DNA of 64,000 nt from assembly GCA_030697645.1 (NCBI GenBank), contig JAUYPI010000006.1, forward strand, positions 76,017 to 140,016, read 5' to 3'. The translations under genes and the position numbers were made by a program. Position 1 is the first letter of the stretch. The number at the start of each line of letters is the position of its first letter. This DNA comes from a bacterium (lineage in GTDB: Bacteria; Patescibacteriota; Minisyncoccia; Phycocordibacterales; VMGT01). Of the stretch, positions 1 to 64,000 are shown piece after piece. The notes under the pieces are model-generated. The model worked only from the letters and a program-made list of their open reading frames with translations, was not told where the DNA came from and made no database searches.

Positions 1-2
1 TA

Positions 3-164
3 ATGTCAAGTAACATTATCCACAGGCAGACCGAGATCATTCCTGCAGTAATGCCCGTGTCGCTCGCTGACCTTGAGACAAGAGCGTCACGGGTGGTCGG
101 GCTTGTTCACGCTGTTCAGATTGACGTGATGGACGGGTACGGTTTCGTCGTTCAAATATTTTGA
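3..164 (+). pseudogene. Truncated 5' fragment (53 codons) of a ribulose-phosphate 3-epimerase paralog
   Basis: ATG at 3. It encodes MSSNIIHRQTEIIPAVMPVSLADLETRASRVVGLVHAVQIDVMDGYGFVVQIF then a stop. This aligns to the N-terminus of the full rpe at 3869 (EIIPAIMPDSLADL...VQIDVMDGRFV). The two share a 19/20 nt stretch, cagattgacgtgatggacgg. Confidence 0.5.
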
Positions 165-251
165 ACCCTTTAAAAAACGTGGTAGGTTATAGCAAGTAGC
201 ACACTCGTTACGTTCTTTGTCTTCGAATCCTGTAACCGTAAGGAGTACAGA

Positions 252-1445
252 ATGGATCGGAAGTTTAAGCTCGGCTCAAACGAAGTTTTGCGCGAGCACG
301 TACGTACTCTCCTTACGGAGAAGGGCGAGATGCGTATTGGAAGTCTCGTGGGGGGTGTCATGTCGCGAGAAGGCCACCCGATGCCCTACGAAGGGCAGCC
401 GCGTCTCCTGCATATCATCGCTGGGATGGTTGAGAAAGGAGAAATAGCGGAGCGCTACGTCTCTAGCGAAACAAGGGGAAACAATGGGGATGAGTTTAGG
501 CGCAGGCAACACTTGGTTCGCCTCGGCAATACCGAGATAACGGCGATCGAGCCGGCGGCGGAAACGCCCTCATCCAGTGTCGGGAAAGAAAAGAAGCAAG
601 AGTATATCCTCCGCGCGGCTCTCGCGCGGGAAGAAATGCTCGACCCGCCTGCCGGAAAAAATCGAATCCTCACCGAGGCGATTCGGCTTGCGGGCTTGAG
701 CATCACTCCGGGCGGCGCGTGGTACCGAGCGTTCGACGGCCTTGTTTCCGCAGGCGTATTTCACCGAGAGGCAGATAAAGAAAACGCGGATGTGGTTCGT
801 TATTCTCTCACTGACGCTGGCCGCATAGAAGCGCGGCGTAGTGCTCCCGCGCGAGGGATCGGGCGTGGCGGTGCAGAGTCGTGTCCACCGCTCTCCCTTC
901 CCACAACCGAAACGCCGTCGGTGTCTCCATCGGAAGTACCGACGTCAACACCGAGAGCGGCACCCGAGCAGGCCGTGACGTATCTGTCTCGTCGCGCCGA
1001 GGAGCCAGTCGCGGTCTCCGAGCTCACGGCGCTCCTCAGCCGCGTATTCGTATTTGCCGATCACCTAGGGAGCATCAGTACTGCTCTGCTTCGCGAGCAC
1101 GATGAACTTCGCGCTCTTGGCGCGCATGTTAGAGAGGGTCTCAGCGCTCTCGAGGAGAAAGTGAGCGGCTGTGTCCACGCACTTGAGCGCATTGAGAAGG
1201 TCGAGGAGGCGACGGGGAGGCGCGCGACGGACGACGCGAATGCACTCGCGACTCAGCTCGACGAGCTCCGCATGAGCTTCAGTGCCGCGCGGGATACGCA
1301 TCCTCGCGATCTCGAGCTCGCCCGTGTGGTGCGCGAGTTCAAAGAAGAACTTTCTCGCCGCAGCGAGATGTTTGCGAACCTCGACGCAATGCACGCACGG
1401 CTTCAAGCGTGGGTTCTGGACGGGGACGCGCCTCACGCCACGTAA
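252..1445 (+). CDS. Hypothetical protein (397 aa) with C-terminal coiled-coil; immediately upstream of the sigma factor (43-nt gap)
   Basis: Long ORF whose codon usage matches its neighbours. There is a GGAGAG RBS before the next gene. No recognisable domain. Confidence 0.5.
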   Translation: MDRKFKLGSNEVLREHVRTLLTEKGEMRIGSLVGGVMSREGHPMPYEGQPRLLHIIAGMVEKGEIAERYVSSETRGNNGDEFRRRQHLVRLGNTEITAIEPAAETPSSSVGKEKKQEYILRAALAREEMLDPPAGKNRILTEAIRLAGLSITPGGAWYRAFDGLVSAGVFHREADKENADVVRYSLTDAGRIEARRSAPARGIGRGGAESCPPLSLPTTETPSVSPSEVPTSTPRAAPEQAVTYLSRRAEEPVAVSELTALLSRVFVFADHLGSISTALLREHDELRALGAHVREGLSALEEKVSGCVHALERIEKVEEATGRRATDDANALATQLDELRMSFSAARDTHPRDLELARVVREFKEELSRRSEMFANLDAMHARLQAWVLDGDAPHAT

Positions 1446-1488
1446 CTCGCCCCCATAGTACTCCACGCTTTACAATGAGGAGAGCACC

Positions 1489-3654
1489 ATGTCTGACTTC
1501 GATATCGTGATCGAAGGGGGACAGGTCGCTGTCCCCCAATCAACCAAATCGTCCTGCGCCGAGAGTACCGCTTTGAACGCGGGCAACCCCCTCGAGCGTT
1601 TACTGCAACGATCAGAGATACGCTCTCTTATAGCGCGTATACTCCGCGGCGAGCCGGTGACGAGCGTCGAAAAGCGCGCGGCGCTCTCCGAGGGGCAGTG
1701 CGAGGATGCGCAAGCGCGCGTGGCGCTCGCTGATCTTATCTTTATCGCTCTGCGGGGCCCCGACCGACGTCCTGATACGGATCACTCCATCCGAGAGCAG
1801 CAACCCGAGCAAGTGGCGAAGCCCTTGGCAGCGCAACCTCGACGTGGTCGTGGACGGCCGCGAGCGGAGCCACTGTTGTCTTTTGATGAGGCAGTGCGTG
1901 CCCTACCGCTCTTGACCCGTCGCGAGGCACAGGTTTTCAAACTTCGCTATGGCATTGGTGGTAAGGGCCAGAAGTCTGTCTCAGAGACTGCGTCCTACTT
2001 GGGGGTTTCGACCGCGAATGTATATACAACCGAGCGCAGCGCTTATGTGAGGCTCAAACGCTCCTCTGTCGTGCCGCAACCGGGACAACAAAGCGGTACA
2101 GAATCGGCGGATCAACGCACGCCACACACGATAGAAAGGACGTTGCCAAAGAAGCCAGAACAGAACCGCGAGCGGCATTTTCCCAGGTCCGAAAGGCGGC
2201 GTGGCCCGAGGCCAAAGGCAGACAAGCCCGTCGATGATGCACTGCGTGAGTTTGAGCAGGAGCGGCTGCGTGCGCTCGTCCTTGAAGACGCTCGCGAAAT
2301 GCATGGCGAGCGCGAGAGCGCGGCGAGAGCTTTGTTCACCGAAGCCCCGGAAGCCCGGTACGAGCCGGAGGCGTGGATTGGCACGATCAGCGCGTACTTT
2401 GCTGCCGCAGTGCGCCGTCCTCTTTTGTCGGCAGAGGAGACGTTGCAACTTTTCAAGAAGATTGATGCCGAGCGCAGCGAGATCGAGGCGCTCCTCAGCG
2501 CTCACCCTGCCGGCGCTCTCTCGCTTGAGGCTGCTCGACGGGAGCGCCCACCGTGGCACAACCTCGTTCGCTGGATGACGCTAAGGGAGAGAGAGAATGA
2601 ACCGCACACGTCTGAGGAGAAGGACAGAGACGCTCGAGATCGAGAGTTGCTCGATATGTCGGAGACGACCACTGAAGATGAGGAGACAGACGATCCAGAA
2701 GTTGCTCCAGGTCGGGTGCTCTCGCGCGCACTCGAGATACTCGAGGGACGACTTCTGAAGGATGGGTCTACGCTCGCATGCGCGGCGCTCTCCGTGCTTC
2801 TTTCTGAAGCTACGCCACGCCTCTCTCGGCTCATGGCGCTTGAGACAGAAGCCTTCGAGCACAACATGCGTCTGGTCACCTCGATTGCCTCACGGTTTCA
2901 GGGATTAGGGCTTGAGTACCTTGATCTTGTACAGGAGGGTAATATCGGCCTCATGCGGGCGATTGAGAAGTACGACTGGCGGCGAGGAATCCACCTCTCG
3001 ACGTACGCAGTGTGGTGGATTCGACAGGCGATTTTCCGAGCGGTTTGGGACAAGGGCAGCACGATCAGAATTCCGGTGCATATACGCGAGGCGACAATGA
3101 AACTACGTGCGGCTCATGCGCGCATCATGGCGCGGTCGGCAGGCGGTCGCGAACCTACGGACGAGGATCTTGCGCTCGAGCTCGATTGGGAGGTTAGCGA
3201 GGTATCCAAGGTGCGCGATACTCTCCGGCTAGACTCTACGCGCTCGCTCGATCAGCCGGTTTCGAGCCATTCGTCCGGATCCGACTCGGATGGGACGGCG
3301 CTCCTCGCGTTCATTCCTGATGCGAATGCGTCTGATGCCGGAGACCCTGTTACTGACATCGAGCGTCGAGAGGACGTAGCGCAGCTCCTTAAGACGCTCT
3401 CGCCGAGAGAGGAGAGGGTGCTGCGCCTGCATTATGGTATTGTCGAGGAGAAACCGCAGACACTCGAGCAGATTGGACGGGTTTTTGGCGTCTCGCGCGA
3501 GCGGATCCGGCAGATTGAGGTGAAAGCGTTTTCTAAATTACGACGGCGCATGCAGGCGCTCGACATCTCCTCGGAAGAGGAAATGGGAGAGAAGTTGCAA
3601 TCGTTCTTTTCTCATCCGCGCGAGGACTCGCGCGAAGCACAGAGGAGAGCGTGA
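1489..3654 (+). CDS. RNA polymerase sigma-70 family factor (RpoD-like core) with an unusual ~290-aa N-terminal extension
   Basis: Region 1.2-like PLLSAEETLQLFKKI. Region 2 LVQEGNIGLMRAIEKYDWRRGIHLSTYAVWWIRQAI. Region 4 HTH TLEQIGRVFGVSRERIRQIEVKAFSKLRR. The N-terminal part is Arg-rich and contains a second region-4-like HTH (LLTRREAQVFKLRYGIGG...SYLGVSTANVYTTERSAYVRLKR). Confidence 0.8.
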   Translation: MSDFDIVIEGGQVAVPQSTKSSCAESTALNAGNPLERLLQRSEIRSLIARILRGEPVTSVEKRAALSEGQCEDAQARVALADLIFIALRGPDRRPDTDHSIREQQPEQVAKPLAAQPRRGRGRPRAEPLLSFDEAVRALPLLTRREAQVFKLRYGIGGKGQKSVSETASYLGVSTANVYTTERSAYVRLKRSSVVPQPGQQSGTESADQRTPHTIERTLPKKPEQNRERHFPRSERRRGPRPKADKPVDDALREFEQERLRALVLEDAREMHGERESAARALFTEAPEARYEPEAWIGTISAYFAAAVRRPLLSAEETLQLFKKIDAERSEIEALLSAHPAGALSLEAARRERPPWHNLVRWMTLRERENEPHTSEEKDRDARDRELLDMSETTTEDEETDDPEVAPGRVLSRALEILEGRLLKDGSTLACAALSVLLSEATPRLSRLMALETEAFEHNMRLVTSIASRFQGLGLEYLDLVQEGNIGLMRAIEKYDWRRGIHLSTYAVWWIRQAIFRAVWDKGSTIRIPVHIREATMKLRAAHARIMARSAGGREPTDEDLALELDWEVSEVSKVRDTLRLDSTRSLDQPVSSHSSGSDSDGTALLAFIPDANASDAGDPVTDIERREDVAQLLKTLSPREERVLRLHYGIVEEKPQTLEQIGRVFGVSRERIRQIEVKAFSKLRRRMQALDISSEEEMGEKLQSFFSHPREDSREAQRRA

Positions 3655-3690
3655 AGCCCCGCGACCACATGTCGCGGGGCTTAATTTTTT
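3655..3690 (+). terminator. Rho-independent terminator after the sigma gene
   Basis: Stem agccccgcgac/gtcgcggggct with loop cacat, followed by taatttttt. Confidence 0.55.
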
Positions 3691-3868
3691 ATAGGACTTA
3701 CGCGTTTGGCGCATTTCTTTGTTGCCTTCGTCGCTCAAACCTGTCGCTCGTAGCTTCAAGTACGTCTCGCGTTTTCGCTCCTCGGCGTCTCGATACTCTG
3801 CTCAAACGCGTAAGTCCTATGTTCAATGAAGTCTGTTAAAAATGGCTCTTCGGCTGTAAGATAGATAT

Positions 3869-4585
3869 ATGCCTGCAACTCATAGTGGCGTTGAAATTAT
3901 TCCCGCCATCATGCCGGACTCGCTCGCGGACCTCCTCGAGAAGGCAGGGCGCGCTGCGGGAATCGTGCCGTTTGTACAAATTGACGTGATGGACGGCAGG
4001 TTTGTGCCGAGCGTTGATTGGCCGTACACTGGCGAGAGCGCACAAAAAGAATTTGAAGAACTCGTGCGGGGCAGTAAGACCTTGCCATTCGCCGAAAAGC
4101 TCAACTACGAAGTTGACCTCATGGTCGCGGAGCCGGAGCGCTCTGTTGCGGATTGGGTGCGCGCGGGTGTGAAGCGCGTCATTGTGCATATTGAGAGCAG
4201 TACGTATATCACGGCCGCGCTGATCAGCGGTCGCGCCGCCGCAGAGGTGCGCGGTGGCGGAGTTGAATTCGCAATCGCGCTCAATACAACGACAGAGAAC
4301 ACCGTGCTCGGCCCTTACCTCGACCATATAGATTTCGTGCAGTTCATGGGGATTGAAAAAATCGGCTACCAAGGCCGAGCCTTTGACGAGCGCGTGCTGG
4401 GGAAAATCCGCGATTTACGAGAGAGGCGCTCGGGTGTTATCATAAGTGTTGACGGCGGCGTCAATTTCGACACCGCGCCGCGGCTCATTGAGTCGGGCGC
4501 GAATCGGCTCGTCTCCGGATCAGCCATTTTCGGAAGTGACGATATCCGAGCCGCAATTGAGAAACTACAAACTTCGGCAAAGTAA
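3869..4585 (+). CDS. rpe: Ribulose-phosphate 3-epimerase
   Basis: VQIDVMDGRFVP...HVD, DLMV, SVDGG motifs. Typical ~238 aa length. Confidence 0.85.
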   Translation: MPATHSGVEIIPAIMPDSLADLLEKAGRAAGIVPFVQIDVMDGRFVPSVDWPYTGESAQKEFEELVRGSKTLPFAEKLNYEVDLMVAEPERSVADWVRAGVKRVIVHIESSTYITAALISGRAAAEVRGGGVEFAIALNTTTENTVLGPYLDHIDFVQFMGIEKIGYQGRAFDERVLGKIRDLRERRSGVIISVDGGVNFDTAPRLIESGANRLVSGSAIFGSDDIRAAIEKLQTSAK

Positions 4586-4602
4586 ACCATGTCGGCACAA
4601 TT

Positions 4603-4920
4603 ATGAACAAGGAGCTAAAACAAGAATTTGCGCGGCTGCACATCCGTCTCGATGCCATCGAGATGGACGTTCGATCTGTTAAGTCAGACGTGTCAAACAT
4701 TAAGTCCGACGTGTCTACTCTGAAGTCGGATGTATCTACACTCAAGTCCGATGTTGCTGGGTTGCAGTACAATACTGCGGTACAGTTTCGTGAAGTGCGA
4801 AATGATCTCGCGATGCTCATGAAGAACCTCGATCCGCTTGGCGATCCAAATGAAGCGGCGGATCTTTATGGTCGCGTCAAGTATCTCGAATTGAAGCTCG
4901 GCATAGAGAGTGGTAAATAA
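4603..4920 (+). CDS. Small coiled-coil protein with four tandem heptad repeats (VKSDVSN/IKSDVST/LKSDVST/LKSDVAG)
   Basis: 105-aa ORF. It contains four 21-bp tandem DNA repeats at 4678-4761. Confidence 0.45.
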   Translation: MNKELKQEFARLHIRLDAIEMDVRSVKSDVSNIKSDVSTLKSDVSTLKSDVAGLQYNTAVQFREVRNDLAMLMKNLDPLGDPNEAADLYGRVKYLELKLGIESGK

Positions 4921-5079
4921 ATCCATGCTGTCTTTGCTTTTTCTTATACTTATGGGTTTGACTGTTTGGTTTGGATTTCAAAAAAAGTTTGTTGCACTCG
5001 CCATAACCTCTACGCTGCTCGTTCTTCTAATCGGGTTTTGGATTTGGCTCGGAACTCAAGTGATAATCAATTAGAGAAG

Positions 5080-5967
5080 ATGCCCCACCTCCACGAAGAC
5101 AAAATAAAATTTCTAGAGAGTAAAGCGAATGAGATTCGCATTTCGCTCATTGAGTCACTTATCGCAGCTGGCTCTGGCCACACGGCAGGCCCCTTGGGCA
5201 TGGCGGATATTTTCACCGCGTTTTATTTTCACATCCTTAATCACGATCCGAAAAATCCGCTCTGGGAAGAACGGGATAGACTCATCCTTTCAAATGGTCA
5301 CATCACGCCGATCCGTTATGCTACCATGGCGCACGCGGGGTATTTTCCGATTGAGGATTTGAAAACATTGCGGAAATTCGGCTCGCCCCTTCAAGGGCAC
5401 CCCGAGCGCGAGCGTTTGCCCGCGGTCGAGACCACGTCCGGGCCGCTCGGTTCCGGACTCGGCCAGGCGGCGGGGTACGCCTACGGCGCGCGCATGGACG
5501 GCAAGAAATTTCGCGTCTATTGCCTCATGTCCGACGGCGAGCAGCAGGCGGGGAATACCTGGGAGGCGGCGATGTTTGCGGGGAATAACAGGCTCGCGAA
5601 CCTCACGGCGGTGATGGACAGAAACAATATACAAATAAACGGTCCCACAGAGGACATTATGCCCCTCGAGCCTTTGCGCGCGAAGTACGAGGCGTTCAAC
5701 TGGCATGTGATCGAAGTCGGCGGTCACGATTTTGAGGAGTTCGTCGCGGCGGTCGAGGAAGCAAAAGCAGTACTTGAAAAACCGACGCTTATCCTCGCGC
5801 ACGTGATCCCGGGCAAAGGCATCAAAGAGATCGAAGGCGACTACCGCTGGCACGGCTGTACCCCGGGAGGCGGGCCCGAGGACGTGTTTAAGAAAGCGGA
5901 GCAGGGGGCGAAGTTTTTGGAGGAACTGCGGGCGCTTGGAGAAATGATTAAAAACGCACACGTGTAG
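5080..5967 (+). CDS. Transketolase, N-terminal (TPP-binding) subunit of a split transketolase
   Basis: GSGHTAGPLGMADI, GHPE, CLMSDGEQQAGNTWEA and NIQINGPTEDI motifs. The ATG at 5080 gives a typical start; the tracked ORF start at 4966 is probably an artefactual upstream extension. Confidence 0.85.
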   Translation: MPHLHEDKIKFLESKANEIRISLIESLIAAGSGHTAGPLGMADIFTAFYFHILNHDPKNPLWEERDRLILSNGHITPIRYATMAHAGYFPIEDLKTLRKFGSPLQGHPERERLPAVETTSGPLGSGLGQAAGYAYGARMDGKKFRVYCLMSDGEQQAGNTWEAAMFAGNNRLANLTAVMDRNNIQINGPTEDIMPLEPLRAKYEAFNWHVIEVGGHDFEEFVAAVEEAKAVLEKPTLILAHVIPGKGIKEIEGDYRWHGCTPGGGPEDVFKKAEQGAKFLEELRALGEMIKNAHV

Positions 5968-5997
5968 CTCAACGTTCCAAGTGAGAGATTTAAGGGT

Positions 5998-6372
5998 ATG
6001 GAGCCGAAACTGATACGTGAAAAAGTCAAGCCGGACGAATTGGTAAGACTGATACGCGATGGACTTTACGATACGATGGCGAAACTTGCAGTAGATGTTG
6101 AGCGCGGGATTCTTGCAATAGGCGGCGAGTGGCATTCCGACGCAGAGGAAGTGTTGACCGCGGATGGTTCTCAAGCGAATAATGTGTGGGGCGTAAATTT
6201 TTATCCTTGGAAAGAGTCGCGGGAGCGCATTGTCTATACATCGCTCATTAACCTCAAGCCGCTCGTTCCGCATCGAAAGATGGAGATTACGGATCTGGGC
6301 ATGCGAACGAAGATACATGATCTTGTCACGCGGTTATTGCTCTATGACGACGAAACCTTACCAGCCGAATAG
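5998..6372 (+). CDS. Hypothetical protein (124 aa)
   Basis: ORF directly downstream of the tkt N-subunit. No recognisable motif. Confidence 0.45.
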   Translation: MEPKLIREKVKPDELVRLIRDGLYDTMAKLAVDVERGILAIGGEWHSDAEEVLTADGSQANNVWGVNFYPWKESRERIVYTSLINLKPLVPHRKMEITDLGMRTKIHDLVTRLLLYDDETLPAE

Positions 6373-6652
6373 CGAGAAGTGGCAGTCGTTTCCACGTGAT
6401 GTCCAAATGCGGCATATCGCCGCAGAGCTCACGCGTGCAACGAGCGCCGGAGCGCGGGGGCAAGGAGAACTTGAGCAGGAATCGCTCGAGCGGTCGCTCA
6501 TACTTGTGGACGCCTCGCTCGCGGACCCGCAATGGAATGATAAAAAAGCACTCTATCGGCTTCGCGATGCGCTTGCTGCACTGTACGCAAAACATCTCGA
6601 TCCTGCATTGAGCCGCTATATTGCCGAGGTATTATTGACCACCACGTCTTAA
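6344..6652 (+). CDS. Hypothetical protein (102 aa; start chosen at the internal ATG of ORF 6230..6652)
   Basis: MTTKPYQPNSEKW... The ATG overlaps the end of the previous gene by 29 nt. The upstream part of the tracked ORF lies in the alternative frame of the preceding gene. Confidence 0.35.
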   Translation: MTTKPYQPNSEKWQSFPRDVQMRHIAAELTRATSAGARGQGELEQESLERSLILVDASLADPQWNDKKALYRLRDALAALYAKHLDPALSRYIAEVLLTTTS

Positions 6653-6656
6653 AAAC

Positions 6657-7262
6657 ATGAACAACAAATCAGCGCCTATCTTCATCATGGTGGTCGTAGG
6701 TGTTCTTGCGATCGTCCTCCTGGGTGGAATGTATTTGTCGCGTTTTTTTTCAACGAGCAACACGGATCGTAGCGGTGCAAAAACTGCCTGCACCCAAGAA
6801 GCAAAACTCTGCCCCGACGGCACCGCCGTCGGCCGCACCGGTCCGAACTGCGAGTTTGAGGCGTGCGCAACTTCGGACAACCAACTGCCAACGACCAATG
6901 AACCGAATACGTCAGAGTGGAAAACGTATCGGAATGAAGAGTATGGGTTTGAGATGAAGTACCCGCCAACATGCCGCGTTTATTTAAATGAGGTATTCGC
7001 GAAGCCGCCTACGCCGACGTGTTTTTCCATTTTTGTGAGAGGGGAGAATAGCTTTAATCTTGAAGAGTTTCTCGAAAGTGCTAAACAAGACAATTCACTT
7101 ACGGCGTTCAAAATCGGCGGTGAGGCCGCTTACCGTATTCAAGGAACCATAAAGAAAATGGATACTATAGTGGTCAAATATAATGGTTTTGTGTACACTT
7201 TTCCGGATGCCGACTTCTTATTACGGGAGGGTATTTTATCCACCGTTAAATTCACCAACTGA
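6657..7262 (+). CDS. Membrane-anchored protein, Cys-motif family member 1 (signal-anchor TM + CTQEAKLCPDGTAVGRTGPNCEFEAC + WKTYRNEEYGFE domain)
   Basis: N-terminal hydrophobic helix IFIMVVVGVLAIVLLGG. Four-cysteine motif. Paralogous to 8159..8887 and to the C-terminal half of 9433..10368. Confidence 0.6.
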   Translation: MNNKSAPIFIMVVVGVLAIVLLGGMYLSRFFSTSNTDRSGAKTACTQEAKLCPDGTAVGRTGPNCEFEACATSDNQLPTTNEPNTSEWKTYRNEEYGFEMKYPPTCRVYLNEVFAKPPTPTCFSIFVRGENSFNLEEFLESAKQDNSLTAFKIGGEAAYRIQGTIKKMDTIVVKYNGFVYTFPDADFLLREGILSTVKFTN

Positions 7263-7266
7263 TCGT

Positions 7267-7407
7267 CTCCATGATTCTTGATTCATAATTCTTACTTCAT
7301 CCGTCATGTTCCTCAACCCATACGCAAAACTCATCCAAAACCCGTTTGATCTCGCCTCGCTCGAGAAAAAGCCGACACGGGACGGCTTCGGAAAGGGTAC
7401 GTGTTGA
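7267..7407 (+). repeat. Partial copy 1 of the tktB 5' region (native-looking leader plus 34 codons, then a stop)
   Basis: ctccatgattcttgattcataattcttacttcatccgtcATG..., encoding MFLNPYAKLIQNPFDLASLEKKPTRDGFGKGTC*. This matches the tkt C-subunit N-terminus NPFDLTALEKKPTRDGFGKG at 10365. Confidence 0.6.
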
Positions 7408-7431
7408 CATACAATTGTATAAGTATACAAT
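7404..7431 (+). promoter_or_regulatory. Sigma-70-like promoter (TTGACA-16-TACAAT) overlapping palindromes ATACAATTGTAT and TTGTATAagTATACAA; probable autoregulated toxin-antitoxin promoter/operator
   Basis: TTGACA at 7404-7409, TACAAT at 7426-7431, 7 nt before the RHH start codon. Confidence 0.4.
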
Positions 7432-7437
7432 AGTATA

Positions 7438-7696
7438 TATGGCTACCATAGACTATATCACAACCAATATTCGTCTGCCGAAGGAAGATTTAAAAGTATT
7501 GAAACAGGAGGCGTTCGCGAAAGAGCAAAGTGTGGGCGCGCTTCTTCGGTCTTTGGTTCGCGAACATTTTACGGGGCGTGCGGGGGTGCACACCAAACGC
7601 GCGCGTCGTTCCGTATGGGATCTTCCGAAGCGCGCACAGAAAACCGGTGCGCGAAATCTCGCATCCAACGTTGACCGCATCGTGTATGGAATATAA
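7438..7696 (+). CDS. Ribbon-helix-helix-type antitoxin (86 aa)
   Basis: MATIDYITTNIRLPKEDLKVLKQEAFAKEQSVGALLRSLV... Its 3' end overlaps the PIN gene by 11 nt. Confidence 0.55.
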
Positions 7697-8117
7697 CCGA
7701 AAAATATTGGTTGACGCGAACGTGTTTATTGCCCTTTTGAACAAAGATGACGCACTGCATCTCCGGGCAGTCGCTCTTTGGGCCGACATGAAGCAAGAAA
7801 ATCGCGAGCTCGTTACCTTGAATGTTGTCGCGTCTGAGGCGCTGACCGTTTTGAGCCAGCGAGGAAGCAAGGCGCTCGCGCTTGAATTGGCCGAGACGCT
7901 GTACGGTGATGGTAAAAATGATATAGAAATGGTATATGCCGACCGCATGCTCGAAGAGAGAGCGCTCGAGCGATTTCGGAGCATTCGCAGTAAAAATTTT
8001 AGTTTTGTTGACACTATCATTTTGGCGGCATTAGAGCGGTACGCCATACCGGCGCTCGCCTCGTTTGATCGCATCCTTGAGAGGTATGCGAGCGCCGGTA
8101 CCTTACGGCAGGTGTAA
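7686..8117 (+). CDS. vapC: PIN-domain toxin (VapC-like)
   Basis: KILVDANVFIAL...D...E...FVDTIILAA...D acidic quartet pattern typical of PIN. 143 aa. Coupled to the upstream RHH gene. Confidence 0.7.
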   Translation: MEYNRKILVDANVFIALLNKDDALHLRAVALWADMKQENRELVTLNVVASEALTVLSQRGSKALALELAETLYGDGKNDIEMVYADRMLEERALERFRSIRSKNFSFVDTIILAALERYAIPALASFDRILERYASAGTLRQV

Positions 8118-8158
8118 TCGAGCCCTGAATCTTTGGCACGCCTAGAAATCTCCATGGT

Positions 8159-8887
8159 ATGCACAAGCGCACCACAATTGTTTCTCTGGCACTCATCATT
8201 GCCGCCGCGGGCGGGTATGTGCTGTATGCTTCAATCATTGGAGACGTGACGCAGGACAGTGGAAGTACGCAGGCGTGCACTGAGGAAGCAAAACTCTGCC
8301 CGGATGGCAGCACCGTAGGCCGCACCGGGCCGAACTGCGAGTTTGCGGCCTGTCCCAGTCCGGAAATTATTTTTGGTAAGAAAGCCGAGGAATTATGCGG
8401 GCCGCAGCCACCGGCAGAGTGTGGGCCAGGAACAGCGCTCGGATGTTACACGAAAAGCAAAAAGTGGTCTTGTTACCCAGAAATGACTGGGTTTGATACC
8501 TCGGACTGGAAAACCTACCGGAGTGAGGAGTATGGGTTTGAAGTGCGTTACCCACAACAATGGTACAAACACGAAGCGGAGCTATTTCTTTTTTTAACTC
8601 CGACGAGCCCTGAGGTTATTACCGAATCACCTGGGATTAACTTTGTTCTGAAGCCGCTCGAAGGGCGAACAATCCAGCAGTCAGAGGATACGATAAATTT
8701 TGATCGCGAGTGCCAGCCAACAATTTTTGGAGGAAGAGGTGCGACCAAATGTCATCCGGTTATTTCTTTTGCTGGAGAAAGCTTTACATTTATTCGAATG
8801 TCAGACGGCCAGTATCTTTCAATCGGTGATTATTTAACGAGCGATCTTTCTGGCCTCATTCTCTCCACCTTCAAGTTCACCAAATGA
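8159..8887 (+). CDS. Membrane-anchored protein, Cys-motif family member 2 (TM + CTEEAKLCPDGSTVGRTGPNCEFAAC + WKTYRSEEYGFE domain)
   Basis: TM helix IVSLALIIAAAGGYVLYA. Same four-cysteine motif. Extra Cys-rich stretch CGPQPPAECGPGTALGC. Paralog of 6657..7262. Confidence 0.6.
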   Translation: MHKRTTIVSLALIIAAAGGYVLYASIIGDVTQDSGSTQACTEEAKLCPDGSTVGRTGPNCEFAACPSPEIIFGKKAEELCGPQPPAECGPGTALGCYTKSKKWSCYPEMTGFDTSDWKTYRSEEYGFEVRYPQQWYKHEAELFLFLTPTSPEVITESPGINFVLKPLEGRTIQQSEDTINFDRECQPTIFGGRGATKCHPVISFAGESFTFIRMSDGQYLSIGDYLTSDLSGLILSTFKFTK

Positions 8888-8891
8888 GCGC

Positions 8892-9050
8892 CTCCATGAT
8901 TCTTGATTCATAATTCTTACTTCATCCGTCATGTCCCTCAACCCCCAAGCAAAACTCGTCCCCAACCCTTTCGACATCGCCTCGCTCGAAAAGAAGCCCA
9001 CACGGGATGGGTTCGGGAAAGGCCTTGTTGAGGCCGGAGAGATAGAAATA
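8892..9050 (+). repeat. Partial copy 2 of the tktB 5' region (same leader; ATG at 8931; 37 native codons)
   Basis: Encodes MSLNPQAKLVPNPFDIASLEKKPTRDGFGKGLVEAGE then diverges. The leader is identical over about 45 nt to copy 1. Confidence 0.6.
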
Positions 9051-9067
9051 CATGATAAAATACGATT

Positions 9068-9436
9068 ATGCATACGATAAACCAAAAAATTAAAGAGATT
9101 ACGGACACAATCGTTAAAGAGTACCAACCGGAGAAAATTATTCTCTTTGGCTCGTATGCATGGGGCGAGCCGCATGAGTGGAGTGATGTTGACTTGCTTG
9201 TGGTAAAAGAAAGTACAAAGACGCAGCTCGAACGACGACGCGAATTGCGGCGCTTGCTTTTAGACGCAGACATGCCGCTTGATATTTTAGTGCACACAAA
9301 AAAGGAATTAGAGGACAACATCAACGAGAAACGCAATCTTTTTTTAGAAGACATAGTCCGTAATGGCCTTACACTTTACTCTGCTACGCAGGGCGAGATT
9401 GAGCTTACCCATACGCCCGCAACGCTTATTACATGA
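9068..9436 (+). CDS. Minimal nucleotidyltransferase (MNT) antitoxin-type protein
   Basis: GSYAWGEPHEWSDVDLLVV is the GSx9-13DxD nucleotidyltransferase signature. 122 aa. 4-nt ATGA overlap with the downstream HEPN gene. Confidence 0.75.
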   Translation: MHTINQKIKEITDTIVKEYQPEKIILFGSYAWGEPHEWSDVDLLVVKESTKTQLERRRELRRLLLDADMPLDILVHTKKELEDNINEKRNLFLEDIVRNGLTLYSATQGEIELTHTPATLIT

Positions 9437-10368
9437 ATGACAAAACGACACAATACGCTGGCGAGTGGTTTGAGAGAGGAGACGACGATCTCCAGGTTAT
9501 GGAAGTGCTCCTGAGGAACGAGAGTATCCCCAATGTTGTTTGTTTTCATGCGGAACAGGCGGCAGAAAAATACCTGAAAGGATTCCTGGCGCATCGTGAG
9601 CGACACGCCCGCAGGGTGCACGACTTGTCCTCACTATTGCGGGTATGCTGCGAGGTGGATGCGTCATTCAAAGCGCTACAACATGACGTAGAATTTCTTG
9701 GCGATTTGTACTTTTCGTCACGTTACCCGGACAATTACACCGTGTATCAAAAGAAGGACGCCGAGGAAGCACAGGCAGCTGCGATGCGTGTCAGGGCATT
9801 CGTCCTGGGGCGAGTAAAAGGAAACAGCGCAGATGGTGAGCCCGGCTTTGGCACCGTCGGTCTCATTGTTGGCGTTGTCGCGCTCGCGGTGTTCGTTGCT
9901 CTCGGCGCGGTCGTTTTGCGCAGCCGAGAGGGAGCGGAGGACGGCGTTGCCGCCTGCACCGAAGAAGCAAAACTCTGCCCCGACGGCACCACCGCCCTCC
10001 GCACCGGGCCGAACTGCGAGTTTGCGGAGTGTCCGCTGGTCTCCACACAAGAGGCCGGACATTTAAATGTTCAGACCGACCCCGAAATGGTTATGAGGGA
10101 GGTCGCACGACTGTTGCTTACTGCTGATAGTATTGATGCTGTGTTACCGTATTTTGACGATGGTTCTCAGTCGGTGCTCAAGCGGCGTTTTTCAGAGACA
10201 GCCCTCATGCGCTCGTTGGGTACGACTTATCAATCGGCAAAGCTTGTGGAACGAACCGATACTATTGCTACATTTGGAGTAACGGTTGCAGCGCAAGACA
10301 CGGTTTATCACGGCACGATAGTACTTTATAAGTTTGAGGATGGTAGCTGGAGGATAACTTCGCCTTGA
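9433..10368 (+). CDS. HEPN-domain protein fused to TM helix and Cys-motif extracytoplasmic domain (family member 3)
   Basis: N-terminal HEPN-like HAEQAAEKYLKGFLAHRERHARRVH (R-x5-H). Then TM GTVGLIVGVVALAVFVALGAVVL. Then CTEEAKLCPDGTTALRTGPNCEFAEC. The stop overlaps the tkt C-subunit start. Confidence 0.6.
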   Translation: MNDKTTQYAGEWFERGDDDLQVMEVLLRNESIPNVVCFHAEQAAEKYLKGFLAHRERHARRVHDLSSLLRVCCEVDASFKALQHDVEFLGDLYFSSRYPDNYTVYQKKDAEEAQAAAMRVRAFVLGRVKGNSADGEPGFGTVGLIVGVVALAVFVALGAVVLRSREGAEDGVAACTEEAKLCPDGTTALRTGPNCEFAECPLVSTQEAGHLNVQTDPEMVMREVARLLLTADSIDAVLPYFDDGSQSVLKRRFSETALMRSLGTTYQSAKLVERTDTIATFGVTVAAQDTVYHGTIVLYKFEDGSWRITSP

Positions 10369-11390
10369 ATTGTATGATTTACAGAGACGCGCATCTCGTC
10401 GAAAACCCTTTCGACCTCACCGCGCTCGAGAAAAAGCCGACGCGCGATGGGTTTGGAAAAGGCCTCGTTGAGGCTGGGGAGAAAGACCCCCGCGTGGTGG
10501 TGCTGTGCGCTGACCTTGCGGATTCCACGCGCGCGCAGTGGTTTCGGGATAAGTTTCCGGATCGCTACATCGAGCTTGGAGTTGCGGAGCAGAACATGGC
10601 GACGGTTGCAAGCGGGCTTGCGAACTACGGGAAGATTCCCTTCATGGCCTCATACGCGGCATTCAATCCGGGGCGCAACAATGAGCAAATCAGGACGACG
10701 ATCGCGCTCAATAATGTGCCGGTGAAAATCGTGGGCTCGCATGGCGGTATCAGCGTCGCGCAGGACGGTGCCACGCACCAGGCGCTCGAAGATGTGGGAC
10801 TTATGCGTATGCAGCCGAACATGGTGGTCATTGTGCCAGTGGATGCCGAAGAGGCGCGGAAGGCAACGTATGCTGCGGCGTTCAACGGGGCTCCGACATA
10901 TCTCCGCTACACGCGTGACAACCGGCCGGTGTTCACCACCGCCGACTCTCCGTTTGAGATAGGGAGGGCGAATTTGCTCTGGGACGGTAATCCCGAGGGA
11001 GACCTCGACGTCGCTGTCATCGGCTGCTCCCCGGTCCTGCACAATGCGCTCATGGCGGTTAAAGAGCTCGCCGAAGAGCGCGGACTTAAGATTGCGGTGC
11101 TGAATTGCCACACAATAAAACCGCTCGACCGCGATGCGATTGTCGGCATTGCAAAGCGAGCCGGAGCCGTTGTCACCGCCGAGGAACACCAAATCGCTGG
11201 CGGCATGGGCTCGGCAATCGCAGAACTACTTGTCCAAGAACATCCAGTACCGATTGAATTCGTCGGCGTCCACGATCGCTTCGGCCAGTCAGGAACCGTC
11301 GAGGAACTTTTCAAGGAATACGGCCTCGATGCGTCGCACATCAAGGAGGCGATCGTGCGGGTGCATGGACGAAAACAAGCCCTTAACTAA
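10365..11390 (+). CDS. Transketolase, C-terminal (pyrimidine-binding/C-terminal domain) subunit
   Basis: NPFDLTALEKKPTRDGFGKG..GSHGGISVAQDGATHQALEDVGLMR, plus a C-terminal domain. The first ~13 codons differ from the two upstream fragment copies. The tracked start is TTG at 10365; the true start may be the ATG at 10374. Confidence 0.85.
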   Translation: MNCMIYRDAHLVENPFDLTALEKKPTRDGFGKGLVEAGEKDPRVVVLCADLADSTRAQWFRDKFPDRYIELGVAEQNMATVASGLANYGKIPFMASYAAFNPGRNNEQIRTTIALNNVPVKIVGSHGGISVAQDGATHQALEDVGLMRMQPNMVVIVPVDAEEARKATYAAAFNGAPTYLRYTRDNRPVFTTADSPFEIGRANLLWDGNPEGDLDVAVIGCSPVLHNALMAVKELAEERGLKIAVLNCHTIKPLDRDAIVGIAKRAGAVVTAEEHQIAGGMGSAIAELLVQEHPVPIEFVGVHDRFGQSGTVEELFKEYGLDASHIKEAIVRVHGRKQALN

Positions 11391-11526
11391 TTACTAATCA
11401 ATATCTAAACGATCTGAATTATGGGGCTAGAATTATGAATCATGGGGGTTTTGAATGGTGAAAATTCAAACAAGTATACGCGACCATAATTCATGATTCC
11501 TACTTCTTAATTCACCGTGACCAATC

Positions 11527-12096
11527 GTGCAAAAAATCATCGTTGCCTCAAAAAATCCGGTGAAGATACATGCGGCGGAGGATGGATTTCGGCTCATGTT
11601 TCCCGAGGGAGCATTTGAGATCGAGGGCGTCACGGTACCTTCCGGCGTCCCTGACCAACCGATGTCGGACGCGGAAACTTTTGCGGGCGCATGGAACCGC
11701 GCCACGGGTGCGAGCGGGGTGGCGGCAGACGCGCATTTTTATGTCGGCATCGAGGGCGGGATTGAGGAGCGAGACGGCGAACTTGCTGCTCTCGCGTGGG
11801 TGGTTGTGCGCTCAAGCGACGGCAGGTTCGGGAAGGGAAGGAGTGGGACATTCTTTCTACCGGAGCGTCTTGCGGTGCTTGTACGCGCTGGCCGCGAGCT
11901 CGGCGATGCGAGCGACGAAGTCTTTAACGAGAAGAATTCTAAACAAGGCCTCGGCACCGTGGGGTTCCTCTCTGGCGGTGTTATGGATCGGACACAATAT
12001 TATGTGAGTGCTGTCACCCTCGCGCTATTTCCGTTCCGGAACGCGCATTTGTATTCAAACCGCATAGCTACCGCATTTCTGCGGTCGCAAAAATGA
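11527..12096 (+). CDS. yjjX: Inosine/xanthosine triphosphatase (YjjX/DUF84 family)
   Basis: VASKNPVKIHAAEDGF...VPSGVPDQPMSDAETFAGAWNRA...ALFPF pattern matches YjjX. GTG start. Confidence 0.65.
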   Translation: MQKIIVASKNPVKIHAAEDGFRLMFPEGAFEIEGVTVPSGVPDQPMSDAETFAGAWNRATGASGVAADAHFYVGIEGGIEERDGELAALAWVVVRSSDGRFGKGRSGTFFLPERLAVLVRAGRELGDASDEVFNEKNSKQGLGTVGFLSGGVMDRTQYYVSAVTLALFPFRNAHLYSNRIATAFLRSQK

Positions 12097-12706
12097 CGTG
12101 GAAGGGTTTGCAGTAGATGATGACGGAGTCGTATCGGCTTATATCCGTGCCCGCAGGGACGGGATAGTTTTGGTTCCCGCGGTTGCCTTTGAGTGCAGCG
12201 AGCTCGATGCTCTGCGCTGGGTCGCTGCCGCGCGCAAGAAGCACGCGTAAATCCGGCCCGTTCGTGACAGAGAAGTTTTCAAGGCGAAGAACTGACGAAC
12301 CGTCGGCAAGCCGGTAGAGCGTTGCGCCTCCTGACGCCTGGTGGAAGCTGTCACGGCCGGTGAAGGTTCCGGAGCCGAGGGCGGTAGGCCCTGCAGGTTC
12401 TTGAGGTACCTCTGTAGAGTTACCGCTCATACCACTCTCGTCGCCCATCATTCCCTCATTGTTCATCATGGGCATCGGCTCACTCATCATACTGTCCGGC
12501 ATCGTGGCCGCGGCGTCCATGATGTCTTCACGCATCATCTCGAGCTGCTCCGGCGGCATACCCTCCATGAGCGAGGGATCATGCGCGAGCATGTCAGCAG
12601 TCGGGAACGCTTCGTTAATCTCACGATTCAGGAAGAGCGGCGAGCCAAGATACCAGGCTGCGACACCGAGAGCAATGACGGTCATGGCGTAAATATATTT
12701 TTTCAT
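12068..12706 (-). CDS. Secreted DM13-domain protein with Met-rich linker
   Basis: Signal anchor MKKYIYAMTVIALGVAAWYL. Met-rich MMREDIMDAAATMPDSMMSEPMPMMNNEGMMG. C-terminal DM13-like region GTFTG...LRLENFSVTNGPDLRVLLA...YCKPFHVIFATA. Confidence 0.55.
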   Translation of the reverse strand: MKKYIYAMTVIALGVAAWYLGSPLFLNREINEAFPTADMLAHDPSLMEGMPPEQLEMMREDIMDAAATMPDSMMSEPMPMMNNEGMMGDESGMSGNSTEVPQEPAGPTALGSGTFTGRDSFHQASGGATLYRLADGSSVLRLENFSVTNGPDLRVLLARGSDPAQSIELAALKGNRGNQNYPVPAGTDISRYDSVIIYCKPFHVIFATAEMR

Positions 12707-12763
12707 ATTTTATCACCACGCTTGCGGGGGCGACGCTTGTGCTCAATACTATAGTAATACGGT

Positions 12764-13732
12764 ATGGTCCGCAACGAACAGAAAAACGAATCGAAACTTG
12801 ATGCGGGTATATTCGACGATGCCAAACGCTCTCTTACTCCCGAACAATACGCCGTGACACAGCAAAAGACGACCGAACGGCCGTTCGAGAACAAGTATTG
12901 GGACAATAAAGCGCACGGGAAGTATCGGTGCGTGGTTTGCGGTGCGCCACTTTTTTCTTCAGAGGAAAAGTTTGACTCCGGCACGGGCTGGCCGAGTTTT
13001 ACGGCACCGACATCCGAGAGTGCGCTCGCCATGGCTGAAGATACGACGCAAGCCAGCGAACGCACCGAGGCGCTCTGCGCGCGCTGTGGTGCGCACTTAG
13101 GGCACGTCTTTGACGACGGGCCGCGCGAGCGCGGCGGCAAGCGCTACTGTATCAATTCGGCGTCGCTCGATTTTACGCCGCAGAACGCAAGCGAGGTAGC
13201 TCCCAGAGTTCGAGACCCCATTGCGAACGATATTTCGGACGCGCTCACGGCGAACACAACACCAGAACACGCGCCGACCGAGACCGCCACATTTGCGGCT
13301 GGTTGTTTTTGGGGTGTGGAGGCTGGGTTCCGAGAACTGGCAGGCGTCGTTACTGTTACAGTGGGATATTCAGGCGGGCAGACAAAAAACCCCTCGTACG
13401 CCGAGGTCTGCGGCGGCACGACGGGCCACGCTGAGGCAGTGAGTGTCGAGTACGACTCACGGAAGATTTCGTACGACGAGCTGCTTGCGGCGTTTTGGGC
13501 GATGCACGATCCGACCGAGCGCAATCGCCAAGGGCCGGACGTCGGCAGTCAGTACCGCTCGATCATTTTTTATCATACACAGGAACAGGAGCGTTCTGCC
13601 CGCGCCTCAAAAGAGGCGTTCGAGAGGGAGGGGAAGTACGGAGCGAAGACGATCGTGACCGAGATCATCCCCGCGACACCGTTCTACCGAGCAGAGGAGT
13701 ACCACCAGCAGTATTTTGCAAAACAGCGGTAA
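12764..13732 (+). CDS. msrAB: Peptide methionine sulfoxide reductase MsrB-MsrA fusion
   Basis: MsrB: YRCVVCGAPLFSS...CARCGAHLGHVF. MsrA: GCFWGVEAGFRELAGVVTVTVGYSGG. Confidence 0.85.
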   Translation: MVRNEQKNESKLDAGIFDDAKRSLTPEQYAVTQQKTTERPFENKYWDNKAHGKYRCVVCGAPLFSSEEKFDSGTGWPSFTAPTSESALAMAEDTTQASERTEALCARCGAHLGHVFDDGPRERGGKRYCINSASLDFTPQNASEVAPRVRDPIANDISDALTANTTPEHAPTETATFAAGCFWGVEAGFRELAGVVTVTVGYSGGQTKNPSYAEVCGGTTGHAEAVSVEYDSRKISYDELLAAFWAMHDPTERNRQGPDVGSQYRSIIFYHTQEQERSARASKEAFEREGKYGAKTIVTEIIPATPFYRAEEYHQQYFAKQR

Positions 13733-13786
13733 CTGATTTTGTACTAAAAACTCTTGCTTTTTTTAAATAGATATGGTATCCTTTTG

Positions 13787-13818
13787 TTGGATAGTTGGAT
13801 AGTTGGATAGTTGGATAG
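13787..13818. repeat. Tandem octamer repeat (TTGGATAG)x4
   Basis: Exact four-fold tandem repeat upstream of the 13865 gene. Confidence 0.8.
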
Positions 13819-13864
13819 GCGGGGTAAACCGCCGCACATTGACTTTCGAGAGAGGAGTGAGGTC

Positions 13865-14539
13865 ATGGCAGAAGATCAAGAACCGCGGATGAAGGCGTTA
13901 GCGCGGCTTAATGAGATGGAGCTTTCTCCAACAAACCCTCATGTGCGTGCTGCCGCAAAGCGACTCCGTTTTAAACCTGAAACCCTCGTTAAGCGGACAG
14001 AGGAGGCGTTCCCGTCAAAATTTGAACAGCGAGTTTATGTCATCATAAGCCGCATATGGAAGCGAGCCGCGCACCCGGAAACCATCTCCGCATGTTTCCG
14101 CTATTTTAATAGCGGACAAGATCTCTACCCAGCCGATTTCGGTGCGAAGGGTAAAGGCAACAGGGTGCTTGAGAATACTGCGCAGACTCTCTTACTAATG
14201 AGCCGAGGGTTTGTCAGTAAGGACGTGGCAATGCGCTTTGTGGAGCGGTTTGGGGATCGGGCAGAAGAAGTGTACAACCTGATCGGGGATAATCTCCAGA
14301 CCCTTATGCGCAAGCTTGGTATGCGCACCTTTTCATCGCAAGCGATGATGGGGATTCTCTACGCAGTTGCGTATTCAGACAGTGAACACCCGGAAGTGCT
14401 AGATCTCGATATTGTCACCGTTGACGATGTTGAAATGGTTCTTGGCCATTTTACGGAATGGCCTGATGATAACCAGAAAGACATCGTAGCCCTGGGGCGC
14501 GTAGAAGAAGACGCATATGAAGAAAGGGGTGATGAATAA
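13865..14539 (+). CDS. Hypothetical protein (start at MAEDQEP; the tracked ORF start at 13811 lies inside the tandem repeat)
   Basis: ORF in a lower-GC segment. Translationally coupled (TAATG) to the next gene. Confidence 0.45.
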   Translation: MAEDQEPRMKALARLNEMELSPTNPHVRAAAKRLRFKPETLVKRTEEAFPSKFEQRVYVIISRIWKRAAHPETISACFRYFNSGQDLYPADFGAKGKGNRVLENTAQTLLLMSRGFVSKDVAMRFVERFGDRAEEVYNLIGDNLQTLMRKLGMRTFSSQAMMGILYAVAYSDSEHPEVLDLDIVTVDDVEMVLGHFTEWPDDNQKDIVALGRVEEDAYEERGDE

Positions 14540-15909
14540 TGGACTGGGGGAGTGAAATCCTGGATGAATTGGAGGGCAAGAAGAAAATACCGGCGAATGT
14601 CCTTGCATTGATCAGGCCGTCAGTCGCACTTCTGGACCTTGGCCTCCCGGTGGATGTTCTCTATGAACATACACGGTGGAGCATCCGAGATCTATTGAGA
14701 CGGGTGCATCCTGACCAACGACAAGGCGAGATGGTTGCAGGGTTGAAGACACTTTCTGACGCCTTTGATTTTATCAAAGACCAGGAAGTGTTTGCTGACG
14801 CATTGACTAAGGCGCGAGATGACCGTTCGTATGAGCGTCTTGGAGAACGTTCACTTCGGGCACGAATTCAGAGCTTACAGGATGATATTGCAAATCTGCG
14901 CGCGCGGCTTCATCATCAAGAACAGGCCCATCCGGAAGATATAGCGCAGTTAAAAGTGCAACATCAAGCTGACCTGCGTGCGCTCAGAGAGGCGCAGGAA
15001 AGACGTGAAGCGTTCTTTCAGGCACAGGAATCTAAAATCCGGTTCGGCGAATGGTTTCAGAGTTACCTTGCGGGGCGGATGATGGGCTTTGCTTCAAAGA
15101 GTGGAAGTGTCAGGCCGATCACCGGACATATGCAGATCATCGTCGCCTCGTTCGCTTTTTCTTTTTCCGCTCCTCCTGACGAGAAACGAAAATCCGAAAT
15201 GTACGCGAGGTACACCGAAGCGGTGGAGAAATTAGCGCGTGGCAGAAAAGTACTGCCCAAAGAGAAATCCGATCCTCTGCGCGATTTCATCGCAAGCCAC
15301 AACCTTGCTGCGGTCCCGGCCATCGAGTTGTTCGAGCGAGCGAAATCCTCCGGACTCAATGCGCCAGAGATCAGATGGAGTTTCCGACATGCACGGCGCG
15401 AACTGGATCTGACTCGCATGGGAGGTGCAGATCCAGGAGGGGTTGTACAAGAAACATCGCTGGAAGGATGGACGAGCGCGTTAGAAAACAGATACCAAGA
15501 GGCTCTCGAATACCTTGCTCGCGGGTTGAGTGTGCTGTACATAGATCGAGCTGCTGTTATGCCCCAGAGGATTACTATTGATCATCAAGTATTCGAAGGG
15601 GATGCGGTAAGTAAGGCCCGACTGTATCTACTTGGCACCGTGGATCCTGCAATAGCGTTTGAACACCATTATATTCCACCCGCGGAATATACATCTCCTC
15701 GCCTGCAGCTCACCGACGCGATTGTTCCGCACGTTGAGCCGTTTCTATGCCCTGGACGGGGGATCGTTGGACTTTCTGGCGCTCAACCGTTTACCTTGAC
15801 ACCGATATATCCCAATACCGAATGGGAACAACTCATGGAACGAAAGGAGACGATGACGAAAAGTAAAAGTACTTTATTTTTTTCTCACATCGTTCTTGGT
15901 GTGGAATAG
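14539..15909 (+). CDS. Hypothetical protein (456 aa) with central coiled-coil
   Basis: Long ORF. Coiled-coil region RARIQSLQDDIANLRARLHHQEQAH. Terminator follows. Confidence 0.5.
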   Translation: MDWGSEILDELEGKKKIPANVLALIRPSVALLDLGLPVDVLYEHTRWSIRDLLRRVHPDQRQGEMVAGLKTLSDAFDFIKDQEVFADALTKARDDRSYERLGERSLRARIQSLQDDIANLRARLHHQEQAHPEDIAQLKVQHQADLRALREAQERREAFFQAQESKIRFGEWFQSYLAGRMMGFASKSGSVRPITGHMQIIVASFAFSFSAPPDEKRKSEMYARYTEAVEKLARGRKVLPKEKSDPLRDFIASHNLAAVPAIELFERAKSSGLNAPEIRWSFRHARRELDLTRMGGADPGGVVQETSLEGWTSALENRYQEALEYLARGLSVLYIDRAAVMPQRITIDHQVFEGDAVSKARLYLLGTVDPAIAFEHHYIPPAEYTSPRLQLTDAIVPHVEPFLCPGRGIVGLSGAQPFTLTPIYPNTEWEQLMERKETMTKSKSTLFFSHIVLGVE

Positions 15910-15918
15910 TTACTCTAT

Positions 15919-15962
15919 ATCACCCCAATGCTCACTGTTTGTGCGCATTGGGGTGATTTTTA
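15919..15962 (+). terminator. Rho-independent terminator
   Basis: 12-bp stem atcaccccaatg/cattggggtgat followed by ttttat. Confidence 0.6.
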
Positions 15963-16061
15963 TAGTCGTCATTTGGGGTCTGATCCTCACCCTTCGGTAG
16001 CATTTTTTATGGTCTATAACGTGAGTTTTGTGTTGCCGTAAAGATGCGGTAGGATATATGA

Positions 16062-16388
16062 ATGGAACATCGAATGTCATACACAATCCGCGGGTTTTTT
16101 GATTTTGTGCGCGAGCAGGGCGTGGTCGGCTTTGCGGTCGGCTTCATGGTCGGCGGAGCGGCAACACGGCTTGTCGGTTCGCTCGTCGGGGACGTCATTA
16201 ATCCGCTTCTCGGCCTTGCGCTTGGTGCCGCTGGCGATTTAAGTGAGGAGTCGCTTAGAGTAGGATCCGCTGTGGTGAAATGGGGGAACCTCGTCAAAAC
16301 GGCCATCGACTTCATTATCGTTGCGGCCGTCGTCTATGTTGGGGTGCGGATGCTGGGACTCGACAAGGTTGATAAGAAGAAGCAATGA
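16062..16388 (+). CDS. mscL: Large-conductance mechanosensitive channel MscL
   Basis: RGFFDFVREQGVVGFAVGFMVGGAATRLVGSLVGDVINPLLG. About 100 aa. The true start may be the ATG at 16074. Confidence 0.8.
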   Translation: MEHRMSYTIRGFFDFVREQGVVGFAVGFMVGGAATRLVGSLVGDVINPLLGLALGAAGDLSEESLRVGSAVVKWGNLVKTAIDFIIVAAVVYVGVRMLGLDKVDKKKQ

Positions 16389-16468
16389 CGTATTGAACAC
16401 GGGCACAAAAAACACGCCACGCAAAACTGTCACGCGGCGGGTTTGATGTTGTACGGAAATAGTAGACG

Positions 16469-16672
16469 CTATACCGGAGATACCTGTTGTTCAATCATGC
16501 GGTGACAGTCAGCGACTGAAATCAGGGGCTCTCCCGGATGCTTTTCGTCCATATGCGCCTTGATGCCGGCCTCATTCATCATGCTCTTAAATTTCGCGAC
16601 TGCCTCGTCTCTGGTCGCGGCTTCTACGGTCATCGTATCGCCGCACGGGCATGTCATTTTATATGAAGTCAT
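16469..16672 (-). CDS. Small conserved protein (DUF1059-like)
   Basis: 67 aa, MTSYKMTCPCGDTMTVEAATRDEAVAKFKSMMNEAGIKAHMDEKHP. Confidence 0.4.
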   Translation of the reverse strand: MTSYKMTCPCGDTMTVEAATRDEAVAKFKSMMNEAGIKAHMDEKHPGEPLISVADCHRMIEQQVSPV

Positions 16673-16791
16673 AATTTTTTCTGTATATTGCTAAACTCTC
16701 GACCAGTATACATGGTAGCACGGTATAGATTTTCTTACGATGCTGTGGCCGTGCGGGTGTTTCTTTTTTCTGCTACAATGAGGCTGTTTTT

Positions 16792-16865
16792 GCGGCCGTA
16801 GCTTAGCCTGGAAAAGCGCTGCCCTGTCACGGCAGAGATCGAGGGTTCAAATCCCTTCGGCCGCG
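16792..16865 (+). tRNA. tRNA-Asp (anticodon GTC)
   Basis: Acceptor GCGGCCG/CGGCCGC. Anticodon stem CTGCC/GGCAG with loop CTGTCAC. T-arm GAGGGTTCAAATCCCTTC. No encoded CCA. TACAAT -10 about 15 nt upstream. Confidence 0.8.
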
Positions 16866-17012
16866 CAAAGCTAAAAAGACCCTTGTTTAGCGGTCCTTTT
16901 TAGTTGCCCGAATCTGAGTAAAGTATTTTCCAATCAAGATAGGGCCCTGAAATAGAACAGTCGATCCGTGAGGCGTCAAATCTGGTGCGAACTTGTCATC
17001 CGAGAGTAACGG

Positions 17013-18164
17013 GTGTGTGCTATACTCTCCCTGATGCCGAGCGTCGCGCTTTATAGAAAATATCGTCCAACGAGTTTCGCCGAGGTTGCGGGTCAGCCGC
17101 AGGTGACGAGGGCGCTTGAGGGTGCTCTTAAGGGTGGCTCGATTGCGCACGCCTATCTCTTTGCTGGTTCGCGGGGCACGGGCAAGACCTCGGTTGCGCG
17201 CATTTTTGCGCGCGCGGCAGGCGTCGGCGAGAGCGATCTTTACGAAATAGACGCGGCGTCAAACCGCGGCATTGACGATGTGCGCGCGCTCCGCGAGCAG
17301 GTACATACGCTACCCTTCGGCTCGCCGTACAAATGCTACATTATCGACGAATGTCATAGCCTGACAAAGGACGCGTATAACGCGCTCCTCAAAACCCTCG
17401 AGGAGCCGCCGCCGCACGCGCTCTTCATCCTCGCAACGACCGAACTCGAGAAAGTGCCGGAGACCGTTGTCTCGCGCTGCGAGCTCCACCGATTCCGCAA
17501 ACCCGCGCTCCGCGAGCTCGGCGAGTGTGCGCTCTCGGTCGCGGAGGCGGAGGGCTACACGCTTGAGCCGCAGGCTGCGGAGCTTGTTGCCCTCATCGGC
17601 GATGGGTCGTTTCGTGACACGCTCGGAGCGCTTCAGAAAGTGTTGAGCGCGGGCGGCGCTGATGCACTGGCCGACAAAAAAATAAAACGCTCGCTCATCT
17701 CTGCTGATGCCGCCGCGACAATACTCGGCGCACCATCCGCCGCACTCATCCGCGATTTTGTCGGTGCACTTGCGGAGCGCAATCTCCCCGCTGCGCTCGC
17801 CCTCGTGGGCACTGCGGCAGGGCAGGGAGGAGACCTTCGGCTTTTCGCCGAACTTTTACTGAGGCGATTGCGTTTTATCCTCCTGCTCCGCTACGCGCCG
17901 GACATGGCGGATTTTATTCGCGGCGAGCTCTCGGACGAAGACTTTGCGACGGCAAGAGAACTTGCACGCCGCTCCGATACCCCCATCAACTCCGCCACGC
18001 TCGCCGTCTTTCTCGCCGCCGCTGCGGAGATCCCCCGCGCTGCAATCCCCGAACTCCCCCTCGAGCTTGCACTGGTAGATTCACTCGATCCCTCAAATGA
18101 TAAGATTGTATATGCGATGGTTGAAGGAGGCACTCTGCATTCCAAAAAGAGATATCGTATGTGA
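17013..18164 (+). CDS. dnaX: DNA polymerase III gamma/tau subunit (short form)
   Basis: YRKYRPTSFAEVAGQ...GSRGTGKTS (Walker A)...YIIDECHSLT...SRC motifs. True start probably at MPSVALYRKY (17034). Confidence 0.8.
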   Translation: MCAILSLMPSVALYRKYRPTSFAEVAGQPQVTRALEGALKGGSIAHAYLFAGSRGTGKTSVARIFARAAGVGESDLYEIDAASNRGIDDVRALREQVHTLPFGSPYKCYIIDECHSLTKDAYNALLKTLEEPPPHALFILATTELEKVPETVVSRCELHRFRKPALRELGECALSVAEAEGYTLEPQAAELVALIGDGSFRDTLGALQKVLSAGGADALADKKIKRSLISADAAATILGAPSAALIRDFVGALAERNLPAALALVGTAAGQGGDLRLFAELLLRRLRFILLLRYAPDMADFIRGELSDEDFATARELARRSDTPINSATLAVFLAAAAEIPRAAIPELPLELALVDSLDPSNDKIVYAMVEGGTLHSKKRYRM

Positions 18165-18393
18165 AATTTATATTCACGAAACAGCTGATTGTGTGAGGGT
18201 GATCAATTTTTGGGCGGATATAATTTCTTTCAACAAAGAAGATTTTACAAGAATTTATTTCAAAAAACATAAGATAGCAACTGTCCGTAAAAACACCGGA
18301 CAGTCTTACAATGGATCATTGAGAGTGCGTATCAGAAGAAGTTCTCGTCTTAATCGAAAGGTGTCTGGATGGATAGGCGGATTAGCAAATAAT

Positions 18394-18467
18394 TGCGGGG
18401 TCGTCTAATGGCAGGACACGGGACTTTGGATCCCGTTATGAAGGTCCGAATCCTTCCCCCGCAGCCA
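18394..18467 (+). tRNA. tRNA-Gln (anticodon TTG), CCA encoded
   Basis: Acceptor TGCGGGG/CCCCGCA with U1-A72. Anticodon stem CGGGA/TCCCG with loop CTTTGGA. T-loop TCCGAAT. Discriminator G then CCA. Confidence 0.75.
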
Positions 18468-18540
18468 GCGTGGAGACAAGGCGGTGAGAGCCGCTTTTTG
18501 GCTTGCCGTTGAGCCATCGGGGTCTTTTCTCTTCAAAAAA

Positions 18541-18569
18541 TTGACGCCCACCTTCCTTTGACCTATACT
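18541..18569 (+). promoter_or_regulatory. Sigma-70-like promoter TTGACG-17-TATACT upstream of the secreted-protein gene
   Basis: Consensus-like hexamers with 17-nt spacing, about 70 nt before ATG 18637. Confidence 0.4.
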
Positions 18570-18636
18570 CCTCAAAGCACCATGCAAGGTCGATGCGCAT
18601 ATAGGCGCTTAATTTTAACAAATATATCTTAATCTT

Positions 18637-20130
18637 ATGAAAAAAATAACAAAAATACTTTGGATTAAAGTTGGAGTGTTGTCTCTTTTGGCCGTTTTTT
18701 CTCTGTTTCTCTTGAATACTGCACGGGTTATCTTTGCGCAGGGAACGCCAAAAACGGAAATCTGCAATGGCATAGACGACAACGGCGACGGAGTTATAGA
18801 TGAGGGTGTCAATTGCGATCACTATTTAAGTTATCTCGTAAATAAACCCATCAATCCGGTGAACATTGTTCTGGACGATCAGTTCATTAACCCTACGGAT
18901 TTCGTGGTTTTCTCAATTGAAAGATTGCTGAATCCGGTTAGGAAAATTCATCAGGGGCTATTGTTTGATCCCAAAAGACCGGATCTTCATTATGTGGCGT
19001 ACGGAATTCAAAGCCCCGCCCCATTTGCGCCGCGTTCCGTATTCATAGAAAATCAGTTTGAACGACGGACAATCTCGGCGCTGAAGCCCCGCTATCTGCT
19101 GACGCCTGCCGGTAAGAGAAAGATCGGTATTCCTATTGATACCGTATTGTCCACAGCGCCAGACTCTCTGGTAGGTAGGCTAGTGGCGGCAATCGTTCCG
19201 TCTATCCCCAAGAATGCCGACCACTATCTCTGCTATGACGTAGAACCCTACACTCTTACCGATGGCGTATTGCTCGGGGATCAATTCCAAAAAAATACGT
19301 TTGAACTGATCCGTGCGCGCTATCTCTGTAACCCCGTAGAAAAGACCCATGACGGAAGGATCAATGAAATTATTGACGAAAGGAATCACTTGATGTGCTA
19401 CGAGGTCATCCCGCATAATTCTCTAAATCGCCCGGTTCTCACCAATGACCAATTCGGAGTCAAGGCACTCAAGGCCGTGCGAACAGAAGAAGTCTGTGTT
19501 CCAACAGTTAAAACACACCTGCCTATAGATGTCTGTGTCCGACCAGATGTTGATGGAACGGCGGTGCTTTTAGATTCTGACACACTATATCAAAACACTG
19601 GCGGGCAACTGACGATTGTACCGCTCTCGCCGGTGGGGACAGGACTTACGGCAGACGTTATGCTCCAGAGCGGCCCCGATACGGTTATTACGCGCGGTGG
19701 CAGTCCGGAATTAGGAGAAACATATCTTTTCGAAACCGAGATGCTGCAGTTGTCACTCTCGGGAGGCGGCCGTGTCTTGCATATGCCTGTAGGCGGGAAG
19801 ATTACGACTAGCCCACGAGAGCCGGGAGAGCCGGTGCAATCGTTTGATACGGATATGTTCGAGCTGCAGGGGCAGTTGCCTCCTGGGGATCCTGATTTTG
19901 ATTTACTTCGCATTACCGCCGGAAGTGGTTATGGCTTACCAAGTCCCGGTCACACCATGCTAACTGCACAGCCGGACGGGAGTTGGGCCGTGGACAGTTT
20001 CTTCGACATCACCTACCGCATCGACTTTGTCGGAGCGCCGGGGGGGCCTCTCGCAGGCCAGAGCGGATCAAACGTCGGCACGCTTCGATTACAGAATCAG
20101 AATACTTGTACGCTTGTACGCCCCGAATAA
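18637..20130 (+). CDS. Secreted protein (497 aa) with N-terminal signal peptide and MopE-like Cys/Asp motif CNGIDDNGDGVIDEGVNC
   Basis: Signal peptide MKKITKILWIKVGVLSLLAVFSLFLL. Lower GC than the flanking genes. Confidence 0.55.
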   Translation: MKKITKILWIKVGVLSLLAVFSLFLLNTARVIFAQGTPKTEICNGIDDNGDGVIDEGVNCDHYLSYLVNKPINPVNIVLDDQFINPTDFVVFSIERLLNPVRKIHQGLLFDPKRPDLHYVAYGIQSPAPFAPRSVFIENQFERRTISALKPRYLLTPAGKRKIGIPIDTVLSTAPDSLVGRLVAAIVPSIPKNADHYLCYDVEPYTLTDGVLLGDQFQKNTFELIRARYLCNPVEKTHDGRINEIIDERNHLMCYEVIPHNSLNRPVLTNDQFGVKALKAVRTEEVCVPTVKTHLPIDVCVRPDVDGTAVLLDSDTLYQNTGGQLTIVPLSPVGTGLTADVMLQSGPDTVITRGGSPELGETYLFETEMLQLSLSGGGRVLHMPVGGKITTSPREPGEPVQSFDTDMFELQGQLPPGDPDFDLLRITAGSGYGLPSPGHTMLTAQPDGSWAVDSFFDITYRIDFVGAPGGPLAGQSGSNVGTLRLQNQNTCTLVRPE

Positions 20131-20334
20131 ACCCGCGATGCGTTGACAGAATTATCAGAACGACCAAACGCCTCCCCGTGCGATATCGGGGAGGTGTTTG
20201 GGGGGTTTCTGTGCAACAATTTTTGCTAGAATCAGTTCAATTGTCGCTATGAGCAAAGATGTCGGGCGACCCCCGCCGTGCGAAAGCTCCAAGCTTCAAA
20301 AAACAAGCTCCAGTTCATGTAAATTCCAAGCTCC

Positions 20335-20470
20335 AACCAACAATTTCAAAACAAACTTCAAATTCCAATGCATCAAATCTCAAACACGTACGTCGTGTTT
20401 GGAAATTGGATTTTGAATATTGAGATTTGTTTGGAAATTGTTGGTTGGAAATTGGAGCTTCGTCGTGGTG
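20335..20470. repeat. Intergenic k-mer palindromic element (ttggaaatt family), long imperfect inverted repeat centred on cacgtacgtcgtg
   Basis: caaacttcaaattccaatgcatcaaatctcaaacacg | cgtgtttggaaattggattttgaatattgagatttgtttggaaattg. Shares an exact 21-mer with the element at 59359-59379 (reverse complement). Confidence 0.7.
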
Positions 20471-20523
20471 TGACATTGGGTGTGTGTCTCCGTCGGCAAT
20501 TTCGTTATTCAAAGTCTGTAAGT

Positions 20524-21144
20524 ATGTACACTGCGCGAGAAGTACACATTGTGGTAGGAATTGACGAAGCAGGGCGAGGACCACTCGCCGGGCCTTTGGC
20601 TCTCGGGGCTGTCGCCCTCGGTAATATTCAACACTCGGTGTTGAACAAGTTATCCACAGGTTTGGGGCCTCTGCGCGATTCAAAACGGCTTACCGCAGAG
20701 CAGCGAGAGCAGTGGTTTGCCGCCCTCGTGAGTGTGCAGAAGAGAGGCGAACTTCGCTTTGTGGTAACTTTCGTCCGTGCATCGGTGATTGACGCGCGGG
20801 GTATCAGCGCCGCGGCGCGGCTCGCCGTGGCGCGCGTACTCCGAAAACTCACGCTGGTGCCTCGGCTCTCGAGTGTGCTTCTCGACGGACTGCTCATCGC
20901 GCCGAAGCGCTTCAGAGAGCAGCGCACGATCATCCGCGGCGATGAGACAGAGCCGCTTATTTCGCTTGCATCAATTGTCGCGAAGGTGCTGCGGGATCGC
21001 CACATGGTGCGTATGGCCCGTCGCTTTCCGAACTACGGCTTCGAGCGCCACAAAGGCTACGGCACGAGTGCCCATTATGCCGCGCTCGAGCGGTACGGGC
21101 CCTGCGCGATCCACCGCAGAAGCTTTTTGCGCGGTGTGATTTGA
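20524..21144 (+). CDS. rnhB: Ribonuclease HII
   Basis: VVGIDEAGRGPLAGPL (DEAGRG catalytic motif). About 206 aa from the internal ATG at 20524. The upstream part of the tracked ORF runs through the repeat element. Confidence 0.8.
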   Translation: MYTAREVHIVVGIDEAGRGPLAGPLALGAVALGNIQHSVLNKLSTGLGPLRDSKRLTAEQREQWFAALVSVQKRGELRFVVTFVRASVIDARGISAAARLAVARVLRKLTLVPRLSSVLLDGLLIAPKRFREQRTIIRGDETEPLISLASIVAKVLRDRHMVRMARRFPNYGFERHKGYGTSAHYAALERYGPCAIHRRSFLRGVI

Positions 21145-21286
21145 ATCTCTACGTTCCAGTGCTGCTGTCAAGCCACAGCCGAGAGAGTTGTCATGGCCTC
21201 GCGGCATGATACAATGTGCATACGCATTTCCGCTCGGCAATTCTGCAATTTGAAATCCGAAGTGAGCAGTTGAAATTGTGTAAACC

Positions 21287-22306
21287 ATGTTTGAAAACAA
21301 CGCCATCTTTTGGGTCGAAGTTGACAAGATCAGGCCGAACCCGTACCAGCCGCGCCGCGAGTTTGACGACGCGCGGCTACGCGACCTTGCGGACTCCATT
21401 CGCCAGTACGGGGTGCTGCAGCCGATCGTGGTCTCGCGCATCGAGGTGCCGAAAGAGGACGGCGGGCTTGCGGTCGAGTACGAACTCATCGCCGGAGAGC
21501 GGCGGGTGCGGGCCTCGAAGCTCGCTGGCATTGCGCAGATACCAGTCATCATTCGTGGCGGGCCTGAGAATGACCGCACGAAGCTCGAGCTTGCAATAAT
21601 CGAGAATCTCCAGCGGGAGGACTTGAGCCCCATCGATCGTGCCCGCGCATTCGCGCGGCTTGCGGGCGAGTTCGGTTTTTCTCACAGCGAGATCGGACGC
21701 AGGATAGGGAAGAGCCGCGTGTCGGTGACAAACACGATCAGGATCTTGGGCTTGCCCGAGGAGATACTCGCTGCGCTTGCCGAGAAGAAAATAACCGAGG
21801 GACACACGCGGCCGCTCCTCATGCTCACAACGAGGGCCGAGGAGCAGCTGACGCTCTTTCGCGAGATTGTGTTGCGACAGATGCCCGTGCGCGAGGCCGA
21901 GGGCATCGCGCGACGTATCGCCGTCGAGCGAGCGCGGAAGAGGATAAATGACGACCCGGATATTCTCGCGCTCGAGCGCTCGCTCTCGGAGCGCTTCGGC
22001 ACGCGCGTACAGATTGAGCGGCGTGGGGATGTCGGCGGCAAAGTGGTCATTGACTATTTCTCGCCGGACGACCTCAACAATATTGTTGCTCTGCTTCAGG
22101 CGCGCCAGAGTGCCGCCGCAGCGCTCGAGGCGCTTGAGCGACCTGTCGCTTCGGCGGAGGACATGGGATTAGAAGCTACTGGCGACGCTGAGACGCTCGT
22201 TGTTCCCGAAATACCTCGTGGTGAAGATGTGCCGACTCCCGCGCCACAACCTCTCGAAGAGCAAGACGACGCCGACCTCTACACAGTCAAAAATTTTACG
22301 ATTTGA
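21287..22306 (+). CDS. parB: Chromosome partitioning protein ParB
   Basis: NPYQPRREFD...LRDLADSIRQYGVLQPIVV...LIAGERRVRASKLAG (ParB box) and an HTH. Confidence 0.8.
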   Translation: MFENNAIFWVEVDKIRPNPYQPRREFDDARLRDLADSIRQYGVLQPIVVSRIEVPKEDGGLAVEYELIAGERRVRASKLAGIAQIPVIIRGGPENDRTKLELAIIENLQREDLSPIDRARAFARLAGEFGFSHSEIGRRIGKSRVSVTNTIRILGLPEEILAALAEKKITEGHTRPLLMLTTRAEEQLTLFREIVLRQMPVREAEGIARRIAVERARKRINDDPDILALERSLSERFGTRVQIERRGDVGGKVVIDYFSPDDLNNIVALLQARQSAAAALEALERPVASAEDMGLEATGDAETLVVPEIPRGEDVPTPAPQPLEEQDDADLYTVKNFTI

Positions 22307-22531
22307 CAAATTTATAAGCTCGTGTACGCTTTTATAAGCGTTTGTTCTGTATTGTGAGGGATATCGAGATATTTCAAGAAATTTTTGACAAGTCACAGCC
22401 AAAATCAGCAAATTTCAGGCCGGAATGAAGATAGTGGATAGGCTCTAACACCATAAGTCATTCAGTGAGGTAGCATACGCGTCCGTACGCTATATCTTTG
22501 CGTAATACGCTTTGGAGCATATACTTGAAGC

Positions 22532-23275
22532 ATGCAACCGGACGTCGAGGACAGTTATTTGGTGAAAACGGTCGGTTTTGAAGGACCGCTCGACCTCCTG
22601 CTTACTTTAATCGAGGATCGAAAACTTTCGATCAGCGAGGTTGCCTTGGCTTCCGTGGCGGATGCATACACGGCACATGTACGGGCCCTAGAGCGTGTAC
22701 CGGTGGGCGAGACCGCGCAGTTCGTGCTCACCGCTGCAACACTCCTCCTCATAAAGTCGCGCTCGCTCTTGCCGACGCTCGATTTCACGAGCGAGGAAGA
22801 AGGCGACATTCGCGATCTCGAAGAGCGGCTGCGGCGGCTCGCTGTCCTGCGCGAGTCGGCGCGAGAGCTCGCTCGTTTGGCGGCAGGTCCGGCGCTCTAT
22901 GCGCGTCGTGCTCGCGTTGAGCCGATTCCGATTTTTGCGCCCGGAAGTCGGCTCACCATGGCGGTTATTGTCGAGACTGTCCAGGGCATCGTGAGTTCGG
23001 TGTCGTCCGAGGCGTCTCGTATCCCGGAGACTCTTGTACGCCGGACGGTACACCTAGAAGAAGTGGTGCGCACGCTCGCCGAGCGGATCGAGCGTGCGTT
23101 TGCAGTGAGTTTTTCCGACATCAGAGCGGCATCACGGGACCGGCTTGATCTTATAGTAAGCTTCCTCGCGTTGCTTGAACTCGTGAGGCGCGGCGGGGTA
23201 GCTGCCGCGCAGGAAGCGCCGTTTGCGGACATTACCATTGAAGGCGATCACGTGGGCGTGCCAAGGTACGACTAA
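22532..23275 (+). CDS. scpA: Segregation and condensation protein A
   Basis: FEGPLDLLLTLIEDRKLSISEVALASVADAY. About 247 aa. Confidence 0.7.
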   Translation: MQPDVEDSYLVKTVGFEGPLDLLLTLIEDRKLSISEVALASVADAYTAHVRALERVPVGETAQFVLTAATLLLIKSRSLLPTLDFTSEEEGDIRDLEERLRRLAVLRESARELARLAAGPALYARRARVEPIPIFAPGSRLTMAVIVETVQGIVSSVSSEASRIPETLVRRTVHLEEVVRTLAERIERAFAVSFSDIRAASRDRLDLIVSFLALLELVRRGGVAAAQEAPFADITIEGDHVGVPRYD

Positions 23276-23280
23276 CGAAT

Positions 23281-23317
23281 TTCAAATTTTCAAGTGACCA
23301 ATTTCCAACAGGGCGTC
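23281..23317. repeat. Short copy of the ttggaaatt-family element immediately after the scpA stop
   Basis: cgaatttcaaattttcaagtgaccaatttccaacagg matches 55957-55993 at 31/37. Confidence 0.6.
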
Positions 23318-23575
23318 ACGATCTTGCTTGTTACCTACGCCCTGCGTGTGCTTGCTATCGCCTTTATATTCTCCTTGCCATCGTTGCCGCAAAGTACGGC
23401 TGGCGGTTCGCGTGCGGTTTTGGAAGGCATAACTGACCTGCCGCACTTTTAAGAGTCAAGGCAGGTTTACCGAGCGAGCGGTCTGTGCTTTTTTATCTAG
23501 CGTACACACGCCCTCTCTTGCGGGAGAGGGCGTGTGTTGCTTGCTGCACTGCCGCATGTTGCGTGTTGTCCGTTG

Positions 23576-24016
23576 CTACCCCTTGTCCTCGAGGATGTTG
23601 TCCACGTCGAGCCTGAACGTGGCGCTTTTTTCTCCCGCGCGCACGGTGTAGGTGCCAGCCGGGAGCGCGAAGACGTCGAGCACAGCCGTTTCCTCAAACG
23701 GGGTGAGTACCTGTGCACAGAACGCCCCCGCGGGCCGCATGGTGCGGACGTCGAGCATAAATGTTTTGCCTGCGCGCGATTGATTTACCGAGGCGACTCG
23801 CGTACAGGCGTCCGAGAGCGAGCCCGTTACCCGCGCGTGCACCTGAACAGGGAACGACTCGAGCACTTTAAGTTCGAGCGATTCGATATACGCACGGCCA
23901 CCTACTTCTGTATTCGTATTCGGCCTCTCCGGCGCCTCGGCGCTCTTGCCGCGGAAGAAAAAAAACCCGCCGACGAATATAAGGATGATGCCGCCTATCG
24001 CAAGCCCCATTTTCAT
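23576..24016 (-). CDS. Hypothetical membrane-anchored/secreted protein
   Basis: Start chosen at MKMGLAIGGIILIFVGGFFFF (signal anchor). The rest of the tracked ORF upstream is probably not coding. Confidence 0.4.
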   Translation of the reverse strand: MKMGLAIGGIILIFVGGFFFFRGKSAEAPERPNTNTEVGGRAYIESLELKVLESFPVQVHARVTGSLSDACTRVASVNQSRAGKTFMLDVRTMRPAGAFCAQVLTPFEETAVLDVFALPAGTYTVRAGEKSATFRLDVDNILEDKG

Positions 24017-24147
24017 ACTTTTTAGTATACCGCCTTTTCCCGCGTGCGCAATCCCTGTATGTATTGCGGAACGGTCAGTCGCAATAGCGAAACCCACCTC
24101 CTCAAAGACGGGGAGGTGGGCGTAGGAAGTTTGCACCCGGCTCTCTC

Positions 24148-24597
24148 TCAAGATTGAGCCCGTTTGAGAGTAATTTCGCCGGTAAGGCCATGGGGCGGAG
24201 TTAAGAGGAGGACGCCCTCTATAGAAAAAGTGCTGTCATTGGCGTATGGCGCATAAGCGAGGCGCCACTTATCAGACGGTTGCGTGGCAGTGATAGCGAT
24301 GATGCGACCAAGGTGTCCACCACACGGGCTTCCGTCTGGAATGATAAGGGTGGCATCGTCTTCGGCCAGAACGATCTTTCCATGCGTATCGCGATGACCG
24401 CGTATTTTAGCCACGCCGATACTCTGAACTCCACTGATCGTGCCACTGATAACGTGGTGCTCCCACCCTGCCTCCACTTTTGAGTCATGAGTAAAATTGA
24501 ATCCCCAACCCACCAATTCTTGCGACGTTTCCACTTTTGCGCCCGCATTCTCGAGCAGGTCAAACATCCATTGATTTGCCGACCTAGAATTTTCCAC
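24148..24597 (-). CDS. Hypothetical protein (149 aa)
   Basis: ORF with a 4-nt overlap to the downstream gene. No recognisable motif. Confidence 0.35.
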   Translation of the reverse strand: MENSRSANQWMFDLLENAGAKVETSQELVGWGFNFTHDSKVEAGWEHHVISGTISGVQSIGVAKIRGHRDTHGKIVLAEDDATLIIPDGSPCGGHLGRIIAITATQPSDKWRLAYAPYANDSTFSIEGVLLLTPPHGLTGEITLKRAQS

Positions 24598-24774
24598 GAG
24601 CGTGCCCTTCCTGTGTTTCTTTGCCGTTTCGATTGTGACTCCGGCTGAAATTCTATAGCCTTAAGGCGACAAAGTCAAATTGCCCTTCTCGCCGTTGGTT
24701 ACGTGAGTGAGTTGTAGGGAAGATTGCTTGGCATTGGAATATCCGGCCGGAAGGTTTTTTGTTACGATGCACGT

Positions 24775-26076
24775 ATGCACTTCATTGTCGACTTTCATAC
24801 GCACTCGCACTACTCGCGGGCGACGTCGCCCGAGATGAATGTCTCGGGGCTCACGCGCTGGGCGCAGCTGAAGGGCACGACGCTGATCGGCACCGGCGAC
24901 TTCACACATCCGCTCTGGTTTGCCGAGATGCGCGAGACGCTTGAGCCGGCAGAGAGCGGGCTTTTCAAGCTCTCCAGCGCAGAGGAGCGCGAAATCGCGC
25001 GTGAGGTGCCCGAGCGCTGCCGCGCCGCAATGCGCTTTCTCCTCACCGTCGAGGTGAGTACGATCTATAAGCGCGCCGGGCGTGTGCGCAAGGTCCACAG
25101 TCTGATTCTCGCGCCGTCGTTTAAGGTCGCAGCGAAGGTTAATGACACACTGCGGCGCATTGGCAACATTTCATCGGACGGCAGGCCGATCCTCGGTCTC
25201 GATACCGAGGAGCTCCTTAAAATCGTGCTTGATGCGTCCGAGGAGTGCATGCTGATCCCTGCCCACGCATGGACGCCGCACTTTGCCGTGTTCGGATCGG
25301 CGTCGGGCTTTGATTCCCTTGAGGAGGCGTTTGGCGAGAGCGCGAAATATATCCATGCGATTGAGACGGGGCTCAGCTCTGACCCCGCGATGAACTGGCG
25401 GCTCTCCGCGCTCGACAGGCTTGCGCTCGTTTCAAACTCCGACGCGCATTCGCCGCGCAAGCTCGGTCGCGAGGCGAATGTTTTTAATACCAACCTTTCC
25501 TATGCCGCGATCACCGGGGCGCTCAAGCGCAATGACCCAGAGGCTTTCGAGAGCACGATCGAGTTTTATCCGGAGGAGGGGAAGTACCACCTCGACGGTC
25601 ACAGGCTTTGCAAGACGCGCCTCAAGCCCGAGGAAACCCGCGCGCGAGGCGGGCTTTGTCCCGCGTGTGGAAAGCCCGTAACTGTCGGCGTTATGCATCG
25701 CGTTGCTTCACTTGCAGATCGTGGGCCAGGCGCGCGAGTGGCCGGCGGGCGGCCATTCCGGAGCATCGTGCCGCTTCCCGAGATCATCGCCGAGGCGCTC
25801 GAAGTCGGGCCGCAGAGCAAGCGCGTGGACGAGCGATACTTTGCGCTCCTTGCTGCGCTCGGAAACGAATTTTATATTCTCCTCGATGCGCCGATTGAGG
25901 ATATCGCGCGCGCTTCGACCTCGCTCATCGCGGAGGCAGTCCGCCGCATGAGGGCGGGTGAGGTACATATCGCCCCAGGCTACGATGGGGAGTACGGAAC
26001 CGTCAAAATTTTCGACGATGGAGAACGTATAGCGCTCGCCACGAGAGCGGCGAGCGCGCAGACGAAGCTGTTTTGA
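24775..26076 (+). CDS. PHP-domain phosphoesterase with C-terminal CxxC...CxxC zinc ribbon
   Basis: VDFHTHSHYSRATSPE (PHP motif I), further His/Asp motifs, LCKTRLKPEETRARGGLCPACGK. Confidence 0.55.
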   Translation: MHFIVDFHTHSHYSRATSPEMNVSGLTRWAQLKGTTLIGTGDFTHPLWFAEMRETLEPAESGLFKLSSAEEREIAREVPERCRAAMRFLLTVEVSTIYKRAGRVRKVHSLILAPSFKVAAKVNDTLRRIGNISSDGRPILGLDTEELLKIVLDASEECMLIPAHAWTPHFAVFGSASGFDSLEEAFGESAKYIHAIETGLSSDPAMNWRLSALDRLALVSNSDAHSPRKLGREANVFNTNLSYAAITGALKRNDPEAFESTIEFYPEEGKYHLDGHRLCKTRLKPEETRARGGLCPACGKPVTVGVMHRVASLADRGPGARVAGGRPFRSIVPLPEIIAEALEVGPQSKRVDERYFALLAALGNEFYILLDAPIEDIARASTSLIAEAVRRMRAGEVHIAPGYDGEYGTVKIFDDGERIALATRAASAQTKLF

Positions 26077-26202
26077 CGAGGAGTTTGCCGGTGGGGGGGG
26101 GATTGACTCCAGTAAGCTCCACTTACTCACTGCCCGTGAACTCAGCCGTGCGTTTGAACGTGCGATTTTTTGACTCGCAGAAATTTTTCTCGTCTGGTGT
26201 CG

Positions 26203-27930
26203 TCAAAACAGCCTCGCCTGCGGCGTGGTTGTTCTCTTTTGCGGCGGACGGAGGAAGATCCGCTCGCAAAGATTCTCGGGAAGGGACGCAAGAAAACGCG
26301 AGGGGGCGGGGAAGTACGTTTTTCCAAAAAGCGTTCGTTTTGCTGCCTGAGAAAGATACAGTCGCTCTTTCGCGCGTGTCATCGCGACGTAGAGGAGGCG
26401 GCGTTCTTCGGCGATGCGTTCGTCATTGCGCACTTCGTCCGGCCGCAGGTAGGGAAACAGCCCCTCCTCAACTCCAGCGACGAACACGACCGGAAATTCA
26501 AGGCCCTTTGCGGCGTGCGCGCTGAGGAGCATCACGGCCTCGCCCGACACTAGGGTATCTTCTGGCCGTGCGAGCGTCGCGCGCGCAAGGAGCGCGCGGC
26601 GCGCCTCGGCTAGCTCGAGGTGGTCGAACTGCGTTGCGATACCAACAAGTTCGAGAATGCGGTCAGAGAGTGTGTTGCGGCGTGGTGTCACTCTCCGGTC
26701 ATGCTGTTTAGCATTGCTTTGCGTCGCGATGGCATTTACAGCTTGCGAGAGCGTCGAAAACTTTAGGTCGTTTGCTGCGATAGGGATTTCCGCGTTTGCA
26801 TGGTAGTCGGCGTCGTGATCGGGAAGATCGAGCGTCTCGAGCTTTTCGAGCACATTGCGGACCTCGGGCTGCTCGAAAAACCCGACACCGCCGATCGTAC
26901 GGAAGGGAATACCGACGTGGTTAAGCGCGCTCTCAAACTCGCGGGCGAGCGCGTGCAGGCGATAGATCACCGCGAAATCACCGAACGAGAAATTACCTGC
27001 GCCAGCGCGCAAAAGGTCGGCGCCCCCAATCTCCCGCTCAATCGTGCGGACGATCCAGAGCGCCTCGGCTCGGTCGGAGGCTGCATGTATGATGTGCGGC
27101 CGTGTGCTTTTTTGTTCCTGCTGTGCGACATCCGATGTTGCACAAGACCCGATGCACGAGCCGGCCACTGCGAGAATCGAGGGAGTAGAACGGTAATTTC
27201 GGATGAGGCGCAGCACGCGGGCGTCAGGATAGCGCTCGGTGAACGAGGAGAAATGCCGAGGATCCGCGGCGCGAAACGAGTAGATCGACTGGTTTGGATC
27301 GCCGATGACGCAGAGGTTGCGGTGCCCCGCGGCGAGGAGATCGAGAAGCGTGCTCTGGAGCGCGTTTGCGTCTTGGTACTCGTCGGCGAGTATAAAATTG
27401 AAGCGACTGCGGTAGTGCGCGAGCACGTCCTCGTGCGTGCGGAGGAGCTCGAGCGCGCGCGAGAGGAGTGCGTCGAAGTCGAGCGCTGTGTCGTTTGTGC
27501 CCGCCCGCTTTCCGCGCGGTTTCTCACCGACGCGAAAGTTAGGAGGCACGCCAACAAGCTCTCCGTACTCGCGGAGCATCGTATGTGCGAGGGCGTGGAA
27601 GGTGGCGACTACGGGAGAGCGGAAGGTGGCGAGTGCTTGCCCGTCGAAGCCGGAGCTAAGGCGGGGAGAGTGGATTGGCGCTTGATGCGTGAGCGTGGTC
27701 GGTGCAACGGCCGCTCGAATGCGCTCCCGTATCTCGTCCACCGCCTTGTTCGTGAAAGTAATGGCGAGGATCTGCTCCGGCGGCACGCCGCGCTCACATA
27801 TCAAGCGGCTCACGCGCTCGACGAGAACGCGCGTCTTGCCGCTTCCGGGGCCAGCAACAATCACCACCGGACCATCAAGCGCGGATACGGCCGTGTCTTG
27901 ATCCGCGTCAAGTTCATCAGATAACAGCAT
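26203..27930 (-). CDS. ATP-dependent DNA helicase, UvrD/PcrA family
   Basis: Walker A AGPGSGKTRVLVERV. Motif II DEYQDAN. Motif VI-like VAMTRAKERLYLS. 575 aa. Confidence 0.8.
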   Translation of the reverse strand: MLLSDELDADQDTAVSALDGPVVIVAGPGSGKTRVLVERVSRLICERGVPPEQILAITFTNKAVDEIRERIRAAVAPTTLTHQAPIHSPRLSSGFDGQALATFRSPVVATFHALAHTMLREYGELVGVPPNFRVGEKPRGKRAGTNDTALDFDALLSRALELLRTHEDVLAHYRSRFNFILADEYQDANALQSTLLDLLAAGHRNLCVIGDPNQSIYSFRAADPRHFSSFTERYPDARVLRLIRNYRSTPSILAVAGSCIGSCATSDVAQQEQKSTRPHIIHAASDRAEALWIVRTIEREIGGADLLRAGAGNFSFGDFAVIYRLHALAREFESALNHVGIPFRTIGGVGFFEQPEVRNVLEKLETLDLPDHDADYHANAEIPIAANDLKFSTLSQAVNAIATQSNAKQHDRRVTPRRNTLSDRILELVGIATQFDHLELAEARRALLARATLARPEDTLVSGEAVMLLSAHAAKGLEFPVVFVAGVEEGLFPYLRPDEVRNDERIAEERRLLYVAMTRAKERLYLSQAAKRTLFGKTYFPAPSRFLASLPENLCERIFLRPPQKRTTTPQARLF

Positions 27931-27950
27931 ATTTTTGTGTGGACGGGGAC

Positions 27951-27982
27951 AAAAAAATCTGTTCGCCTGAACAGATTTTTTT
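27951..27982. terminator. Bidirectional intrinsic terminator hairpin
   Basis: aaaaaaatctgttc gcct gaacagattttttt: A-tract, stem and T-tract are symmetric. Confidence 0.55.
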
Positions 27983-27984
27983 GA

Positions 27985-28068
27985 GTGGACCCGGCGGGAT
28001 TTGCACCCGCTACTCTACTTACCAAAGGTAGCATTTTACTCCATAAAACTACGGGCCCGGGTCCACCG
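27985..28068 (-). ncRNA. Candidate small structured RNA (cloverleaf-like, tRNA-like element) between two terminators
   Basis: 10-11 bp closing stem gtggacccgg/ccgggtccac. It encloses three hairpins, including a T-arm-like GCGGG-TGCAAAT-CCCGC (minus strand). It does not fold as a canonical tRNA with a 7-nt anticodon loop. Confidence 0.25.
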
Positions 28069-28087
28069 AGTGAAGTATACCGTAAAC

Positions 28088-28116
28088 AAAAAACGCCCAC
28101 AATGTGGGCGTTTTTT
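28088..28116. terminator. Bidirectional intrinsic terminator hairpin
   Basis: aaaaaacgcccac aat gtgggcgtttttt. Confidence 0.55.
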
Positions 28117-28304
28117 GCTGGTAAGTAGATGAAGTCCGTAGTCTTTTACGAAGCTTGCTACCTTGTAGAACATTATAGATGAGTGCTGGTTATAAAGTCA
28201 AGCGGGAATACAGCGTCGCCCAACCATGCAGTGCAGATTGGGCGACTATTGCTATTTTTACGAACGGTCATGGAAACTTTATGACCGTATGACCGATTGG
28301 CCTA

Positions 28305-28829
28305 CTATATTCCGACGATACCCCATATGGTTTCGTGCGTGATCGTTTCGGCTATCTCGACCAAAATCGGCCATCCGACATGCTCGAGGAGAGCATCCTC
28401 TCCGCATAGCGGAAATGCTTTGCCGTATTTGACTATGTTGTGAACATAGAGGGTCCCGGAAGCGTCTATGCCGAGAAGTTGCTTCTCTTGACTGTAGAGA
28501 TCCGGAAATCCAGGGTGAGGGTCAGGCGTCGAGCACGTAAGGGTACGAGAAATCTTTACTTCTTTTCTCCGCCCTCGAAAAGCAGCCGAAAACGCGCGAA
28601 ACTCTTCTGACGCGATAAACTGCTCGTACCAATTCCAAACGATGCCCGCCGCTTCGCGTGCCTTTGGTTCATGCTCCCGCACCCACACCGCCCGAGTTTT
28701 TTGCGCCGCGGTGAATTTTGCTTTCGCCTTGCGTCGCTCGCGTAACCGACTACGCTCCTCTTGTTGTTCGTCGAGAACTCGTTCCTTGATCTGCTCGCGT
28801 AATCTTTGAAGGTGCTGACTTCTATCCAC
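28305..28829 (-). CDS. Hypothetical protein (174 aa)
   Basis: ORF with Lys/Arg-rich N-terminus. No recognisable motif. Confidence 0.4.
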   Translation of the reverse strand: MDRSQHLQRLREQIKERVLDEQQEERSRLRERRKAKAKFTAAQKTRAVWVREHEPKAREAAGIVWNWYEQFIASEEFRAFSAAFRGRRKEVKISRTLTCSTPDPHPGFPDLYSQEKQLLGIDASGTLYVHNIVKYGKAFPLCGEDALLEHVGWPILVEIAETITHETIWGIVGI

Positions 28830-28840
28830 ATCTACTCCCC

Positions 28841-29350
28841 TTAAGCCGGGTTATTGCTACGGCGTCTTTTCCGCGTCACATATGTTGGTTGGCGTTCGTG
28901 AATCCCGCTGCGGCGGTTCATGTCTCGTGCCAGCGCAAACATAAGGCACGCCAACTGGTCCATGTAGAATGCCACGATGGTGGGGTTGTCGAGATAGCCC
29001 ACAGTTTTCCGCTCAACCGCCCGTGCCTGAGTTCGCACGCAATGGAGCACGCATGAGCCCGTCGTGCCTTCGGGAATGAGAAAGTGGTCAAGCGGTTCTA
29101 ACGTAGACTCAATACCATACGTTTCCTTTTGCAAGTCGAACACGCGTTCTTTCTGCAGAGCCGGTGTGCTATTGGGGCACACCACTCCTGCTTGCAAGAC
29201 AAATAGATCATTTTGGATAGCAGTGAAGAGTTTTACATCTTTTCTCCTTTTCATCAACGACTTTGCCAGGCCGACCAACGAATTCAGGTGGTCGAGTTCT
29301 CCCAAAAGCTCGTTCTTTTCTTCGTCCAGATTGAGGTTGGTCACCGGCAC
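28841..29350 (-). CDS. ATP:cob(I)alamin adenosyltransferase, PduO type (Cob_adeno_trans family)
   Basis: DLFVLQAGV...FLIPEGTTGSCVLHCVRTQARAVER matches the PduO-type FILPGG...LH.ART..RRAER signature. Confidence 0.55.
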   Translation of the reverse strand: MPVTNLNLDEEKNELLGELDHLNSLVGLAKSLMKRRKDVKLFTAIQNDLFVLQAGVVCPNSTPALQKERVFDLQKETYGIESTLEPLDHFLIPEGTTGSCVLHCVRTQARAVERKTVGYLDNPTIVAFYMDQLACLMFALARDMNRRSGIHERQPTYVTRKRRRSNNPA

Positions 29351-29358
29351 CCTCCGTA

Positions 29359-29404
29359 ATCACAAACGAAAAACACCCTCCCATGAGGGCGTTTTTCTTT
29401 GTGA
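29359..29404. terminator. Long hairpin, possible bidirectional terminator
   Basis: tcacaaacgaaaaacaccctc ccat gagggcgtttttctttgtga. Confidence 0.35.
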
Positions 29405-29618
29405 TTTGTAATAAAAATCAACAACAGAATAAATATCTGTCCCGTATGGGTTAGGTGAGCACCTTGTCGGATGGCAGGTTGCTGGAGCGTCATCGGGCCT
29501 ATTCCCTCGGCTCACTCTTGATACTTATTCTGTTATAAATGTACCTGATACAAATGTACCAAAACGTATATCGCGCCGGCAATGTTTAGTAGTTTTAGGA
29601 AACAATAAAATCAAACTG

Positions 29619-30227
29619 TCAATGTTGATGGTCCTCGTCTCCACCGCAGCCGTCGGAGAGGTTCCAGAGTTCGGTCAATTGTTCTCCGGTAAACCCGTGA
29701 TTTTGAATGAGGTATTTTCCGAGTCCCCCGTAGACGAACCATCGCCAGCACCTGCAGCAACACGGGCCTTTTTCGTTTGAGTATAGCATGGCGTAGTCGT
29801 ACGCCTGTTGCTCTTCTGCGGTAAGTTCAAGATCGTAGTACGCAATGAGGCGTTCCGCCAATTGTGCATCAATATCATACGGGTCGTCGGGAATTTCTGC
29901 GATGTTTTGCCCGCCTACAGCTTTGAATTTTTTGAGGCCTTCAATTTGCTCGCTGTAGCGGTGGACTTCCATCGGAGTGCAGCACGATCCCCTGATACGC
30001 TCCCCGTCCGGCATATCGGCAATGGAATTTTTGAATTCTCCCGAGCAGGAAGAATTGCCGCCCTCGGAGAGTGCTTCGAACTGCGCCGCGAGCGCCGTGG
30101 GGACAGTGTGATGGTTGTCGTCCTCAGACGCTGGCCGCCTCGCCGACTCACCAAGCACCAGTGCGCCACCGACGAGAAGCGCAGTGATTCCCAGCGCGGA
30201 TGAGATTTGTTTCCTCGAGGGGCTCAT
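29619..30227 (-). CDS. Secreted Cys-rich protein (203 aa; CCC motif GPCCCRCW, CSGE, GSCCTP)
   Basis: Start at MSPSRKQISSALGITALLVGGALVLG (signal peptide), which is internal to the tracked 404-aa ORF. ATGA overlap with the upstream membrane-protein gene. Confidence 0.5.
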   Translation of the reverse strand: MSPSRKQISSALGITALLVGGALVLGESARRPASEDDNHHTVPTALAAQFEALSEGGNSSCSGEFKNSIADMPDGERIRGSCCTPMEVHRYSEQIEGLKKFKAVGGQNIAEIPDDPYDIDAQLAERLIAYYDLELTAEEQQAYDYAMLYSNEKGPCCCRCWRWFVYGGLGKYLIQNHGFTGEQLTELWNLSDGCGGDEDHQH

Positions 30228-30802
30228 GGCGTTTGTGGGGGAGTACAGATCAATGGCGAAGCGATTTTTTTTGCGATGATGACGAGTGAGAAGACGAGGA
30301 GTACCACGCCGAGGATACCGAATTCTCCGCCGTGGAGCGGCAAGATCGCAAGGGCACCAGCGGCGCCGACTGCAGAGAGTACGGTGCTCAAGAGGAAAGA
30401 GCCACAGGCGGCGCAGCCGATGCCGAGCGCGCCGCTTGCGACGCCGAGAGTTCCTGCCGCAATTTCCTGCCCTTGCAGGCGACGGCGGGTGCGCTTGAGA
30501 AAGTAGACAATCATCGTGACGTTCGCACCAAAGAGCATGGCAATTGCGATGGTGTAGCCGGCGGAGAATAGAGTGAAGTTCGTGAAAATACTGCCGAGCA
30601 GACTCAGGGCGATGGTGAGTTTGCGAGAGAGCGGCGCGTGTGAGGAGATGAAGATATCGGCAATCAGACCGATATTCGGGAGCCACACCGCAAGAAGGAA
30701 AGCGAGTATAGTGAGCGCAACCGCTAGCACAGCGTACGAAGCTCTGCCAAACACCTCGCCCGTCGCCCGTCGTAGGTTTCTGAGGTCCCCTACTATTATC
30801 AT
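30224..30802 (-). CDS. Polytopic membrane protein with intramembrane CAAC (CxxC) motif; putative thiol-disulfide redox partner
   Basis: About 5-6 predicted TM helices; GIGCAACGSFLL. Sits between a DsbA-like gene and a secreted Cys-rich protein gene with 4-nt overlaps on both sides. Confidence 0.5.
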   Translation of the reverse strand: MIIVGDLRNLRRATGEVFGRASYAVLAVALTILAFLLAVWLPNIGLIADIFISSHAPLSRKLTIALSLLGSIFTNFTLFSAGYTIAIAMLFGANVTMIVYFLKRTRRRLQGQEIAAGTLGVASGALGIGCAACGSFLLSTVLSAVGAAGALAILPLHGGEFGILGVVLLVFSLVIIAKKIASPLICTPPQTP

Positions 30803-31566
30803 GGCTGTTCTTCTTCTTTGAGCGCAAGATCAATCAGCTGTTTTACTGACGCATACGGCAGCCCGCCCGAGAGCGGATATTTTTTACCGCTCTCCGTTAT
30901 GATGATACTCCAGGGCGTACCGTTGCCTCCTGTTGCGATCGCATCGTCGAGATCGTCTTGGACATGCGCATCATAGTTGCCCGCCGTGAGGCAGAAGTTG
31001 AATTTACTTACGTCGAGTCCGATTTCCGATGCTATTTGCGGCAGGACTTTTTTGATATCTGTTTGGTCGTTCGATGGGGTCAATTCATAGAAGCGGTCAA
31101 GATACGCCCAAAACGCAGTGTTTCCGCCGCTCTCCGCGGCGCACTCGCTCGCGATAGCCTCGGCCCTCGCCTTTGAATGAAGTGTGTCGAGCGGAAAATG
31201 TCGATATATCCACGCAACGGTTCCATCTTTGCCGTATTCGTCCATCACCTGCTTTAGTGTGGGGTGGAATCGCTTGCAGAACGGACATTCCATGTCCGAA
31301 TATTCGACTATTTTTAGCGGCGCGTTCGGATTGCCACGAATGTGATCACGCTCGCTGATAGGCCGCATATTGTCTAGACTCTGCGAGTCTTGCGCTGCTG
31401 CGATTGCTGCGGGCTCTGGCGCCCTCGCGATACTTCCTCCGCGATCAGAGAAATACACCGCGGCCGCAACAAGCGCGCCCGCGAAGATAATCGAGAGCGA
31501 TACTGCAGCGGTGTGCGACGTCGAAGATCCTACGCCAGCCTCTTTTTGTATAGTGTCGTTTTCCAT
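30799..31566 (-). CDS. DsbA-family thiol:disulfide oxidoreductase with N-terminal membrane anchor
   Basis: Thioredoxin-fold active site MECPFCKRFHP. TM helix AAVSLSIIFAGALVAAAVYF. Confidence 0.7.
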   Translation of the reverse strand: MENDTIQKEAGVGSSTSHTAAVSLSIIFAGALVAAAVYFSDRGGSIARAPEPAAIAAAQDSQSLDNMRPISERDHIRGNPNAPLKIVEYSDMECPFCKRFHPTLKQVMDEYGKDGTVAWIYRHFPLDTLHSKARAEAIASECAAESGGNTAFWAYLDRFYELTPSNDQTDIKKVLPQIASEIGLDVSKFNFCLTAGNYDAHVQDDLDDAIATGGNGTPWSIIITESGKKYPLSGGLPYASVKQLIDLALKEEEQP

Positions 31567-31770
31567 CGAGTATAATTATTAGGTTTGCGAATGTTTTTTG
31601 GTATATAATCACGGCGCTCGCGGAAAATGAAAAGGCCTCTTTTCGCTTTCCGCTCGCTTGTGATTATAGCACATATATACCACGGGGGCGTGGAGAGCTG
31701 CAACGGTGCATGTCGATTGAGAGGAGTGCACGTCCGAGTACTAAAACATTCGGGCGTTTTTTGTCAGCCG

Positions 31771-31989
31771 TTACGCCACCTCGAACACCTTATTTTTTGC
31801 CGAAGCCCCTGAGACCAAACGGATGCGTGACGGGCTGACGCCAAAGTACGCGGCGATCGCGTGCGCGACACCCGCGTTTGCCTTGCCGCGGCGTGCTGGC
31901 GCTTGGACGGAAACGACAAAATGCGATTCGTCAATCTTCTCGACCGCCTCTCGTCGCGCGTTCGGCTTCGCTTTGATAAAGACTTTCAT
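31771..31989 (-). CDS. DUF167/YggU-family small protein
   Basis: MKVFIKAKPNARREAVEKIDESHFVVSVQAPARRGKANAGVAHAIAAYFGVSPSRIRLVSGASAKNKVFEV matches the UPF0235 pattern. Confidence 0.55.
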   Translation of the reverse strand: MKVFIKAKPNARREAVEKIDESHFVVSVQAPARRGKANAGVAHAIAAYFGVSPSRIRLVSGASAKNKVFEVA

Positions 31990-32016
31990 GATGAGGCCCC
32001 ATCCATAAATAATTTC

Positions 32017-32222
32017 GGATCACACGCAAAAGCACTGGTAGTCCGTCATTACGAGCGAACGTAGCCGAAGCCGCGATGCGCGGGCGCGGCGGGAAGCAAC
32101 CCAGAGTATAGTCACCGTATGTCAGAGTCGAGAGAATTGTAGGTCATCCCCCTGGATTGCTTCGCTCCGCTCGCAAAGACCTACGCCGCCGGCCTCCTTA
32201 CCGGTGCTTTTGCGTGTGATCC
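32017..32222. mobile_element. MITE-like element: perfect 19-bp terminal inverted repeats, flanked by 8-bp direct repeat ATAATTTC
   Basis: TIR ggatcacacgcaaaagcac (32017-32035) and gtgcttttgcgtgtgatcc (32204-32222). ATAATTTC at 32009-32016 and 32223-32230. The interior holds further imperfect palindromes. No transposase. Confidence 0.55.
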
Positions 32223-32327
32223 ATAATTTCCCCATCTCGCACTCACTGCACGCCCTTATGCGGCTCGTGCTCAATCGCGAAATCCCTTTCGTTCCCGATC
32301 GGGTCTCGGATTCGCTCATTCCGCGTC

Positions 32328-32393
32328 AAGCTGCATCAGGCCATGCTATTCAGCACAATATGAGTGAACTTATGTATGGACGCACGATAACGT
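32328..32393 (+). repeat. Conserved ~65-bp upstream element, copy 1 (5' of rarA)
   Basis: caagctgcatcaggccatgctattcagcacaatatgagtgaacttatgtatggacg is about 75% identical to 52078-52143, upstream of atpG. Confidence 0.5.
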
Positions 32394-32431
32394 GATAACG
32401 CGTGCGGTGCGTTTATGGTACCATCCCCTCC

Positions 32432-33559
32432 ATGGAACCGCTTGCTTCACGGTTGCGGCCACGAACGCTTGAGGGATTTATCGGGCAGGAGCATCTCGTC
32501 GGGGAGGGGATGCCGCTCCGGAGCGCGATCGAGCGTCGGCACCGATTTTCATTCATTCTCTGGGGGCCGCCCGGGGTGGGGAAGACGACGCTGGCGCGCA
32601 TCTACGCGCAAGCGCTTGAAGCGAAGCTCTACGAGCTCTCGGCGGTGTCGGCGGGGAAAGACGACGTGCGTGCGGTGCTTGCGGACGAGAGTGCCGACTC
32701 GCCGAAGGTGCTCTTTCTCGACGAGATTCACCGCTTCAACAAAGCGCAGCAGGACTTTCTCCTGCCCTTTGTCGAGCGCGGTGAGATTACACTCATCGGC
32801 GCGACGACCGAGAACCCGAGTTTTGAAGTGATCGCGCCGCTCTTATCGCGCTGCCGTGTGTTCGTGCTCCGCGAACTCTCGGAGGATGAGATCGGGATGA
32901 TCATTGCAAAGAGCGGCATATCGCTCGATGATGAGGCGCGTACGCGCCTTGCCGCTATCTCAAACGGAGACGCACGTCAGGCGCTCACCATTCTTGAAGT
33001 CGCCTCCGAGCTCTATGGGGCGGTCACGATTGAGACGCTCGAGCGCGCACTCCAGTCACAGCACCTGCGCTACGACCGCGCCGGGGAGGAGCACTACAAT
33101 ACGATCAGCGCGTTCATCAAAAGCATGCGTGCCGGGCAGCCGGACGCAGCGATTTACTACCTCGCGCGGATGGTCGAGGCCGGGGAAGACCCGCTTTTTA
33201 TCGCGCGGCGGATGGTGATATTCGCGAGCGAAGACATCGGTCTCGCGCAGCCGACTGCGCTTGTTGTGGCAAACGCCGTTTTTCGCGCCTGCGAGACCAT
33301 CGGGTACCCCGAGTGCGCGATCAACCTCGCGCACGGGGTCGCGTACCTTGCGCAGAGCCGCAAAGATCGTCGCGCGTATGATGCGCTGCGAGGAGCGCAG
33401 GCGGACGTGAAGCGCCTCGGCAATCTTCCGGTCCCGCTCAAAATTAGAAACGCCCCAACCAAGCTCATGAAAGAGCTCGGCTACGGCAGCGGATATGAGA
33501 AGTATACGAAAGAAGATTTACTCCCCGACGAGATCAAGGGGAAGAAGTATCTCGAGTAA
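32432..33559 (+). CDS. rarA: Recombination factor RarA/MgsA (AAA+ ATPase)
   Basis: [17 protein letters not shown] (Walker A), [16 protein letters not shown]-terminal MgsA domain. Confidence 0.8.
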
Positions 33560-33639
33560 TTGATGCAGTTTTGTACTCCGCCTACAATTTGACAGGCATA
33601 TAAATTTAGCGCTAGTATGAGCACGGAAGTTGGCACCCT

Positions 33640-34266
33640 TTGCGTGTGGACCGGGTAACTCGAAGCAGAAAAATTGGTCAGGCCATTTTTCAGTCCTTGG
33701 ATTATGTCAGCGAGGAAAGGAGTGATCCTGTGAATGACAAACCATTGTTTCTAGATGGACGCACACAGCGACGCGATCTGCCGCCAGATTACGAAGAGTT
33801 AGATCGCATCAACGAGAGGCTGCTGGAGCAAGCACACACGAGGGTCCAGTCGATCGCGAATCGCTTTGCAGAGGCGAGTGGCCTCTCGTCGAGCGATGCC
33901 GAAAAACAGGAGTGGACGGAACGCGTGCTCCGTGTACTCGGTGGCGTAGCGCAGTCGATTCGCGCAACGATGCCGCGTGTGCTGCGAAGACAGGGGAGCG
34001 CACGTTATGTAGTGGAGCAAACGTCGATGGGTGTACAGGGACGGTGGGAAGCTGGAGGTGCTTCCATCAACATGGAATCCCTTATCAGAGAGGAGGCCGA
34101 GTTCGGAGAATTTGATCCCGAGAAATGCGACGTGTTTAGCCGACTCGTATGCAGTGATCTGCTGCAAGGAGGGAATTTCATACCTGGTTTTGAGGTTGAC
34201 GAGAAGGGTCAAACCTATGTACGTCTCGCCTGGCATCGGCAATCTATCCCTTCCGAAATAGCGTGA
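33640..34266 (+). CDS. Hypothetical protein
   Basis: ORF of plausible length. Start uncertain; no recognisable motif. Confidence 0.35.
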   Translation: MRVDRVTRSRKIGQAIFQSLDYVSEERSDPVNDKPLFLDGRTQRRDLPPDYEELDRINERLLEQAHTRVQSIANRFAEASGLSSSDAEKQEWTERVLRVLGGVAQSIRATMPRVLRRQGSARYVVEQTSMGVQGRWEAGGASINMESLIREEAEFGEFDPEKCDVFSRLVCSDLLQGGNFIPGFEVDEKGQTYVRLAWHRQSIPSEIA

Positions 34267-34358
34267 AATGGGGTCAGCCCTTTTTTTTATCAACCCGACA
34301 CTCTTCTAAGAGTGCCGGGTTGATCTTTGACCTCGACGGAGCGCAGGTACCGTTTTGC

Positions 34359-37300
34359 TCACAGCGCTTTCACCGCCTCCGCGATCATGCTCACCGTACC
34401 GTTGCGGTTTGACATGCGGCCCTTGATCGCGATGCAGCGCTCGGGTTCGAGGTGCTCGCGGCATTCGGTGAGCGTTCGGGGGAAAAAGACAACCTCGATC
34501 GAACCCGAGAGATCGGCAATGGTGGCAAAGAGCATTTTTTCGCCGTTCTTCGTGAACACTTGTTTCGTGTTCTCGACGAGTCCGGCAGCAACCGCGAGCA
34601 TACCCTCGCGGAGCTCCGTCTTCATGCGACGGATGTCAGTGCCACGACGCTCGAGTCGCTCGCGGTAGCGATCAAGCGGATGCCCCGAGACATAGAGGCC
34701 GAGGAGCTCTTTTTCCCAGCGCAGGCGCTCGTCGGGAGCTGCGCTCGGCGCGTCCACGAGCCGCAGCTGCGGCACCGATGAGATGTCCTTCATGAGTGAA
34801 AATAGTGATCCCTGCGAGGTGCTCGCGCGCTCATGGTCGCGATTGTAGGTGAGCAGGTGCTCGATATTGGCACGCATCACGCCACGCTCGCCGAGCGCAT
34901 CCATCGCCCCGCAGCAGATCAGGGCTTCGAGCGATTTATGATTGAGCGTTCGGTCACGCACGCGCTCGAGGAAGTCTTGGAGTGTTTTGTACCCGCCGCC
35001 GCGCTCTCGCGCGGCGATGATCGAGTCGGCGATCCCCTCGCCAAAGTTTTTAATCGTATAGAGGCCAAAGCGGATTTTACCTCTCTCAAGCGATGGATCG
35101 ACGATCGTAAAACCGCCAAAGCTCTCATTGACATCCGGCGGCAGCACCGCGATCCCCATACGTTTGCACTCGGCAATGATCTCGGCGACCTTTTCAACGT
35201 CGCCGGATTCTGCGGTGAGCACCGCGCTCATGTACTCGACAGGAAAGTTCGCTTTCATGTAGGCGGTCTGGTAGGCGACTTTCCCGTAACTTGCCGCATG
35301 GGCGCGATTAAATCCGTATCCCTGGAACGGCTCGAAGAGCTTCCACAGGCCTTCGGCACTCTCTCGCGTCATTTCGGAGTGCTTCATGCAACCCTCGACG
35401 AATATCACATGCTGCTTCGCCATTTCCTCCGGAATTTTTTTACCGACCGCTTTTCGAAATCGGTCGACAGACTCCCAATTGTAGCCAGCAAGTTCGATCG
35501 CGGTAAACAGGAGGTCCTCTTGGTAGACGAGAATGCCGAGTGAGCGTTCAAGAAAGGTTTGCATTTTTGGGTGGTAGTACGTAACCGGCTTTTTCCCGCG
35601 CTTGCGGGCTATGTATTCCGGAATGTTCGCCATCGGACCCGGGCGATAGAGCGCGACCATGGCGTTGATGTCATGGATTGTCGAGGGTTTGAGGTCTATA
35701 AGATAGTGGGTCATGGCTTCTCCGGAGAGTTGGAAGAGGCCCACGGTTTCTCCACGTGCGAGCATACGGTAAGTTTTTGCGTCATCAAGTGGCAGGTTTT
35801 CTATATCGATGGCGGCGCCATTCATTTTTTTTGTCTGGTCGACGGAGTCAGCAAGTATCGAGAGATTTCTAATGCCGAGAAAGTCAAACTTCGGAAGGCC
35901 CGCATCCTCGACCGCATACATGTCGTATTGCGTAATGATTTTGCCTCCCTTAGGATCACGCTGGAGGGGGACATAATCGGTTAACGGTGTCGGAGAGATG
36001 ACGACACCGGCAGCATGAACACTCACATGCCGCACACAGCCCTCGAGTTTTTTCCCGAGATCAATGACTTCCCGTGCCTCCGCGTCGTCCGTGTACATTT
36101 TTTTGAGATCCGGCTCCATCTCAAACGCTCGATCAATCGTCATGGGAAAGCCCTGCGAGCCCATGGGGACTGCTCGCGCGATCTTGTCGCCCAAGGCATA
36201 GGGTTTGCCGAGCGCGCGCGCAACGTCGCGAACGACTCCACGCGCGAGCATGGTGCCGAAGGTGCCGATTTGTGCCACCTGTGTCTCGCCGTACTTTTTC
36301 CTGGCGTAGTCGATGACTTCGTCGCGGCGGTTGTCGGCGAAATCCATGTCAATATCCGGCGGTGATGGCCGCTGTGGGTTGAGGAATCGTTCAAAGGGGA
36401 GTTGCAAGGCGATCGGATCGACGTTCGTGATGCCGGTGAGGAACCCGACCATAGATCCGGCCGCCGACCCGCGCGTTGTGGTGAGGATGCCGTTTTGATG
36501 AGCGAAGCGAAGCAGATCGGCAACAACGAGAATGTAGGAGGTGTAGCCCTTGGTGTCAATGATGTTTAGTTCGTATTCGATACGCTCGAGGGCCTCGCGG
36601 TTCAGATCGAGATTACGCTCGTGCAGTCCTTTGATGGTCATGGCACGAAGTGCGGCGTACGGGGCCATGTTTCCCTCTGGTGTAAAGGATGGAAATGAGA
36701 GCTTGCCGAGCTCAAGTTCGATGGCACACCGCTCGGCAATTCTCGATGTGTTCTCCACCGCCTCAGGCAGAGCAGCGAACGCGCGATACGCGTCTTCGGT
36801 ACTTATGAACGAAAAGTCCTCCTCGCCGCGGAAGAGGTCGCTTTCGCCGACATCGTTCTGCGTTTGGACGGCAAGCAGCGTCTGGTGCGCACGTTTGTCG
36901 TCGCGGTCGAGGTAGTGGGAGTCCTGGGTTAGGACGAGCGGGATCTCGAGCTTATGCGCAAGGGAGACGAGTTCCTGTGTCAACTTCTGCTGTCCTGCAA
37001 CTCCGGGATGGTGCATGATTTCGATGAAGTAATTTTCTGGCCCGAAAATGTCGCGGTACTCGCGCGCAACCCGCTCCGCATCCTCTACTCCGCGGTTCGT
37101 GAGGGTACGTGCGAGCTCGCCCGCCATGCACCCTGAGAGCGTGATGAGTCCATCGCGGTGCGTGGCAAGAAGCTCTTTGTCCACGCGCGGTTTGTAGTAA
37201 AGCCCCTCGAGATTCGCTTTCGTAACGAGCAGGAGGAGATTTTTGTAACCAGCGATATTTTTTGCGAGAAGCGTGAGGTGAAAACGGTGGTTGTCAATGC

Positions 37301-37544
37301 GCGGCTCTTTATCAGTGCGGCTGCGCGCGGCCACATATGCCTCGACGCCGATAATCGGATTGATGTCGTGTTGCTTGCATTCTTTATAAAATTCGATTGC
37401 GCCATACAGATTGCCATGGTCAGTAAGCGCGAGCGCGGGCATTTTGTAGCGTGCTGCGCGTGCTACAAGGTCGGGGATTTTCGATAGTCCATCGAGGAGC
37501 GAGTAGTGACTGTGGGTGTGGAGGTGGATAAAAGGAGCGGGCAT
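34359..37544 (-). CDS. dnaE: DNA polymerase III alpha subunit
   Basis: N-terminal PHP FIHLHTHSHYSLLDG. Pol IIIa core motifs. C-terminal OB-fold. 1061 aa. Confidence 0.9.
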   Translation of the reverse strand: MPAPFIHLHTHSHYSLLDGLSKIPDLVARAARYKMPALALTDHGNLYGAIEFYKECKQHDINPIIGVEAYVAARSRTDKEPRIDNHRFHLTLLAKNIAGYKNLLLLVTKANLEGLYYKPRVDKELLATHRDGLITLSGCMAGELARTLTNRGVEDAERVAREYRDIFGPENYFIEIMHHPGVAGQQKLTQELVSLAHKLEIPLVLTQDSHYLDRDDKRAHQTLLAVQTQNDVGESDLFRGEEDFSFISTEDAYRAFAALPEAVENTSRIAERCAIELELGKLSFPSFTPEGNMAPYAALRAMTIKGLHERNLDLNREALERIEYELNIIDTKGYTSYILVVADLLRFAHQNGILTTTRGSAAGSMVGFLTGITNVDPIALQLPFERFLNPQRPSPPDIDMDFADNRRDEVIDYARKKYGETQVAQIGTFGTMLARGVVRDVARALGKPYALGDKIARAVPMGSQGFPMTIDRAFEMEPDLKKMYTDDAEAREVIDLGKKLEGCVRHVSVHAAGVVISPTPLTDYVPLQRDPKGGKIITQYDMYAVEDAGLPKFDFLGIRNLSILADSVDQTKKMNGAAIDIENLPLDDAKTYRMLARGETVGLFQLSGEAMTHYLIDLKPSTIHDINAMVALYRPGPMANIPEYIARKRGKKPVTYYHPKMQTFLERSLGILVYQEDLLFTAIELAGYNWESVDRFRKAVGKKIPEEMAKQHVIFVEGCMKHSEMTRESAEGLWKLFEPFQGYGFNRAHAASYGKVAYQTAYMKANFPVEYMSAVLTAESGDVEKVAEIIAECKRMGIAVLPPDVNESFGGFTIVDPSLERGKIRFGLYTIKNFGEGIADSIIAARERGGGYKTLQDFLERVRDRTLNHKSLEALICCGAMDALGERGVMRANIEHLLTYNRDHERASTSQGSLFSLMKDISSVPQLRLVDAPSAAPDERLRWEKELLGLYVSGHPLDRYRERLERRGTDIRRMKTELREGMLAVAAGLVENTKQVFTKNGEKMLFATIADLSGSIEVVFFPRTLTECREHLEPERCIAIKGRMSNRNGTVSMIAEAVKAL

Positions 37545-37554
37545 GGTGAGGGTA

Positions 37555-37770
37555 GTATACTACACTTTGATAATAGACCTCTCACAACACAAAACACAAA
37601 CAAAGCACAAATCCAAAAGCCACAAAACACAAACACGTAGTGCAACCGTTTTGGTTTTGGAATTTGTGTTTTGATGTTTTGTTTGTGCTTTGTAATTTTG
37701 GCTTTGGGCTTTCGTTTGTTTTGTTTCGAATTTCGCTATTCAAATTTGTGCTTTTTACAAGCTAACAGCC
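37555..37770. repeat. Intergenic k-mer palindromic element (caaaacacaaa / tttgtgttttg family)
   Basis: caaaacacaaacaaagcacaaatccaaaagccacaaaacacaaacacg...cgttttggttttggaatttgtgttttgatgttttgtttgtgctttg: arms built from the same k-mers in opposite orientation. Confidence 0.65.
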
Positions 37771-37775
37771 ATAAG

Positions 37776-39347
37776 CTACGAGCTCGCATGGTGCCCCAGC
37801 GCCGCGCGGATTTTGCGCTTGGCGAGGCCGGTTTTCACAAAGGCGAGCCACTTCCGCGTCGGCCGGGCGAATTCTCGGGTCTCGATCTCGACGATGTCGC
37901 CGTTGTGAAGTGCGGTGTCAAGTGAGACAAGCTTACCATTTACTTTGACGCCCGAGGCGTGGTCTCCGATTTCAGAGTGAATTGCATAGGCGAAGTCAAG
38001 GGGCCCGGCGCCAAGCGGCAGATCAACCACGTCGCCCTGCGGCGTGAAGACGAACACGCGGTGACTGAAGAAATCGGCTCGGAGGTGCTCGAGAAATTCT
38101 TTCGGGTCGCTGACGTCGGCTTGCGCCTCCGCGAGCTCGCGGAGCCACTCAGGGGTCGCGGGGCTCGCTACGGCGAGCGACGGTTCGTTCGCGCGCGCGT
38201 TTTGGAACCAGTAGCGGTATGAGAGGCGCTGTCCGATCCACGCGAGATGCGTGAGAAGCGAGCGGCTGTCGCCGCCTTCCTTGTAGAGAAAGTGCGAGGC
38301 GATCCCGTATTCCGCTCTCCGATGCATCTCCTCGGTGCGGATTTGAATCTCGACAACGCCGCCGCCCCCTGTGAAGATCGTGGTGTGGAGTGAGCGATAG
38401 CCGTTCGGCTTCGGGAACGCGATGTAGTCTTTGATGCGCCCCGGGAGCGGCCGCCATGTTTTGTGGACAATCCCGAGCGCGCGGTAGCAGTCCTCAACCG
38501 TGGGTACGATGATCCGGAGCGCTGAGATGTCGTACACTTTGTTGATATCCATGTCTTTGCGCTCGAGCTTGCGAAAGAGGGAATAGAGCCCCTTCAGCCG
38601 GAATGACGTCTGTGCCTCGCGGATGCCATCGAGCGCGAGATTTTTTTGGAGCGTCCGATGCACCCCTCTGAGGTGTGCTGCGGTTTCGGCGTCTTTTTCC
38701 TTGAGCAGCGCCGTTACGTGCTCGTACTCTTTCGGGTAGACGAAGGGAAAGGCGAGGTCCTCGAGGTCGCGGTTCAGCGCCCGCATGCCGAGGCGGTAAG
38801 CGAGCGGCGCGTAGATCTCGAGCGTCTCCTCGGCGATGCGTCGGCGTTTGTGTGCCGGCACATGCTCGAGCGTTTGCATGTTGTGCAGGCGATCCGCGAA
38901 CTTGATGATGAGGACGCGGATATCGCGCGCGACCGCGACAAAGAGCTTGCGCAGGCTCTCGACGTGGCGCGTCAGGCCGCGGTATTTGAGGGTCCCGAGC
39001 TTCGTGACCCCTTCAACGAGCGAGAGTATCTCGTCGCCAAATTCCGCGCGTACATCCTCAGCGGTCGCCGGCGTGTCCTCGATCACGTCGTGGAGGAGCC
39101 CCGCGGCGATCGTCTTCGCGCCCATGCCGAACTCGGCGAGTGTCTTTGCCACGGCAAAGACATGCGTGAAGTACGGCTCGCCAGAGAAACGCAGATGTCC
39201 CTCATGCGAGCGCTCCGCAAACCCGTAGGCCTTCTCAATGAGCGCGACGTCGTCTTTCGACGGTTCGCGTATGAGGGAAGTTATGTCCTTGACAGATGGC
39301 ATAGGGGCAGCACACTCATGTAACATTTGACATGTAACATTTGACAC
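37776..39347 (-). CDS. rel: Bifunctional (p)ppGpp synthetase/hydrolase (RelA/SpoT family)
   Basis: HD hydrolase motif GLLHDVIEDT. Synthetase domain RIKDYIAFPKPNGYRSLHT. TGS region. 523 aa (no ACT domain). Confidence 0.85.
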   Translation of the reverse strand: MSNVTCQMLHECAAPMPSVKDITSLIREPSKDDVALIEKAYGFAERSHEGHLRFSGEPYFTHVFAVAKTLAEFGMGAKTIAAGLLHDVIEDTPATAEDVRAEFGDEILSLVEGVTKLGTLKYRGLTRHVESLRKLFVAVARDIRVLIIKFADRLHNMQTLEHVPAHKRRRIAEETLEIYAPLAYRLGMRALNRDLEDLAFPFVYPKEYEHVTALLKEKDAETAAHLRGVHRTLQKNLALDGIREAQTSFRLKGLYSLFRKLERKDMDINKVYDISALRIIVPTVEDCYRALGIVHKTWRPLPGRIKDYIAFPKPNGYRSLHTTIFTGGGGVVEIQIRTEEMHRRAEYGIASHFLYKEGGDSRSLLTHLAWIGQRLSYRYWFQNARANEPSLAVASPATPEWLRELAEAQADVSDPKEFLEHLRADFFSHRVFVFTPQGDVVDLPLGAGPLDFAYAIHSEIGDHASGVKVNGKLVSLDTALHNGDIVEIETREFARPTRKWLAFVKTGLAKRKIRAALGHHASS

Positions 39348-39400
39348 GACGACGGGCGTTCTAGGTCAAATGTCAACGGTCAATTGTCAAATGTTCGACC
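39300..39400. repeat. Intergenic k-mer palindromic element (catgtaacatttgaca family)
   Basis: catgtaacatttgacatgtaacatttgacacgacgacgggcg...ggtcaaatgtcaacggtcaattgtcaaatgttcg. Overlaps the rel start codon. Confidence 0.55.
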
Positions 39401-39419
39401 GGACTTAGCCCCCTGCTGC

Positions 39420-41705
39420 TTATTGCTCGTTGCCTGTTGCTCGTCCGCCCGGCCGGTGATTTGCACACTCTTTATTACTGCAGCGCTCAGGAATGGTTTT
39501 CGTCCCCTCCATCATGAGTGAGCCGCAGAGGGGGCAGATGCGGCCGGTTGGTTTTGCTTTGATTGCATGTTTGCACGCGGGGTAGTTTGAACAGCCGTAG
39601 AAGAGTCCGAATTTCCCGCGCCGCTCCGCCATCTCGCCCTTGCCGCATTTTGGACAAGGAACGCCCGTGCTTGTCGCTTGCTGCGTGCTGCTTGCCGCCT
39701 TTTTAATATACTTGCACTTCGGATACTTGCCGCACCCAACAAACTTTCCAAATTTTCCATCGCGTTCGACAAGCGCGCCGCCGCACTCGGGGCAGCGCTC
39801 GCCGGTCTCCTGGGGCGGCTTCACCTCCTCGCCGTGCTCCGACCGCGCGCCTTCGCATTCGGGAAACCTGCTACAGCTCATGAACGTGCCGGAGCGGCTG
39901 AGCTTCATCACCATGGCGCTCCCGCAGGTCGGGCAGCGAAATTGCTTTGGTGCGGGACCGAGATCCGTGAGCCGCGGGACGTTCTGTCTTGCCGCGACGT
40001 CCTTGCTAAACGGCGTGTAGAAATCGGCAAGCGTCTTGGCATACTCGCGCGCTCCGCGCGCGATATCGTCGAGTTCATCCTCCATCTTCGAGGTGAAGGT
40101 ATCGCTTATGTAGGAGGCAAAATTTTTCTCGAGGAACGTGCTTACGACATCGCCCATCGCGGTGGGCTTCAGTGACCGGCCTTCTTTCTCGACGTATTCG
40201 CGATCCTGGATCGTCTTGATGATGGAGGCGTATGTCGAAGGCCTGCCGATGCCGCGTTTTTCAAGTTCCTTCACGAGCCCCGCTTCGCTGTAGCGTGGCG
40301 GGGGCTGCGTTTGTTTGCCCTCGCTCTCGAGCGAGCGGAGAGTGAGTGGTTCCTCGCGAGCGACTTTCGGAAGCTCGATGTCCTCGCCGCGCGAGGCCGG
40401 GTCCGCGGCGAGCCAGCCGTCAAATTTTGTGCGGGAGCCAATGGCAGAAAATGCGGGAACGTCTTTTGCTTCTATGGGTACTGCGACGCGCGCCGTAATT
40501 TTCGTCTTGATGAGCTCGGCCGCGGCCATCTGGCTTGCGAGCGTACGTGCGCGGATCAGCGCGTAGAGGCGTTTTTGCTCTTCGGTAGCGCCTGCGGATG
40601 CGCGCGTGATGTCCGTCGGACGGATCGCCTCGTGCGCTTCCTGCGCGCTTTTGCTCGTGGTTTTATACTGTCGCAGCGTGACATACCGCTCGCCGAATTT
40701 CTTGGTGACAGCTGCGCCGATTGAGCTCCGGGCTTCCTCTGCGAGCGTCGTCGAATCGGTGCGCATGTAGGTGATGTGCCCCTGCTCATAGAGCTGCTGC
40801 GCAGTGCGCATGGTGCGCGCCGGGGAGAAGCCGAGCCGCGAGCTTGCGGCCTGCTGGAGGGTCGAGGTCGTGAACGGAGAGCGCGGGGCCCGAGACGTTT
40901 CCGTCTCGAGTACCTCGGCGACAATCCAGCTGCCGCTGCGGCCGACTTTGAGTATTCGCTCCGCCTCCTCGCGGGTCTTTGGCTCCTCGACGCACACGAG
41001 CGTCATGCCACTCCCTTTTTTTGTCGCACAGAGCGCGGTGAGCACCCAGTAGTTCTCCGGCACGAACGCGCGGATCTCTCGCTCGCGCTCGACGAGAATA
41101 CGCAGGGCAGGGGACTGCACTCGGCCTGCCGAGAGCCCGTAGCGGAGCTTCTTCCAGAGTAGGCCCGAGAGGTCGTAGCCGACGAGGCGGTCGAGGACTC
41201 TGCGCGCCTCCTGCGCCCTGACGAGCCGCTCGTCAATATCTCGCGGATGCGCGAGCGCTTCTTTCACTGCGCGCTCCGTAATTTCGTGGAAGACCACACG
41301 TTTAACGTTTGGAATTTGGAATTTGGAATTTGGAATTTGTTTGGAGCTTGTTTTTTGGAATTTGGAATTTCCGAGGCCGAGCGCCTCGGCGACGTGCCAC
41401 GCGATCGCCTCGCCCTCTCGATCCGGGTCGGTCGCAAGCAGCACTTCGTCCGCTTTTTTTGCTGCAGCTTTGAGATCGGCGATAACTTTTGTTTTCTCCG
41501 GGATGATTTCGTAGTGCGGCGCGAATCCGTGCGCAATGTCCACCGCGTTTTCATTCTTCTTCGGCAGATCACGCACATGGCCCACCGAGGCCTTGACGCT
41601 GTAGCCCGGCCCCAGGTATTTGCTGATCGTTTTCGATTTTGCAGGAGATTCGACGATGACGAGTTTCATACGAGCAGTATGCAGCGTGCAGCAGGCAGTA
41701 AGCAA
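39420..41705 (-). CDS. topA: DNA topoisomerase I with C-terminal zinc ribbons; contains an in-frame repeat-derived insertion
   Basis: Toprim MKLVIVESPAKSKTISKYLG. Active-site region. C-terminal CPTCGS/CPECGG/CPKCGKG/CPLCGS zinc fingers. Confidence 0.85.
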   Translation of the reverse strand: MLTACCTLHTARMKLVIVESPAKSKTISKYLGPGYSVKASVGHVRDLPKKNENAVDIAHGFAPHYEIIPEKTKVIADLKAAAKKADEVLLATDPDREGEAIAWHVAEALGLGNSKFQKTSSKQIPNSKFQIPNVKRVVFHEITERAVKEALAHPRDIDERLVRAQEARRVLDRLVGYDLSGLLWKKLRYGLSAGRVQSPALRILVEREREIRAFVPENYWVLTALCATKKGSGMTLVCVEEPKTREEAERILKVGRSGSWIVAEVLETETSRAPRSPFTTSTLQQAASSRLGFSPARTMRTAQQLYEQGHITYMRTDSTTLAEEARSSIGAAVTKKFGERYVTLRQYKTTSKSAQEAHEAIRPTDITRASAGATEEQKRLYALIRARTLASQMAAAELIKTKITARVAVPIEAKDVPAFSAIGSRTKFDGWLAADPASRGEDIELPKVAREEPLTLRSLESEGKQTQPPPRYSEAGLVKELEKRGIGRPSTYASIIKTIQDREYVEKEGRSLKPTAMGDVVSTFLEKNFASYISDTFTSKMEDELDDIARGAREYAKTLADFYTPFSKDVAARQNVPRLTDLGPAPKQFRCPTCGSAMVMKLSRSGTFMSCSRFPECEGARSEHGEEVKPPQETGERCPECGGALVERDGKFGKFVGCGKYPKCKYIKKAASSTQQATSTGVPCPKCGKGEMAERRGKFGLFYGCSNYPACKHAIKAKPTGRICPLCGSLMMEGTKTIPERCSNKECANHRPGGRATGNEQ
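41306..41372. repeat. ttggaattt-family k-mer repeat inserted in frame inside topA
   Basis: gtttggaatttggaatttggaatttggaatttgtttggagcttgttttttggaatttggaatttcc, coding GNSKFQKTSSKQIPNSKFQIPNVK on the minus strand. Confidence 0.65.
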
Positions 41706-41841
41706 GCGTCGTGTGCTTGCTGCATGCTGCTAATCGCTTGCTGCTTGTAACAATTACTACAGTTCCTTCGCCTTGGCAAATAAATAAAGTCTCCGACCAC
41801 AGACGTTTGTGATCGGAGACGCATATACGGAAGTCGCTGGT

Positions 41842-42087
41842 TCACTTGATCTCGGCTGCCTCCTCATTTTTTTGGTCGAATTCATGCGCAGCCGCGAGGG
41901 CCATACCGAGAAAAGTGAATCCGAAAATGAAACAGCCTATGACCATGAACGGACTCATGGGCCAAAAACTTGAGAAGTAACCTACTACTGATGTGGCGAC
42001 ACTCACGAAAAATATGCTACAGGACGCCAGGACGAGCGTCTTGTACAGGTCTACCCCACAGTGCGAACACGAGCGGTCTTTCATCAC
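41842..42087 (-). CDS. Small membrane protein (81 aa, two TM helices)
   Basis: Hydrophobic helices VLASCSIFFVSVATSVVGYF and VIGCFIFGFTFLGMALAAA. Confidence 0.35.
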   Translation of the reverse strand: MMKDRSCSHCGVDLYKTLVLASCSIFFVSVATSVVGYFSSFWPMSPFMVIGCFIFGFTFLGMALAAAHEFDQKNEEAAEIK

Positions 42088-42185
42088 AAACCCTCCGGAG
42101 TTGTTGCATATATATTGGGCGCACGGTGTTGCTTGGATGCTTCTTCTGGCAATGAGTAAATCATCTATGCTACCATTGTGTCAAC

Positions 42186-43133
42186 ATGACGCCAATCATC
42201 GAAGTCGAACACCTTATCAAACGCTACCGGAAAGCCACCAAAAACGCCGTGGATGATATTTCGTTCTCGGTCGCGGAGGGCGAGTTTTTTGCCCTCCTCG
42301 GGCCAAACGGGGCGGGGAAGACGACGACGATCTCTGTCCTTACGACGACGCTCGCCAAAACCTCGGGTCGGGTGTTGATTGCGGGCTTTGACCTCGAGCG
42401 CGACGAGCACGCGATCCGCCGCGCCTCCGGCGTGGTTTTCCAGGGCTCCTGCGTGGATCTCAACCTCACGGCGGAGGAGAACATCCGTTTCCACGCATTT
42501 CTCTACGGGCTCTATCCGTTTCGTCCGCTCTACGCGCTGATGCCGCGCAGCTATCGCGCCCGGGTGCATGAGCTCGCCGAGCTCATGGGAATTACCGCGG
42601 CTCTTTTTCAGCCGATGCACACCTTCTCCGGCGGCATGCGTCGCAAGCTCGAGCTCGTACGCTCTCTGATGCACCGCCCCAAGGTGCTCTTTCTCGACGA
42701 GCCGACTGCGGGGCTTGATCCCCTAAGCCGCCGCGCGCTCTGGAGCTATCTCGCCGACATCCGCAAGCGCGAGCGCGTCACGATACTTCTCACGACGCAC
42801 TACCTCGAGGAGGCAGAGAGCGCTGACAACGTCGCGATCATCAACGATGGAAAAATCGTTACGTACGGAACGCCGAAAGAGCTCACGCGCACCCTGCTCG
42901 GGGACACGCTTATTGTAGACGCCGTTGACCGCGGCTCTCTCCGTAGCGCGCTTCTAAAATTCACCAACCGCGTGAGCGAAACGCCGCCGTTTCGCGTTGC
43001 TTTGAGTAAGGACCTACGTGCGCAAGACGTCGTCCGTTCGCTCTCTGTGGAGCTGACGCTATTCGATATTGAACGGCCGACGCTGGAAGACGCATATCTT
43101 AAAATTATTGGGAGCGATACAGATGCGTCATGA
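42186..43133 (+). CDS. ABC transporter ATP-binding protein
   Basis: Walker A GPNGAGKTTT. Signature FSGGMRRKLEL. Walker B VLFLDEPTAGLD. Confidence 0.8.
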   Translation: MTPIIEVEHLIKRYRKATKNAVDDISFSVAEGEFFALLGPNGAGKTTTISVLTTTLAKTSGRVLIAGFDLERDEHAIRRASGVVFQGSCVDLNLTAEENIRFHAFLYGLYPFRPLYALMPRSYRARVHELAELMGITAALFQPMHTFSGGMRRKLELVRSLMHRPKVLFLDEPTAGLDPLSRRALWSYLADIRKRERVTILLTTHYLEEAESADNVAIINDGKIVTYGTPKELTRTLLGDTLIVDAVDRGSLRSALLKFTNRVSETPPFRVALSKDLRAQDVVRSLSVELTLFDIERPTLEDAYLKIIGSDTDAS

Positions 43134-43134
43134 T

Positions 43135-43265
43135 TACGAATGTCAAAGTTCAAAACGCAAGCAAAGTCAAAAGTCAAAACGCAAAAGTCAAAACCGCAGC
43201 CTCAAAGTCAAAAGTTTGAAAGGTTTTAGGCTGTGGTTTTGAGCTTTGACTTTTGCGTTTTGACT
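43135..43265. repeat. Intergenic k-mer palindromic element (gtcaaaagtcaaaacgcaaa family) forming a long hairpin
   Basis: gtcaaaacgcaaaagtcaaaaccgcagcctcaaag...aggctgtggttttgagctttgacttttgcgttttgac. Confidence 0.65.
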
Positions 43266-43277
43266 TGGCTTGTAGCA

Positions 43278-44099
43278 ATGCTCAGGATTATAGCGCGCGC
43301 CTGTACCGTCTTTACCATGCTATTTCACTTTAATGCTATTGTCGCCATTGCCTTCCGCGACCTCACGAAGCTCTTTCGAGACCGAATCCGTCTCGTGGCT
43401 TCATTTGTGTTCCCGTTCATGTTTATCGGGGTCCTTGGTGGCGGGCTCAATGCGAGCTTCGGCGATCGGCTCGGGTTTCAATTTTTGCCGTTTGTGTTTG
43501 TTGGCGTTCTCGCGCAGACGATGTTCCAGTCCTCTGCCGCGGGCGTGATCTCTCTCATCCGCGACCGTGAGACAGACTTCAGCAAGGAGCTTTTCGTGGC
43601 ACCGATTTCTCGCTACGGCATCGTGCTTGGAAAAATCATCGGGGAATCGCTCGTCTCGCTCACGCAGGGAGTGGGTATTGTCGCGTTCGGGCTCATTATC
43701 GGTGTGCCGATTACACTCGCCGCGCTCGCCGCGATGGCGCCGGTTGCGTTCATTTCGGCGCTTTTTGGCGGCGCGTTCGGCATACTCGTGCTCGGCAACG
43801 TCCGCGAGCAGCGCACAACTGCTCAGCTCTTCCCATTTCTCATCTTCCCGCAGTTCATCCTCGCCGGCGTTTTCAACCCAATCAAGGATCTGCCTCCGGT
43901 GGCCGCGTGGCTCTCGCGGATCACGCCGATGACCTACCCCGTTGATCTCATGCGCGGCGTGTTCTACTCGGGCAGTACCGAGAGAGTCTTTGCAGTAAGC
44001 AGGCACCCACTCGCAAATATCACAATCATCGTCGTGCTGTTCGGAGTGTTTCTTCTCCTCGGCACGTGGCTTTTTGTCAGGAAGGAGAGAGAACGATGA
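43278..44099 (+). CDS. ABC-2 type transporter permease
   Basis: Six TM helices. Start at ATG 43278, after the palindromic element. Confidence 0.6.
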   Translation: MLRIIARACTVFTMLFHFNAIVAIAFRDLTKLFRDRIRLVASFVFPFMFIGVLGGGLNASFGDRLGFQFLPFVFVGVLAQTMFQSSAAGVISLIRDRETDFSKELFVAPISRYGIVLGKIIGESLVSLTQGVGIVAFGLIIGVPITLAALAAMAPVAFISALFGGAFGILVLGNVREQRTTAQLFPFLIFPQFILAGVFNPIKDLPPVAAWLSRITPMTYPVDLMRGVFYSGSTERVFAVSRHPLANITIIVVLFGVFLLLGTWLFVRKERER

Positions 44100-44184
44100 C
44101 AGAGGACGCGCCTGCACGAAATCAGAAGCACGAAGCTCGAAATCCGAAACAATATCGAAATCACTGCCTGCGGCAGGCAGGCAA

Positions 44185-45204
44185 ATGCTCAAAACAAAAA
44201 TGCAAAAATTAAAATTACAATTCAATATGCAAAATGTGCTTATTGTTGGCCTCTCGTTCGGTGTGGTCGTCTTGCTCGTGGTGACTGCCCGCGCGGAGCA
44301 CCAACGCAGAAAAGAGGTGCTCCTCCAAAAGAGTACGGCGCTTGAGAGCGTGGTTGCTACAACGACCCTCCCGAGTCCTTTTTCCTCTCTCGCGCTTGAT
44401 GCGCGCGCGGCGATTGTCTGGGACGTCGCTCTAGCCCGTCCGCTCTACAGCCGAAATGCCGACGCACAGCTGCCGCTTGCCTCGCTCACGAAGCTCATGA
44501 CCGTGCTTCTCGCGCATGAGCGTATATCGCCTCCGGTGACACTCACCATCGCGCCGTCCGCTCTCGCACCTGAGGGCGACAACGGGCTTTTCCCGGAGGA
44601 AGAGTGGCGGCTACGCGACCTCATAGGCTATACCTTGATCGTTTCCTCAAATGACGGTGCGCGAGCGCTTGCGGCTGCCGCGGGTAGCGTGGGCGGCATG
44701 GTGAGCGGGCCGTCGTCCGAGAGCAAGGCACTCGAGACATTCGTTACGGCAATGAATGAGCGCGCGATAGAGCTCGGGCTTACGCAAACGTACTTTCTCA
44801 ACGAGAGTGGGCTCGACACCTCCGAGGCGGTGAGCGGGGGATACGGATCCGCGCATGACGTTGCGCGGCTCCTCGCCGAAGCGCTCCATGAGATTCCAGC
44901 GGAGCTCGAAATGACACGCACGAAAGCTCTTGCCGTGCGCTCGCTCTCCGGCGTGGTACACGACGCGGAGAACACCAATGAGGTGGTAAACCGCATTCCG
45001 GCTTTGATCGGCGGCAAAACAGGCTACACCGATCTTGCGGGAGGAAACCTCGCCATCGTCTTTGATGCGGGGTTCGCACGGCCAATCGCCGTCGTCGTCC
45101 TGGGCTCAACACAGGCCGGGCGGTTTAGCGACGTCGAGCGGCTTGTGTGGGCGACGCTGGAGTATCTCAAAGTGTGCACCGCAGAACAAACGATATGCAT
45201 ATAA
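44185..45204 (+). CDS. D-alanyl-D-alanine carboxypeptidase (serine-type, PBP5/6 family)
   Basis: SxxK ASLTK. SxN VSSND. KTG GGKTGYTDLAGGN. N-terminal signal anchor. Start uncertain (44185, 44200 or 44227). Confidence 0.7.
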   Translation: MLKTKMQKLKLQFNMQNVLIVGLSFGVVVLLVVTARAEHQRRKEVLLQKSTALESVVATTTLPSPFSSLALDARAAIVWDVALARPLYSRNADAQLPLASLTKLMTVLLAHERISPPVTLTIAPSALAPEGDNGLFPEEEWRLRDLIGYTLIVSSNDGARALAAAAGSVGGMVSGPSSESKALETFVTAMNERAIELGLTQTYFLNESGLDTSEAVSGGYGSAHDVARLLAEALHEIPAELEMTRTKALAVRSLSGVVHDAENTNEVVNRIPALIGGKTGYTDLAGGNLAIVFDAGFARPIAVVVLGSTQAGRFSDVERLVWATLEYLKVCTAEQTICI

Positions 45205-45224
45205 TCCCCGTCAGGGGCATAGGT

Positions 45225-45370
45225 CACCCGCATTAATTTTCAATTTTGCAATTTTCAATGAATTTTCAATGTGTCAATGACTCAATGGCGGACGACGTCG
45301 TGTTTGAAAATTGTGTCATTGCAAAATTGATTGAAAATTGAAAATTGAACATTGGAAATTTCTGACTCAA
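45225..45370. repeat. Intergenic k-mer palindromic element (caaaattgaaaattg family), copy flanking mraY upstream
   Basis: Shares an exact 24-mer cattgcaaaattgattgaaaattg (45317-45340) and the core cgtgtttgaaaattg with the copy at 46486-46650. Confidence 0.7.
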
Positions 45371-45414
45371 ATGGCCACTGATCTCTGGTCTTTCATGCTT
45401 ACTCTTTTGCCCTT

Positions 45415-46485
45415 ATGATAATAAATGTAGCTAAAGTCTTCCTTCCCGCCACCATTGCTTTCGCGATCGGTGTCGTGTTCGCGCCGCTCCTGGCACACTA
45501 CTTATACCGCTTTCGCATGTGGAAGAAGAGTGCGAAAGCGGTAGCGCTCGACGGCCGTGGTACGCCGATCTTTCACTCGCTCCACCGCGATAGGGAAACA
45601 TCGACGCCGAAACTTGGCGGCATCGTGATCTGGGGAAGCACGCTTGTGACAGTACTTCTCATCAGAATTGCCGAAGACGTCATTCCCTCAGCGCTCACGG
45701 CAAAACTTGAGTTCCTCAGTCGTTCGCAGACGTGGCTGCCACTCGTAACACTCCTCGTGGGGGCAACCATCGGTTTTATAGACGACATGCTTGATGTGCG
45801 GGGAGGCGGAAAGTACCTCGCTGGTGGACTTTCGCTCCGGATGCGGCTCGGTATCGTTGCTTTGACCGGACTCATCGGTGGGTGGTGGTTTTTCACGAAA
45901 CTTGGAGTCTCAAGCATCATAGTGCCGTTTGCCGGTGAGGTGATACTCGGCTGGCTCCTCGTGCCGCTCTTCATCATCGTTCTGCTCGCGATCTACTCAG
46001 GCGGCGTCATTGATGGTATTGATGGCCTTGCCGGCGGGGTGTTTGCGGCGATATTCGGCGCGTATGGTGGCATCGCGTTTTTTCAAAACCAGATTGACCT
46101 CGCGGCATTCTCGGCGGTCGTCGTTGGCGGCATTCTTGCTTTTCTCTGGTTTAACATTCCACCTGCTCGATTCTATATGTCCGAGACAGGCACCATGGGG
46201 CTTACCATGACGCTCGCGGTCGTCGCATTTCTCACCAAGGCCGTCGTCGTCTTGCCCATAATCGCTTTTCCGCTGCTTGCCACAACCGCCTCGGACGTGA
46301 TCCAGCTCGCTTCAAAGCGCTTCCGCGGAGGGAGAAAGGTGTTCCTTATCGCGCCAGTGCACCACCACTTCGAAGCCCTCGGCTGGCCGCCGTACAAAGT
46401 GACGATGCGTTACTGGGTGATTTCGGTCATCTGCGCGCTCCTTGGCATGATCGTGGCCCTCGTGGGGAACCAGGTCACGCTTTGA
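45415..46485 (+). CDS. mraY: Phospho-N-acetylmuramoyl-pentapeptide transferase
   Basis: Polytopic membrane protein with a DD-containing cytoplasmic loop IDDMLDVRGG and HHHFE. Confidence 0.85.
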   Translation: MIINVAKVFLPATIAFAIGVVFAPLLAHYLYRFRMWKKSAKAVALDGRGTPIFHSLHRDRETSTPKLGGIVIWGSTLVTVLLIRIAEDVIPSALTAKLEFLSRSQTWLPLVTLLVGATIGFIDDMLDVRGGGKYLAGGLSLRMRLGIVALTGLIGGWWFFTKLGVSSIIVPFAGEVILGWLLVPLFIIVLLAIYSGGVIDGIDGLAGGVFAAIFGAYGGIAFFQNQIDLAAFSAVVVGGILAFLWFNIPPARFYMSETGTMGLTMTLAVVAFLTKAVVVLPIIAFPLLATTASDVIQLASKRFRGGRKVFLIAPVHHHFEALGWPPYKVTMRYWVISVICALLGMIVALVGNQVTL

Positions 46486-46650
46486 ATTTTCAATTTTCAA
46501 TGCTCAATTTTCAATAAATTTTCAATCCGCCAGCTGGCGGACCCAATGGCTCAATGACGAATCACGGACGAACGTCAGCGTGTTTGAAAATTGATTCATT
46601 GCAAAATTGATTGAAAATTGGAAAATTGATAATTGAAAATTCAGACTCGA
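46486..46650. repeat. Intergenic k-mer palindromic element (caaaattgaaaattg family), copy flanking mraY downstream
   Basis: 24-mer cattgcaaaattgattgaaaattg at 46597-46620. Arms gaattttcaattttcaatgctcaattttcaat / attgaaaattggaaaattgataattgaaaattc. Confidence 0.7.
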
Positions 46651-46707
46651 TATTTTACGTTTTACGCACAGCAGTTTTGGTGTTTTGAATCTTATCGAGT
46701 CCACTTT

Positions 46708-47814
46708 ATGCCCCGTCTCACCTTCGCCAAACCCGACTCTTTTTTCATCGCGATTCTTGTCTCGCTTACGCTCGCGGGCTTTTTCATATTTATTTCGGCT
46801 TCCCTCGGGCTTCTCGCGCGAGGAGGTGCTCCATTTGGAGCGGCGATAGTAAAGCAGCTTCTGCTCGGCATCGTAGTTGGTGGTGGGTGTTCTCTCGCCG
46901 CCACATACACCCCCTACGAGCGTTGGCGCAGATACTCCCCCTGGCTTTTTTTGGCCGCGCTTATTATCACCGCCCTCGTGTTTGTGCCCGGCGTCGGCTT
47001 TGAGCACGGCGGCGCACGGCGATGGATCGCCGTCGGCCCGCTGTCTTTTCAACCGGCAGAATTTTTGAAGTTCGCGTTCGTGCTCTACGCTGCGGCGTGG
47101 CTCGCCGCCCTCGACGAGCGGGGCAGGAAAACGGCCTTTGCTATGCTGCCGGTCTTTCTTATGCTCGCGGCGGTGGGAACGCTGCTCATTGCACAGCCGA
47201 ATACGAGCACGCTCGTCGTTATCATCGTTGCGGTTGCAGGAATGTGTATCGTTGCCGGTGTGCGCGCGCGTGACCTTGCGGCGCTTGCGGGTGTCGCGGC
47301 TGTAGGTATTATCGCGCTCATCATGCTGCGCCCCTATCTCTACGAGAGAATTCAGACGTTCCTTGATCCGTCCCGCGACGCGCTCGGCGCAAGCTATCAG
47401 ATTCAACAGTCCCTGATCGCGGTCGGGAGCGGCGGCGTCTTTGGCCGCGGCTTCGGGCAGAGCGTGCAAAAATTTGAGTATCTCCCCGAACCGATCGGCG
47501 ATTCCATCTTTGCGGTCGCAGCCGAGGAGTTCGGTTTTATCGGCGCGCTCATTTTGATTCTACTTTTCCTCGCTCTCGCCCTGCGCGGATTTCGAATCGC
47601 GGCGCATGCACCGGACAATTTTGGCTCCCTCGTCGTTACCGGCTTCATCATCCTCATCGTTTCGCAGTCATTTATGAATATCGGCGCCATGCTCGCCGTC
47701 TTGCCGCTCACCGGCACGCCGCTTATTTTCGTTTCAAAGGGCGGTACCGCCCTCTTGTTCGCGCTCGCCGAAGCAGGCATAATTGTTAATGTGTCGAGAC
47801 GTGCGAGAGGGTAG
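46708..47814 (+). CDS. ftsW: SEDS-family peptidoglycan polymerase FtsW/RodA
   Basis: About 10 TM helices. Conserved PEPIGDSIFAV and GxSQ regions. Start at MPRLTFAKPDSFF. Confidence 0.75.
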   Translation: MPRLTFAKPDSFFIAILVSLTLAGFFIFISASLGLLARGGAPFGAAIVKQLLLGIVVGGGCSLAATYTPYERWRRYSPWLFLAALIITALVFVPGVGFEHGGARRWIAVGPLSFQPAEFLKFAFVLYAAAWLAALDERGRKTAFAMLPVFLMLAAVGTLLIAQPNTSTLVVIIVAVAGMCIVAGVRARDLAALAGVAAVGIIALIMLRPYLYERIQTFLDPSRDALGASYQIQQSLIAVGSGGVFGRGFGQSVQKFEYLPEPIGDSIFAVAAEEFGFIGALILILLFLALALRGFRIAAHAPDNFGSLVVTGFIILIVSQSFMNIGAMLAVLPLTGTPLIFVSKGGTALLFALAEAGIIVNVSRRARG

Positions 47815-47890
47815 AGGATAGAAAGTGGAGAGTGGATTTTTTACTCCCACACTCTACATTCTACTTTCCACTCTCTACTTTCCACTTTCC
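47815..47890. repeat. Intergenic k-mer palindromic element (ggaaagtgg / ccactttcc family)
   Basis: agaaagtggagagtggatttttt actcccacactctacattctactttccactctctactttccactttcc. Confidence 0.55.
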
Positions 47891-47894
47891 AACC

Positions 47895-49034
47895 ATGAAA
47901 ATTTTATTCACCGGCGGCGGTACTGGCGGGCACTTTTATCCCATTGTAGCTATTGCGGAGGAGATAGACCGTCTCGTCGAAGAGCGCAAGCTCGTCGGCG
48001 TCGAGAAGCACTACATGGCTGCGGAGTCCTATGACGCAGGCCTCCTCCTCGAGCGTGATATCACTTTTCACCACGTGAGTGCGGGCAAAGTGCGGGCGTA
48101 CTTTTCGCCTCTCAATTTCCTCGACATTTTTAAGACTACTGCTGGGCTGCTTCGGGCGATCGTGCGGCTCTACTTTCTTTTTCCCGACATTATCTTCGGC
48201 AAAGGAGGCAGCGAGAGCTTCCCCGCGCTTTTTGCGGCGCGTGTTCTTGGTATTCCAGTGATGATTCACGAATCCGATACCGTGCCGGGAAGGGTCAACC
48301 GCTGGGCAGCGAAGTTCGCGCTTCGCATCGGACTCGGCTTTCCCGAGGCAGCAGCGCATTTCAAAACGATAGATAAGAAAAAAATCGCGCACACCGGCAT
48401 CCCGGTGCGGCGCGAGCTCTTTCACCCCGAGCGCGAGGGCGCACAGGAGTTTCTGCACCTTGAAGCCGGTATTCCTGTGCTTCTCGTCCTCGGTGGCTCG
48501 CAGGGCGCTATGGCGCTGAATGAGCGCGTACTCGACGCCCTGCCGCGTCTTGTCGAGCACTATCAGGTGATCCATCAGACGGGCACGGCAAACATTGAAG
48601 AGTGTACGCGCCTTGCCGCGCTTGTGCTTGAGGGAAGCGAGCAGAGGACGCGCTATCATCCATTCGGCTTTTTCAAAACGCTTGCGCTGAAACAGGCCGC
48701 CGGGGCAGCCGATCTCCTGCTCTGCCGCGCTGGCGCGACAACGATTGCAGAGGCGGCGCTCTGGGGCCTGCCTGCGATCGTCGTGCCGCTCCCGAGAGCC
48801 AAAGGCGACCATCAGCGCGAGAATGCCTTTGCCTATGCCCGCACCGGCGCTGCGGTCGTGATCGAGGAGGCGAATCTAACCAGCACGATTCTCCTTCAGG
48901 AAACTGACCGACTGATGGGCAATGTCACCGAACGTGAACGCATGCGGAATGCTGCGCGTGCCTTCGCCCGTCCCGACGCCGCCTCGCTCATCGCGGACGA
49001 GCTCCTCCGCCTTGGCCTCAAGCACGAAGGGTAA
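47895..49034 (+). CDS. murG: UDP-N-acetylglucosamine--N-acetylmuramyl-(pentapeptide) pyrophosphoryl-undecaprenol N-acetylglucosamine transferase
   Basis: GGGTGGHFYPIVA N-terminal G-loop and a C-terminal GT-B domain. Confidence 0.8.
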   Translation: MKILFTGGGTGGHFYPIVAIAEEIDRLVEERKLVGVEKHYMAAESYDAGLLLERDITFHHVSAGKVRAYFSPLNFLDIFKTTAGLLRAIVRLYFLFPDIIFGKGGSESFPALFAARVLGIPVMIHESDTVPGRVNRWAAKFALRIGLGFPEAAAHFKTIDKKKIAHTGIPVRRELFHPEREGAQEFLHLEAGIPVLLVLGGSQGAMALNERVLDALPRLVEHYQVIHQTGTANIEECTRLAALVLEGSEQRTRYHPFGFFKTLALKQAAGAADLLLCRAGATTIAEAALWGLPAIVVPLPRAKGDHQRENAFAYARTGAAVVIEEANLTSTILLQETDRLMGNVTERERMRNAARAFARPDAASLIADELLRLGLKHEG

Positions 49035-49039
49035 TTTTT

Positions 49040-49130
49040 GATAACGACGGGTTTTGGAATTTTACTTGTTGTTTTACGTTGTTGTTTTGCGCTTTTCGTT
49101 TTGCGTTTTGCATTTTCTGATATAGAGTCA
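49040..49130. repeat. k-mer low-complexity tract (gttttgcg/ttgttttac units) upstream of tRNA-Glu
   Basis: ttttacttgttgttttacgttgttgttttgcgcttttcgttttgcgttttgc. Confidence 0.4.
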
Positions 49131-49137
49131 ATCTCAC

Positions 49138-49209
49138 GGCCCTATCGTCTAATGGCCAGGACGCTACCCTCTCACGGTAGAAATCGGGGTTCGACTCCCC
49201 GTAGGGTCA
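49138..49209 (+). tRNA. tRNA-Glu (anticodon CTC)
   Basis: Acceptor GGCCCTA/TAGGGTC (one G-U). D-loop TCTAATGGCCAGGAC typical of tRNA-Glu. Anticodon stem CTACC/GGTAG with loop CTCTCAC. T-arm GGGGTTCGACTCCCC. Confidence 0.7.
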
Positions 49210-49288
49210 TTGCGGAGAAAACAAATATGTGCTACCATTTTCTTGGTGAACGGCTCTTTGTTTTTGTGTTGAAGGAAAAAAGGAGTAA

Positions 49289-50341
49289 GTGATGCCTCGT
49301 GTAGCAATTTTTGGTTGCGGGGACGCGGGAGAACTAAATTTTTGTGGGCTTAAACTCGCAGGATTTGACCCCGTTGTACTATGTGATGAGGACCCGAGTG
49401 TTCTCCAGAAAACACACTGGGCTCCTAAAAACGTCGCCCGATGTACTACAAAAAATGTAGGTACGATTTATGGGAGTGAGGACGTCGATCTCGTCGTCGT
49501 TGGAACGCCTGACCATACTCACCTTCCTGTCGCCAGTGCTGCACTAGCGGCTGGAAAATACGTATGGGTTGAGAAGCCACTCGCAACGGCAACCCAAGAC
49601 ATAGAAATGTTTGCGCATCTCGCGCACACATATCCTGGCAGGCTGCTCTTCAGCGAGACATTCACCTATCAAGCGCAGATCCAAGCAACAATACTGAATC
49701 TCGGCGAACTTGGTGGTCTACAGGGGGGGCAAACGTCATACACGATGTGGAACTGCGACCGCATTATGGGTGGCGGCAAGTGGCGCACAGAAACCCGTTA
49801 CAACCCCTGCGCCGGCGGCCTCAGCCATAACTTCATGGTACTGCGGTTACTTGCGGCATCGCCTTTCGTGCGCGTGTGCAGCCGAGGCCAGGTTCTCACA
49901 TATCACGAGCTCGGGAAACACGGCGGTTTTGATACCATGCACGGACTGCTCGAGACCGCTGCCGGACAGCTCTTTTCGTGGTACATCTGCCTTGCGACTA
50001 AAGGACCGAATAGCCCGATGGCGCACAGGACAGCGCACTTTATGCTCCAGTTTGAGTGCGGTGCGCTCATCTACGGCCATGAACCAGAGCACGACCGGCT
50101 CATCGTCAATGGAGAAAGTGCCTACTTCGCCCAGGAGGCGGAGGCGGTGTCGTGGCGCAGCTACTACAAGGAGATATGCTACCGCCGGATGCATGAAGAC
50201 ACTCTCAGGGCGATGCGTGGTGAACCAACGTTACATACTATCTGGCACGGCATTAATGTTGCAGCTGCCTGTGCCTCTGCTTTTGAATCTGCCCACCAAA
50301 ACGGCATCTGGCTCGATATTCCACAAGTATTGCAAGGGTAA
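49289..50341 (+). CDS. Gfo/Idh/MocA-family NAD(P)-dependent oxidoreductase
   Basis: N-terminal Rossmann VAIFGCGDAG...LVVVGTPDHTHLPVASAALAAGKYVWVEKP. Confidence 0.6.
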   Translation: MMPRVAIFGCGDAGELNFCGLKLAGFDPVVLCDEDPSVLQKTHWAPKNVARCTTKNVGTIYGSEDVDLVVVGTPDHTHLPVASAALAAGKYVWVEKPLATATQDIEMFAHLAHTYPGRLLFSETFTYQAQIQATILNLGELGGLQGGQTSYTMWNCDRIMGGGKWRTETRYNPCAGGLSHNFMVLRLLAASPFVRVCSRGQVLTYHELGKHGGFDTMHGLLETAAGQLFSWYICLATKGPNSPMAHRTAHFMLQFECGALIYGHEPEHDRLIVNGESAYFAQEAEAVSWRSYYKEICYRRMHEDTLRAMRGEPTLHTIWHGINVAAACASAFESAHQNGIWLDIPQVLQG

Positions 50342-50408
50342 AGATCGCTTCGTCTACAAAAGCCGCTCACACACTTGTGTATGAGCGGCTATCTATACGT
50401 ACAGGTTT

Positions 50409-50882
50409 TCAGAATAACCGAGACACGCCGATGAATAAATACCCCGTGGCGAAAAGATAGATAACCATCTTCGCCATATTGTAGATTCGTCCTCCCCTCA
50501 CGCCACTCTCGTATGCAAGAGCAATACGAAATGGGTTCGCGTCGCGATCAAGAGCGGTCCAAACGAATTGATCTGCCCTATCCGTTTGCATACCAATAAG
50601 AACCCATCCCTCTCTCGTGATGACCCACCATATCGCGCACAGGAGCAGCCCAAAAGACATACCGAAACCTACCTCCATAGCGGTGCGCACTCCGCCCGCA
50701 AGGAATCCAAAAATCACCGCATTGGCGATGAGCATGACGTTATACCGCTGCCAGATCGCTTGCCGTTCCGAGTTGATAAGCGCCGTATGGGCGGTGAAAA
50801 GACCGGTAAGCGAGATGTCGGAATACTGTTCCGTCGCTTGCGGCGCGGTAGGCCGCACCGAATACTCTTGCGCTTCCGCCAT
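50409..50882 (-). CDS. Hypothetical membrane protein (157 aa)
   Basis: Three predicted TM helices. No recognisable motif. Confidence 0.4.
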   Translation of the reverse strand: MAEAQEYSVRPTAPQATEQYSDISLTGLFTAHTALINSERQAIWQRYNVMLIANAVIFGFLAGGVRTAMEVGFGMSFGLLLCAIWWVITREGWVLIGMQTDRADQFVWTALDRDANPFRIALAYESGVRGGRIYNMAKMVIYLFATGYLFIGVSRLF

Positions 50883-51395
50883 AGCGTCCCCCCCCCGCTG
50901 CTGTTTTTAGTCGTTCAATGCTACGATGAACATCAGTAACTCCACTATGCATACATTATATCCGGCTGTATTGCAAATCGCACGGTGCGAACTCATTCTG
51001 TTTTATTAGTTCGATTACACACTAATTACAAAAAGAAATGGCCAAAGAACGAGAGTCTAAGTAATCAGAAATAATATTGTTTCAAAAGAGACTGCGTCGG
51101 AACTTCAGCGGATTATCCGTGATGAGCATGGAAAAGAACTTACGAATGCAGAGACGCACCAAGCTGCTAGCAACATGGTCAATCTTTACTGCTTGCTCTG
51201 GATGATAGACCAGTGGAGTGGTACGGAGAGAGTCTGCTCAATCCCTCAAAAAGCTCGATAAGGGGTTTTGAATTCTGTCTTGTTAGGGTCATACGAAAAA
51301 AGAGACGTCGACCGTCTCTTTTTTCGTATACCGGTGGCGAGCCGTGTGTGGATAAACTTTTTCTCGCTCAATGGCAACGTGGTAGTATTTGAGGC

Positions 51396-52070
51396 ATGGC
51401 AGAGACGGTACCGGTGTTTACCATCAAAGAGTCGCTTCGCTTCGGCTGGGAGACGACGAAGGCGAATCTTACGTTTCTCGCGGGGACGTTTCTTGTCTCG
51501 ATCGCGCCGTCGATTGCAGGCGAGGCGCTGGGGCTCGACGAGCGGGACGGCATTATACCGGCACTTTTCGTGATCGCGGCGGTTGTGGTGCAAGCCGGGC
51601 TCGGGCTCGGTCTTACGAAAATCCATTTGCGGTTTGCCCGCGGCGAGATAGCAGAATGGCGAGATCTATTTTCATGCGGCCACTTGCTGCTACCGTATCT
51701 CGGCGCCGCGATTCTCTACGGCCTCGTCGTCGTCTTTGGCCTCATCCTTCTCATTGTTCCGGGCGTCATCTGGTCCGTTAAATACGGCTTGTATTTTTAT
51801 GTGTTGCTCGACGAGCATGCGCCGCCGTTTGTTTCGCTCCAGCGCAGCGCGGAGATCACGAAAGGCGTGCGATGGCAACTTTTCCTCTTTGCCCTTATCC
51901 TCGGGCTTGTCAATGTCGCCGGGGCGTTTGCATTCGGTGTCGGCCTTCTCATCACCGTACCGGTAACAGCGATCGCTGGCGCGTATGTATATATCAAGCT
52001 GCGCGAGCGGCTCGTGCCAGCCGCCGAGCCGCCAGAACAGCACGCGGTTGTACCGGTTGAACCAGGATAG
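51396..52070 (+). CDS. Polytopic membrane protein (DUF975-like)
   Basis: Multiple TM helices and a Pro/Glu-rich C-terminus. Immediately upstream of atpG. Confidence 0.45.
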   Translation: MAETVPVFTIKESLRFGWETTKANLTFLAGTFLVSIAPSIAGEALGLDERDGIIPALFVIAAVVVQAGLGLGLTKIHLRFARGEIAEWRDLFSCGHLLLPYLGAAILYGLVVVFGLILLIVPGVIWSVKYGLYFYVLLDEHAPPFVSLQRSAEITKGVRWQLFLFALILGLVNVAGAFAFGVGLLITVPVTAIAGAYVYIKLRERLVPAAEPPEQHAVVPVEPG

Positions 52071-52077
52071 CTGCGCC

Positions 52078-52143
52078 AAGCTGCATCAGGGCGTGCATTG
52101 AGCGCGATATTAGGGTAACTTATTTATGGACGGGGCCTAAGCA
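52078..52143 (+). repeat. Conserved ~65-bp upstream element, copy 2 (5' of atpG)
   Basis: aagctgcatcagggcgtgcattgagcgcgatattagggtaacttatttatggacgg; see 32328-32393. Confidence 0.5.
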
Positions 52144-52200
52144 CACCCCCGCCGCTTATTGCGAGGCAGTGTGGAGCTAATTTACAGACCCTCTTAACCT

Positions 52201-53121
52201 ATGTCCTCCGGCAAACAATTGAAAACGCGCATCAGGTCAGTCGGTAACATTCGCAAGATTACGAAGGCGATGGAGCTTGTCTCTGTCTCCAAAATGAAGC
52301 GAGCTGTTGATGCTCTGCTCCGCACCCGTCCCTACGCTGAGGGCGCGTGGGAAGTGCTGCGCGACCTCAGAGCGGTGGCGCTCGGAGAGAGGCATCCCTT
52401 GCTTGGCGAGGAGCGGGAGTTGAAACGCGCGCTCGTCCTGCTCACGACATCCGACCGCGGCCTCTGCGCCAACTTTAACAGCGCGGTGCTCGGGAGAGTT
52501 GAGAAATTTTTGGCCGAGTTGCCGGAGGGCGCGAGTGCTGATATCGTGACTCTTGGGAAGCGCGGGCGGGAGGCCGCGGCGCGGAGGGGCTGGAATCTTG
52601 TTGCTTCGTTTGACCACCTCTCGGTGCTTCCGAGCGCCGAGGATATAGAGCCAATCGCGACTCTCCTCACGCGCGGTTTTATCGAGGGACGCTACGACCA
52701 CATCTATATCGTCTTTACGGATTTTGTCTCAGCGATTCGTCAAGAGGTGGCGCTTGAGCAGCTTTTGCCGCTCCACGAGAACGCGCGGCTTGGCGCGGCA
52801 TGGCGCGTCGGGGAGGGCGCGGTGAACACCACGCGCGCTCTCGCGCGCGAGCGCTTGCGCAGAATCGAGTTCCTGTTTGAACCGTCGGGGAAAGCGGTGT
52901 TTGAGTATGTACTGCCGCGGCTCGTTTCCGTGCAGATTTTTCAGGGCATCCTCGAGTCAATAGCGTCTGAGCACGCCGCACGCCGGCTCGCGATGAAGAA
53001 CGCGACCGACGCCGCGGCGGACATCGTTCGCGACGTCACGTTTACATTCAACCAGATGCGCCAGTCCGCGATCACGCAGGAAATCGCGGAAATCTCGACC
53101 GGAGCGATGATGACGAGGTAG
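52201..53121 (+). CDS. atpG: F0F1 ATP synthase subunit gamma
   Basis: MSSGKQLKTRIRSVGNIRKITKAMELVSVSKMKRA N-terminus. C-terminal ...MRQSAITQEIAEISTGAMM. Confidence 0.8.
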   Translation: MSSGKQLKTRIRSVGNIRKITKAMELVSVSKMKRAVDALLRTRPYAEGAWEVLRDLRAVALGERHPLLGEERELKRALVLLTTSDRGLCANFNSAVLGRVEKFLAELPEGASADIVTLGKRGREAAARRGWNLVASFDHLSVLPSAEDIEPIATLLTRGFIEGRYDHIYIVFTDFVSAIRQEVALEQLLPLHENARLGAAWRVGEGAVNTTRALARERLRRIEFLFEPSGKAVFEYVLPRLVSVQIFQGILESIASEHAARRLAMKNATDAAADIVRDVTFTFNQMRQSAITQEIAEISTGAMMTR

Positions 53122-53128
53122 GATTTTC

Positions 53129-54559
53129 TTGCGGCATCATTATCTCTATATCTCTATGGGTTCGAGTCTTAAAGGTTTCGGCGTTATTGGGGTGGTCATT
53201 ATTACCACTCTCACTCTTCTCGTCGGGGGCGCCGTCCTCTATCTTAGTAAATTTAAGAATCCGAAAGTATCGCAAGAAAGTTTTTCGGAAGAACCACTGC
53301 AGAGTGAGAATATTCAAAACGAAGGATCAGAACGAAACGAATCAGACTATCACCATCTGGAGGCTGCAATTGAAAAGAACTATTTTACTCAATGCATTGA
53401 TACCTCCCGCGCTCAGTCGACTCTTTATGAAGAAAAGCAAGATATACCGCAACAACTTGAGGACGATACTGTAATCCAGATAGAACTTGGAAAAGAACTG
53501 GGCTTTTTTACAGCCTTTCTCGCTTCAGAAAAAGATGCACAAATAAATAATCTAACTCAGGGGTTTATGGACCAACGAGCTGGCTACTCAGTAAGATTGC
53601 CGCAAGGCTGGAAACGAACCGAGGCTGGACCCCCTGGTTCTTTCATTGAATTTTCAACCTCAACGATACATAAAACAGGAGATTTGTGGGTTACGATTGA
53701 GCGTGAGACAGACCCCGGCATCTTTCCAAGGTGTAGTGGTTCGGTTCATGATTACTTACCAAAGGGAAATTCTTCTGAATTTTTGGAGAAAACACAATGC
53801 CGAGGGGGTTATTACCTTACACTGCGTCTACGGCGCGACGATCAAAATAGTGATACACACAAAAAATTACTTGAAAAAATAGCGAACAATTTCTACCCAA
53901 TTGACGAAGATTTCCTTCGTAATCGAGGAGCGAGGCCCTCCGTAGTTTTTGATAATCTTGCAACAGATGTCTTAATCCGAGTGCAACTCATGGGAAATAA
54001 AAAGATTCCTCCCAAAGGCATCCTGCGTCTTATCAAGTACACTTCGATACAAGAGGATATCTATGATGATCTCGGTCCACTTTATGATACTGGTATGGAT
54101 GGGGACGAAATTGTAAATGACGGTGTATTTTCAAAGAAAATTTCAGTTAAGGAGAGTGGGCCCAAGCCTTTATTCTTTGGGTTTATTCTCGTGGTTCCCG
54201 ATTCTATGGTTCCAACACGACTTCACGATTTGTTACTTCCGGTTGCAATTCGACAGGATCCCGAGTGTGTGGTGGATAGTTTTGTTGCAGACTTACGTTC
54301 GGGAGATATAGAATCGGCGGGAAAAAAGGTCGGCGAGCGCGTAAAAGAAGGTTTAAGTACCATAGACCAGTCCGCCTTACTCAAACTAGCTGATTCGATT
54401 GAAAGGAGGACTCTTGAGGAGCCCAAAGAAGATAGCGCGAAATGGTACCGTAGTGATTCAAGATCATATGAAATCCCTTGGGATGACGCAGATGGTCCCG
54501 GCTCATTGAGTATATCGTTGTTTAGAGACGCTCTCGGTATATGGAGTATACAGTTTTAG
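53129..54559 (+). CDS. Hypothetical membrane-anchored protein (476 aa), low GC, inserted between atpG and atpD
   Basis: N-terminal TM GFGVIGVVIITTLTLLVGGAVLYL. AT-rich codon usage unlike the flanking atp genes. Confidence 0.5.
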   Translation: MRHHYLYISMGSSLKGFGVIGVVIITTLTLLVGGAVLYLSKFKNPKVSQESFSEEPLQSENIQNEGSERNESDYHHLEAAIEKNYFTQCIDTSRAQSTLYEEKQDIPQQLEDDTVIQIELGKELGFFTAFLASEKDAQINNLTQGFMDQRAGYSVRLPQGWKRTEAGPPGSFIEFSTSTIHKTGDLWVTIERETDPGIFPRCSGSVHDYLPKGNSSEFLEKTQCRGGYYLTLRLRRDDQNSDTHKKLLEKIANNFYPIDEDFLRNRGARPSVVFDNLATDVLIRVQLMGNKKIPPKGILRLIKYTSIQEDIYDDLGPLYDTGMDGDEIVNDGVFSKKISVKESGPKPLFFGFILVVPDSMVPTRLHDLLLPVAIRQDPECVVDSFVADLRSGDIESAGKKVGERVKEGLSTIDQSALLKLADSIERRTLEEPKEDSAKWYRSDSRSYEIPWDDADGPGSLSISLFRDALGIWSIQF

Positions 54560-55951
<1,392 letters not shown>

Positions 55952-55956
55952 CGAAT

Positions 55957-56064
55957 TTCCAATTTCCAAGTGGTCAATTTCCAAGCAAATTTCAAATGCT
56001 CAAATCTCAAATTAAACTTCGTACTTCGGATTTTGTACATCGGATGTCAGCGTCGGCAATTTTT
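55957..56064. repeat. ttggaaatt-family element after the atpD stop, plus copy 1 of a 24-bp repeat (acatcggatgtcagcgtcggcaatt)
   Basis: cgaatttccaatttccaagtggtcaatttccaagcaaatttcaaatgctcaaatctcaaatt. 56041-56064 matches 62938-62961. Confidence 0.6.
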
Positions 56065-56078
56065 TTACGAAATAAGAC

Positions 56079-56504
56079 ATGAAGACCCACACGCTCGGAT
56101 TTATTTTTTCTCCGTCATTCGAGGAGGTGCTGCTCATCGAGAAGCAGCGCCCCGATTGGCAACGGGGGAAGCTCAACGGCATCGGTGGCAAGATTGAATC
56201 CGGCGAGGGCAGTGTTCAGTGCATGGTACGCGAGGCATCCGAGGAATGCGGCCTCTATTCAGAACGCGAAAGCTGGATGTACATCGGCATTATGGAAGGA
56301 TCCGAGTGGTCGGTGGACGTGTACGCACTGATTCATCAAGGAGCGCTCGACGATATTCAAACCACAACGGACGAGGAGGTCGCGTGGTACCCTGTTGCCG
56401 CTCTGCCTCACCATGCGCTCTCAAACGTGCCGTGGCTTATTCACCTCGCAATCGACAAGCTGCGCCACGACAAATTCCATTCCTGCACGGTACAGTATCG
56501 TTAG
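56079..56504 (+). CDS. Nudix hydrolase
   Basis: Nudix box GGKIESGEGSVQCMVREASEECGL. Confidence 0.7.
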   Translation: MKTHTLGFIFSPSFEEVLLIEKQRPDWQRGKLNGIGGKIESGEGSVQCMVREASEECGLYSERESWMYIGIMEGSEWSVDVYALIHQGALDDIQTTTDEEVAWYPVAALPHHALSNVPWLIHLAIDKLRHDKFHSCTVQYR

Positions 56505-56597
56505 GAGTTTTAGAGTGCTGTTTGAGTCATCAACGGCTGTTATCGGAAATATAGCCGCGTATACGCGCCAAGCCATGCGCCGTGCTAGAATAGGAGT

Positions 56598-57962
56598 ATG
56601 CAAAGCGGCACGGTTATAACGCGGTTTCCGCCATCGCCGACGGGTCTATTCCATATAGGGAATGCGCGGACGGCGCTTTTTAACTGGCTTTTTGCGCGGC
56701 ACCACGGTGGGAAAGTGCTTCTGCGGTTTGAAGACACCGACCGCGCACGCTCAAAGTCCGAGTATGAACAAAATATCCGCGATGGCCTCGTGTGGCTCGG
56801 GCTCGATTTTGATAACGCCGAGGAGGCGCCATGGCGTCAATCTGAGCGTACGGCTATCTACCGCGTTCATATCGAGCGCCTGATCGCCTCCGGCAGCGCC
56901 TACGTGTCGCGCGAGCGGGCAAAGGATGACCCGAGTAGGGAAGTGGATCTCGTGCGTCTCCGAAGCGGCGGCAAGAATGTCACTTTTCATGACGAGATCC
57001 GAGGGGATATTACTTTCGATACCACTGAGCTCGGCGATCTCGTTATCGCGCGGAACATTGGTGAGCCGCTTTATCATCTCGCGGTCGTCGTGGATGATTT
57101 CGAGATGGGTGTTACGCACGTGATCCGCGGGGAAGACCATATCTCAAATACCGCGCGGCAAATTTTGATACAAGAGGCGATTGGCGCGCCACGGCCTCTC
57201 TATGCGCACATTCCGCTCATTCTCGCGCCTGATCGTTCGAAGCTCTCGAAACGCCACGGTGCGACCGCGCTCACCGACTACCGCGACCAAGGATACCTCC
57301 CGCAGGCGCTTATAAACTACCTCGCGCTCCTCGGCTGGAGCCCGGGAGACGATAGGGAAGTGTTCAGCCCGAGGGAACTTATCGAGCGCTTCGGCCTCTC
57401 ACGCGTGCAGAAGTCCGGCGCCATATTCAATCGTGAGAAACTCGACTGGCTCAACCGCGAGCACCTTAAACTTCTCTCCGACGATGATTTCTTGGCAGCT
57501 AAAAGAATTTTTTTGCCTACCCGCGAAAGAGAACTTTTTGAGAAGCATCCGCGCACGGCGCGTGCGCTCGTGCCAATCTTGCGCGAGCGCACTGCGACGT
57601 TTTCCGACGTTCGAGCGCTCGCGGAGAGGGGAGAGCTCCTGTACTTTTTTGAAGATCCTATATTCGAGGACGCATCAAAAATTTCATGGAAAGAAACACC
57701 TAATGAGACTACAAAGCGTCACCTGCAGTATCTTGTCGCTATACTCGATGCTGCGAAAGAAAAAAATGATTACCACGAGGCGTTGAATACAACGATCTTC
57801 GAGTACGCGCTAAAAGAGGGGAAGGGGGCGGTGCTCTGGCCGATGCGGTATGCCCTGTCAGGCAAGGACAAGTCGCCCGATCCCATCACGATTGCGACGA
57901 TCGTAGAGAGGGAGGCAACAATCCGTCGTCTCAAAACCGCTATAACAATGTTGGCAGCTTAA
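56598..57962 (+). CDS. gltX: Glutamyl-tRNA synthetase
   Basis: Class I HIGH (PSPTGLFHIGNART) and KMSKS (KLSKRHG) motifs. 454 aa. Confidence 0.85.
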   Translation: MQSGTVITRFPPSPTGLFHIGNARTALFNWLFARHHGGKVLLRFEDTDRARSKSEYEQNIRDGLVWLGLDFDNAEEAPWRQSERTAIYRVHIERLIASGSAYVSRERAKDDPSREVDLVRLRSGGKNVTFHDEIRGDITFDTTELGDLVIARNIGEPLYHLAVVVDDFEMGVTHVIRGEDHISNTARQILIQEAIGAPRPLYAHIPLILAPDRSKLSKRHGATALTDYRDQGYLPQALINYLALLGWSPGDDREVFSPRELIERFGLSRVQKSGAIFNREKLDWLNREHLKLLSDDDFLAAKRIFLPTRERELFEKHPRTARALVPILRERTATFSDVRALAERGELLYFFEDPIFEDASKISWKETPNETTKRHLQYLVAILDAAKEKNDYHEALNTTIFEYALKEGKGAVLWPMRYALSGKDKSPDPITIATIVEREATIRRLKTAITMLAA

Positions 57963-57988
57963 CATACGAAAACGGCCCTCCCGAAAAC

Positions 57989-59305
57989 ATGTCAAGTGCT
58001 TCTACAAATCGCTTAAAATTTTCTATGTTCGCTGTGCGGGCTTGCGTTGGTTTAACCCTCGCTGCTGTGGCTACCGCCGAACATACGAGCGCGCAGTCGA
58101 GCGCTGAAATAAAATCAAAAATAGACGCACATACCGGCGCCGTAGCCTCTCTAGAGCATGAAATCAAACGCTACGAGGCAGAACTTGCTGCTGTAGGGCG
58201 CGACGCCGACACGCTCGAGGGCGCCGTCGCGCGGCTGACGATCTCGATTAAAAAATTTAACGCGGACATCGCCCTTACCGAGCGAGAGATTTCCGAGACA
58301 AGCGCGCGCATTGCGACCCTCAGCGGAAATATTAGCGACAAAGAGCGACGCATCGCACAAAACACAGCGGCAATCGCGGAGACCCTGCGCCGCGTGCGCG
58401 AGCAAGAAGCGGCAACCCTTATTGAAGTCGTGCTCTCGGAGTCGCGGCTCTCCGGCTTTTGGGATTCAGTCGCCAGCATCCGTCAATTTCAAGAGACTAT
58501 TCGAACTGAGCTCGCCTCGCTTCGCGCGGTAAAGACCGAGCTCGAAGGGCTCCGGGAGAAAGAGGAAGATGAGCAACTGGAGCTGATCGGGCTCCGCATT
58601 CAGCTTGCTGACCAAAAATCGCTCGTCGAGGCCGAGCGTCGAGAGCAGCGAGAACTGCTGCGCCTCACGAAAAATAAAGAATCTAATTACCAGGAGCTTC
58701 TCGCGACGAAGCTGGCCGAGAAAGAAGCGTTCGAGCGCGAAATCCACGCGCTTGAGGCCGCGCTTGAGATAGCGATAGATCCTTTAAAGCTCCCCGAGAA
58801 GAGGCCAGGGGTGCTTGCGTGGCCGCTCGAGAGCATTACGGTCACGCAGTATTTCGGCAATACGGATTTCGCTCGAGCAAACGCAGGAATCTACCAGGGG
58901 AAGGGGCACAACGGCATCGATTTTCGAGCATCCGTAGGGACGAGCGTAAAGAGTGCGCTTGTTGGTATAGTAGAGGCAGCCGGCGATACCGATCTGGTTC
59001 GCGGCTGTTCATCTTATGGCAAATGGGTGCTCGTGCGCCACGCAAACGGACTCTCGACGCTCTATGCGCATCTCTCGCTCGTCAAAGTGACCGAGGGGAG
59101 TAAAGTCGCCACGGGGGACATTATAGGTTACAGTGGAAAGACTGGCTACTCGACCGGGCCGCACCTCCACTTCACCGTCTATGCAACGCAGGGCGTGCGC
59201 GTACAGAGGTTTGCGAACAGTGTCAATTGCAAAAACGCATCAATTCCGATCGCTGACCTCAAGGCATATTTGAATCCGCTCGATTATCTGCCGGCGATGC
59301 CGTAA
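57989..59305 (+). CDS. M23-family peptidoglycan metalloendopeptidase with N-terminal coiled-coil (EnvC-like)
   Basis: Signal peptide, long coiled-coil, then C-terminal M23 GHNGIDF...HLHFTVY. Confidence 0.75.
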   Translation: MSSASTNRLKFSMFAVRACVGLTLAAVATAEHTSAQSSAEIKSKIDAHTGAVASLEHEIKRYEAELAAVGRDADTLEGAVARLTISIKKFNADIALTEREISETSARIATLSGNISDKERRIAQNTAAIAETLRRVREQEAATLIEVVLSESRLSGFWDSVASIRQFQETIRTELASLRAVKTELEGLREKEEDEQLELIGLRIQLADQKSLVEAERREQRELLRLTKNKESNYQELLATKLAEKEAFEREIHALEAALEIAIDPLKLPEKRPGVLAWPLESITVTQYFGNTDFARANAGIYQGKGHNGIDFRASVGTSVKSALVGIVEAAGDTDLVRGCSSYGKWVLVRHANGLSTLYAHLSLVKVTEGSKVATGDIIGYSGKTGYSTGPHLHFTVYATQGVRVQRFANSVNCKNASIPIADLKAYLNPLDYLPAMP

Positions 59306-59319
59306 ACGCGCATAACGAA

Positions 59320-59390
59320 TTTCCAAATTCCAAAAAACCCGTCTCCAAACACGACGTGCGTGTTTGAGATTTGATGCATTTTTCGCTTTA
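59320..59390. repeat. ttggaaatt-family element after the M23 peptidase stop; contains the exact 21-mer reverse-complement match to 20368-20388
   Basis: cgaatttccaaattccaaaaaacccgtctccaaacacgacgtgcgtgtttgagatttgatgcat. 59359-59379 is the reverse complement of atgcatcaaatctcaaacacg. Confidence 0.7.
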
Positions 59391-59395
59391 TGCAG

Positions 59396-59554
59396 ATGAA
59401 AAAAGGATATATGAGGCGCAACGCCGGACTCATCACAACTCTTTTACTCATCGCGGTCGGCGTCGGCCTGCTCGCGTATTTTCAAGTTGACTTACGTGCC
59501 CTTATCGGAGCCGCGATCCGTTGGATCGGAGCCTTTATTAGCACACTTCGGTAA
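59396..59554 (+). CDS. Possible small membrane protein (52 aa)
   Basis: MKKGYMRRNAGLITTLLLIAVGVGLLAYFQVDLRALIGAAIRWIGAFISTLR. Below the 60-aa ORF track threshold. Confidence 0.3.
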   Translation: MKKGYMRRNAGLITTLLLIAVGVGLLAYFQVDLRALIGAAIRWIGAFISTLR

Positions 59555-59868
59555 AGGTTTGGTGAGTGATTCCACACTACGTCGACAAATATATCTTGTG
59601 CGACGTTCGGTACAAAACAAAAACGGGCTTCCCTACAATCGAGAGAAGCCCCCCTTTAGTTTAGTCCTGGTCTGTGGCTATTTGGTTATTTTTGTCTCAG
59701 TGGATTAAATGCCCGCTCAAAGGCGGCTTCTTGCTCCTTGGTACTATTATTCGGCTTTCTGCTCATTCTGATTCCCGGGAAGAATATAGTCTTTCGCCTC
59801 GATGACGTGCACAGTCCTACACTCTGGGCATCGTACCCGTCTTCCTACTAACCCATGCTCTTCGATCT

Positions 59869-60186
59869 TCATTGCTCTCTCCTCGTCGCCGGTTCGGCGG
59901 GCGATTCAGGGTAGAACCCTTCGACGCCGAATTGTTGGTCGAGTTTGTCTATGAGCGTGCCCACGTCCGTGCCGTCAGGCATGTTTGCAGTAATGTATCG
60001 CTTCATCTCCTCTGTGATACCTATACCACCAAACATCGGCGTCACGATTACCGTTGGTGCAACAGATTCAGCGTACTTCTGTACGTCATCAATCTTTTGC
60101 ACATTGCGGAACCAAATCACCATCCGTTCCATTATCCCCCTTCTCCTCTCTTTCGCTAGTGACGCAGAAAATGTCCGATCGAACAA
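59869..60186 (-). CDS. Hypothetical protein (start possibly at MERMVIWF, 60132)
   Basis: Its stop overlaps (ATGA) a further 41-codon ORF at 59747-59872 (MKIEEHGLVGRRVRCPECRTVHV...). Confidence 0.35.
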   Translation of the reverse strand: MFDRTFSASLAKERRRGIMERMVIWFRNVQKIDDVQKYAESVAPTVIVTPMFGGIGITEEMKRYITANMPDGTDVGTLIDKLDQQFGVEGFYPESPAEPATRREQ

Positions 60187-60270
60187 ATCGTGCGTCAGTT
60201 TTCCGGGACAACCCTCATTTTTCTAGGGTCACGATAGCACACGGCGCCGACGCCGGCAACTTTTAGTGCG

Positions 60271-60460
60271 GTAACCGCTCACACCTTTTATTTTTGTGCA
60301 TTGCGAGAGGTGTTTAGGAAATGGCGAGCCGAGTAGAAAAATGCAGCTGTCTGAGGCCGACTAGCAAGGCGGCCGAGTTCTGCATTTTTCGTCAAGCGAG
60401 GCGACCCCATTTCGAAAAGACCGAAGCACGAGCACAAAAATAAAAGGTGTGAGTGGTTAC
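60271..60460. mobile_element. MITE-like element: ~29-bp terminal inverted repeats (22 bp exact), nested internal palindrome, flanked by 8-bp direct repeat TTAGTGCG
   Basis: ctcacaccttttatttttgtgc (60278-60299) and gcacaaaaataaaaggtgtgag (60432-60453). TTAGTGCG at 60263-60270 and 60461-60468. Inner inverted repeat gaaaaatgcag...ctgcatttttc. Confidence 0.5.
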
Positions 60461-60508
60461 TTAGTGCGAGTTGGTGCATGATTACATGCCTCGAGTTTCC
60501 ATCCATTA

Positions 60509-60545
60509 TTTGCAATAACAATGCGATCGCTTGCTTATTGCACAT
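60509..60545. repeat. 37-bp nested-palindrome repeat, copy 1 (tttgcaataacaatgcgatcgcttgcttattgcacat) at the 3' end of pepA
   Basis: Outer inverted repeat tgcaataa/ttattgca around palindromic gcgatcgc. 34/37 identical to 62973-63009. Confidence 0.6.
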
Positions 60546-62074
60546 CAAAACTCTTCAACGATTTTAAGCAAGAGGCGCACCGGGGACCCTGCGGCGCCTT
60601 TGGCGAGGTGGTCGCCCTTGGCGGAGGTCATGCGCGGCGCCATGTCTATGTGCACCCACGCCGGGTGGTTTTTGGCGAACTGGTAGAGGAACATGCCGCC
60701 GCCAATGACTCCAGCATGGCGGGTGTTGCCCTCGGCGGGAATGTTCGGGATGTCCCCGAACTCGCCCTTCACAATGTAGTCATACTCATCCCAGAGCGGC
60801 AGCGGCCAGACGTACTCCCCGCTCTCCTCGCCCCATTGCCTGATTTTGTTTGCGAGATTTTCATCGCGCGTCATAATGGCGCTCGCGACCTGCCCGAGCG
60901 CGATGAGCGATGCCCCGGTCAGTGTCGCGACGTCAACAACGAGCCGCGGCTTGTAGCGCTCGGCGTAGGTGAGCGCATCGGCGAGTATAATGCGGCCTTC
61001 GGCATCGGTATTCAGGACCTCGATCGTCTTCCCCGAGAGCGATTTCAGGATGTCCCCGGGTCGGTAGCTTGACCCCGAGGGCATATTCTCCACTGCGGGC
61101 GCAATAGCGATTACATTCTTTTTGAGCTTGAGCCGCGCGGCGAGCACGGTGGCATGAATGACCGCCGCCGCCCCAGACATGTCCATGTGCATCTCATAGA
61201 TGCTGTCTGTGGGCTTGAGGTTGAGCCCGCCGGAGTCGAAGGTAACCCCCTTGCCGCAAAGCACAATCGGCGGCTCGTCTTTCTCGCCCCCGCGATATTC
61301 GAGAACAATAAATTGCGGCTCCTCGCTCGAGCCCTTGGCGACGCCGAGCACCGCGCCCATCCCCTCGCGCTCCATCTCGCGACGTCCCAGCACTTCGACA
61401 AAAATTGGCAAGCCCGCTGCCGCCTCGCGCGCCTTTTCTGCGAGGTATTTCGGTGTCATCACACTCCCCGGCGTGTTCGCAAGATCACGGCACGCATTCA
61501 CTTCCTTCGCGACGGTCTGTGCGCGGCGGAGCGCTTTCTTAAAAGCCAGAGAATCGTCGCCGACGATCACTACCTCCGTGACCTGCTTAAAGCCGCCGCG
61601 CGGCGGCGTTTTGTGGACGTTGAATTCGTAATCTGCAAGCTCGAAATTCTCGACGACGAGCTCGAGCACCATCTCTTTCTCTTTTTCATCTTCTTTCATC
61701 TCACCACCCTTAATCTCACTACCTTGCACGGTTGATTTTCCATTGACACCAATTTTATGCGATCGCTCTAAATTGGTGCTCATTTGGTTGCCCTCGGTTG
61801 ATGCGCCTGATGCAGCCATAAGATTTGGGAAGAGAAACTCGTCGAGAAAAACCGCGATGCGCGGGAGCTTGTGCTCTTTCGCCGCAGTAATCAATTTTCG
61901 CGCTGCGACGCGGAGCTTGCGGAGCGTCATCTCCTCCCGCTTCCCTACCCCAACCGCGAGCTCAAGCCGCCAGCTTGCCTTTTCACAGAGCCGCGTGTCC
62001 TCGCCCTCGGTGAGCCGCACCGGCACAATCTCTTTCGGCAGCGTATTATCTGATGCCGTCAGTGAAATTTTCAT
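60545..62074 (-). CDS. pepA: Leucyl aminopeptidase (M17 family)
   Basis: NTDAEGRIILADAL signature, with VATLTGA and metal-binding Asp/Glu. Confidence 0.85.
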   Translation of the reverse strand: MKISLTASDNTLPKEIVPVRLTEGEDTRLCEKASWRLELAVGVGKREEMTLRKLRVAARKLITAAKEHKLPRIAVFLDEFLFPNLMAASGASTEGNQMSTNLERSHKIGVNGKSTVQGSEIKGGEMKEDEKEKEMVLELVVENFELADYEFNVHKTPPRGGFKQVTEVVIVGDDSLAFKKALRRAQTVAKEVNACRDLANTPGSVMTPKYLAEKAREAAAGLPIFVEVLGRREMEREGMGAVLGVAKGSSEEPQFIVLEYRGGEKDEPPIVLCGKGVTFDSGGLNLKPTDSIYEMHMDMSGAAAVIHATVLAARLKLKKNVIAIAPAVENMPSGSSYRPGDILKSLSGKTIEVLNTDAEGRIILADALTYAERYKPRLVVDVATLTGASLIALGQVASAIMTRDENLANKIRQWGEESGEYVWPLPLWDEYDYIVKGEFGDIPNIPAEGNTRHAGVIGGGMFLYQFAKNHPAWVHIDMAPRMTSAKGDHLAKGAAGSPVRLLLKIVEEF

Positions 62075-62218
62075 ACGTGCAGGAAGTATATATGGTCGTG
62101 TTTTCGTGAGCCACTTGACAAATCAAAATTATGCGTCGCTTGATAGTTTCAGTCTGATACTCTATACTACCCAACAGCAAAACGTTCCTGAAAATGTTCT
62201 TGAGTCTTACCCTTAACG

Positions 62219-62782
62219 ATGGTAGGAGGCAGCATGGCGGCAAGAAAAGAGCAGTTAGTTGCGGAAGCGGAAGCGTTTGCGCGCACGGTCCATGCCAATC
62301 AGGTCCGTCCGAACCGTGTCCGAGAACCCGTTACGTCGCATCTCAGAGAAGTTGCCGAGCTCGTACAACGATCCGGCGGCACTGACGAGGAAATTGCTGC
62401 GGCGTGGCTGCATGACAGTGTGGAGGACACACCAACAACCCTCGACGAGATCATCGTAGAATTCGGGATAGAGGTTGGAACTGCTGTGGGCGGCATGACC
62501 GATCCGCCAGAGTTTGAAGGATTTCCAACTCTTGAGCGTAAAACGCGCCAAGCAGAGCGTGTGCGCCACAAAAATCGAAGCATCAAGCGGGTAAAGATTG
62601 CAGACCAAACGTCGAACTTGCGTTCAGTCGCAGTCGACCCGCCGATCGCTTGGGGCAAACAGAAATGTCTCGACTACATCGAAGGCGCTCGGAGAATAGC
62701 CGTTGTGTGCTACGGCGTCAGCACGTATTTAGACTTTGAGTTTCTTAAGGCCTACCACCGTGCTCTGCAGGCACATTCATAA
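62219..62782 (+). CDS. HD-domain small alarmone hydrolase-like protein (RelA/SpoT N-terminal hydrolase homolog)
   Basis: FARTVHANQVR...HLREVAELV...AAAWLHDSVEDT matches the (p)ppGpp hydrolase HD signature. 187 aa, with no synthetase domain. Confidence 0.6.
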   Translation: MVGGSMAARKEQLVAEAEAFARTVHANQVRPNRVREPVTSHLREVAELVQRSGGTDEEIAAAWLHDSVEDTPTTLDEIIVEFGIEVGTAVGGMTDPPEFEGFPTLERKTRQAERVRHKNRSIKRVKIADQTSNLRSVAVDPPIAWGKQKCLDYIEGARRIAVVCYGVSTYLDFEFLKAYHRALQAHS

Positions 62783-62937
62783 ACAAAACAGCAGCCCGAC
62801 CTACGGGCTGCTGTTCCATTTCGCCTTTAAATAAGGAAGCCGCAAGACATCCGATATCTCCTCTCAGAGGGTGCGTGTAATAACATTACACTGAGCCATA
62901 CGACACCAAAGTGGTCAGGCGAACCTCCATCTTGAGG

Positions 62938-63009
62938 ACATCGGATGTCAACGCTGGCAATTATGTGGCAATTTTGCAATAACTATGCGATCGCTTGCTT
63001 ATTGCAAAT
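62938..63009. repeat. Copy 2 of the 24-bp repeat (acatcggatgtcaacgctggcaatt) followed by copy 2 of the 37-bp nested palindrome; plus T-tract (possible bidirectional terminator)
   Basis: tttgcaataactatgcgatcgcttgcttattgcaaat followed by ttttttta. Confidence 0.6.
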
Positions 63010-63078
63010 TTTTTTATGGCGCATCGAGATAGACGTCTCGCAGCTGGAGCTTTCGTAAGGAGGTAGTGCCTTTGTCAA

Positions 63079-64000
63079 TCATGGTGACTTTTTGCTGACG
63101 ATTTCGAGGCCGAGCTCACGAAGCTGCTCGGGGGTAGCGGGCGACGGCGCGTCCATCACCGAAGTTTGGCCGCCGCGGGTTTGCGGGAATGCCTGCACTT
63201 CCCGAAGCTGTGTCTCGCCGGTGAGGTTCATGACGTTTCGCTCAACGCCGAGCGCAATCCCCCCGTGCGGCGGCGCGCCAGCGCGTAGCGCCGCGAGCAT
63301 GTGGCCGATGCTATCCTGCGTGCGCTCAGGGTCGTAGCCCATCACGCGATAAACCGCTTCGAGGATTTCGCTCTTGTGAGCGCGGATGCTGCCGCCGCCT
63401 GTCTCAAAGCCGTTGCAGACGAGGTCGTACTGGGTGGTAAGAATTTCGCCGATGCGCTCGCCTTGAAGTAGCCAATCAATATGCTCCGGAACCGGCATCG
63501 AGAACGGATTGTGCGTGAATGTCCAGCCGCCCGCCCCGTTAGAAGCATGGCTTCGAGCGAGGCCCGCCTCGGTGCGCTCGAAAAATGGAAACCGATGTAC
63601 CCATGCGTATGCGAGAACGCCCGATTGTTTTTCTTCCTCACTGCGGAGGTCGAATTTATCCGCGCCAAATTTCCCCATAGCCTCCTCGTATGTATAGCGC
63701 GGGAAGGGTTTCTCCTTGATCGTCTTCCCCATCCCCTCGACAACTGCACTGGTCATCTCCTCGACTGCCTGCATCACGTCTTCTTGGTCAACGAACGCCA
63801 TCTCGATGTCAATTTGTGTGTGCTCAAACCCGCGATCAGCGCGCAAGTCCTCGTCGCGCATGCAGCGCGCGATTTGGAAATATTTCTCAAACCCGCCGAT
63901 CATGAGGAGCTGCTTGTATTGCTGCGGCGACTGCGGGAGCGCATAGAACTCACCCGGCTGGAGGCGCGATGGCACGAGAAAATCGCGCGATCCTTCGGGC
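63079..64000 (-). CDS. aspS: Aspartyl-tRNA synthetase, C-terminal catalytic part (gene continues beyond window end)
   Basis: Class II motif 2/3 FRDE...GGGSIRAHK...ALGVER. Ends QEAPFAD-like. The N-terminal anticodon-binding part is outside the window. Confidence 0.8.
   Translation of the reverse strand, partial: PEGSRDFLVPSRLQPGEFYALPQSPQQYKQLLMIGGFEKYFQIARCMRDEDLRADRGFEHTQIDIEMAFVDQEDVMQAVEEMTSAVVEGMGKTIKEKPFPRYTYEEAMGKFGADKFDLRSEEEKQSGVLAYAWVHRFPFFERTEAGLARSHASNGAGGWTFTHNPFSMPVPEHIDWLLQGERIGEILTTQYDLVCNGFETGGGSIRAHKSEILEAVYRVMGYDPERTQDSIGHMLAALRAGAPPHGGIALGVERNVMNLTGETQLREVQAFPQTRGGQTSVMDAPSPATPEQLRELGLEIVSKKSP

Follow-up and report, generated by a model that had tools for sequence, protein, structure and literature searches.

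The analysed stretch of DNA, 64 kb in length and referred to here as the window, carries roughly 55 genes, among them a topA gene that is single-copy here (Table 1). It lies within a minus-strand ORF spanning 39420..41705. The product contains a Toprim domain (PF01751, E 9.5e-21), a Topoisom_bac domain (PF01131, E 9.9e-119) and three Zn_ribbon_Top1 domains (PF01396) according to Pfam, and it matches E. coli TopA (4rul) with an E value of 5e-140. The catalytic residues E7, D81-x-D83-x-E85 and Y301 (in GHITYMRTDS) align with the catalytic motifs of the E. coli enzyme. The motifs VESPAK, ATDPDREGE and GHITYMRTDS match their E. coli counterparts and are invariant in alignment A1. An AF2 model of the protein superposes on the 67-kDa fragment of E. 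coli TopA (1mw9) with a TM score of 0.83 (Foldseek). The deposited NCBI protein MDZ4284752.1 is identical to the TopA of the window. The product is a complete type IA topoisomerase that has kept the TopA fold.

Within topA, positions 41306-41372 read GTTTGGAATTTGGAATTTGGAATTTGGAATTTGTTTGGAGCTTGTTTTTTGGAATTTGGAATTTCC on the plus strand, an array of the heptamer (TTTGGAA)n. TRF detects a period-7 array of 9.4 copies at 41308-41370. The 15-mer TTGGAATTTGGAATT occurs four times exactly in the tract and, with up to two mismatches, nine times in the window, where 0.21 matches are expected. A repeat tract of 67 nt that keeps the reading frame had been described here in an earlier note on this DNA. 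Both points hold, and the 749-aa ORF crosses the tract without a stop codon or frameshift, so topA is not a pseudogene. Translated in frame, the tract encodes G100-N121, GNSKFQKTSSKQIPNSKFQIPN. The estimate of about 22 added residues was slightly high because the net gain is 20 residues (60 nt) over the 11-residue spacer found in most relatives. The insert is placed between the helix GEAIAWHVAEALGL and the strand VKRVVFHEIT, and the short loop ascribed to E. coli TopA at this site appears in the alignment as an 18-residue gap at exactly the position of the tract.

Table 1. Coordinates of topA, its heptamer tract and the related features in the window.
Feature	Position	Strand	Basis or remark
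topA, type IA DNA topoisomerase I	39420..41669	-	intact ORF, 749 aa, ATG at 41669
Inserted 60 nt, 20 extra codons G100-I119 (GNSKFQKTSSKQIPNSKFQI)	41313..41372	-	comparison with 120 homologs
Perfect core array, sense-strand (AATTCCA)x4	41309..41337	-	three overlapping exact 15-mers; TRF
Coding hairpin CCGAGGC-GCUCG-GCCUCGG, codons A94-G100	41371..41389	-	directly 5' of the insert; RNA fold of 41290-41390
Heptamer-array hairpin element, closest relative of the topA tract	20285..20470		both arms match; intergenic
Short member of the same family, begins TAACGAATTTCCAAATTCCAAAAAAC	59313..59383	+	matches 5' end of the topA tract
Hairpin element with GTCAAA-type units, topA-relA spacer	39317..39399		arm matches the L002 topA insert

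In the AlphaFold prediction, residues 102-117 are the only ones in the region with a pLDDT below 50, and the neighbouring helix 86-96 and strand 121-125 are modelled confidently. The site separates the helix that follows the DxDxE motif from the last β-strand of the Toprim domain. Judging by the Rossmann-like topology of Toprim, the loop would lie on the face opposite the acidic catalytic cluster. The 60 nt were thus added in frame at a fold-compatible surface loop that is short in E. coli, and the insert is probably a hydrophilic, disordered surface loop of 20 residues. This accords with the earlier description of a tolerated surface-loop insertion, here a predicted disordered loop between intact Toprim elements. 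On the strength of the model, the insert may be neutral.

Many intergenic spacers of the window are filled by elements made of heptamer arrays, which form AT-rich imperfect hairpins. These fold as long hairpins, with z of -8.8 for the element at 20285-20470 and of -8.1, -5.9 and -4.4 for others. The topA insert is the counterpart of one arm of such an element. It aligns over 60 nt without gaps and at 80% identity to the reverse complement of 20397-20456, and its length equals the aligned length of that arm. The other arm of the same element matches the tract over 48 nt at 81%, and the exact 16-mer TGGAGCTTGTTTTTTG of the tract is the reverse complement of 20297-20312. A further 35-nt match at 89% is found at 59317-59351; it includes an exact run of 18 nt and the outer terminus of that element. 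The insert thereby belongs to a dispersed family with several copies in the window (both arms of 20285-20470, and 59313-59383). The best alignment score of 24 was reached by none of 300 dinucleotide shuffles (12.7±1.3) and by one of 300 heptamer-block shuffles (14.6±2.0), and a pure heptamer array scores 14. The order of non-periodic variants (…CAAAAAACAAGCTCCAAACAAAT…) is kept over the 60 nt between the tract and the 20285-20470 element.

These alignments support the derivation of the topA tract from the intergenic repeat family of its own genome. The kinship with intergenic repeats claimed in the earlier note is therefore upheld, as a colinear 60-nt match above shuffles; the ttggagcttg unit that it quoted for 20440-20470 is an approximation, and the stretch reads TTGGAGCTTC. 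The window contains no donor copy more than 90% identical to the tract, and no second tract-bearing gene was found among its genes. A candidate at 44197-44232 falls formally inside an ORF, but the gene there likely starts downstream of it, which makes an intergenic position probable. An Rfam search of the whole window at the gathering threshold returned four tRNAs and a SAM riboswitch, leaving the heptamer elements and the tract unmatched.

The tract shows no hallmarks of transposition, because TSDs, terminal inverted repeats and a second hairpin arm are all absent: its flanks contain no direct repeat, its ends are not inverted copies of each other, and in the RNA fold it is a single unpaired arm without internal pairing. 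No TSD was seen at the intergenic copies either, which have a common TAACGAATTTCMAA end.

Across 120 TopA homologs, the main site of indels is the loop that received the insert. Arrays of other heptamers (GGTCAAA, AGTCAAA, CTAAAAA, AAAAACC and others) are found at the identical codon boundary in no fewer than eight separate clades of Paceibacteria-like TopA, which makes the loop a recurrent hot spot for heptamer arrays. The gain in length ranges from +7 to +32 aa, and the loop sequence is not conserved. P0004 has gained 9 aa, encoded by (GAAATTCCAAATCC)x2.3, the TopA of the window 20, and P0003 32, with (AAATTCG)x4. Most close relatives lack an insert, as does E. coli. Loops of comparable length in distant lineages, which the earlier note took as an argument against repeat invasion, do partly exist, yet most of them are heptamer arrays themselves. 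Every array in the TopA loop is oriented so that its reading is hydrophilic and free of stops; a perfect array in L005 would contain a TAA, which is avoided there by the variant unit CTCAAAA. Insert-bearing TopAs have a junction of a hydrophobic residue, K/R and R (VKR, IKR, LKR, FKR) instead of PKR.

Relatives with 69-88% identity in TopA carry a homologous insert with common junctions and differing lengths. An assembly artefact is ruled out, since the inserts of the independent assemblies L001 and L092 are homologous and share these junctions. The 90% cluster of the protein has one member, and its nearest relatives are 88% and 81% identical. In a scan of GTDB genomes, the relatives recovered did not exceed 64% identity, the source genome itself also not being among the matches, and all JGI proteins were at most 67% identical to this TopA. 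Some inserts of relatives resemble intergenic elements of the window: that of L002, (GGTCAAA)x4, matches 35 nt of the element arm at 39365-39399 with 86% identity, its non-repeated GTTCGAC end included, and that of L086 matches 43164-43193 at 87%. BLAST of each insert against the flanks of its own gene (up to 22 kb) gave no convincing donor array. Loci with an insert have a median of 2.6 period-7 arrays per 10 kb, against 0.5 in loci without (p = 0.008, kinship ignored). Orthologous intergenic spots in the window, L001 and L002 contain different units.

Directly upstream of the insert in the coding direction, topA can form a GC-rich hairpin (Table 1), whose final two stem bases are part of the first inserted codon. 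The 27-nt hairpin segment has a dG of -14.9. An equivalent hairpin of -7.5 kcal/mol or stronger is found in 10 of 12 insert-bearing topA genes and in 6 of 67 insert-free ones. Its dG is -9.8 in the former group (n = 12) and -3.0 in the latter (n = 67), with p = 3e-6 when kinship is ignored. Strong hairpins also occur without an insert, in L089 (-11.5), L065 (-10.0) and L051 (-10.8).

The earlier note concluded that a repeat had invaded an essential gene. The repeat origin stands. A one-off recent invasion does not fit, because relatives at 88% and 69% TopA identity carry homologous inserts whose junctions coincide with those of the window. Nor do the data establish invasion by a mobile element, because a single arm is present, TSDs are lacking, and a coding hairpin abuts the site in 10 of the 12 insert-bearing genes; local templated copying or slippage accounts for the tract equally well or better than transposition.

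The best explanation, to which we give somewhat better than even credence, is that one arm of the genome's own hairpin repeats was copied in frame into a hot-spot loop of TopA. The sequence just 3' of the stable GC-rich coding hairpin would be the mutational hot spot. Template switching or gene conversion may copy repeat arms of other arrays into it, and slippage would then lengthen, shorten and homogenise them. Selection would retain variants that preserve the frame, with a net change of a multiple of three despite the 7-nt unit, that are free of stops in all three phases, and that are inserted in the A-rich orientation, encoding K/N/S/Q/P instead of F/W/L. We infer from this pattern both that arms were copied in and that the hairpin had a causal part.

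A further possibility, unlikely on balance, is that the arrays are written de novo. A lineage-specific replication or repair process would write them at the bases of GC-rich hairpins, and the topA coding hairpin would nucleate an array in the same way. In spacers, both flanks of a hairpin would grow and stay complementary, giving rise to the long AT-rich hairpin elements. The hairpin in topA, formed by (Q/E)A-x-GL codons, would be accidental, and only the flank within the permissive loop would survive; the TopA loop would therefore be a natural reporter of hairpin-directed templated insertion. If true, this would amount to an undescribed mechanism, and the arrays would not be ordinary mobile repeats.

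We are doubtful that the tract is a purely local microsatellite, that is, an A-rich loop beside a replication-stalling hairpin that expanded in situ by 7-nt slippage and resembles the intergenic arrays through mutational bias. Such slippage alone could generate the perfect lineage-specific arrays of L002, which has four exact GGTCAAA units, and of L086, as well as the four exact units of the topA tract. The unit at this TopA site differs from lineage to lineage, the differing units at orthologous intergenic spots suggest turnover in situ, and the association with a hairpin is compatible with expansion too. Heptanucleotides are also described as the commonest class of long prokaryotic SSRs, for which slippage over the polymerase footprint has been proposed (PMC4679880). 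Against local expansion stand the retained order of non-periodic variants in the 60-nt match to 20285-20470, which beats 299 of 300 heptamer-block shuffles, the score of a pure array, which falls far short of the observed one, and the non-repeated GTTCGAC terminus common to the L002 insert and the element of the window.

It is improbable that the loop has been selected for a function of its own, perhaps an extra contact of a Lys/Ser/Gln-rich segment on Toprim with nucleic acid or a partner, with the repeats as raw material. Recurrent retention could mean selection: eight or more clades gained inserts independently at one site, the insert has been kept across 69-88% identity, the composition is uniformly basic and hydrophilic, and a shared junction replaces PKR. 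The variable sequence and length of the loop, its low model confidence and its absence from E. coli and most close relatives speak against a function, and the composition is the direct outcome of the sole stop-free, hydrophilic reading of A-rich heptamers. A contingency switch, in which gain or loss of one unit would frameshift topA and so switch the enzyme between on and off states among the cells of a population, is highly improbable: the tract does hold four exact copies of a unit whose length is not a multiple of three inside an ORF, but four units are short for efficient slippage, topA is single-copy here and generally needed, and every recovered sequence is in frame.

The tract and the intergenic elements share features with several known systems. 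Quasipalindrome or template-switch mutagenesis at hairpins is an established mutational mechanism of E. coli. As in that process, a stable hairpin lies right at the mutation site in topA, with a stem that the first inserted codon prolongs, and complementarity is maintained between the two arms of each intergenic element. Quasipalindrome events are corrections of a few nucleotides, whereas tens of nucleotides of array were added to topA, where such a mechanism is putative. Like REP, BIME, REPIN and MITE sequences, the elements are short intergenic hairpin repeats located after stop codons or between co-directional genes. REPINs and MITEs, in contrast, are conserved in sequence and at their termini and have a RAYT or IS as cognate transposase, whereas the elements here have low-complexity arms with lineage-specific units, no evident transposase and no Rfam match, and neither of the MITE hallmarks, terminal inverted repeats and TSDs, was found.

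The STRR repeats of cyanobacteria are comparable heptanucleotide repeats. Long heptanucleotide SSRs of prokaryotes (Mrazek et al. 2007, as cited in PMC4679880), exemplified by the TAACTGA repeats of Beggiatoaceae and cyanobacteria, likewise consist of tandem 7-nt units, are mostly intergenic and have many unit variants per genome. Occasionally they lie within an ORF in a stop-free orientation, as the topA tract does, and slippage has been proposed as the origin of these SSRs. They are direct arrays, whereas the elements here are paired into long hairpins, and in the literature on heptanucleotide SSRs no recurrent, site-specific, in-frame insertion into a conserved enzyme was found.

As a tolerated, fast-evolving insertion, the tract resembles the Rickettsia palindromic elements (RPEs; Ogata et al. 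2000, in the summary given in PMC10969869). According to that summary, RPEs, like the family of the topA tract, are dispersed, hairpin-forming, non-autonomous and normally intergenic repeats, with translated in-frame copies at fold-compatible positions of housekeeping genes. RPEs, however, are inserted as whole palindromes of about 100-150 bp, whereas topA has received one 60-nt arm and no complete palindromic copy. Each RPE family is summarised as encoding a conserved peptide and as scattered across many genes; here the 7-nt units and the encoded peptides differ between lineages, and one loop of one gene has been hit repeatedly. Our search of the literature turned up neither an account of heptamer-array hairpins nor one of this TopA insert in CPR bacteria.

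Paceibacteria-like CPR bacteria have very small genomes, yet, as the topA tract indicates, low-complexity repeats from their intergenic spacers find their way into a highly conserved, essential enzyme and become part of the translated protein. The tract is a clean illustration from nature of how repeats can drive the evolution of a loop. The reuse of one codon boundary beside a hairpin in at least eight lineages, in one tolerable orientation, makes the idea of hairpin seeding testable. Such tracts also reveal a place in TopA that tolerates insertions and could serve for tagging.

Other candidate features near the tract were discarded. An internal antisense promoter is unsupported, because a promoter and terminator scan of 39200-42300 gave no promoter-like site in or near the tract. 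A putative programmed -1 frameshift site, CAAAAAAC, has a zero frame (CAA AAA ACA) unlike X_XXY_YYZ. The AT-rich hairpins, judged by their repeats only, give no hint of a TIGR-Tas guide array.

Alignments, phylogenies and gene callers can all be led astray by heptamer tracts. A search of 5.8 billion proteins with (NSKFQIP)x6, a query insensitive to short embedded tracts that did not recover P0001 itself, returned no other real host protein; its matches were ORFs of 30-74 aa without domains, that is, long intergenic arrays miscalled as tiny genes.

The low-GC tract of TTTGGAA units at window 41306-41372 has a period of 7 with 9.4 copies (TRF, 41308-41370). It contains four exact copies of the 15-mer TTGGAATTTGGAATT, and the window as a whole has nine at two or fewer mismatches, against 0.21 expected. 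The host gene topA (minus strand, 39420-41669 from ATG) encodes 749 aa, with no stop codon or frameshift through the tract, so the earlier note was right in describing an in-frame ttggaattt repeat. The product is a complete type IA topoisomerase with Toprim, Topoisom_bac and three Zn ribbons. It aligns with E. coli TopA (E 5e-140) at the Toprim Glu, the DxDxE cluster and the catalytic-Tyr motif, is identical to NCBI MDZ4284752.1 from a "bacterium" MAG, and has its closest homologs among Parcubacteria/Paceibacteria (CPR) TopAs. The tract codes for G100-N121, flanked by GEAIAWHVAEALGL and VKRVVFHEIT, exactly where 18 residues are missing from E. coli TopA in the alignment. No other of the roughly 55 ORFs in the window contains a comparable heptamer tract.

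Most of the 120 closest homologs have an 11-residue spacer, typically LAETIGLKKPK, between GEAIAWH and RxVFxEIT. At 31 residues, the spacer of the window TopA is longer by a net 20 (60 nt); the position claimed for the insertion thus stands, the "about 22 residues" less so. The proposed alignment of orthologs also places extra residues at this point (+7 to +32 aa, K/S/Q/N/P-rich throughout, each sequence different) in about 18 of the 120. In a neighbour-joining tree computed with the loop left out, the insert-bearing TopAs fall into at least eight clades, nested among relatives whose spacer has 11 residues. In the indel census, far more sequences have an insertion in this loop (18) than at any other site of the protein (9 at residues 395-403, 2 at 629 and 1 at 675). 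The loop is a hot spot reused many times, and it has repeatedly acquired heptamer arrays in other lineages too.

An AlphaFold2 model of the window TopA, built from a 42-sequence alignment (mean pLDDT 78; TM 0.83 and 3.8 Å against the E. coli 67-kDa fragment), drops below pLDDT 50 at residues 102-117, between a confident Toprim helix (86-96) and strand (121-125). As predicted, then, the insert appears to be tolerated as a loop. It would lie opposite the acidic catalytic cluster, because it forms a helix-to-strand connection in the parallel alpha/beta Toprim topology.

In the window, long, imperfect, AT-rich hairpins occupy most of the spacers that separate co-directional genes. They consist of a left arm (xxxxCAA)n, a cap rich in GC (often CAAACACG-loop-CGTGTTTG) and a right arm (TTGxxxx)n, with units that vary from locus to locus. 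The elements fold far better than shuffles (RNA fold; z -8.8, -8.1, -5.9, -4.4) and match no Rfam family; they may be 5'-UTR or terminator hairpins. The exact motif TAACGAATTTCMAA opens three repeat arms (23273, 55949, 59313; 0 expected by chance). Its TAA is the upstream gene's stop codon at 23273 and 55949, and the repeat may therefore abut or supply the gene's end.

Intergenic hairpin elements of the window, and inserts at the Toprim loop of relatives (L, topA locus with DNA; P, protein)
Feature	Window position	TopA identity to window	Insert	Net gain
Hairpin element	20285-20470
Hairpin element	37575-37730
Hairpin element	39317-39399
Hairpin element	41690-41750
Hairpin element	43140-43272
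Hairpin element	45230-45365
Hairpin element	46480-46645
Hairpin element	47847-47891
Hairpin element	59313-59383
Half element	23273-23320
Half element	49035-49115
Half element	55949-56020
L001 (P0003)		88%	(AAATTCG)x4 + non-array sequence	+32 aa
L092 (P0004)		69%	(GAAATTCCAAATCC)x2.3; 5' junction as in window	+9 aa
L002 (P0002)		81%	GGTCAAA x4, exact	+12 aa
L086		63%	AGTCAAA-type units
L005		60%	CTAAAAA-type units
L084 (P0025)		65%	AAAAAAC units
L048		46%	AAAAACC units
L050		45%	long, non-periodic
L078		41%	long, non-periodic

The derivation from intergenic repeats is borne out by sequence comparison. The sense-strand tract matches the reverse complement of 20397-20456 over 60 ungapped nt (80%), from the outer end of the arm of the 20285-20470 element to the CCAAAC adjoining its cap. 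It also matches that element's other arm (48 nt, 81%) and 59317-59351 (35 nt, 89%, including an 18-nt exact run and the element's outer terminus). Pure in-situ slippage, by which the tract would have arisen within topA itself, is an unlikely though serious alternative. A pure heptamer array scores 14, against the best ungapped tract-element score of 24, which was reached by 0/300 dinucleotide shuffles (12.7+-1.3) and 1/300 heptamer-block shuffles (14.6+-2.0). The match therefore resides in the order of non-periodic variants, beyond composition. Two further, independent links to window elements come from the inserts of L002 (35 nt, 86% to 39365-39399, with the non-repeated end GTTCGAC) and L086 (87% to 43164-43193).

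All tabulated inserts lie at the same codon boundary as that of the window, and the L001 insert has both junctions in common with it (G/A-NSKF… …IPNVK). From junctions, units and lengths, the window insert is therefore one version of an old tract that changes fast, common to and remodelled among relatives. Hairpin elements with different units also occupy orthologous spots (before the topA ATG and in the topA-relA spacer) in the window, L001 and L002. Those whose end lies only a few bases upstream of the topA ATG (window 41690-41750, L001 2790-2860, L002 1890-1989) have AAGCAGC, GGAGAGT and GTGGAAA/GTAGAAA units, respectively. These repeats in general therefore turn over their units rapidly. 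L001 and L002 have in common an identical 40-nt stretch with TATAGT just upstream of this element. Further short heptamer or 14-mer arrays occur at other variable topA spots (L001 4973-4999, L005 11159-11187). The L001 gene carries (CAAGCAG)x3.9 in the linker between Zn ribbons, resembling an AAGCAGC-type element just downstream of it.

Immediately 5' of the insertion point, a stretch of 27 nt makes up a GC-rich hairpin of 7-9 bp, to which the (Q/E)A-x-GL codons and the first inserted codon contribute; its window version is CCGAGGC-GCUCG-GCCUCGG (41371-41389, dG -14.9). Among loci with DNA, and by statistics that ignore kinship, mean junction dG is -9.8 in the 12 genes with an insert and -3.0 in the 67 without (Mann-Whitney p = 3e-6), values of -7.5 or below occur in 10/12 versus 6/67, and period-7 arrays elsewhere at the locus have a median of 2.6 versus 0.5 per 10 kb (p = 0.008). 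Sister lineages without the insert are intermediate (-11.5, -6.6, -6.0, -4.8, -3.5), and a strong hairpin is also present in some genes without an insert. Because the tests ignore phylogeny, the hairpin may predispose the site to insertion but is unproven as a cause.

Every insert array has its A-rich strand on the sense side. Read this way, perfect arrays contain no stops and encode hydrophilic peptides (mean Kyte-Doolittle -0.9 to -3.3), while reversed ones would give F/W/L-rich peptides or stops. In L005, a perfect CTAAAAA unit would place TAA in the third phase; precisely there, the actual array reads CTCAAAA. Orientation and stop avoidance argue that selection acts as a filter on what mutation supplies, not as the builder of a particular sequence. 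That the insert is a selected functional basic loop, as its K-rich composition might suggest, is improbable. A phase switch, in a tract of variable 7-nt units whose ORF reads through, is very hard to credit.

The explanation favoured here, and probably the correct one, is templated copying. Repeat arms would be copied by template into a hot spot adjoining the hairpin and then altered by slippage, with purifying selection acting on frame and orientation. The "repeat invasion" of the earlier note survives as to origin but not as a single event: the site is reused, the tract is remodelled in relatives, and it represents a single arm, unpaired in the mRNA (RNA fold). No TSD or TIR was found at the tract. 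It is a real, well-explained feature.

The nearest parallel comes from Rickettsia palindromic elements (RPEs), which insert in frame into housekeeping genes (PMC10969869). Unlike RPEs, the topA insert is not a complete palindrome, has no peptide conserved across insertions, is site-recurrent and is built of 7-nt units. Translation of selfish or low-complexity repeats inside essential genes is a known phenomenon; the topA case is a variant of it, to which recurrence at a single hairpin-adjacent site adds a testable feature. Among long prokaryotic SSRs, heptanucleotide repeats are the commonest, and Beggiatoaceae, cyanobacteria and some Bacteroidetes have intergenic arrays of them (PMC4679880). 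Literature searches turned up no report of heptamer arrays that pair as hairpin arms in CPR genomes or recur as TopA inserts. The array-peptide search matched only tiny domain-less ORFs from many metagenomes. These 87 "hypothetical proteins" (P0121-P0207, 30-74 aa), some from Aequorivita genomes, are translated (AAATTCC)-like arrays, that is, miscalled intergenic arrays. Heptamer arrays are therefore widespread and routinely miscalled as genes.

Other repeats and RNAs occur in the window. A conserved 33-nt imperfect palindrome, TTGCAATAACNATGCGATCGCTTGCTTATTGCA, which could be a protein-binding site or small RNA hairpin, is present twice (60510-60542, 62974-63006; 0 expected), with a near-copy downstream of relA in L001 (about 6995-7040). 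About 100 nt are nearly duplicated (7233-7330, 8858-8957), spanning the ends of neighbouring ORFs 6657-7262 and 8159-8887 and sequence just downstream, which suggests local gene duplication; both copies contain the same TGATTCT/CATAATTCTTAATT mini-array. The only clear period-8 array among many period-7 arrays, a perfect (GTTGGATA)x4 at 13786-13818, lies immediately upstream of an ORF starting at 13811. A SAM (S-box) riboswitch lies at 29430-29527 (-) (54 bits, above the Rfam gathering score), and tRNAs lie at 16792, 18394, 27986 and 49138.

Follow-up and report, generated by a model that had tools for sequence, protein, structure and literature searches.

Two AT-rich palindromes flanking mraY and a family of foldback-type repeats in Parcubacteria

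Two related palindromes around mraY

The window analysed here (64,000 nucleotides of bacterial DNA, GCA_030697645.1 JAUYPI010000006.1:76017-140016; the 64-kb window below) carries mraY at 45415..46485 on the + strand (Pfam PF00953; homologues named phospho-N-acetylmuramoyl-pentapeptide-transferase), preceded by a dacC-like S11 D-Ala-D-Ala carboxypeptidase gene (44227..45204, +; Pfam PF00768, E 8e-33) and followed by ftsW (46708..47814, +; Pfam PF01098, E 1e-89) and murG, which starts at 47895. The starts of the carboxypeptidase gene, of ftsW (ATG at 46708) and of murG are those of the gene call for L001, a second public assembly. Both spacers around mraY (45205-45414 and 46486-46707) are occupied by palindromic DNA. 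Element A (45232..45362, no strand assigned, GC 0.29), between the carboxypeptidase gene and mraY, is an AT-rich imperfect palindrome composed of a left arm (45232-45286), a centre (45287-45306, GGCGGACGACGTCGTGTTTG) and a right arm (45307-45362). Element B (46483..46645, no strand assigned, GC 0.34) is a longer copy of the same palindrome, which opens with the mraY stop codon TGA itself (46483-46485; TGAATTTTC...GAAAATTCA) and ends 62 nt ahead of the ftsW start. The GC content of the two elements (29-34%) compares with 55% for the genome. An earlier note, made from the sequence alone, had placed elements of about 140 bp in these spacers; two elements are indeed present, within the wider spacer limits given above, and B measures about 163 nt rather than 140. 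The end of mraY is unchanged by B, since the C-terminus of the protein (NQVTL) is conserved relative to that of an 88% homologue (NQVTF).

Local alignment identified segments 45221-45368 (A) and 46472-46648 (B) as homologous, with 135 matches, 10 mismatches and 35 gap columns (93% identity ungapped, 75% over all columns), the differences being mainly indels. The most similar tract (45299..45348, +; partner 46579-46629) extends over 51 nt at 94% identity; it takes in the right-hand half of the centre (CGTGTTTGAAAATTG) together with the inner portion of the right arm and includes an exact 24-mer, CATTGCAAAATTGATTGAAAATTG, that occurs exactly twice (45317-45340 and 46597-46620; expected 0). The unit AATTTTCAAT was found 11 times in the 64-kb window, counting both strands, and every occurrence fell within 45235-45346 or 46485-46641 (0.18 expected from shuffles, maximum 2). 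As RNA, A is predicted to fold at -40.9 kcal/mol (z -3.2) and B at -60.2 kcal/mol (z -6.2), with hairpin loops of ~4-10 nt, and single-stranded DNA folds gave z -3.8 (A) and z -5.0 (B). Alignment, occurrence counts and RNA and DNA fold predictions thus agree with what the earlier note had read in the two spacers, namely homologous long palindromes that share an exact 24-mer, have arms of AATTTTCAAT-type units and their complement, and can each fold into a long hairpin.

Within the left arm of B, a GC-rich mini-palindrome, CCGCCAGCTGGCGG (46527..46540, no strand assigned), forms a side hairpin that is absent from A. It is unique in the window and, among 122 fetched loci, was present only in L001, which is the same genome, and in L120 (MraY identity 74%), where it likewise lies just 3' of mraY; it is probably the relic of an older small hairpin behind mraY. 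L001 is 100% identical to the window over 43301-49291, and a Logan contig (L002) breaks within A and within B. On the strength of the identical second assembly and the comparison with the Logan contig, we conclude that A and B are not assembly artefacts.

A repeat family in the window and in Parcubacteria

A profile, R1, built from 14 copies on other metagenome contigs (Parcubacteria where checked) with the window left out, matched A at 76.2 bits (E 2e-8), B at 64.4 bits (E 1e-6) and a third element, C, at 61.6 bits (E 2e-6; match at 20325-20456), these E-values being rough owing to a short calibration. Across the 64-kb window, R1 detected three strong and two weak copies, with nothing beyond A, B and C better than E 0.03, and it gave no match in control loci or in more distant relatives. 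By this measure A and B are members of the R1 family, a parcubacterial foldback repeat defined here. Family members are near-complete DNA palindromes with a GC-richer centre (consensus CAAACACG-ACGT-CGTGTTTG) and arms made of strings of 7-11-nt units, of which the left ones end in CAAT and the right ones begin with ATTG. The typical ends, GAATTTTCAAT...ATTGAAAATTC, occur in B, L073 and L080, and AACGAATTTCC occurs in C-type copies. The consensus is recognisable across genomes of 36-57% GC, and the genes flanking the copies are mutually unrelated (rsmI, a DUF4015 gene, histidine kinase genes, a MacB/FtsX permease gene and an ECF sigma factor gene).

Element C (20305..20460, no strand assigned), upstream of rnhB, is the third superfamily member in the window and has arms of TTTCCAA/TTGGAAA units around the perfect centre CAAACACG-TACGT-CGTGTTTG; its 140-nt fold is the most stable in the window (z -6.2). 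Element D (59313..59385, no strand assigned), directly behind the stop codon of an M23 peptidase gene, is a short or truncated copy that matches R1 weakly (27.9 bits, E 0.14), has the centre CAAACACG-ACGTG-CGTGTTTG in the orientation opposite to C and has in common with C a 38-nt core with one mismatch. Partial copies also include a solo left arm of the C type (TAACGAATTTCCAATTTCCAAG...; 55950..56020, +; R1 32.7 bits, E 0.03), which begins at the atpD stop codon, and an arm fragment, TAACGAATTTCAAATTTTCAAGTGACCAATTTCCAAC (23274..23310, +), directly behind the scpA stop codon, the orthologous site of which in L076 holds nested hairpins of other types. Further spacers of the window hold at least five more long hairpins of low complexity that belong to different sequence types. 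These include one of AAGTCAAAA units between ABC ATPase and permease genes (43158..43272, no strand assigned; 49-nt arms, 82% complementary), one of AGAAAGTGGAGAG units filling the ftsW-murG spacer (47816..47894, no strand assigned), one of ACAAAACAC units between relA/spoT and dnaE, whose centre contains CAAACACG (37589..37693, no strand assigned), and one of CATTTGACATGTAA units between topA and relA/spoT (39317..39395, no strand assigned). The hairpin at 43158-43272 is ~81% identical overall, and near-identical in its core, to the mraY-ftsW hairpin of L003, a relative with 88% MraY identity, at a non-orthologous site. The window itself already opposes the idea that only A and B exist, and the earlier note's view of such elements as unexpected within a dcw-type cluster does not hold in this lineage, as comparable hairpins also adjoin dnaE, relA, topA, atpD, scpA, rnhB and an ABC transporter pair.

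Beyond the window, R1 found four copies in 13.9 kb of L058 and three in 10.8 kb of L085, the latter being parcubacterial (the sole host checked), and the family extends across genomes in part of the Parcubacteria (Paceibacteria). The exact A/B subtype is rare: when 596 Gb of species-representative genomes were scanned for a 28-nt pattern common to A and B, GTTTGAAAATTGNNNCATTGCAAAATTG, a single fragment-like match resulted, which lies in a Parcubacteria MAG (L010) and scores only weakly with R1. There was no sign that the elements are of viral origin, as four pattern matches in IMG/VR were without R1 support and blastn against a phage collection was empty. Of the two readings offered in the earlier note, the one of a small mobile or repeated element has proved the better, given a multi-copy family in spacers of the window and on other Parcubacteria contigs.

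Placement, turnover and possible roles

Relatives of the window differ around mraY. L003 (88% MraY identity) and L115 (85%) carry hairpins in both mraY spacers with arms unrelated to those of A and B, so that hairpins are kept at both mraY spacers in three lineages with their sequence replaced. In the window and these 85-88% relatives, hairpins also occur at ftsW-murG, after the M23 gene and after scpA where sequence is available. Five lineages at 70-74% MraY identity lack a family member beside mraY, and their spacers are compact on one or both sides of the gene; mraY and ftsW are separated by 4 nt in L006, by 36 nt in L008 and by 25 nt in L121, and in L122 the spacer downstream of mraY is 44 nt and the next gene is not ftsW. 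One hairpin type, built of AGCT units, occurs at non-orthologous sites, namely dac-mraY in L003 and ftsW-murG in L121. The earlier note had held that unrelated spacers in relatives of the same gene order would speak against a conserved function, and this is what the 85-88% relatives present; it argues against a conserved sequence-specific function and leaves mobility unaffected.

The same comparative data largely refute the regulatory reading of the earlier note, in which A would be an attenuator or leader for mraY and B a duplicate regulating ftsW. The position of two very stable hairpins immediately upstream of essential cell-wall genes, together with a promoter-like TTGATA-17-GATATT at 46626-46654 within the right arm of B, speaks for such a reading. 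Against it, the sequence is unconserved in the 85-88% relatives, family members are missing at mraY in the 70-74% relatives and the same element adjoins unrelated genes. Neither A nor B is followed by a U-tract terminator and no terminator-like site overlaps either element; terminator-like sites (6 against 6.6 expected) are not enriched, and promoter-like sites (4 against 2.3 +/- 1.6 from shuffles) are not above expectation. In Rfam, the sole match for A and B was MIR6288 at 28 bits, below the 74-bit gathering cut-off, and a scan of the whole window returned only tRNAs and a SAM riboswitch, located elsewhere. No evidence for mraY- or dcw-specific attenuation was found among these features, nothing ties A and B to control of mraY, and we regard the attenuator reading as extremely unlikely.

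The copies are placed in the short non-coding stretch right behind stop codons, ahead of the signals of the next gene. Measured by hand from called genes and ORF lists, they start 0-57 nt past the stop codon of a co-directional gene (27 nt for A and 0 nt for B, with 0-8 nt in L085, 3-10 nt in L109 and 0-57 nt in L058), and none of the eight divergent spacers of the window carries a hairpin element. Among the copies there is no strand or orientation preference. In the one clear case, that of L085 and L109, a canonical terminator with a GC stem and a T-run lies downstream of the element and separate from it. Ordinary terminators of this kind occur elsewhere in the window as well.

With regard to folding, dinucleotide shuffles overstate significance in comparison with unit-preserving shuffles, which folded as well as the real sequence in 30 of 200 cases for A and 2 of 200 for B. 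Unit composition alone supplies most of the folding energy, and each of the 11 copies compared folds better with its real unit order than with the units of its arms shuffled (z -0.1 to -3.4). Sense and antisense strands are nearly equal in fold stability, the sense strand being the more stable in 11 of 18 hairpins, a G-U pair test that is not decisive for selection at the RNA level. RNAalifold on the sequence alignment returned only a 6-bp apex stem without compensatory pairs, a result that neither supports nor excludes a selected structure, as the repeated units make column-wise pairing unreliable.

The best explanation of A and B is that they are near relatives among the copies of an interspersed repeat that is non-coding, AT-rich and of foldback type, an account that we put at slightly better than an even chance. 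Copies would persist as selfish or near-neutral DNA, tolerated only in 3' or intercistronic positions, and copy-to-copy conversion would homogenise them. Three observations weigh against mere tolerance, namely the hairpins kept in the mraY spacers, an orthologous copy with only four substitutions and a consensus that holds across 36-57% GC, and these could mean that the hairpin is selected by the host. In that case the hairpins would be 3'-UTR or intercistronic RNA structures that this lineage requires behind certain genes, mraY and its upstream neighbour among them, for the processing, stability or insulation of mRNA. Any stable hairpin would suffice, the sequence being free to turn over and to be overwritten through conversion by other copies, a reading that we consider possible but doubtful. 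It would account for the occupation of the same spacers in the window and the 85-88% relatives despite unrelated arms, for the tight placement behind stop codons and never in divergent spacers, and for the advantage of the real unit order over shuffled arms; the orthologous copy in question differs by four substitutions in ~125 nt, whereas part of the adjacent spacer, with its terminator hairpin, is visibly far more diverged. It fits poorly with the 70-74% lineages, which mostly manage with spacers of 4-44 nt around mraY, with truncated and solo-arm copies (55950, 23274, D and L016), with the indifference to strand and orientation and the missing compensatory pairs, with a folding energy that comes mostly from unit composition (30 of 200 shuffles equalling A) and with canonical terminators that, where present, are separate from the element.

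Action as DNA was also weighed, the CAAT/ATTG units and the centre being candidate binding sites for a nucleoid-associated, partition or regulatory protein, or parts of cruciforms that organise the chromosome or its replication. Unit sequence is conserved irrespective of pairing register, the alignment giving a clear consensus and a common stem of only 6 bp; the centre is perfectly palindromic as DNA, without an obligatory loop, and both the absence of strand preference and the significant single-stranded DNA folds are compatible with such a role. Yet the elements are missing from divergent, promoter-only spacers, the CAAT/ATTG units are spaced at 7-8 nt and out of helical phase, and arm units that differ wholly between neighbouring spacers and between relatives are hard to fit to one binding protein. 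By eye, the family centre had no match to TGTTNCACGTGAAACA, which we take to be the parS consensus, and parS sites were rejected. A DNA-level role is accordingly rated as highly improbable.

The copies change by insertion and deletion of whole units. At the D site in L003 (14966) the centre is kept and the arms differ, with unit indels, and the orthologous pair L058a and L099 likewise keeps the centre and differs by unit indels. Neighbouring copies have long identical tracts in common, and a 68-nt identical stretch of arm and centre is common to the elements flanking rsmI in L085 and L109. The ungapped identity of A and B (93%) compares with ~83% for coding DNA between the window and L003. Over short times the elements are stable: three samples of the 88% relative are 99.95% identical with elements essentially unchanged, the sole difference within a hairpin being a single-base indel in the one downstream of murG. 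L085 and L109 had been considered as a clean pair of empty and filled sites, which was rejected in favour of a 1.5-kb replacement.

Under the tolerated-repeat account, A and B would owe their close likeness to a recent event in which one was copied over the other across the 1.1-kb mraY gene, perhaps from B to A. Hints of this direction, with flanking DNA carried along, are weak: the shared AGGTCAC upstream of A is mraY coding sequence at B, and free local alignment of the flanks gave p ~0.09. A lineage-specific process other than the decay of ordinary transposons, in which palindromes were seeded at small hairpins behind genes, grew outwards and came to be used as operon punctuation, is in our judgement rather unlikely. 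Fold-back (template-switch) copying and unit slippage would drive the growth, followed by copy-to-copy conversion, and the centre CAAACACG-ACGT-CGTGTTTG might be recognised by a dedicated hairpin-binding enzyme or by RNA-processing machinery. Hints in this direction are that the centre is conserved while the arms turn over, that CCGCCAGCTGGCGG behind mraY is enclosed in two lineages by long inverted repeats that differ from each other, and that nested hairpins occur and no target duplications were found.

Since neither element precedes a terminator, A and B are probably transcribed in the dac-mraY-ftsW message, where they would fold into hairpins of ~49 and ~68 bp. Operon punctuation would be the most likely consequence at the RNA level: each hairpin may serve as a cleavage site for a double-strand-specific RNase, as a barrier to 3' exonucleases or as both, and could thereby give neighbouring cistrons different mRNA stabilities rather than attenuate mraY. 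Candidate Phyla Radiation genomes are very small and gene-dense, and little non-coding DNA is expected in them. Here, many of the intervals that separate housekeeping genes are taken up by palindromes of 130-160 nt, and the essential mraY has one on either side. If they are as widespread as the metagenome matches suggest, they would form a sizeable overlooked genome component, may set differing expression levels within operons and would be a practical cause of assembly breaks, the contigs L001 and L002 ending at or inside hairpins. The family offers a clean system for the origin, persistence and homogenisation of long palindromes under reduced DNA repair, and it carries a warning for annotation, as a repeat beside a conserved gene should not be taken for a gene-specific regulator.

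Mobility and comparison with known elements

As classical MITEs, A and B would be insertion-sequence derivatives that arose by deletion and are moved by cut-and-paste, through a transposase whose gene lies at another place in the genome and which recognises the terminal GAATTTTCAAT repeats or the repeated subterminal units. Several features speak for this. The element is an inverted repeat from end to end, and its ends recur among copies (GAATTTTCAAT / ATTGAAAATTC or AACGAATTTCC), B having the terminal inverted repeats TGAATTTTCAAT...ATTGAAAATTCA and L073 and L080 similar ones; copies are many and dispersed (window, L058, L085), lie in either orientation and are missing from relatives, and the same type occurs at non-orthologous sites. 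In foldback, Ac/Ds and En/Spm-type ends, multiple subterminal sites are bound by the transposase, and the repeated subterminal units found here resemble such sites. However, none of the copies inspected (A, B, L073, L085, L109, L049) has a target-site duplication, and the A/B homology runs ~10 nt beyond the palindrome on both sides, at B into bases that code for MraY. The ~60 ORFs of the window include no transposase, integrase or Y1 enzyme, and ten genes flanking copies include no transposase domain; the sole Y1 transposase met, in L113, has unrelated repeats on its flanks and lies on a contig that carries no family member. Furthermore, it is the centre that is best conserved, across types and between orthologues, and the arms and ends that vary, the reverse of the usual MITE pattern. 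We therefore consider an origin as classical MITEs improbable.

Several other systems were compared and rejected. Integron attC sites have conserved ends (...AAC / GTT...), form an imperfect palindrome after each cassette ORF, go with a variable set of cassettes and are served by an integron integrase; here the flanked genes are core genes in conserved order, the window encodes no integrase and the centre is conserved rather than the ends. DNA-uptake sequences were likewise rejected, and AATTTTCAAT is confined to A and B within the window. TIGR-Tas systems consist of a tandem array beside a Tas (Nop-domain) gene, with TIGR loops that hold box C/D motifs and two 8-12-nt spacers (PMC12045711; bioRxiv 10.64898/2026.09.09.750476). 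The present elements are dispersed singly, have loops of ~4-10 nt and are not accompanied by a Nop-domain protein in the window, and TIGR arrays were rejected. Intrinsic terminators also place a hairpin directly past the stop codon and, being palindromic, read alike on either strand, but they combine a short GC-rich stem-loop with a U-tract, whereas A and B have stems of ~50-70 bp at 29-34% GC and no U-tract.

The closest parallels lie among interspersed repeats. Correia elements (CREE/NEMIS) of Neisseria are similarly hairpin-forming intergenic repeats (100-155 bp) that are dense in a small genome; they are co-transcribed with their neighbours, yield hairpins that RNase III cleaves and may contain promoter-like sequences. 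They differ in having an IHF site, terminal repeats of 26 bp and a TA target duplication, while neither A nor B is flanked by a TA duplication, no duplication was seen and conservation lies in the centre instead of the ends. REP, BIME and REPIN sequences are extragenic palindromes behind genes that stabilise mRNA 3' ends and whose doublets form long hairpins, and they share with the present family a position behind genes, the lack of target duplication and homogenisation within genomes (see PMC2817692). REP sequences are, in contrast, 20-40 nt long with a conserved 5' tetranucleotide and a single-copy RAYT Y1 transposase gene, compared with elements of 131-163 nt, a unit architecture and no PF01797 in the 64-kb window. 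ERIC/IRU elements of Enterobacteria and Vibrio are also imperfect palindromes of comparable size (~127 bp against 131-163 bp), non-coding, located at transcribed intergenic sites of operons and variable in copy number and site between related species. They can alter the stability of flanking mRNA. The parallel with ERIC is functional only; their hosts belong to an unrelated phylum, the sequences are not expected to be related, and unit-string arms around a conserved palindromic centre set the present elements apart. Foldback (FB-type) transposons match in their long inverted arms of short tandem sub-repeats in variable number with little between them, a likeness that is architectural only, as they are eukaryotic, larger, make target-site duplications and are in some cases coding. 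In the literature covered, which was incomplete and is thus weak evidence of novelty, we found no account of such repeats in Parcubacteria or Patescibacteria. Overall, the best reading is of a foldback-type interspersed repeat that has apparently not been described before and that bears comparison with ERIC, Correia and REP elements.

Paired palindromes around mraY

The spacers on either side of mraY each hold an AT-rich imperfect palindrome, as the earlier note had described and as reading of the window sequence confirmed: element A (45232-45362) lies between the S11 D-Ala-D-Ala carboxypeptidase gene (dac) and mraY, and element B (46483-46645) between mraY and ftsW. The motif AATTTTCAAT was found 11 times in the 64 kb against a shuffle expectation of 0.18, every time within 45235-45346 or 46485-46641, with the left halves of A and B carrying it on the + strand and the right halves on the - strand; the 24-mer CATTGCAAAATTGATTGAAAATTG has exactly two occurrences in the window (45317 and 46597). 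Alignment of the homologous segments (45221-45368 and 46472-46648) gave 93% identity in aligned columns (135 matches, 10 mismatches), with 35 gap columns made up of whole-unit indels and an additional GC-rich mini-palindrome in B. Both elements are near-complete palindromes in which a left arm of CAAT-ending units, spaced 7, 8 or 11 nt apart, is mirrored by a right arm of units starting with ATTG around a GC-richer centre; in the best-preserved relatives this centre is the perfect palindrome CAAACACG-ACGT-CGTGTTTG, and in A and B its right half (CGTGTTTGAAAATTG) is intact and its left half degraded. The first bases of B form the mraY stop codon (TGAATTTTC...GAAAATTCA), and the MraY C-terminus is unaltered (NQVTL, compared with NQVTF in an 88% homologue). 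GC content is 29% in A and 34% in B, against 55% for the window. Predicted RNA folds reach -40.9 kcal/mol for A (z -3.2) and -60.2 kcal/mol for B (z -6.2), and single-stranded DNA folds give z -3.8 and -5.0, respectively, with folding significance exaggerated by dinucleotide shuffles, which destroy the units. Since another assembly of this organism matches A and B without a difference and a short-read contig breaks within each, the elements are real and behave like repeats in assembly.

A Pfam scan upheld the earlier gene assignments (S11 D,D-carboxypeptidase gene, mraY, ftsW and murG); upstream of this cluster come topA and a pair of ABC transporter genes. The MraY protein record belongs to an unclassified 'bacterium' MAG; its homologues carry names such as Parcubacteria and Paceibacterota. 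For the window and the loci retrieved by pattern, we called genes ourselves as the longest ORFs, and the ~60 window ORFs are ordinary housekeeping genes; Pfam scans of them revealed neither a transposase or integrase nor a Y1 enzyme or Nop-domain protein. Apart from a SAM riboswitch, the known RNAs of the window are three or four tRNAs, and all lie away from A and B; neither element has an Rfam match. The riboswitch (RF00162, 29430-29527, - strand) scores 54 bits, with a cut-off of 44 bits, and is located upstream of a cobalamin adenosyltransferase-family gene (28841-29350). Elsewhere, an ORF whose N-terminus carries a HEPN domain (9433-10368) is directly followed, with a 4-nt overlap, by a transketolase C-terminal-half gene; a 412-nt divergent spacer (31990-32400) contains a GC-rich hairpin of ~220 nt (GGATCACACGCAAAAGCACTGGTAG...CCGGTGCTTTTGCGTGTGATCC) with no Rfam match; and a (GTTGGATA)x4 tandem repeat lacking an inverted partner (13783-13816) sits just upstream of, and overlaps, the start of ORF 13811-14539.

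An interspersed repeat family behind stop codons

In a long-hairpin scan of the window, the A/B architecture recurred in many further spacers. These comprised hairpin C (20305-20460, upstream of rnhB), with TTTCCAA units and a perfect centre, hairpin D (59313-59385, after the stop codon of an M23 peptidase gene), solo arms at 55950 and 23274, and hairpins of other unit types at 43158-43272, 37589-37693, 39317-39395, 41669-41749 and 47816-47894. A long hairpin between the transketolase C-terminal-half gene and a DUF84 NTPase gene (11410-11510) has GAATTATG / GAATCATGG units and the apex GTTTTGAATGGTGAAAATTCAAAC. The sequence CGTGTTTG is enriched in the window (10 seen, 2.3 expected), with 8 of the 10 occurrences inside five hairpins (A, B, C, D and 37589-37693).

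Scanning metagenomes with the centre pattern returned 97 stretches in three groups: matches by chance within coding sequence, an unrelated high-copy repeat of one GC-rich organism, and ~25 true relatives. The last include elements with AATTTTCAAT / ATTTACAAT arms from contigs of 36-45% GC; several contigs hold more than one copy, and one multi-copy contig has a parcubacterial host, judged from RsmI homologues. Genes adjoining the copies are mutually unrelated (histidine kinases, a MacB/FtsX permease, an ECF sigma factor, RsmI, a DUF4015 protein and a TrwB-like ATPase). The profile R1, built from 14 metagenome copies and zero window sequence, gave scores of 76 bits for A, 64 bits for B and 61 bits for an element at 20325-20456 (its E-values are rough), with nothing further convincing in the window and zero copies in the chance-hit loci and more distant relatives.

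The unrelated repeat (~150 nt, GC ~0.65, metagenomes Ga0073934 / Ga0209172; loci L013, L015, L021, L022, L025, L029, L033, L034, L037-L039, L043-L045, L054, L056, L057, L066, L068, L079, L081-L084, L087-L089, L091, L092, L101 and L105) comprises five hairpins in a row: TGAACAAGCC...GGCTTGTTCA; GCAAAGCGAAAA...TTTTCGCTCTGC; CCAATTTTCAAACAC-CTGC-GTGTTTGAAAATTG; CCCGGCC...GGCCGG; and GGGAACCTCTGA...TCAGAGGTTCCC. Most copies are at the ends of contigs, so that the repeat breaks assemblies; the 14-nt stem of its third hairpin equals the A/B centre stem, a match partly forced by the search pattern. At locus L113 (5840-6800), a 225-aa Y1 transposase gene (PF01797) with inverted GGGACAGCCACCATTT repeats on both sides and a (CCCATTGTT)n run behind it has the appearance of a RAYT- or IS200-like unit; no A/B family member was found on that contig.

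Copies begin 0-57 nt past the stop codon of a co-directional upstream gene and end ~5-155 nt ahead of the next start codon, and the eight divergent spacers of the window are free of them. In the comparison loci L085 and L109, the stop codon is followed by the element, an ordinary GC-stem and T-run terminator, a -10 box, a ribosome-binding site and the next gene, so that here the element is part of the 3' untranslated region and distinct from the terminator. No terminator-like site was found behind A or B, where matches to promoter motifs do not exceed expectation either; A and B would therefore, most simply, be intercistronic parts of a single dac-mraY-ftsW transcript.

Turnover at orthologous spacers

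Long hairpins occupy both mraY-flanking spacers in the closest relatives. At 88% MraY identity (L003/4/5) they have AGCTTTTAGCT units between dac and mraY and AAGTCAAAA units downstream of mraY, with a TTTCCAA-type element in the ftsW-murG spacer of L003; at 85% (L115) the two are alike, of one AAAGCG/AAAGTG type. No family member adjoins mraY in any of the five lineages at 70-74% MraY identity: the dac-mraY and mraY-downstream spacers measure 16 and 256 nt in L120 (74%, the latter with a different 33-bp hairpin), 34 and 25 nt in L121 (70%) and 96 and 44 nt in L122 (70%, next gene not ftsW), and L006 (73%) and L008 (71%) have an extra ORF between dac and mraY and 4 and 36 nt, respectively, downstream. 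The mraY-flanking hairpins were thus gained within the 85%-or-closer clade, their positions since retained and their sequence replaced. The comparative data effectively exclude a gene-specific attenuator, one of the regulatory options first proposed for these palindromes. Around rsmI in a lower-GC lineage the phyletic pattern is the same, with elements present where RsmI identity to L085 is at least 96% and absent in 73-74% relatives, one of which has spacers of just 13 and 30 nt. Among non-orthologous sites, the L003 mraY-ftsW hairpin is a close match to the one at 43158-43272 in the window. In L121, an ftsW-murG hairpin of AGCTTATAGCTTTTAGCTGTTAGG units (6215-6290) is of the L003 dac-mraY type, so one type of hairpin can occupy different spacers of this gene cluster from genome to genome. 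L008 carries two ~90-nt copies of a GC-richer palindrome (CGTCATTGCGAGAGCGAAGC...GCTTCGCTCTCGCAATGACG; 1221-1310 and 15441-15530), a distinct repeat family in a genome without the AT-rich one.

Between three samples of the 88% relative, sequence identity is 99.95% and the hairpins are essentially unchanged, the sole within-hairpin difference being a single-base indel downstream of murG; at this scale the elements are stable. Over longer distances, orthologous copies retain the centre and their arms vary by unit gain, loss and reshuffling (D compared with L003 14966; L058a with L099). Neighbouring copies appear to exchange sequence: the rsmI-upstream element of L085 shares an identical 68-nt arm and centre with the rsmI-downstream element of L109, where the true orthologues differ. 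As two copies bracketing one gene, A and B are in the same situation, their 93% identity lying far above the ~83% of coding DNA compared between the window and the nearest relative available. Two weak hints point to B as the older copy and A as copied from it. The homology reaches upstream into AGGTCAC, conserved mraY coding sequence at B (p ~0.09), and CCGCCAGCTGGCGG, present in B and absent from A, occurs in ~1 Mb of fetched sequence only in B and just downstream of mraY in L120. In that L120 spacer, a perfect 33-bp inverted repeat (CCCACAGAGGATAACACGGGTAAATTTTTCACT...; L120 1283-1401) encloses the GC mini-palindrome TCCGCCAGCTGGCGGA, which is also found inside B at 46526-46541 and nowhere else in 122 loci. 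Rearrangement breakpoints between closely related genomes fall at element edges: L108 (~3580) and L109 (~3590) diverge right after the rsmI-downstream element, and the counterpart of the L085 element at 10440-10571 is a 1.5-kb, two-gene insert in L109 (232-1741).

Folding, persistence and known systems

When whole units were permuted within each arm, a control that preserves them, the observed order folded more stably in 11 of 11 copies (z -0.1 to -3.4). Most of the folding energy survived, and permutations were as stable as the original in 30 of 200 cases for A and 2 of 200 for B. The 14-copy sequence alignment has a clear consensus but a common stem of just 6 bp, with no compensatory pairs; sense and antisense strands fold about equally, and R1 matches either strand regardless of gene direction. 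Together, the permutation control, short common stem and strand neutrality indicate that the hairpin is largely a by-product of arms made of mutually complementary units. The main rival explanation, that the host positively requires the hairpin, is favoured by hairpins kept at the same spacers in three lineages, an orthologous copy with 4 substitutions in ~125 nt beside a part of the adjacent spacer that is far more diverged, and a family consensus persisting over a wide GC range; folding, alignment and strand comparison gave no evidence of strand-specific RNA selection.

Best supported is the reading of A and B as members of an interspersed repeat family of foldback type. Such repeats would persist only where least harmful, behind stop codons, would be homogenised by conversion and would be transcribed as passengers. 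An intercistronic hairpin of ~49 bp (A) or ~68 bp (B) would likely promote endonucleolytic processing or shield the 3' end upstream of it, or do both, as is known of REP, ERIC and Correia elements. Less probable is a classical MITE moving by cut and paste: no target duplications, a defining feature of MITEs, were seen at the copies inspected, and the most conserved part is the centre, not the ends. The defining features tested for REPs, Correia elements, terminators, attC sites, Rfam families and TIGR arrays were likewise not found, and the literature searched, with incomplete coverage, yielded no description of this family. In behaviour it comes closest to ERIC, Correia and REP/BIME elements, and in architecture to eukaryotic foldback elements.
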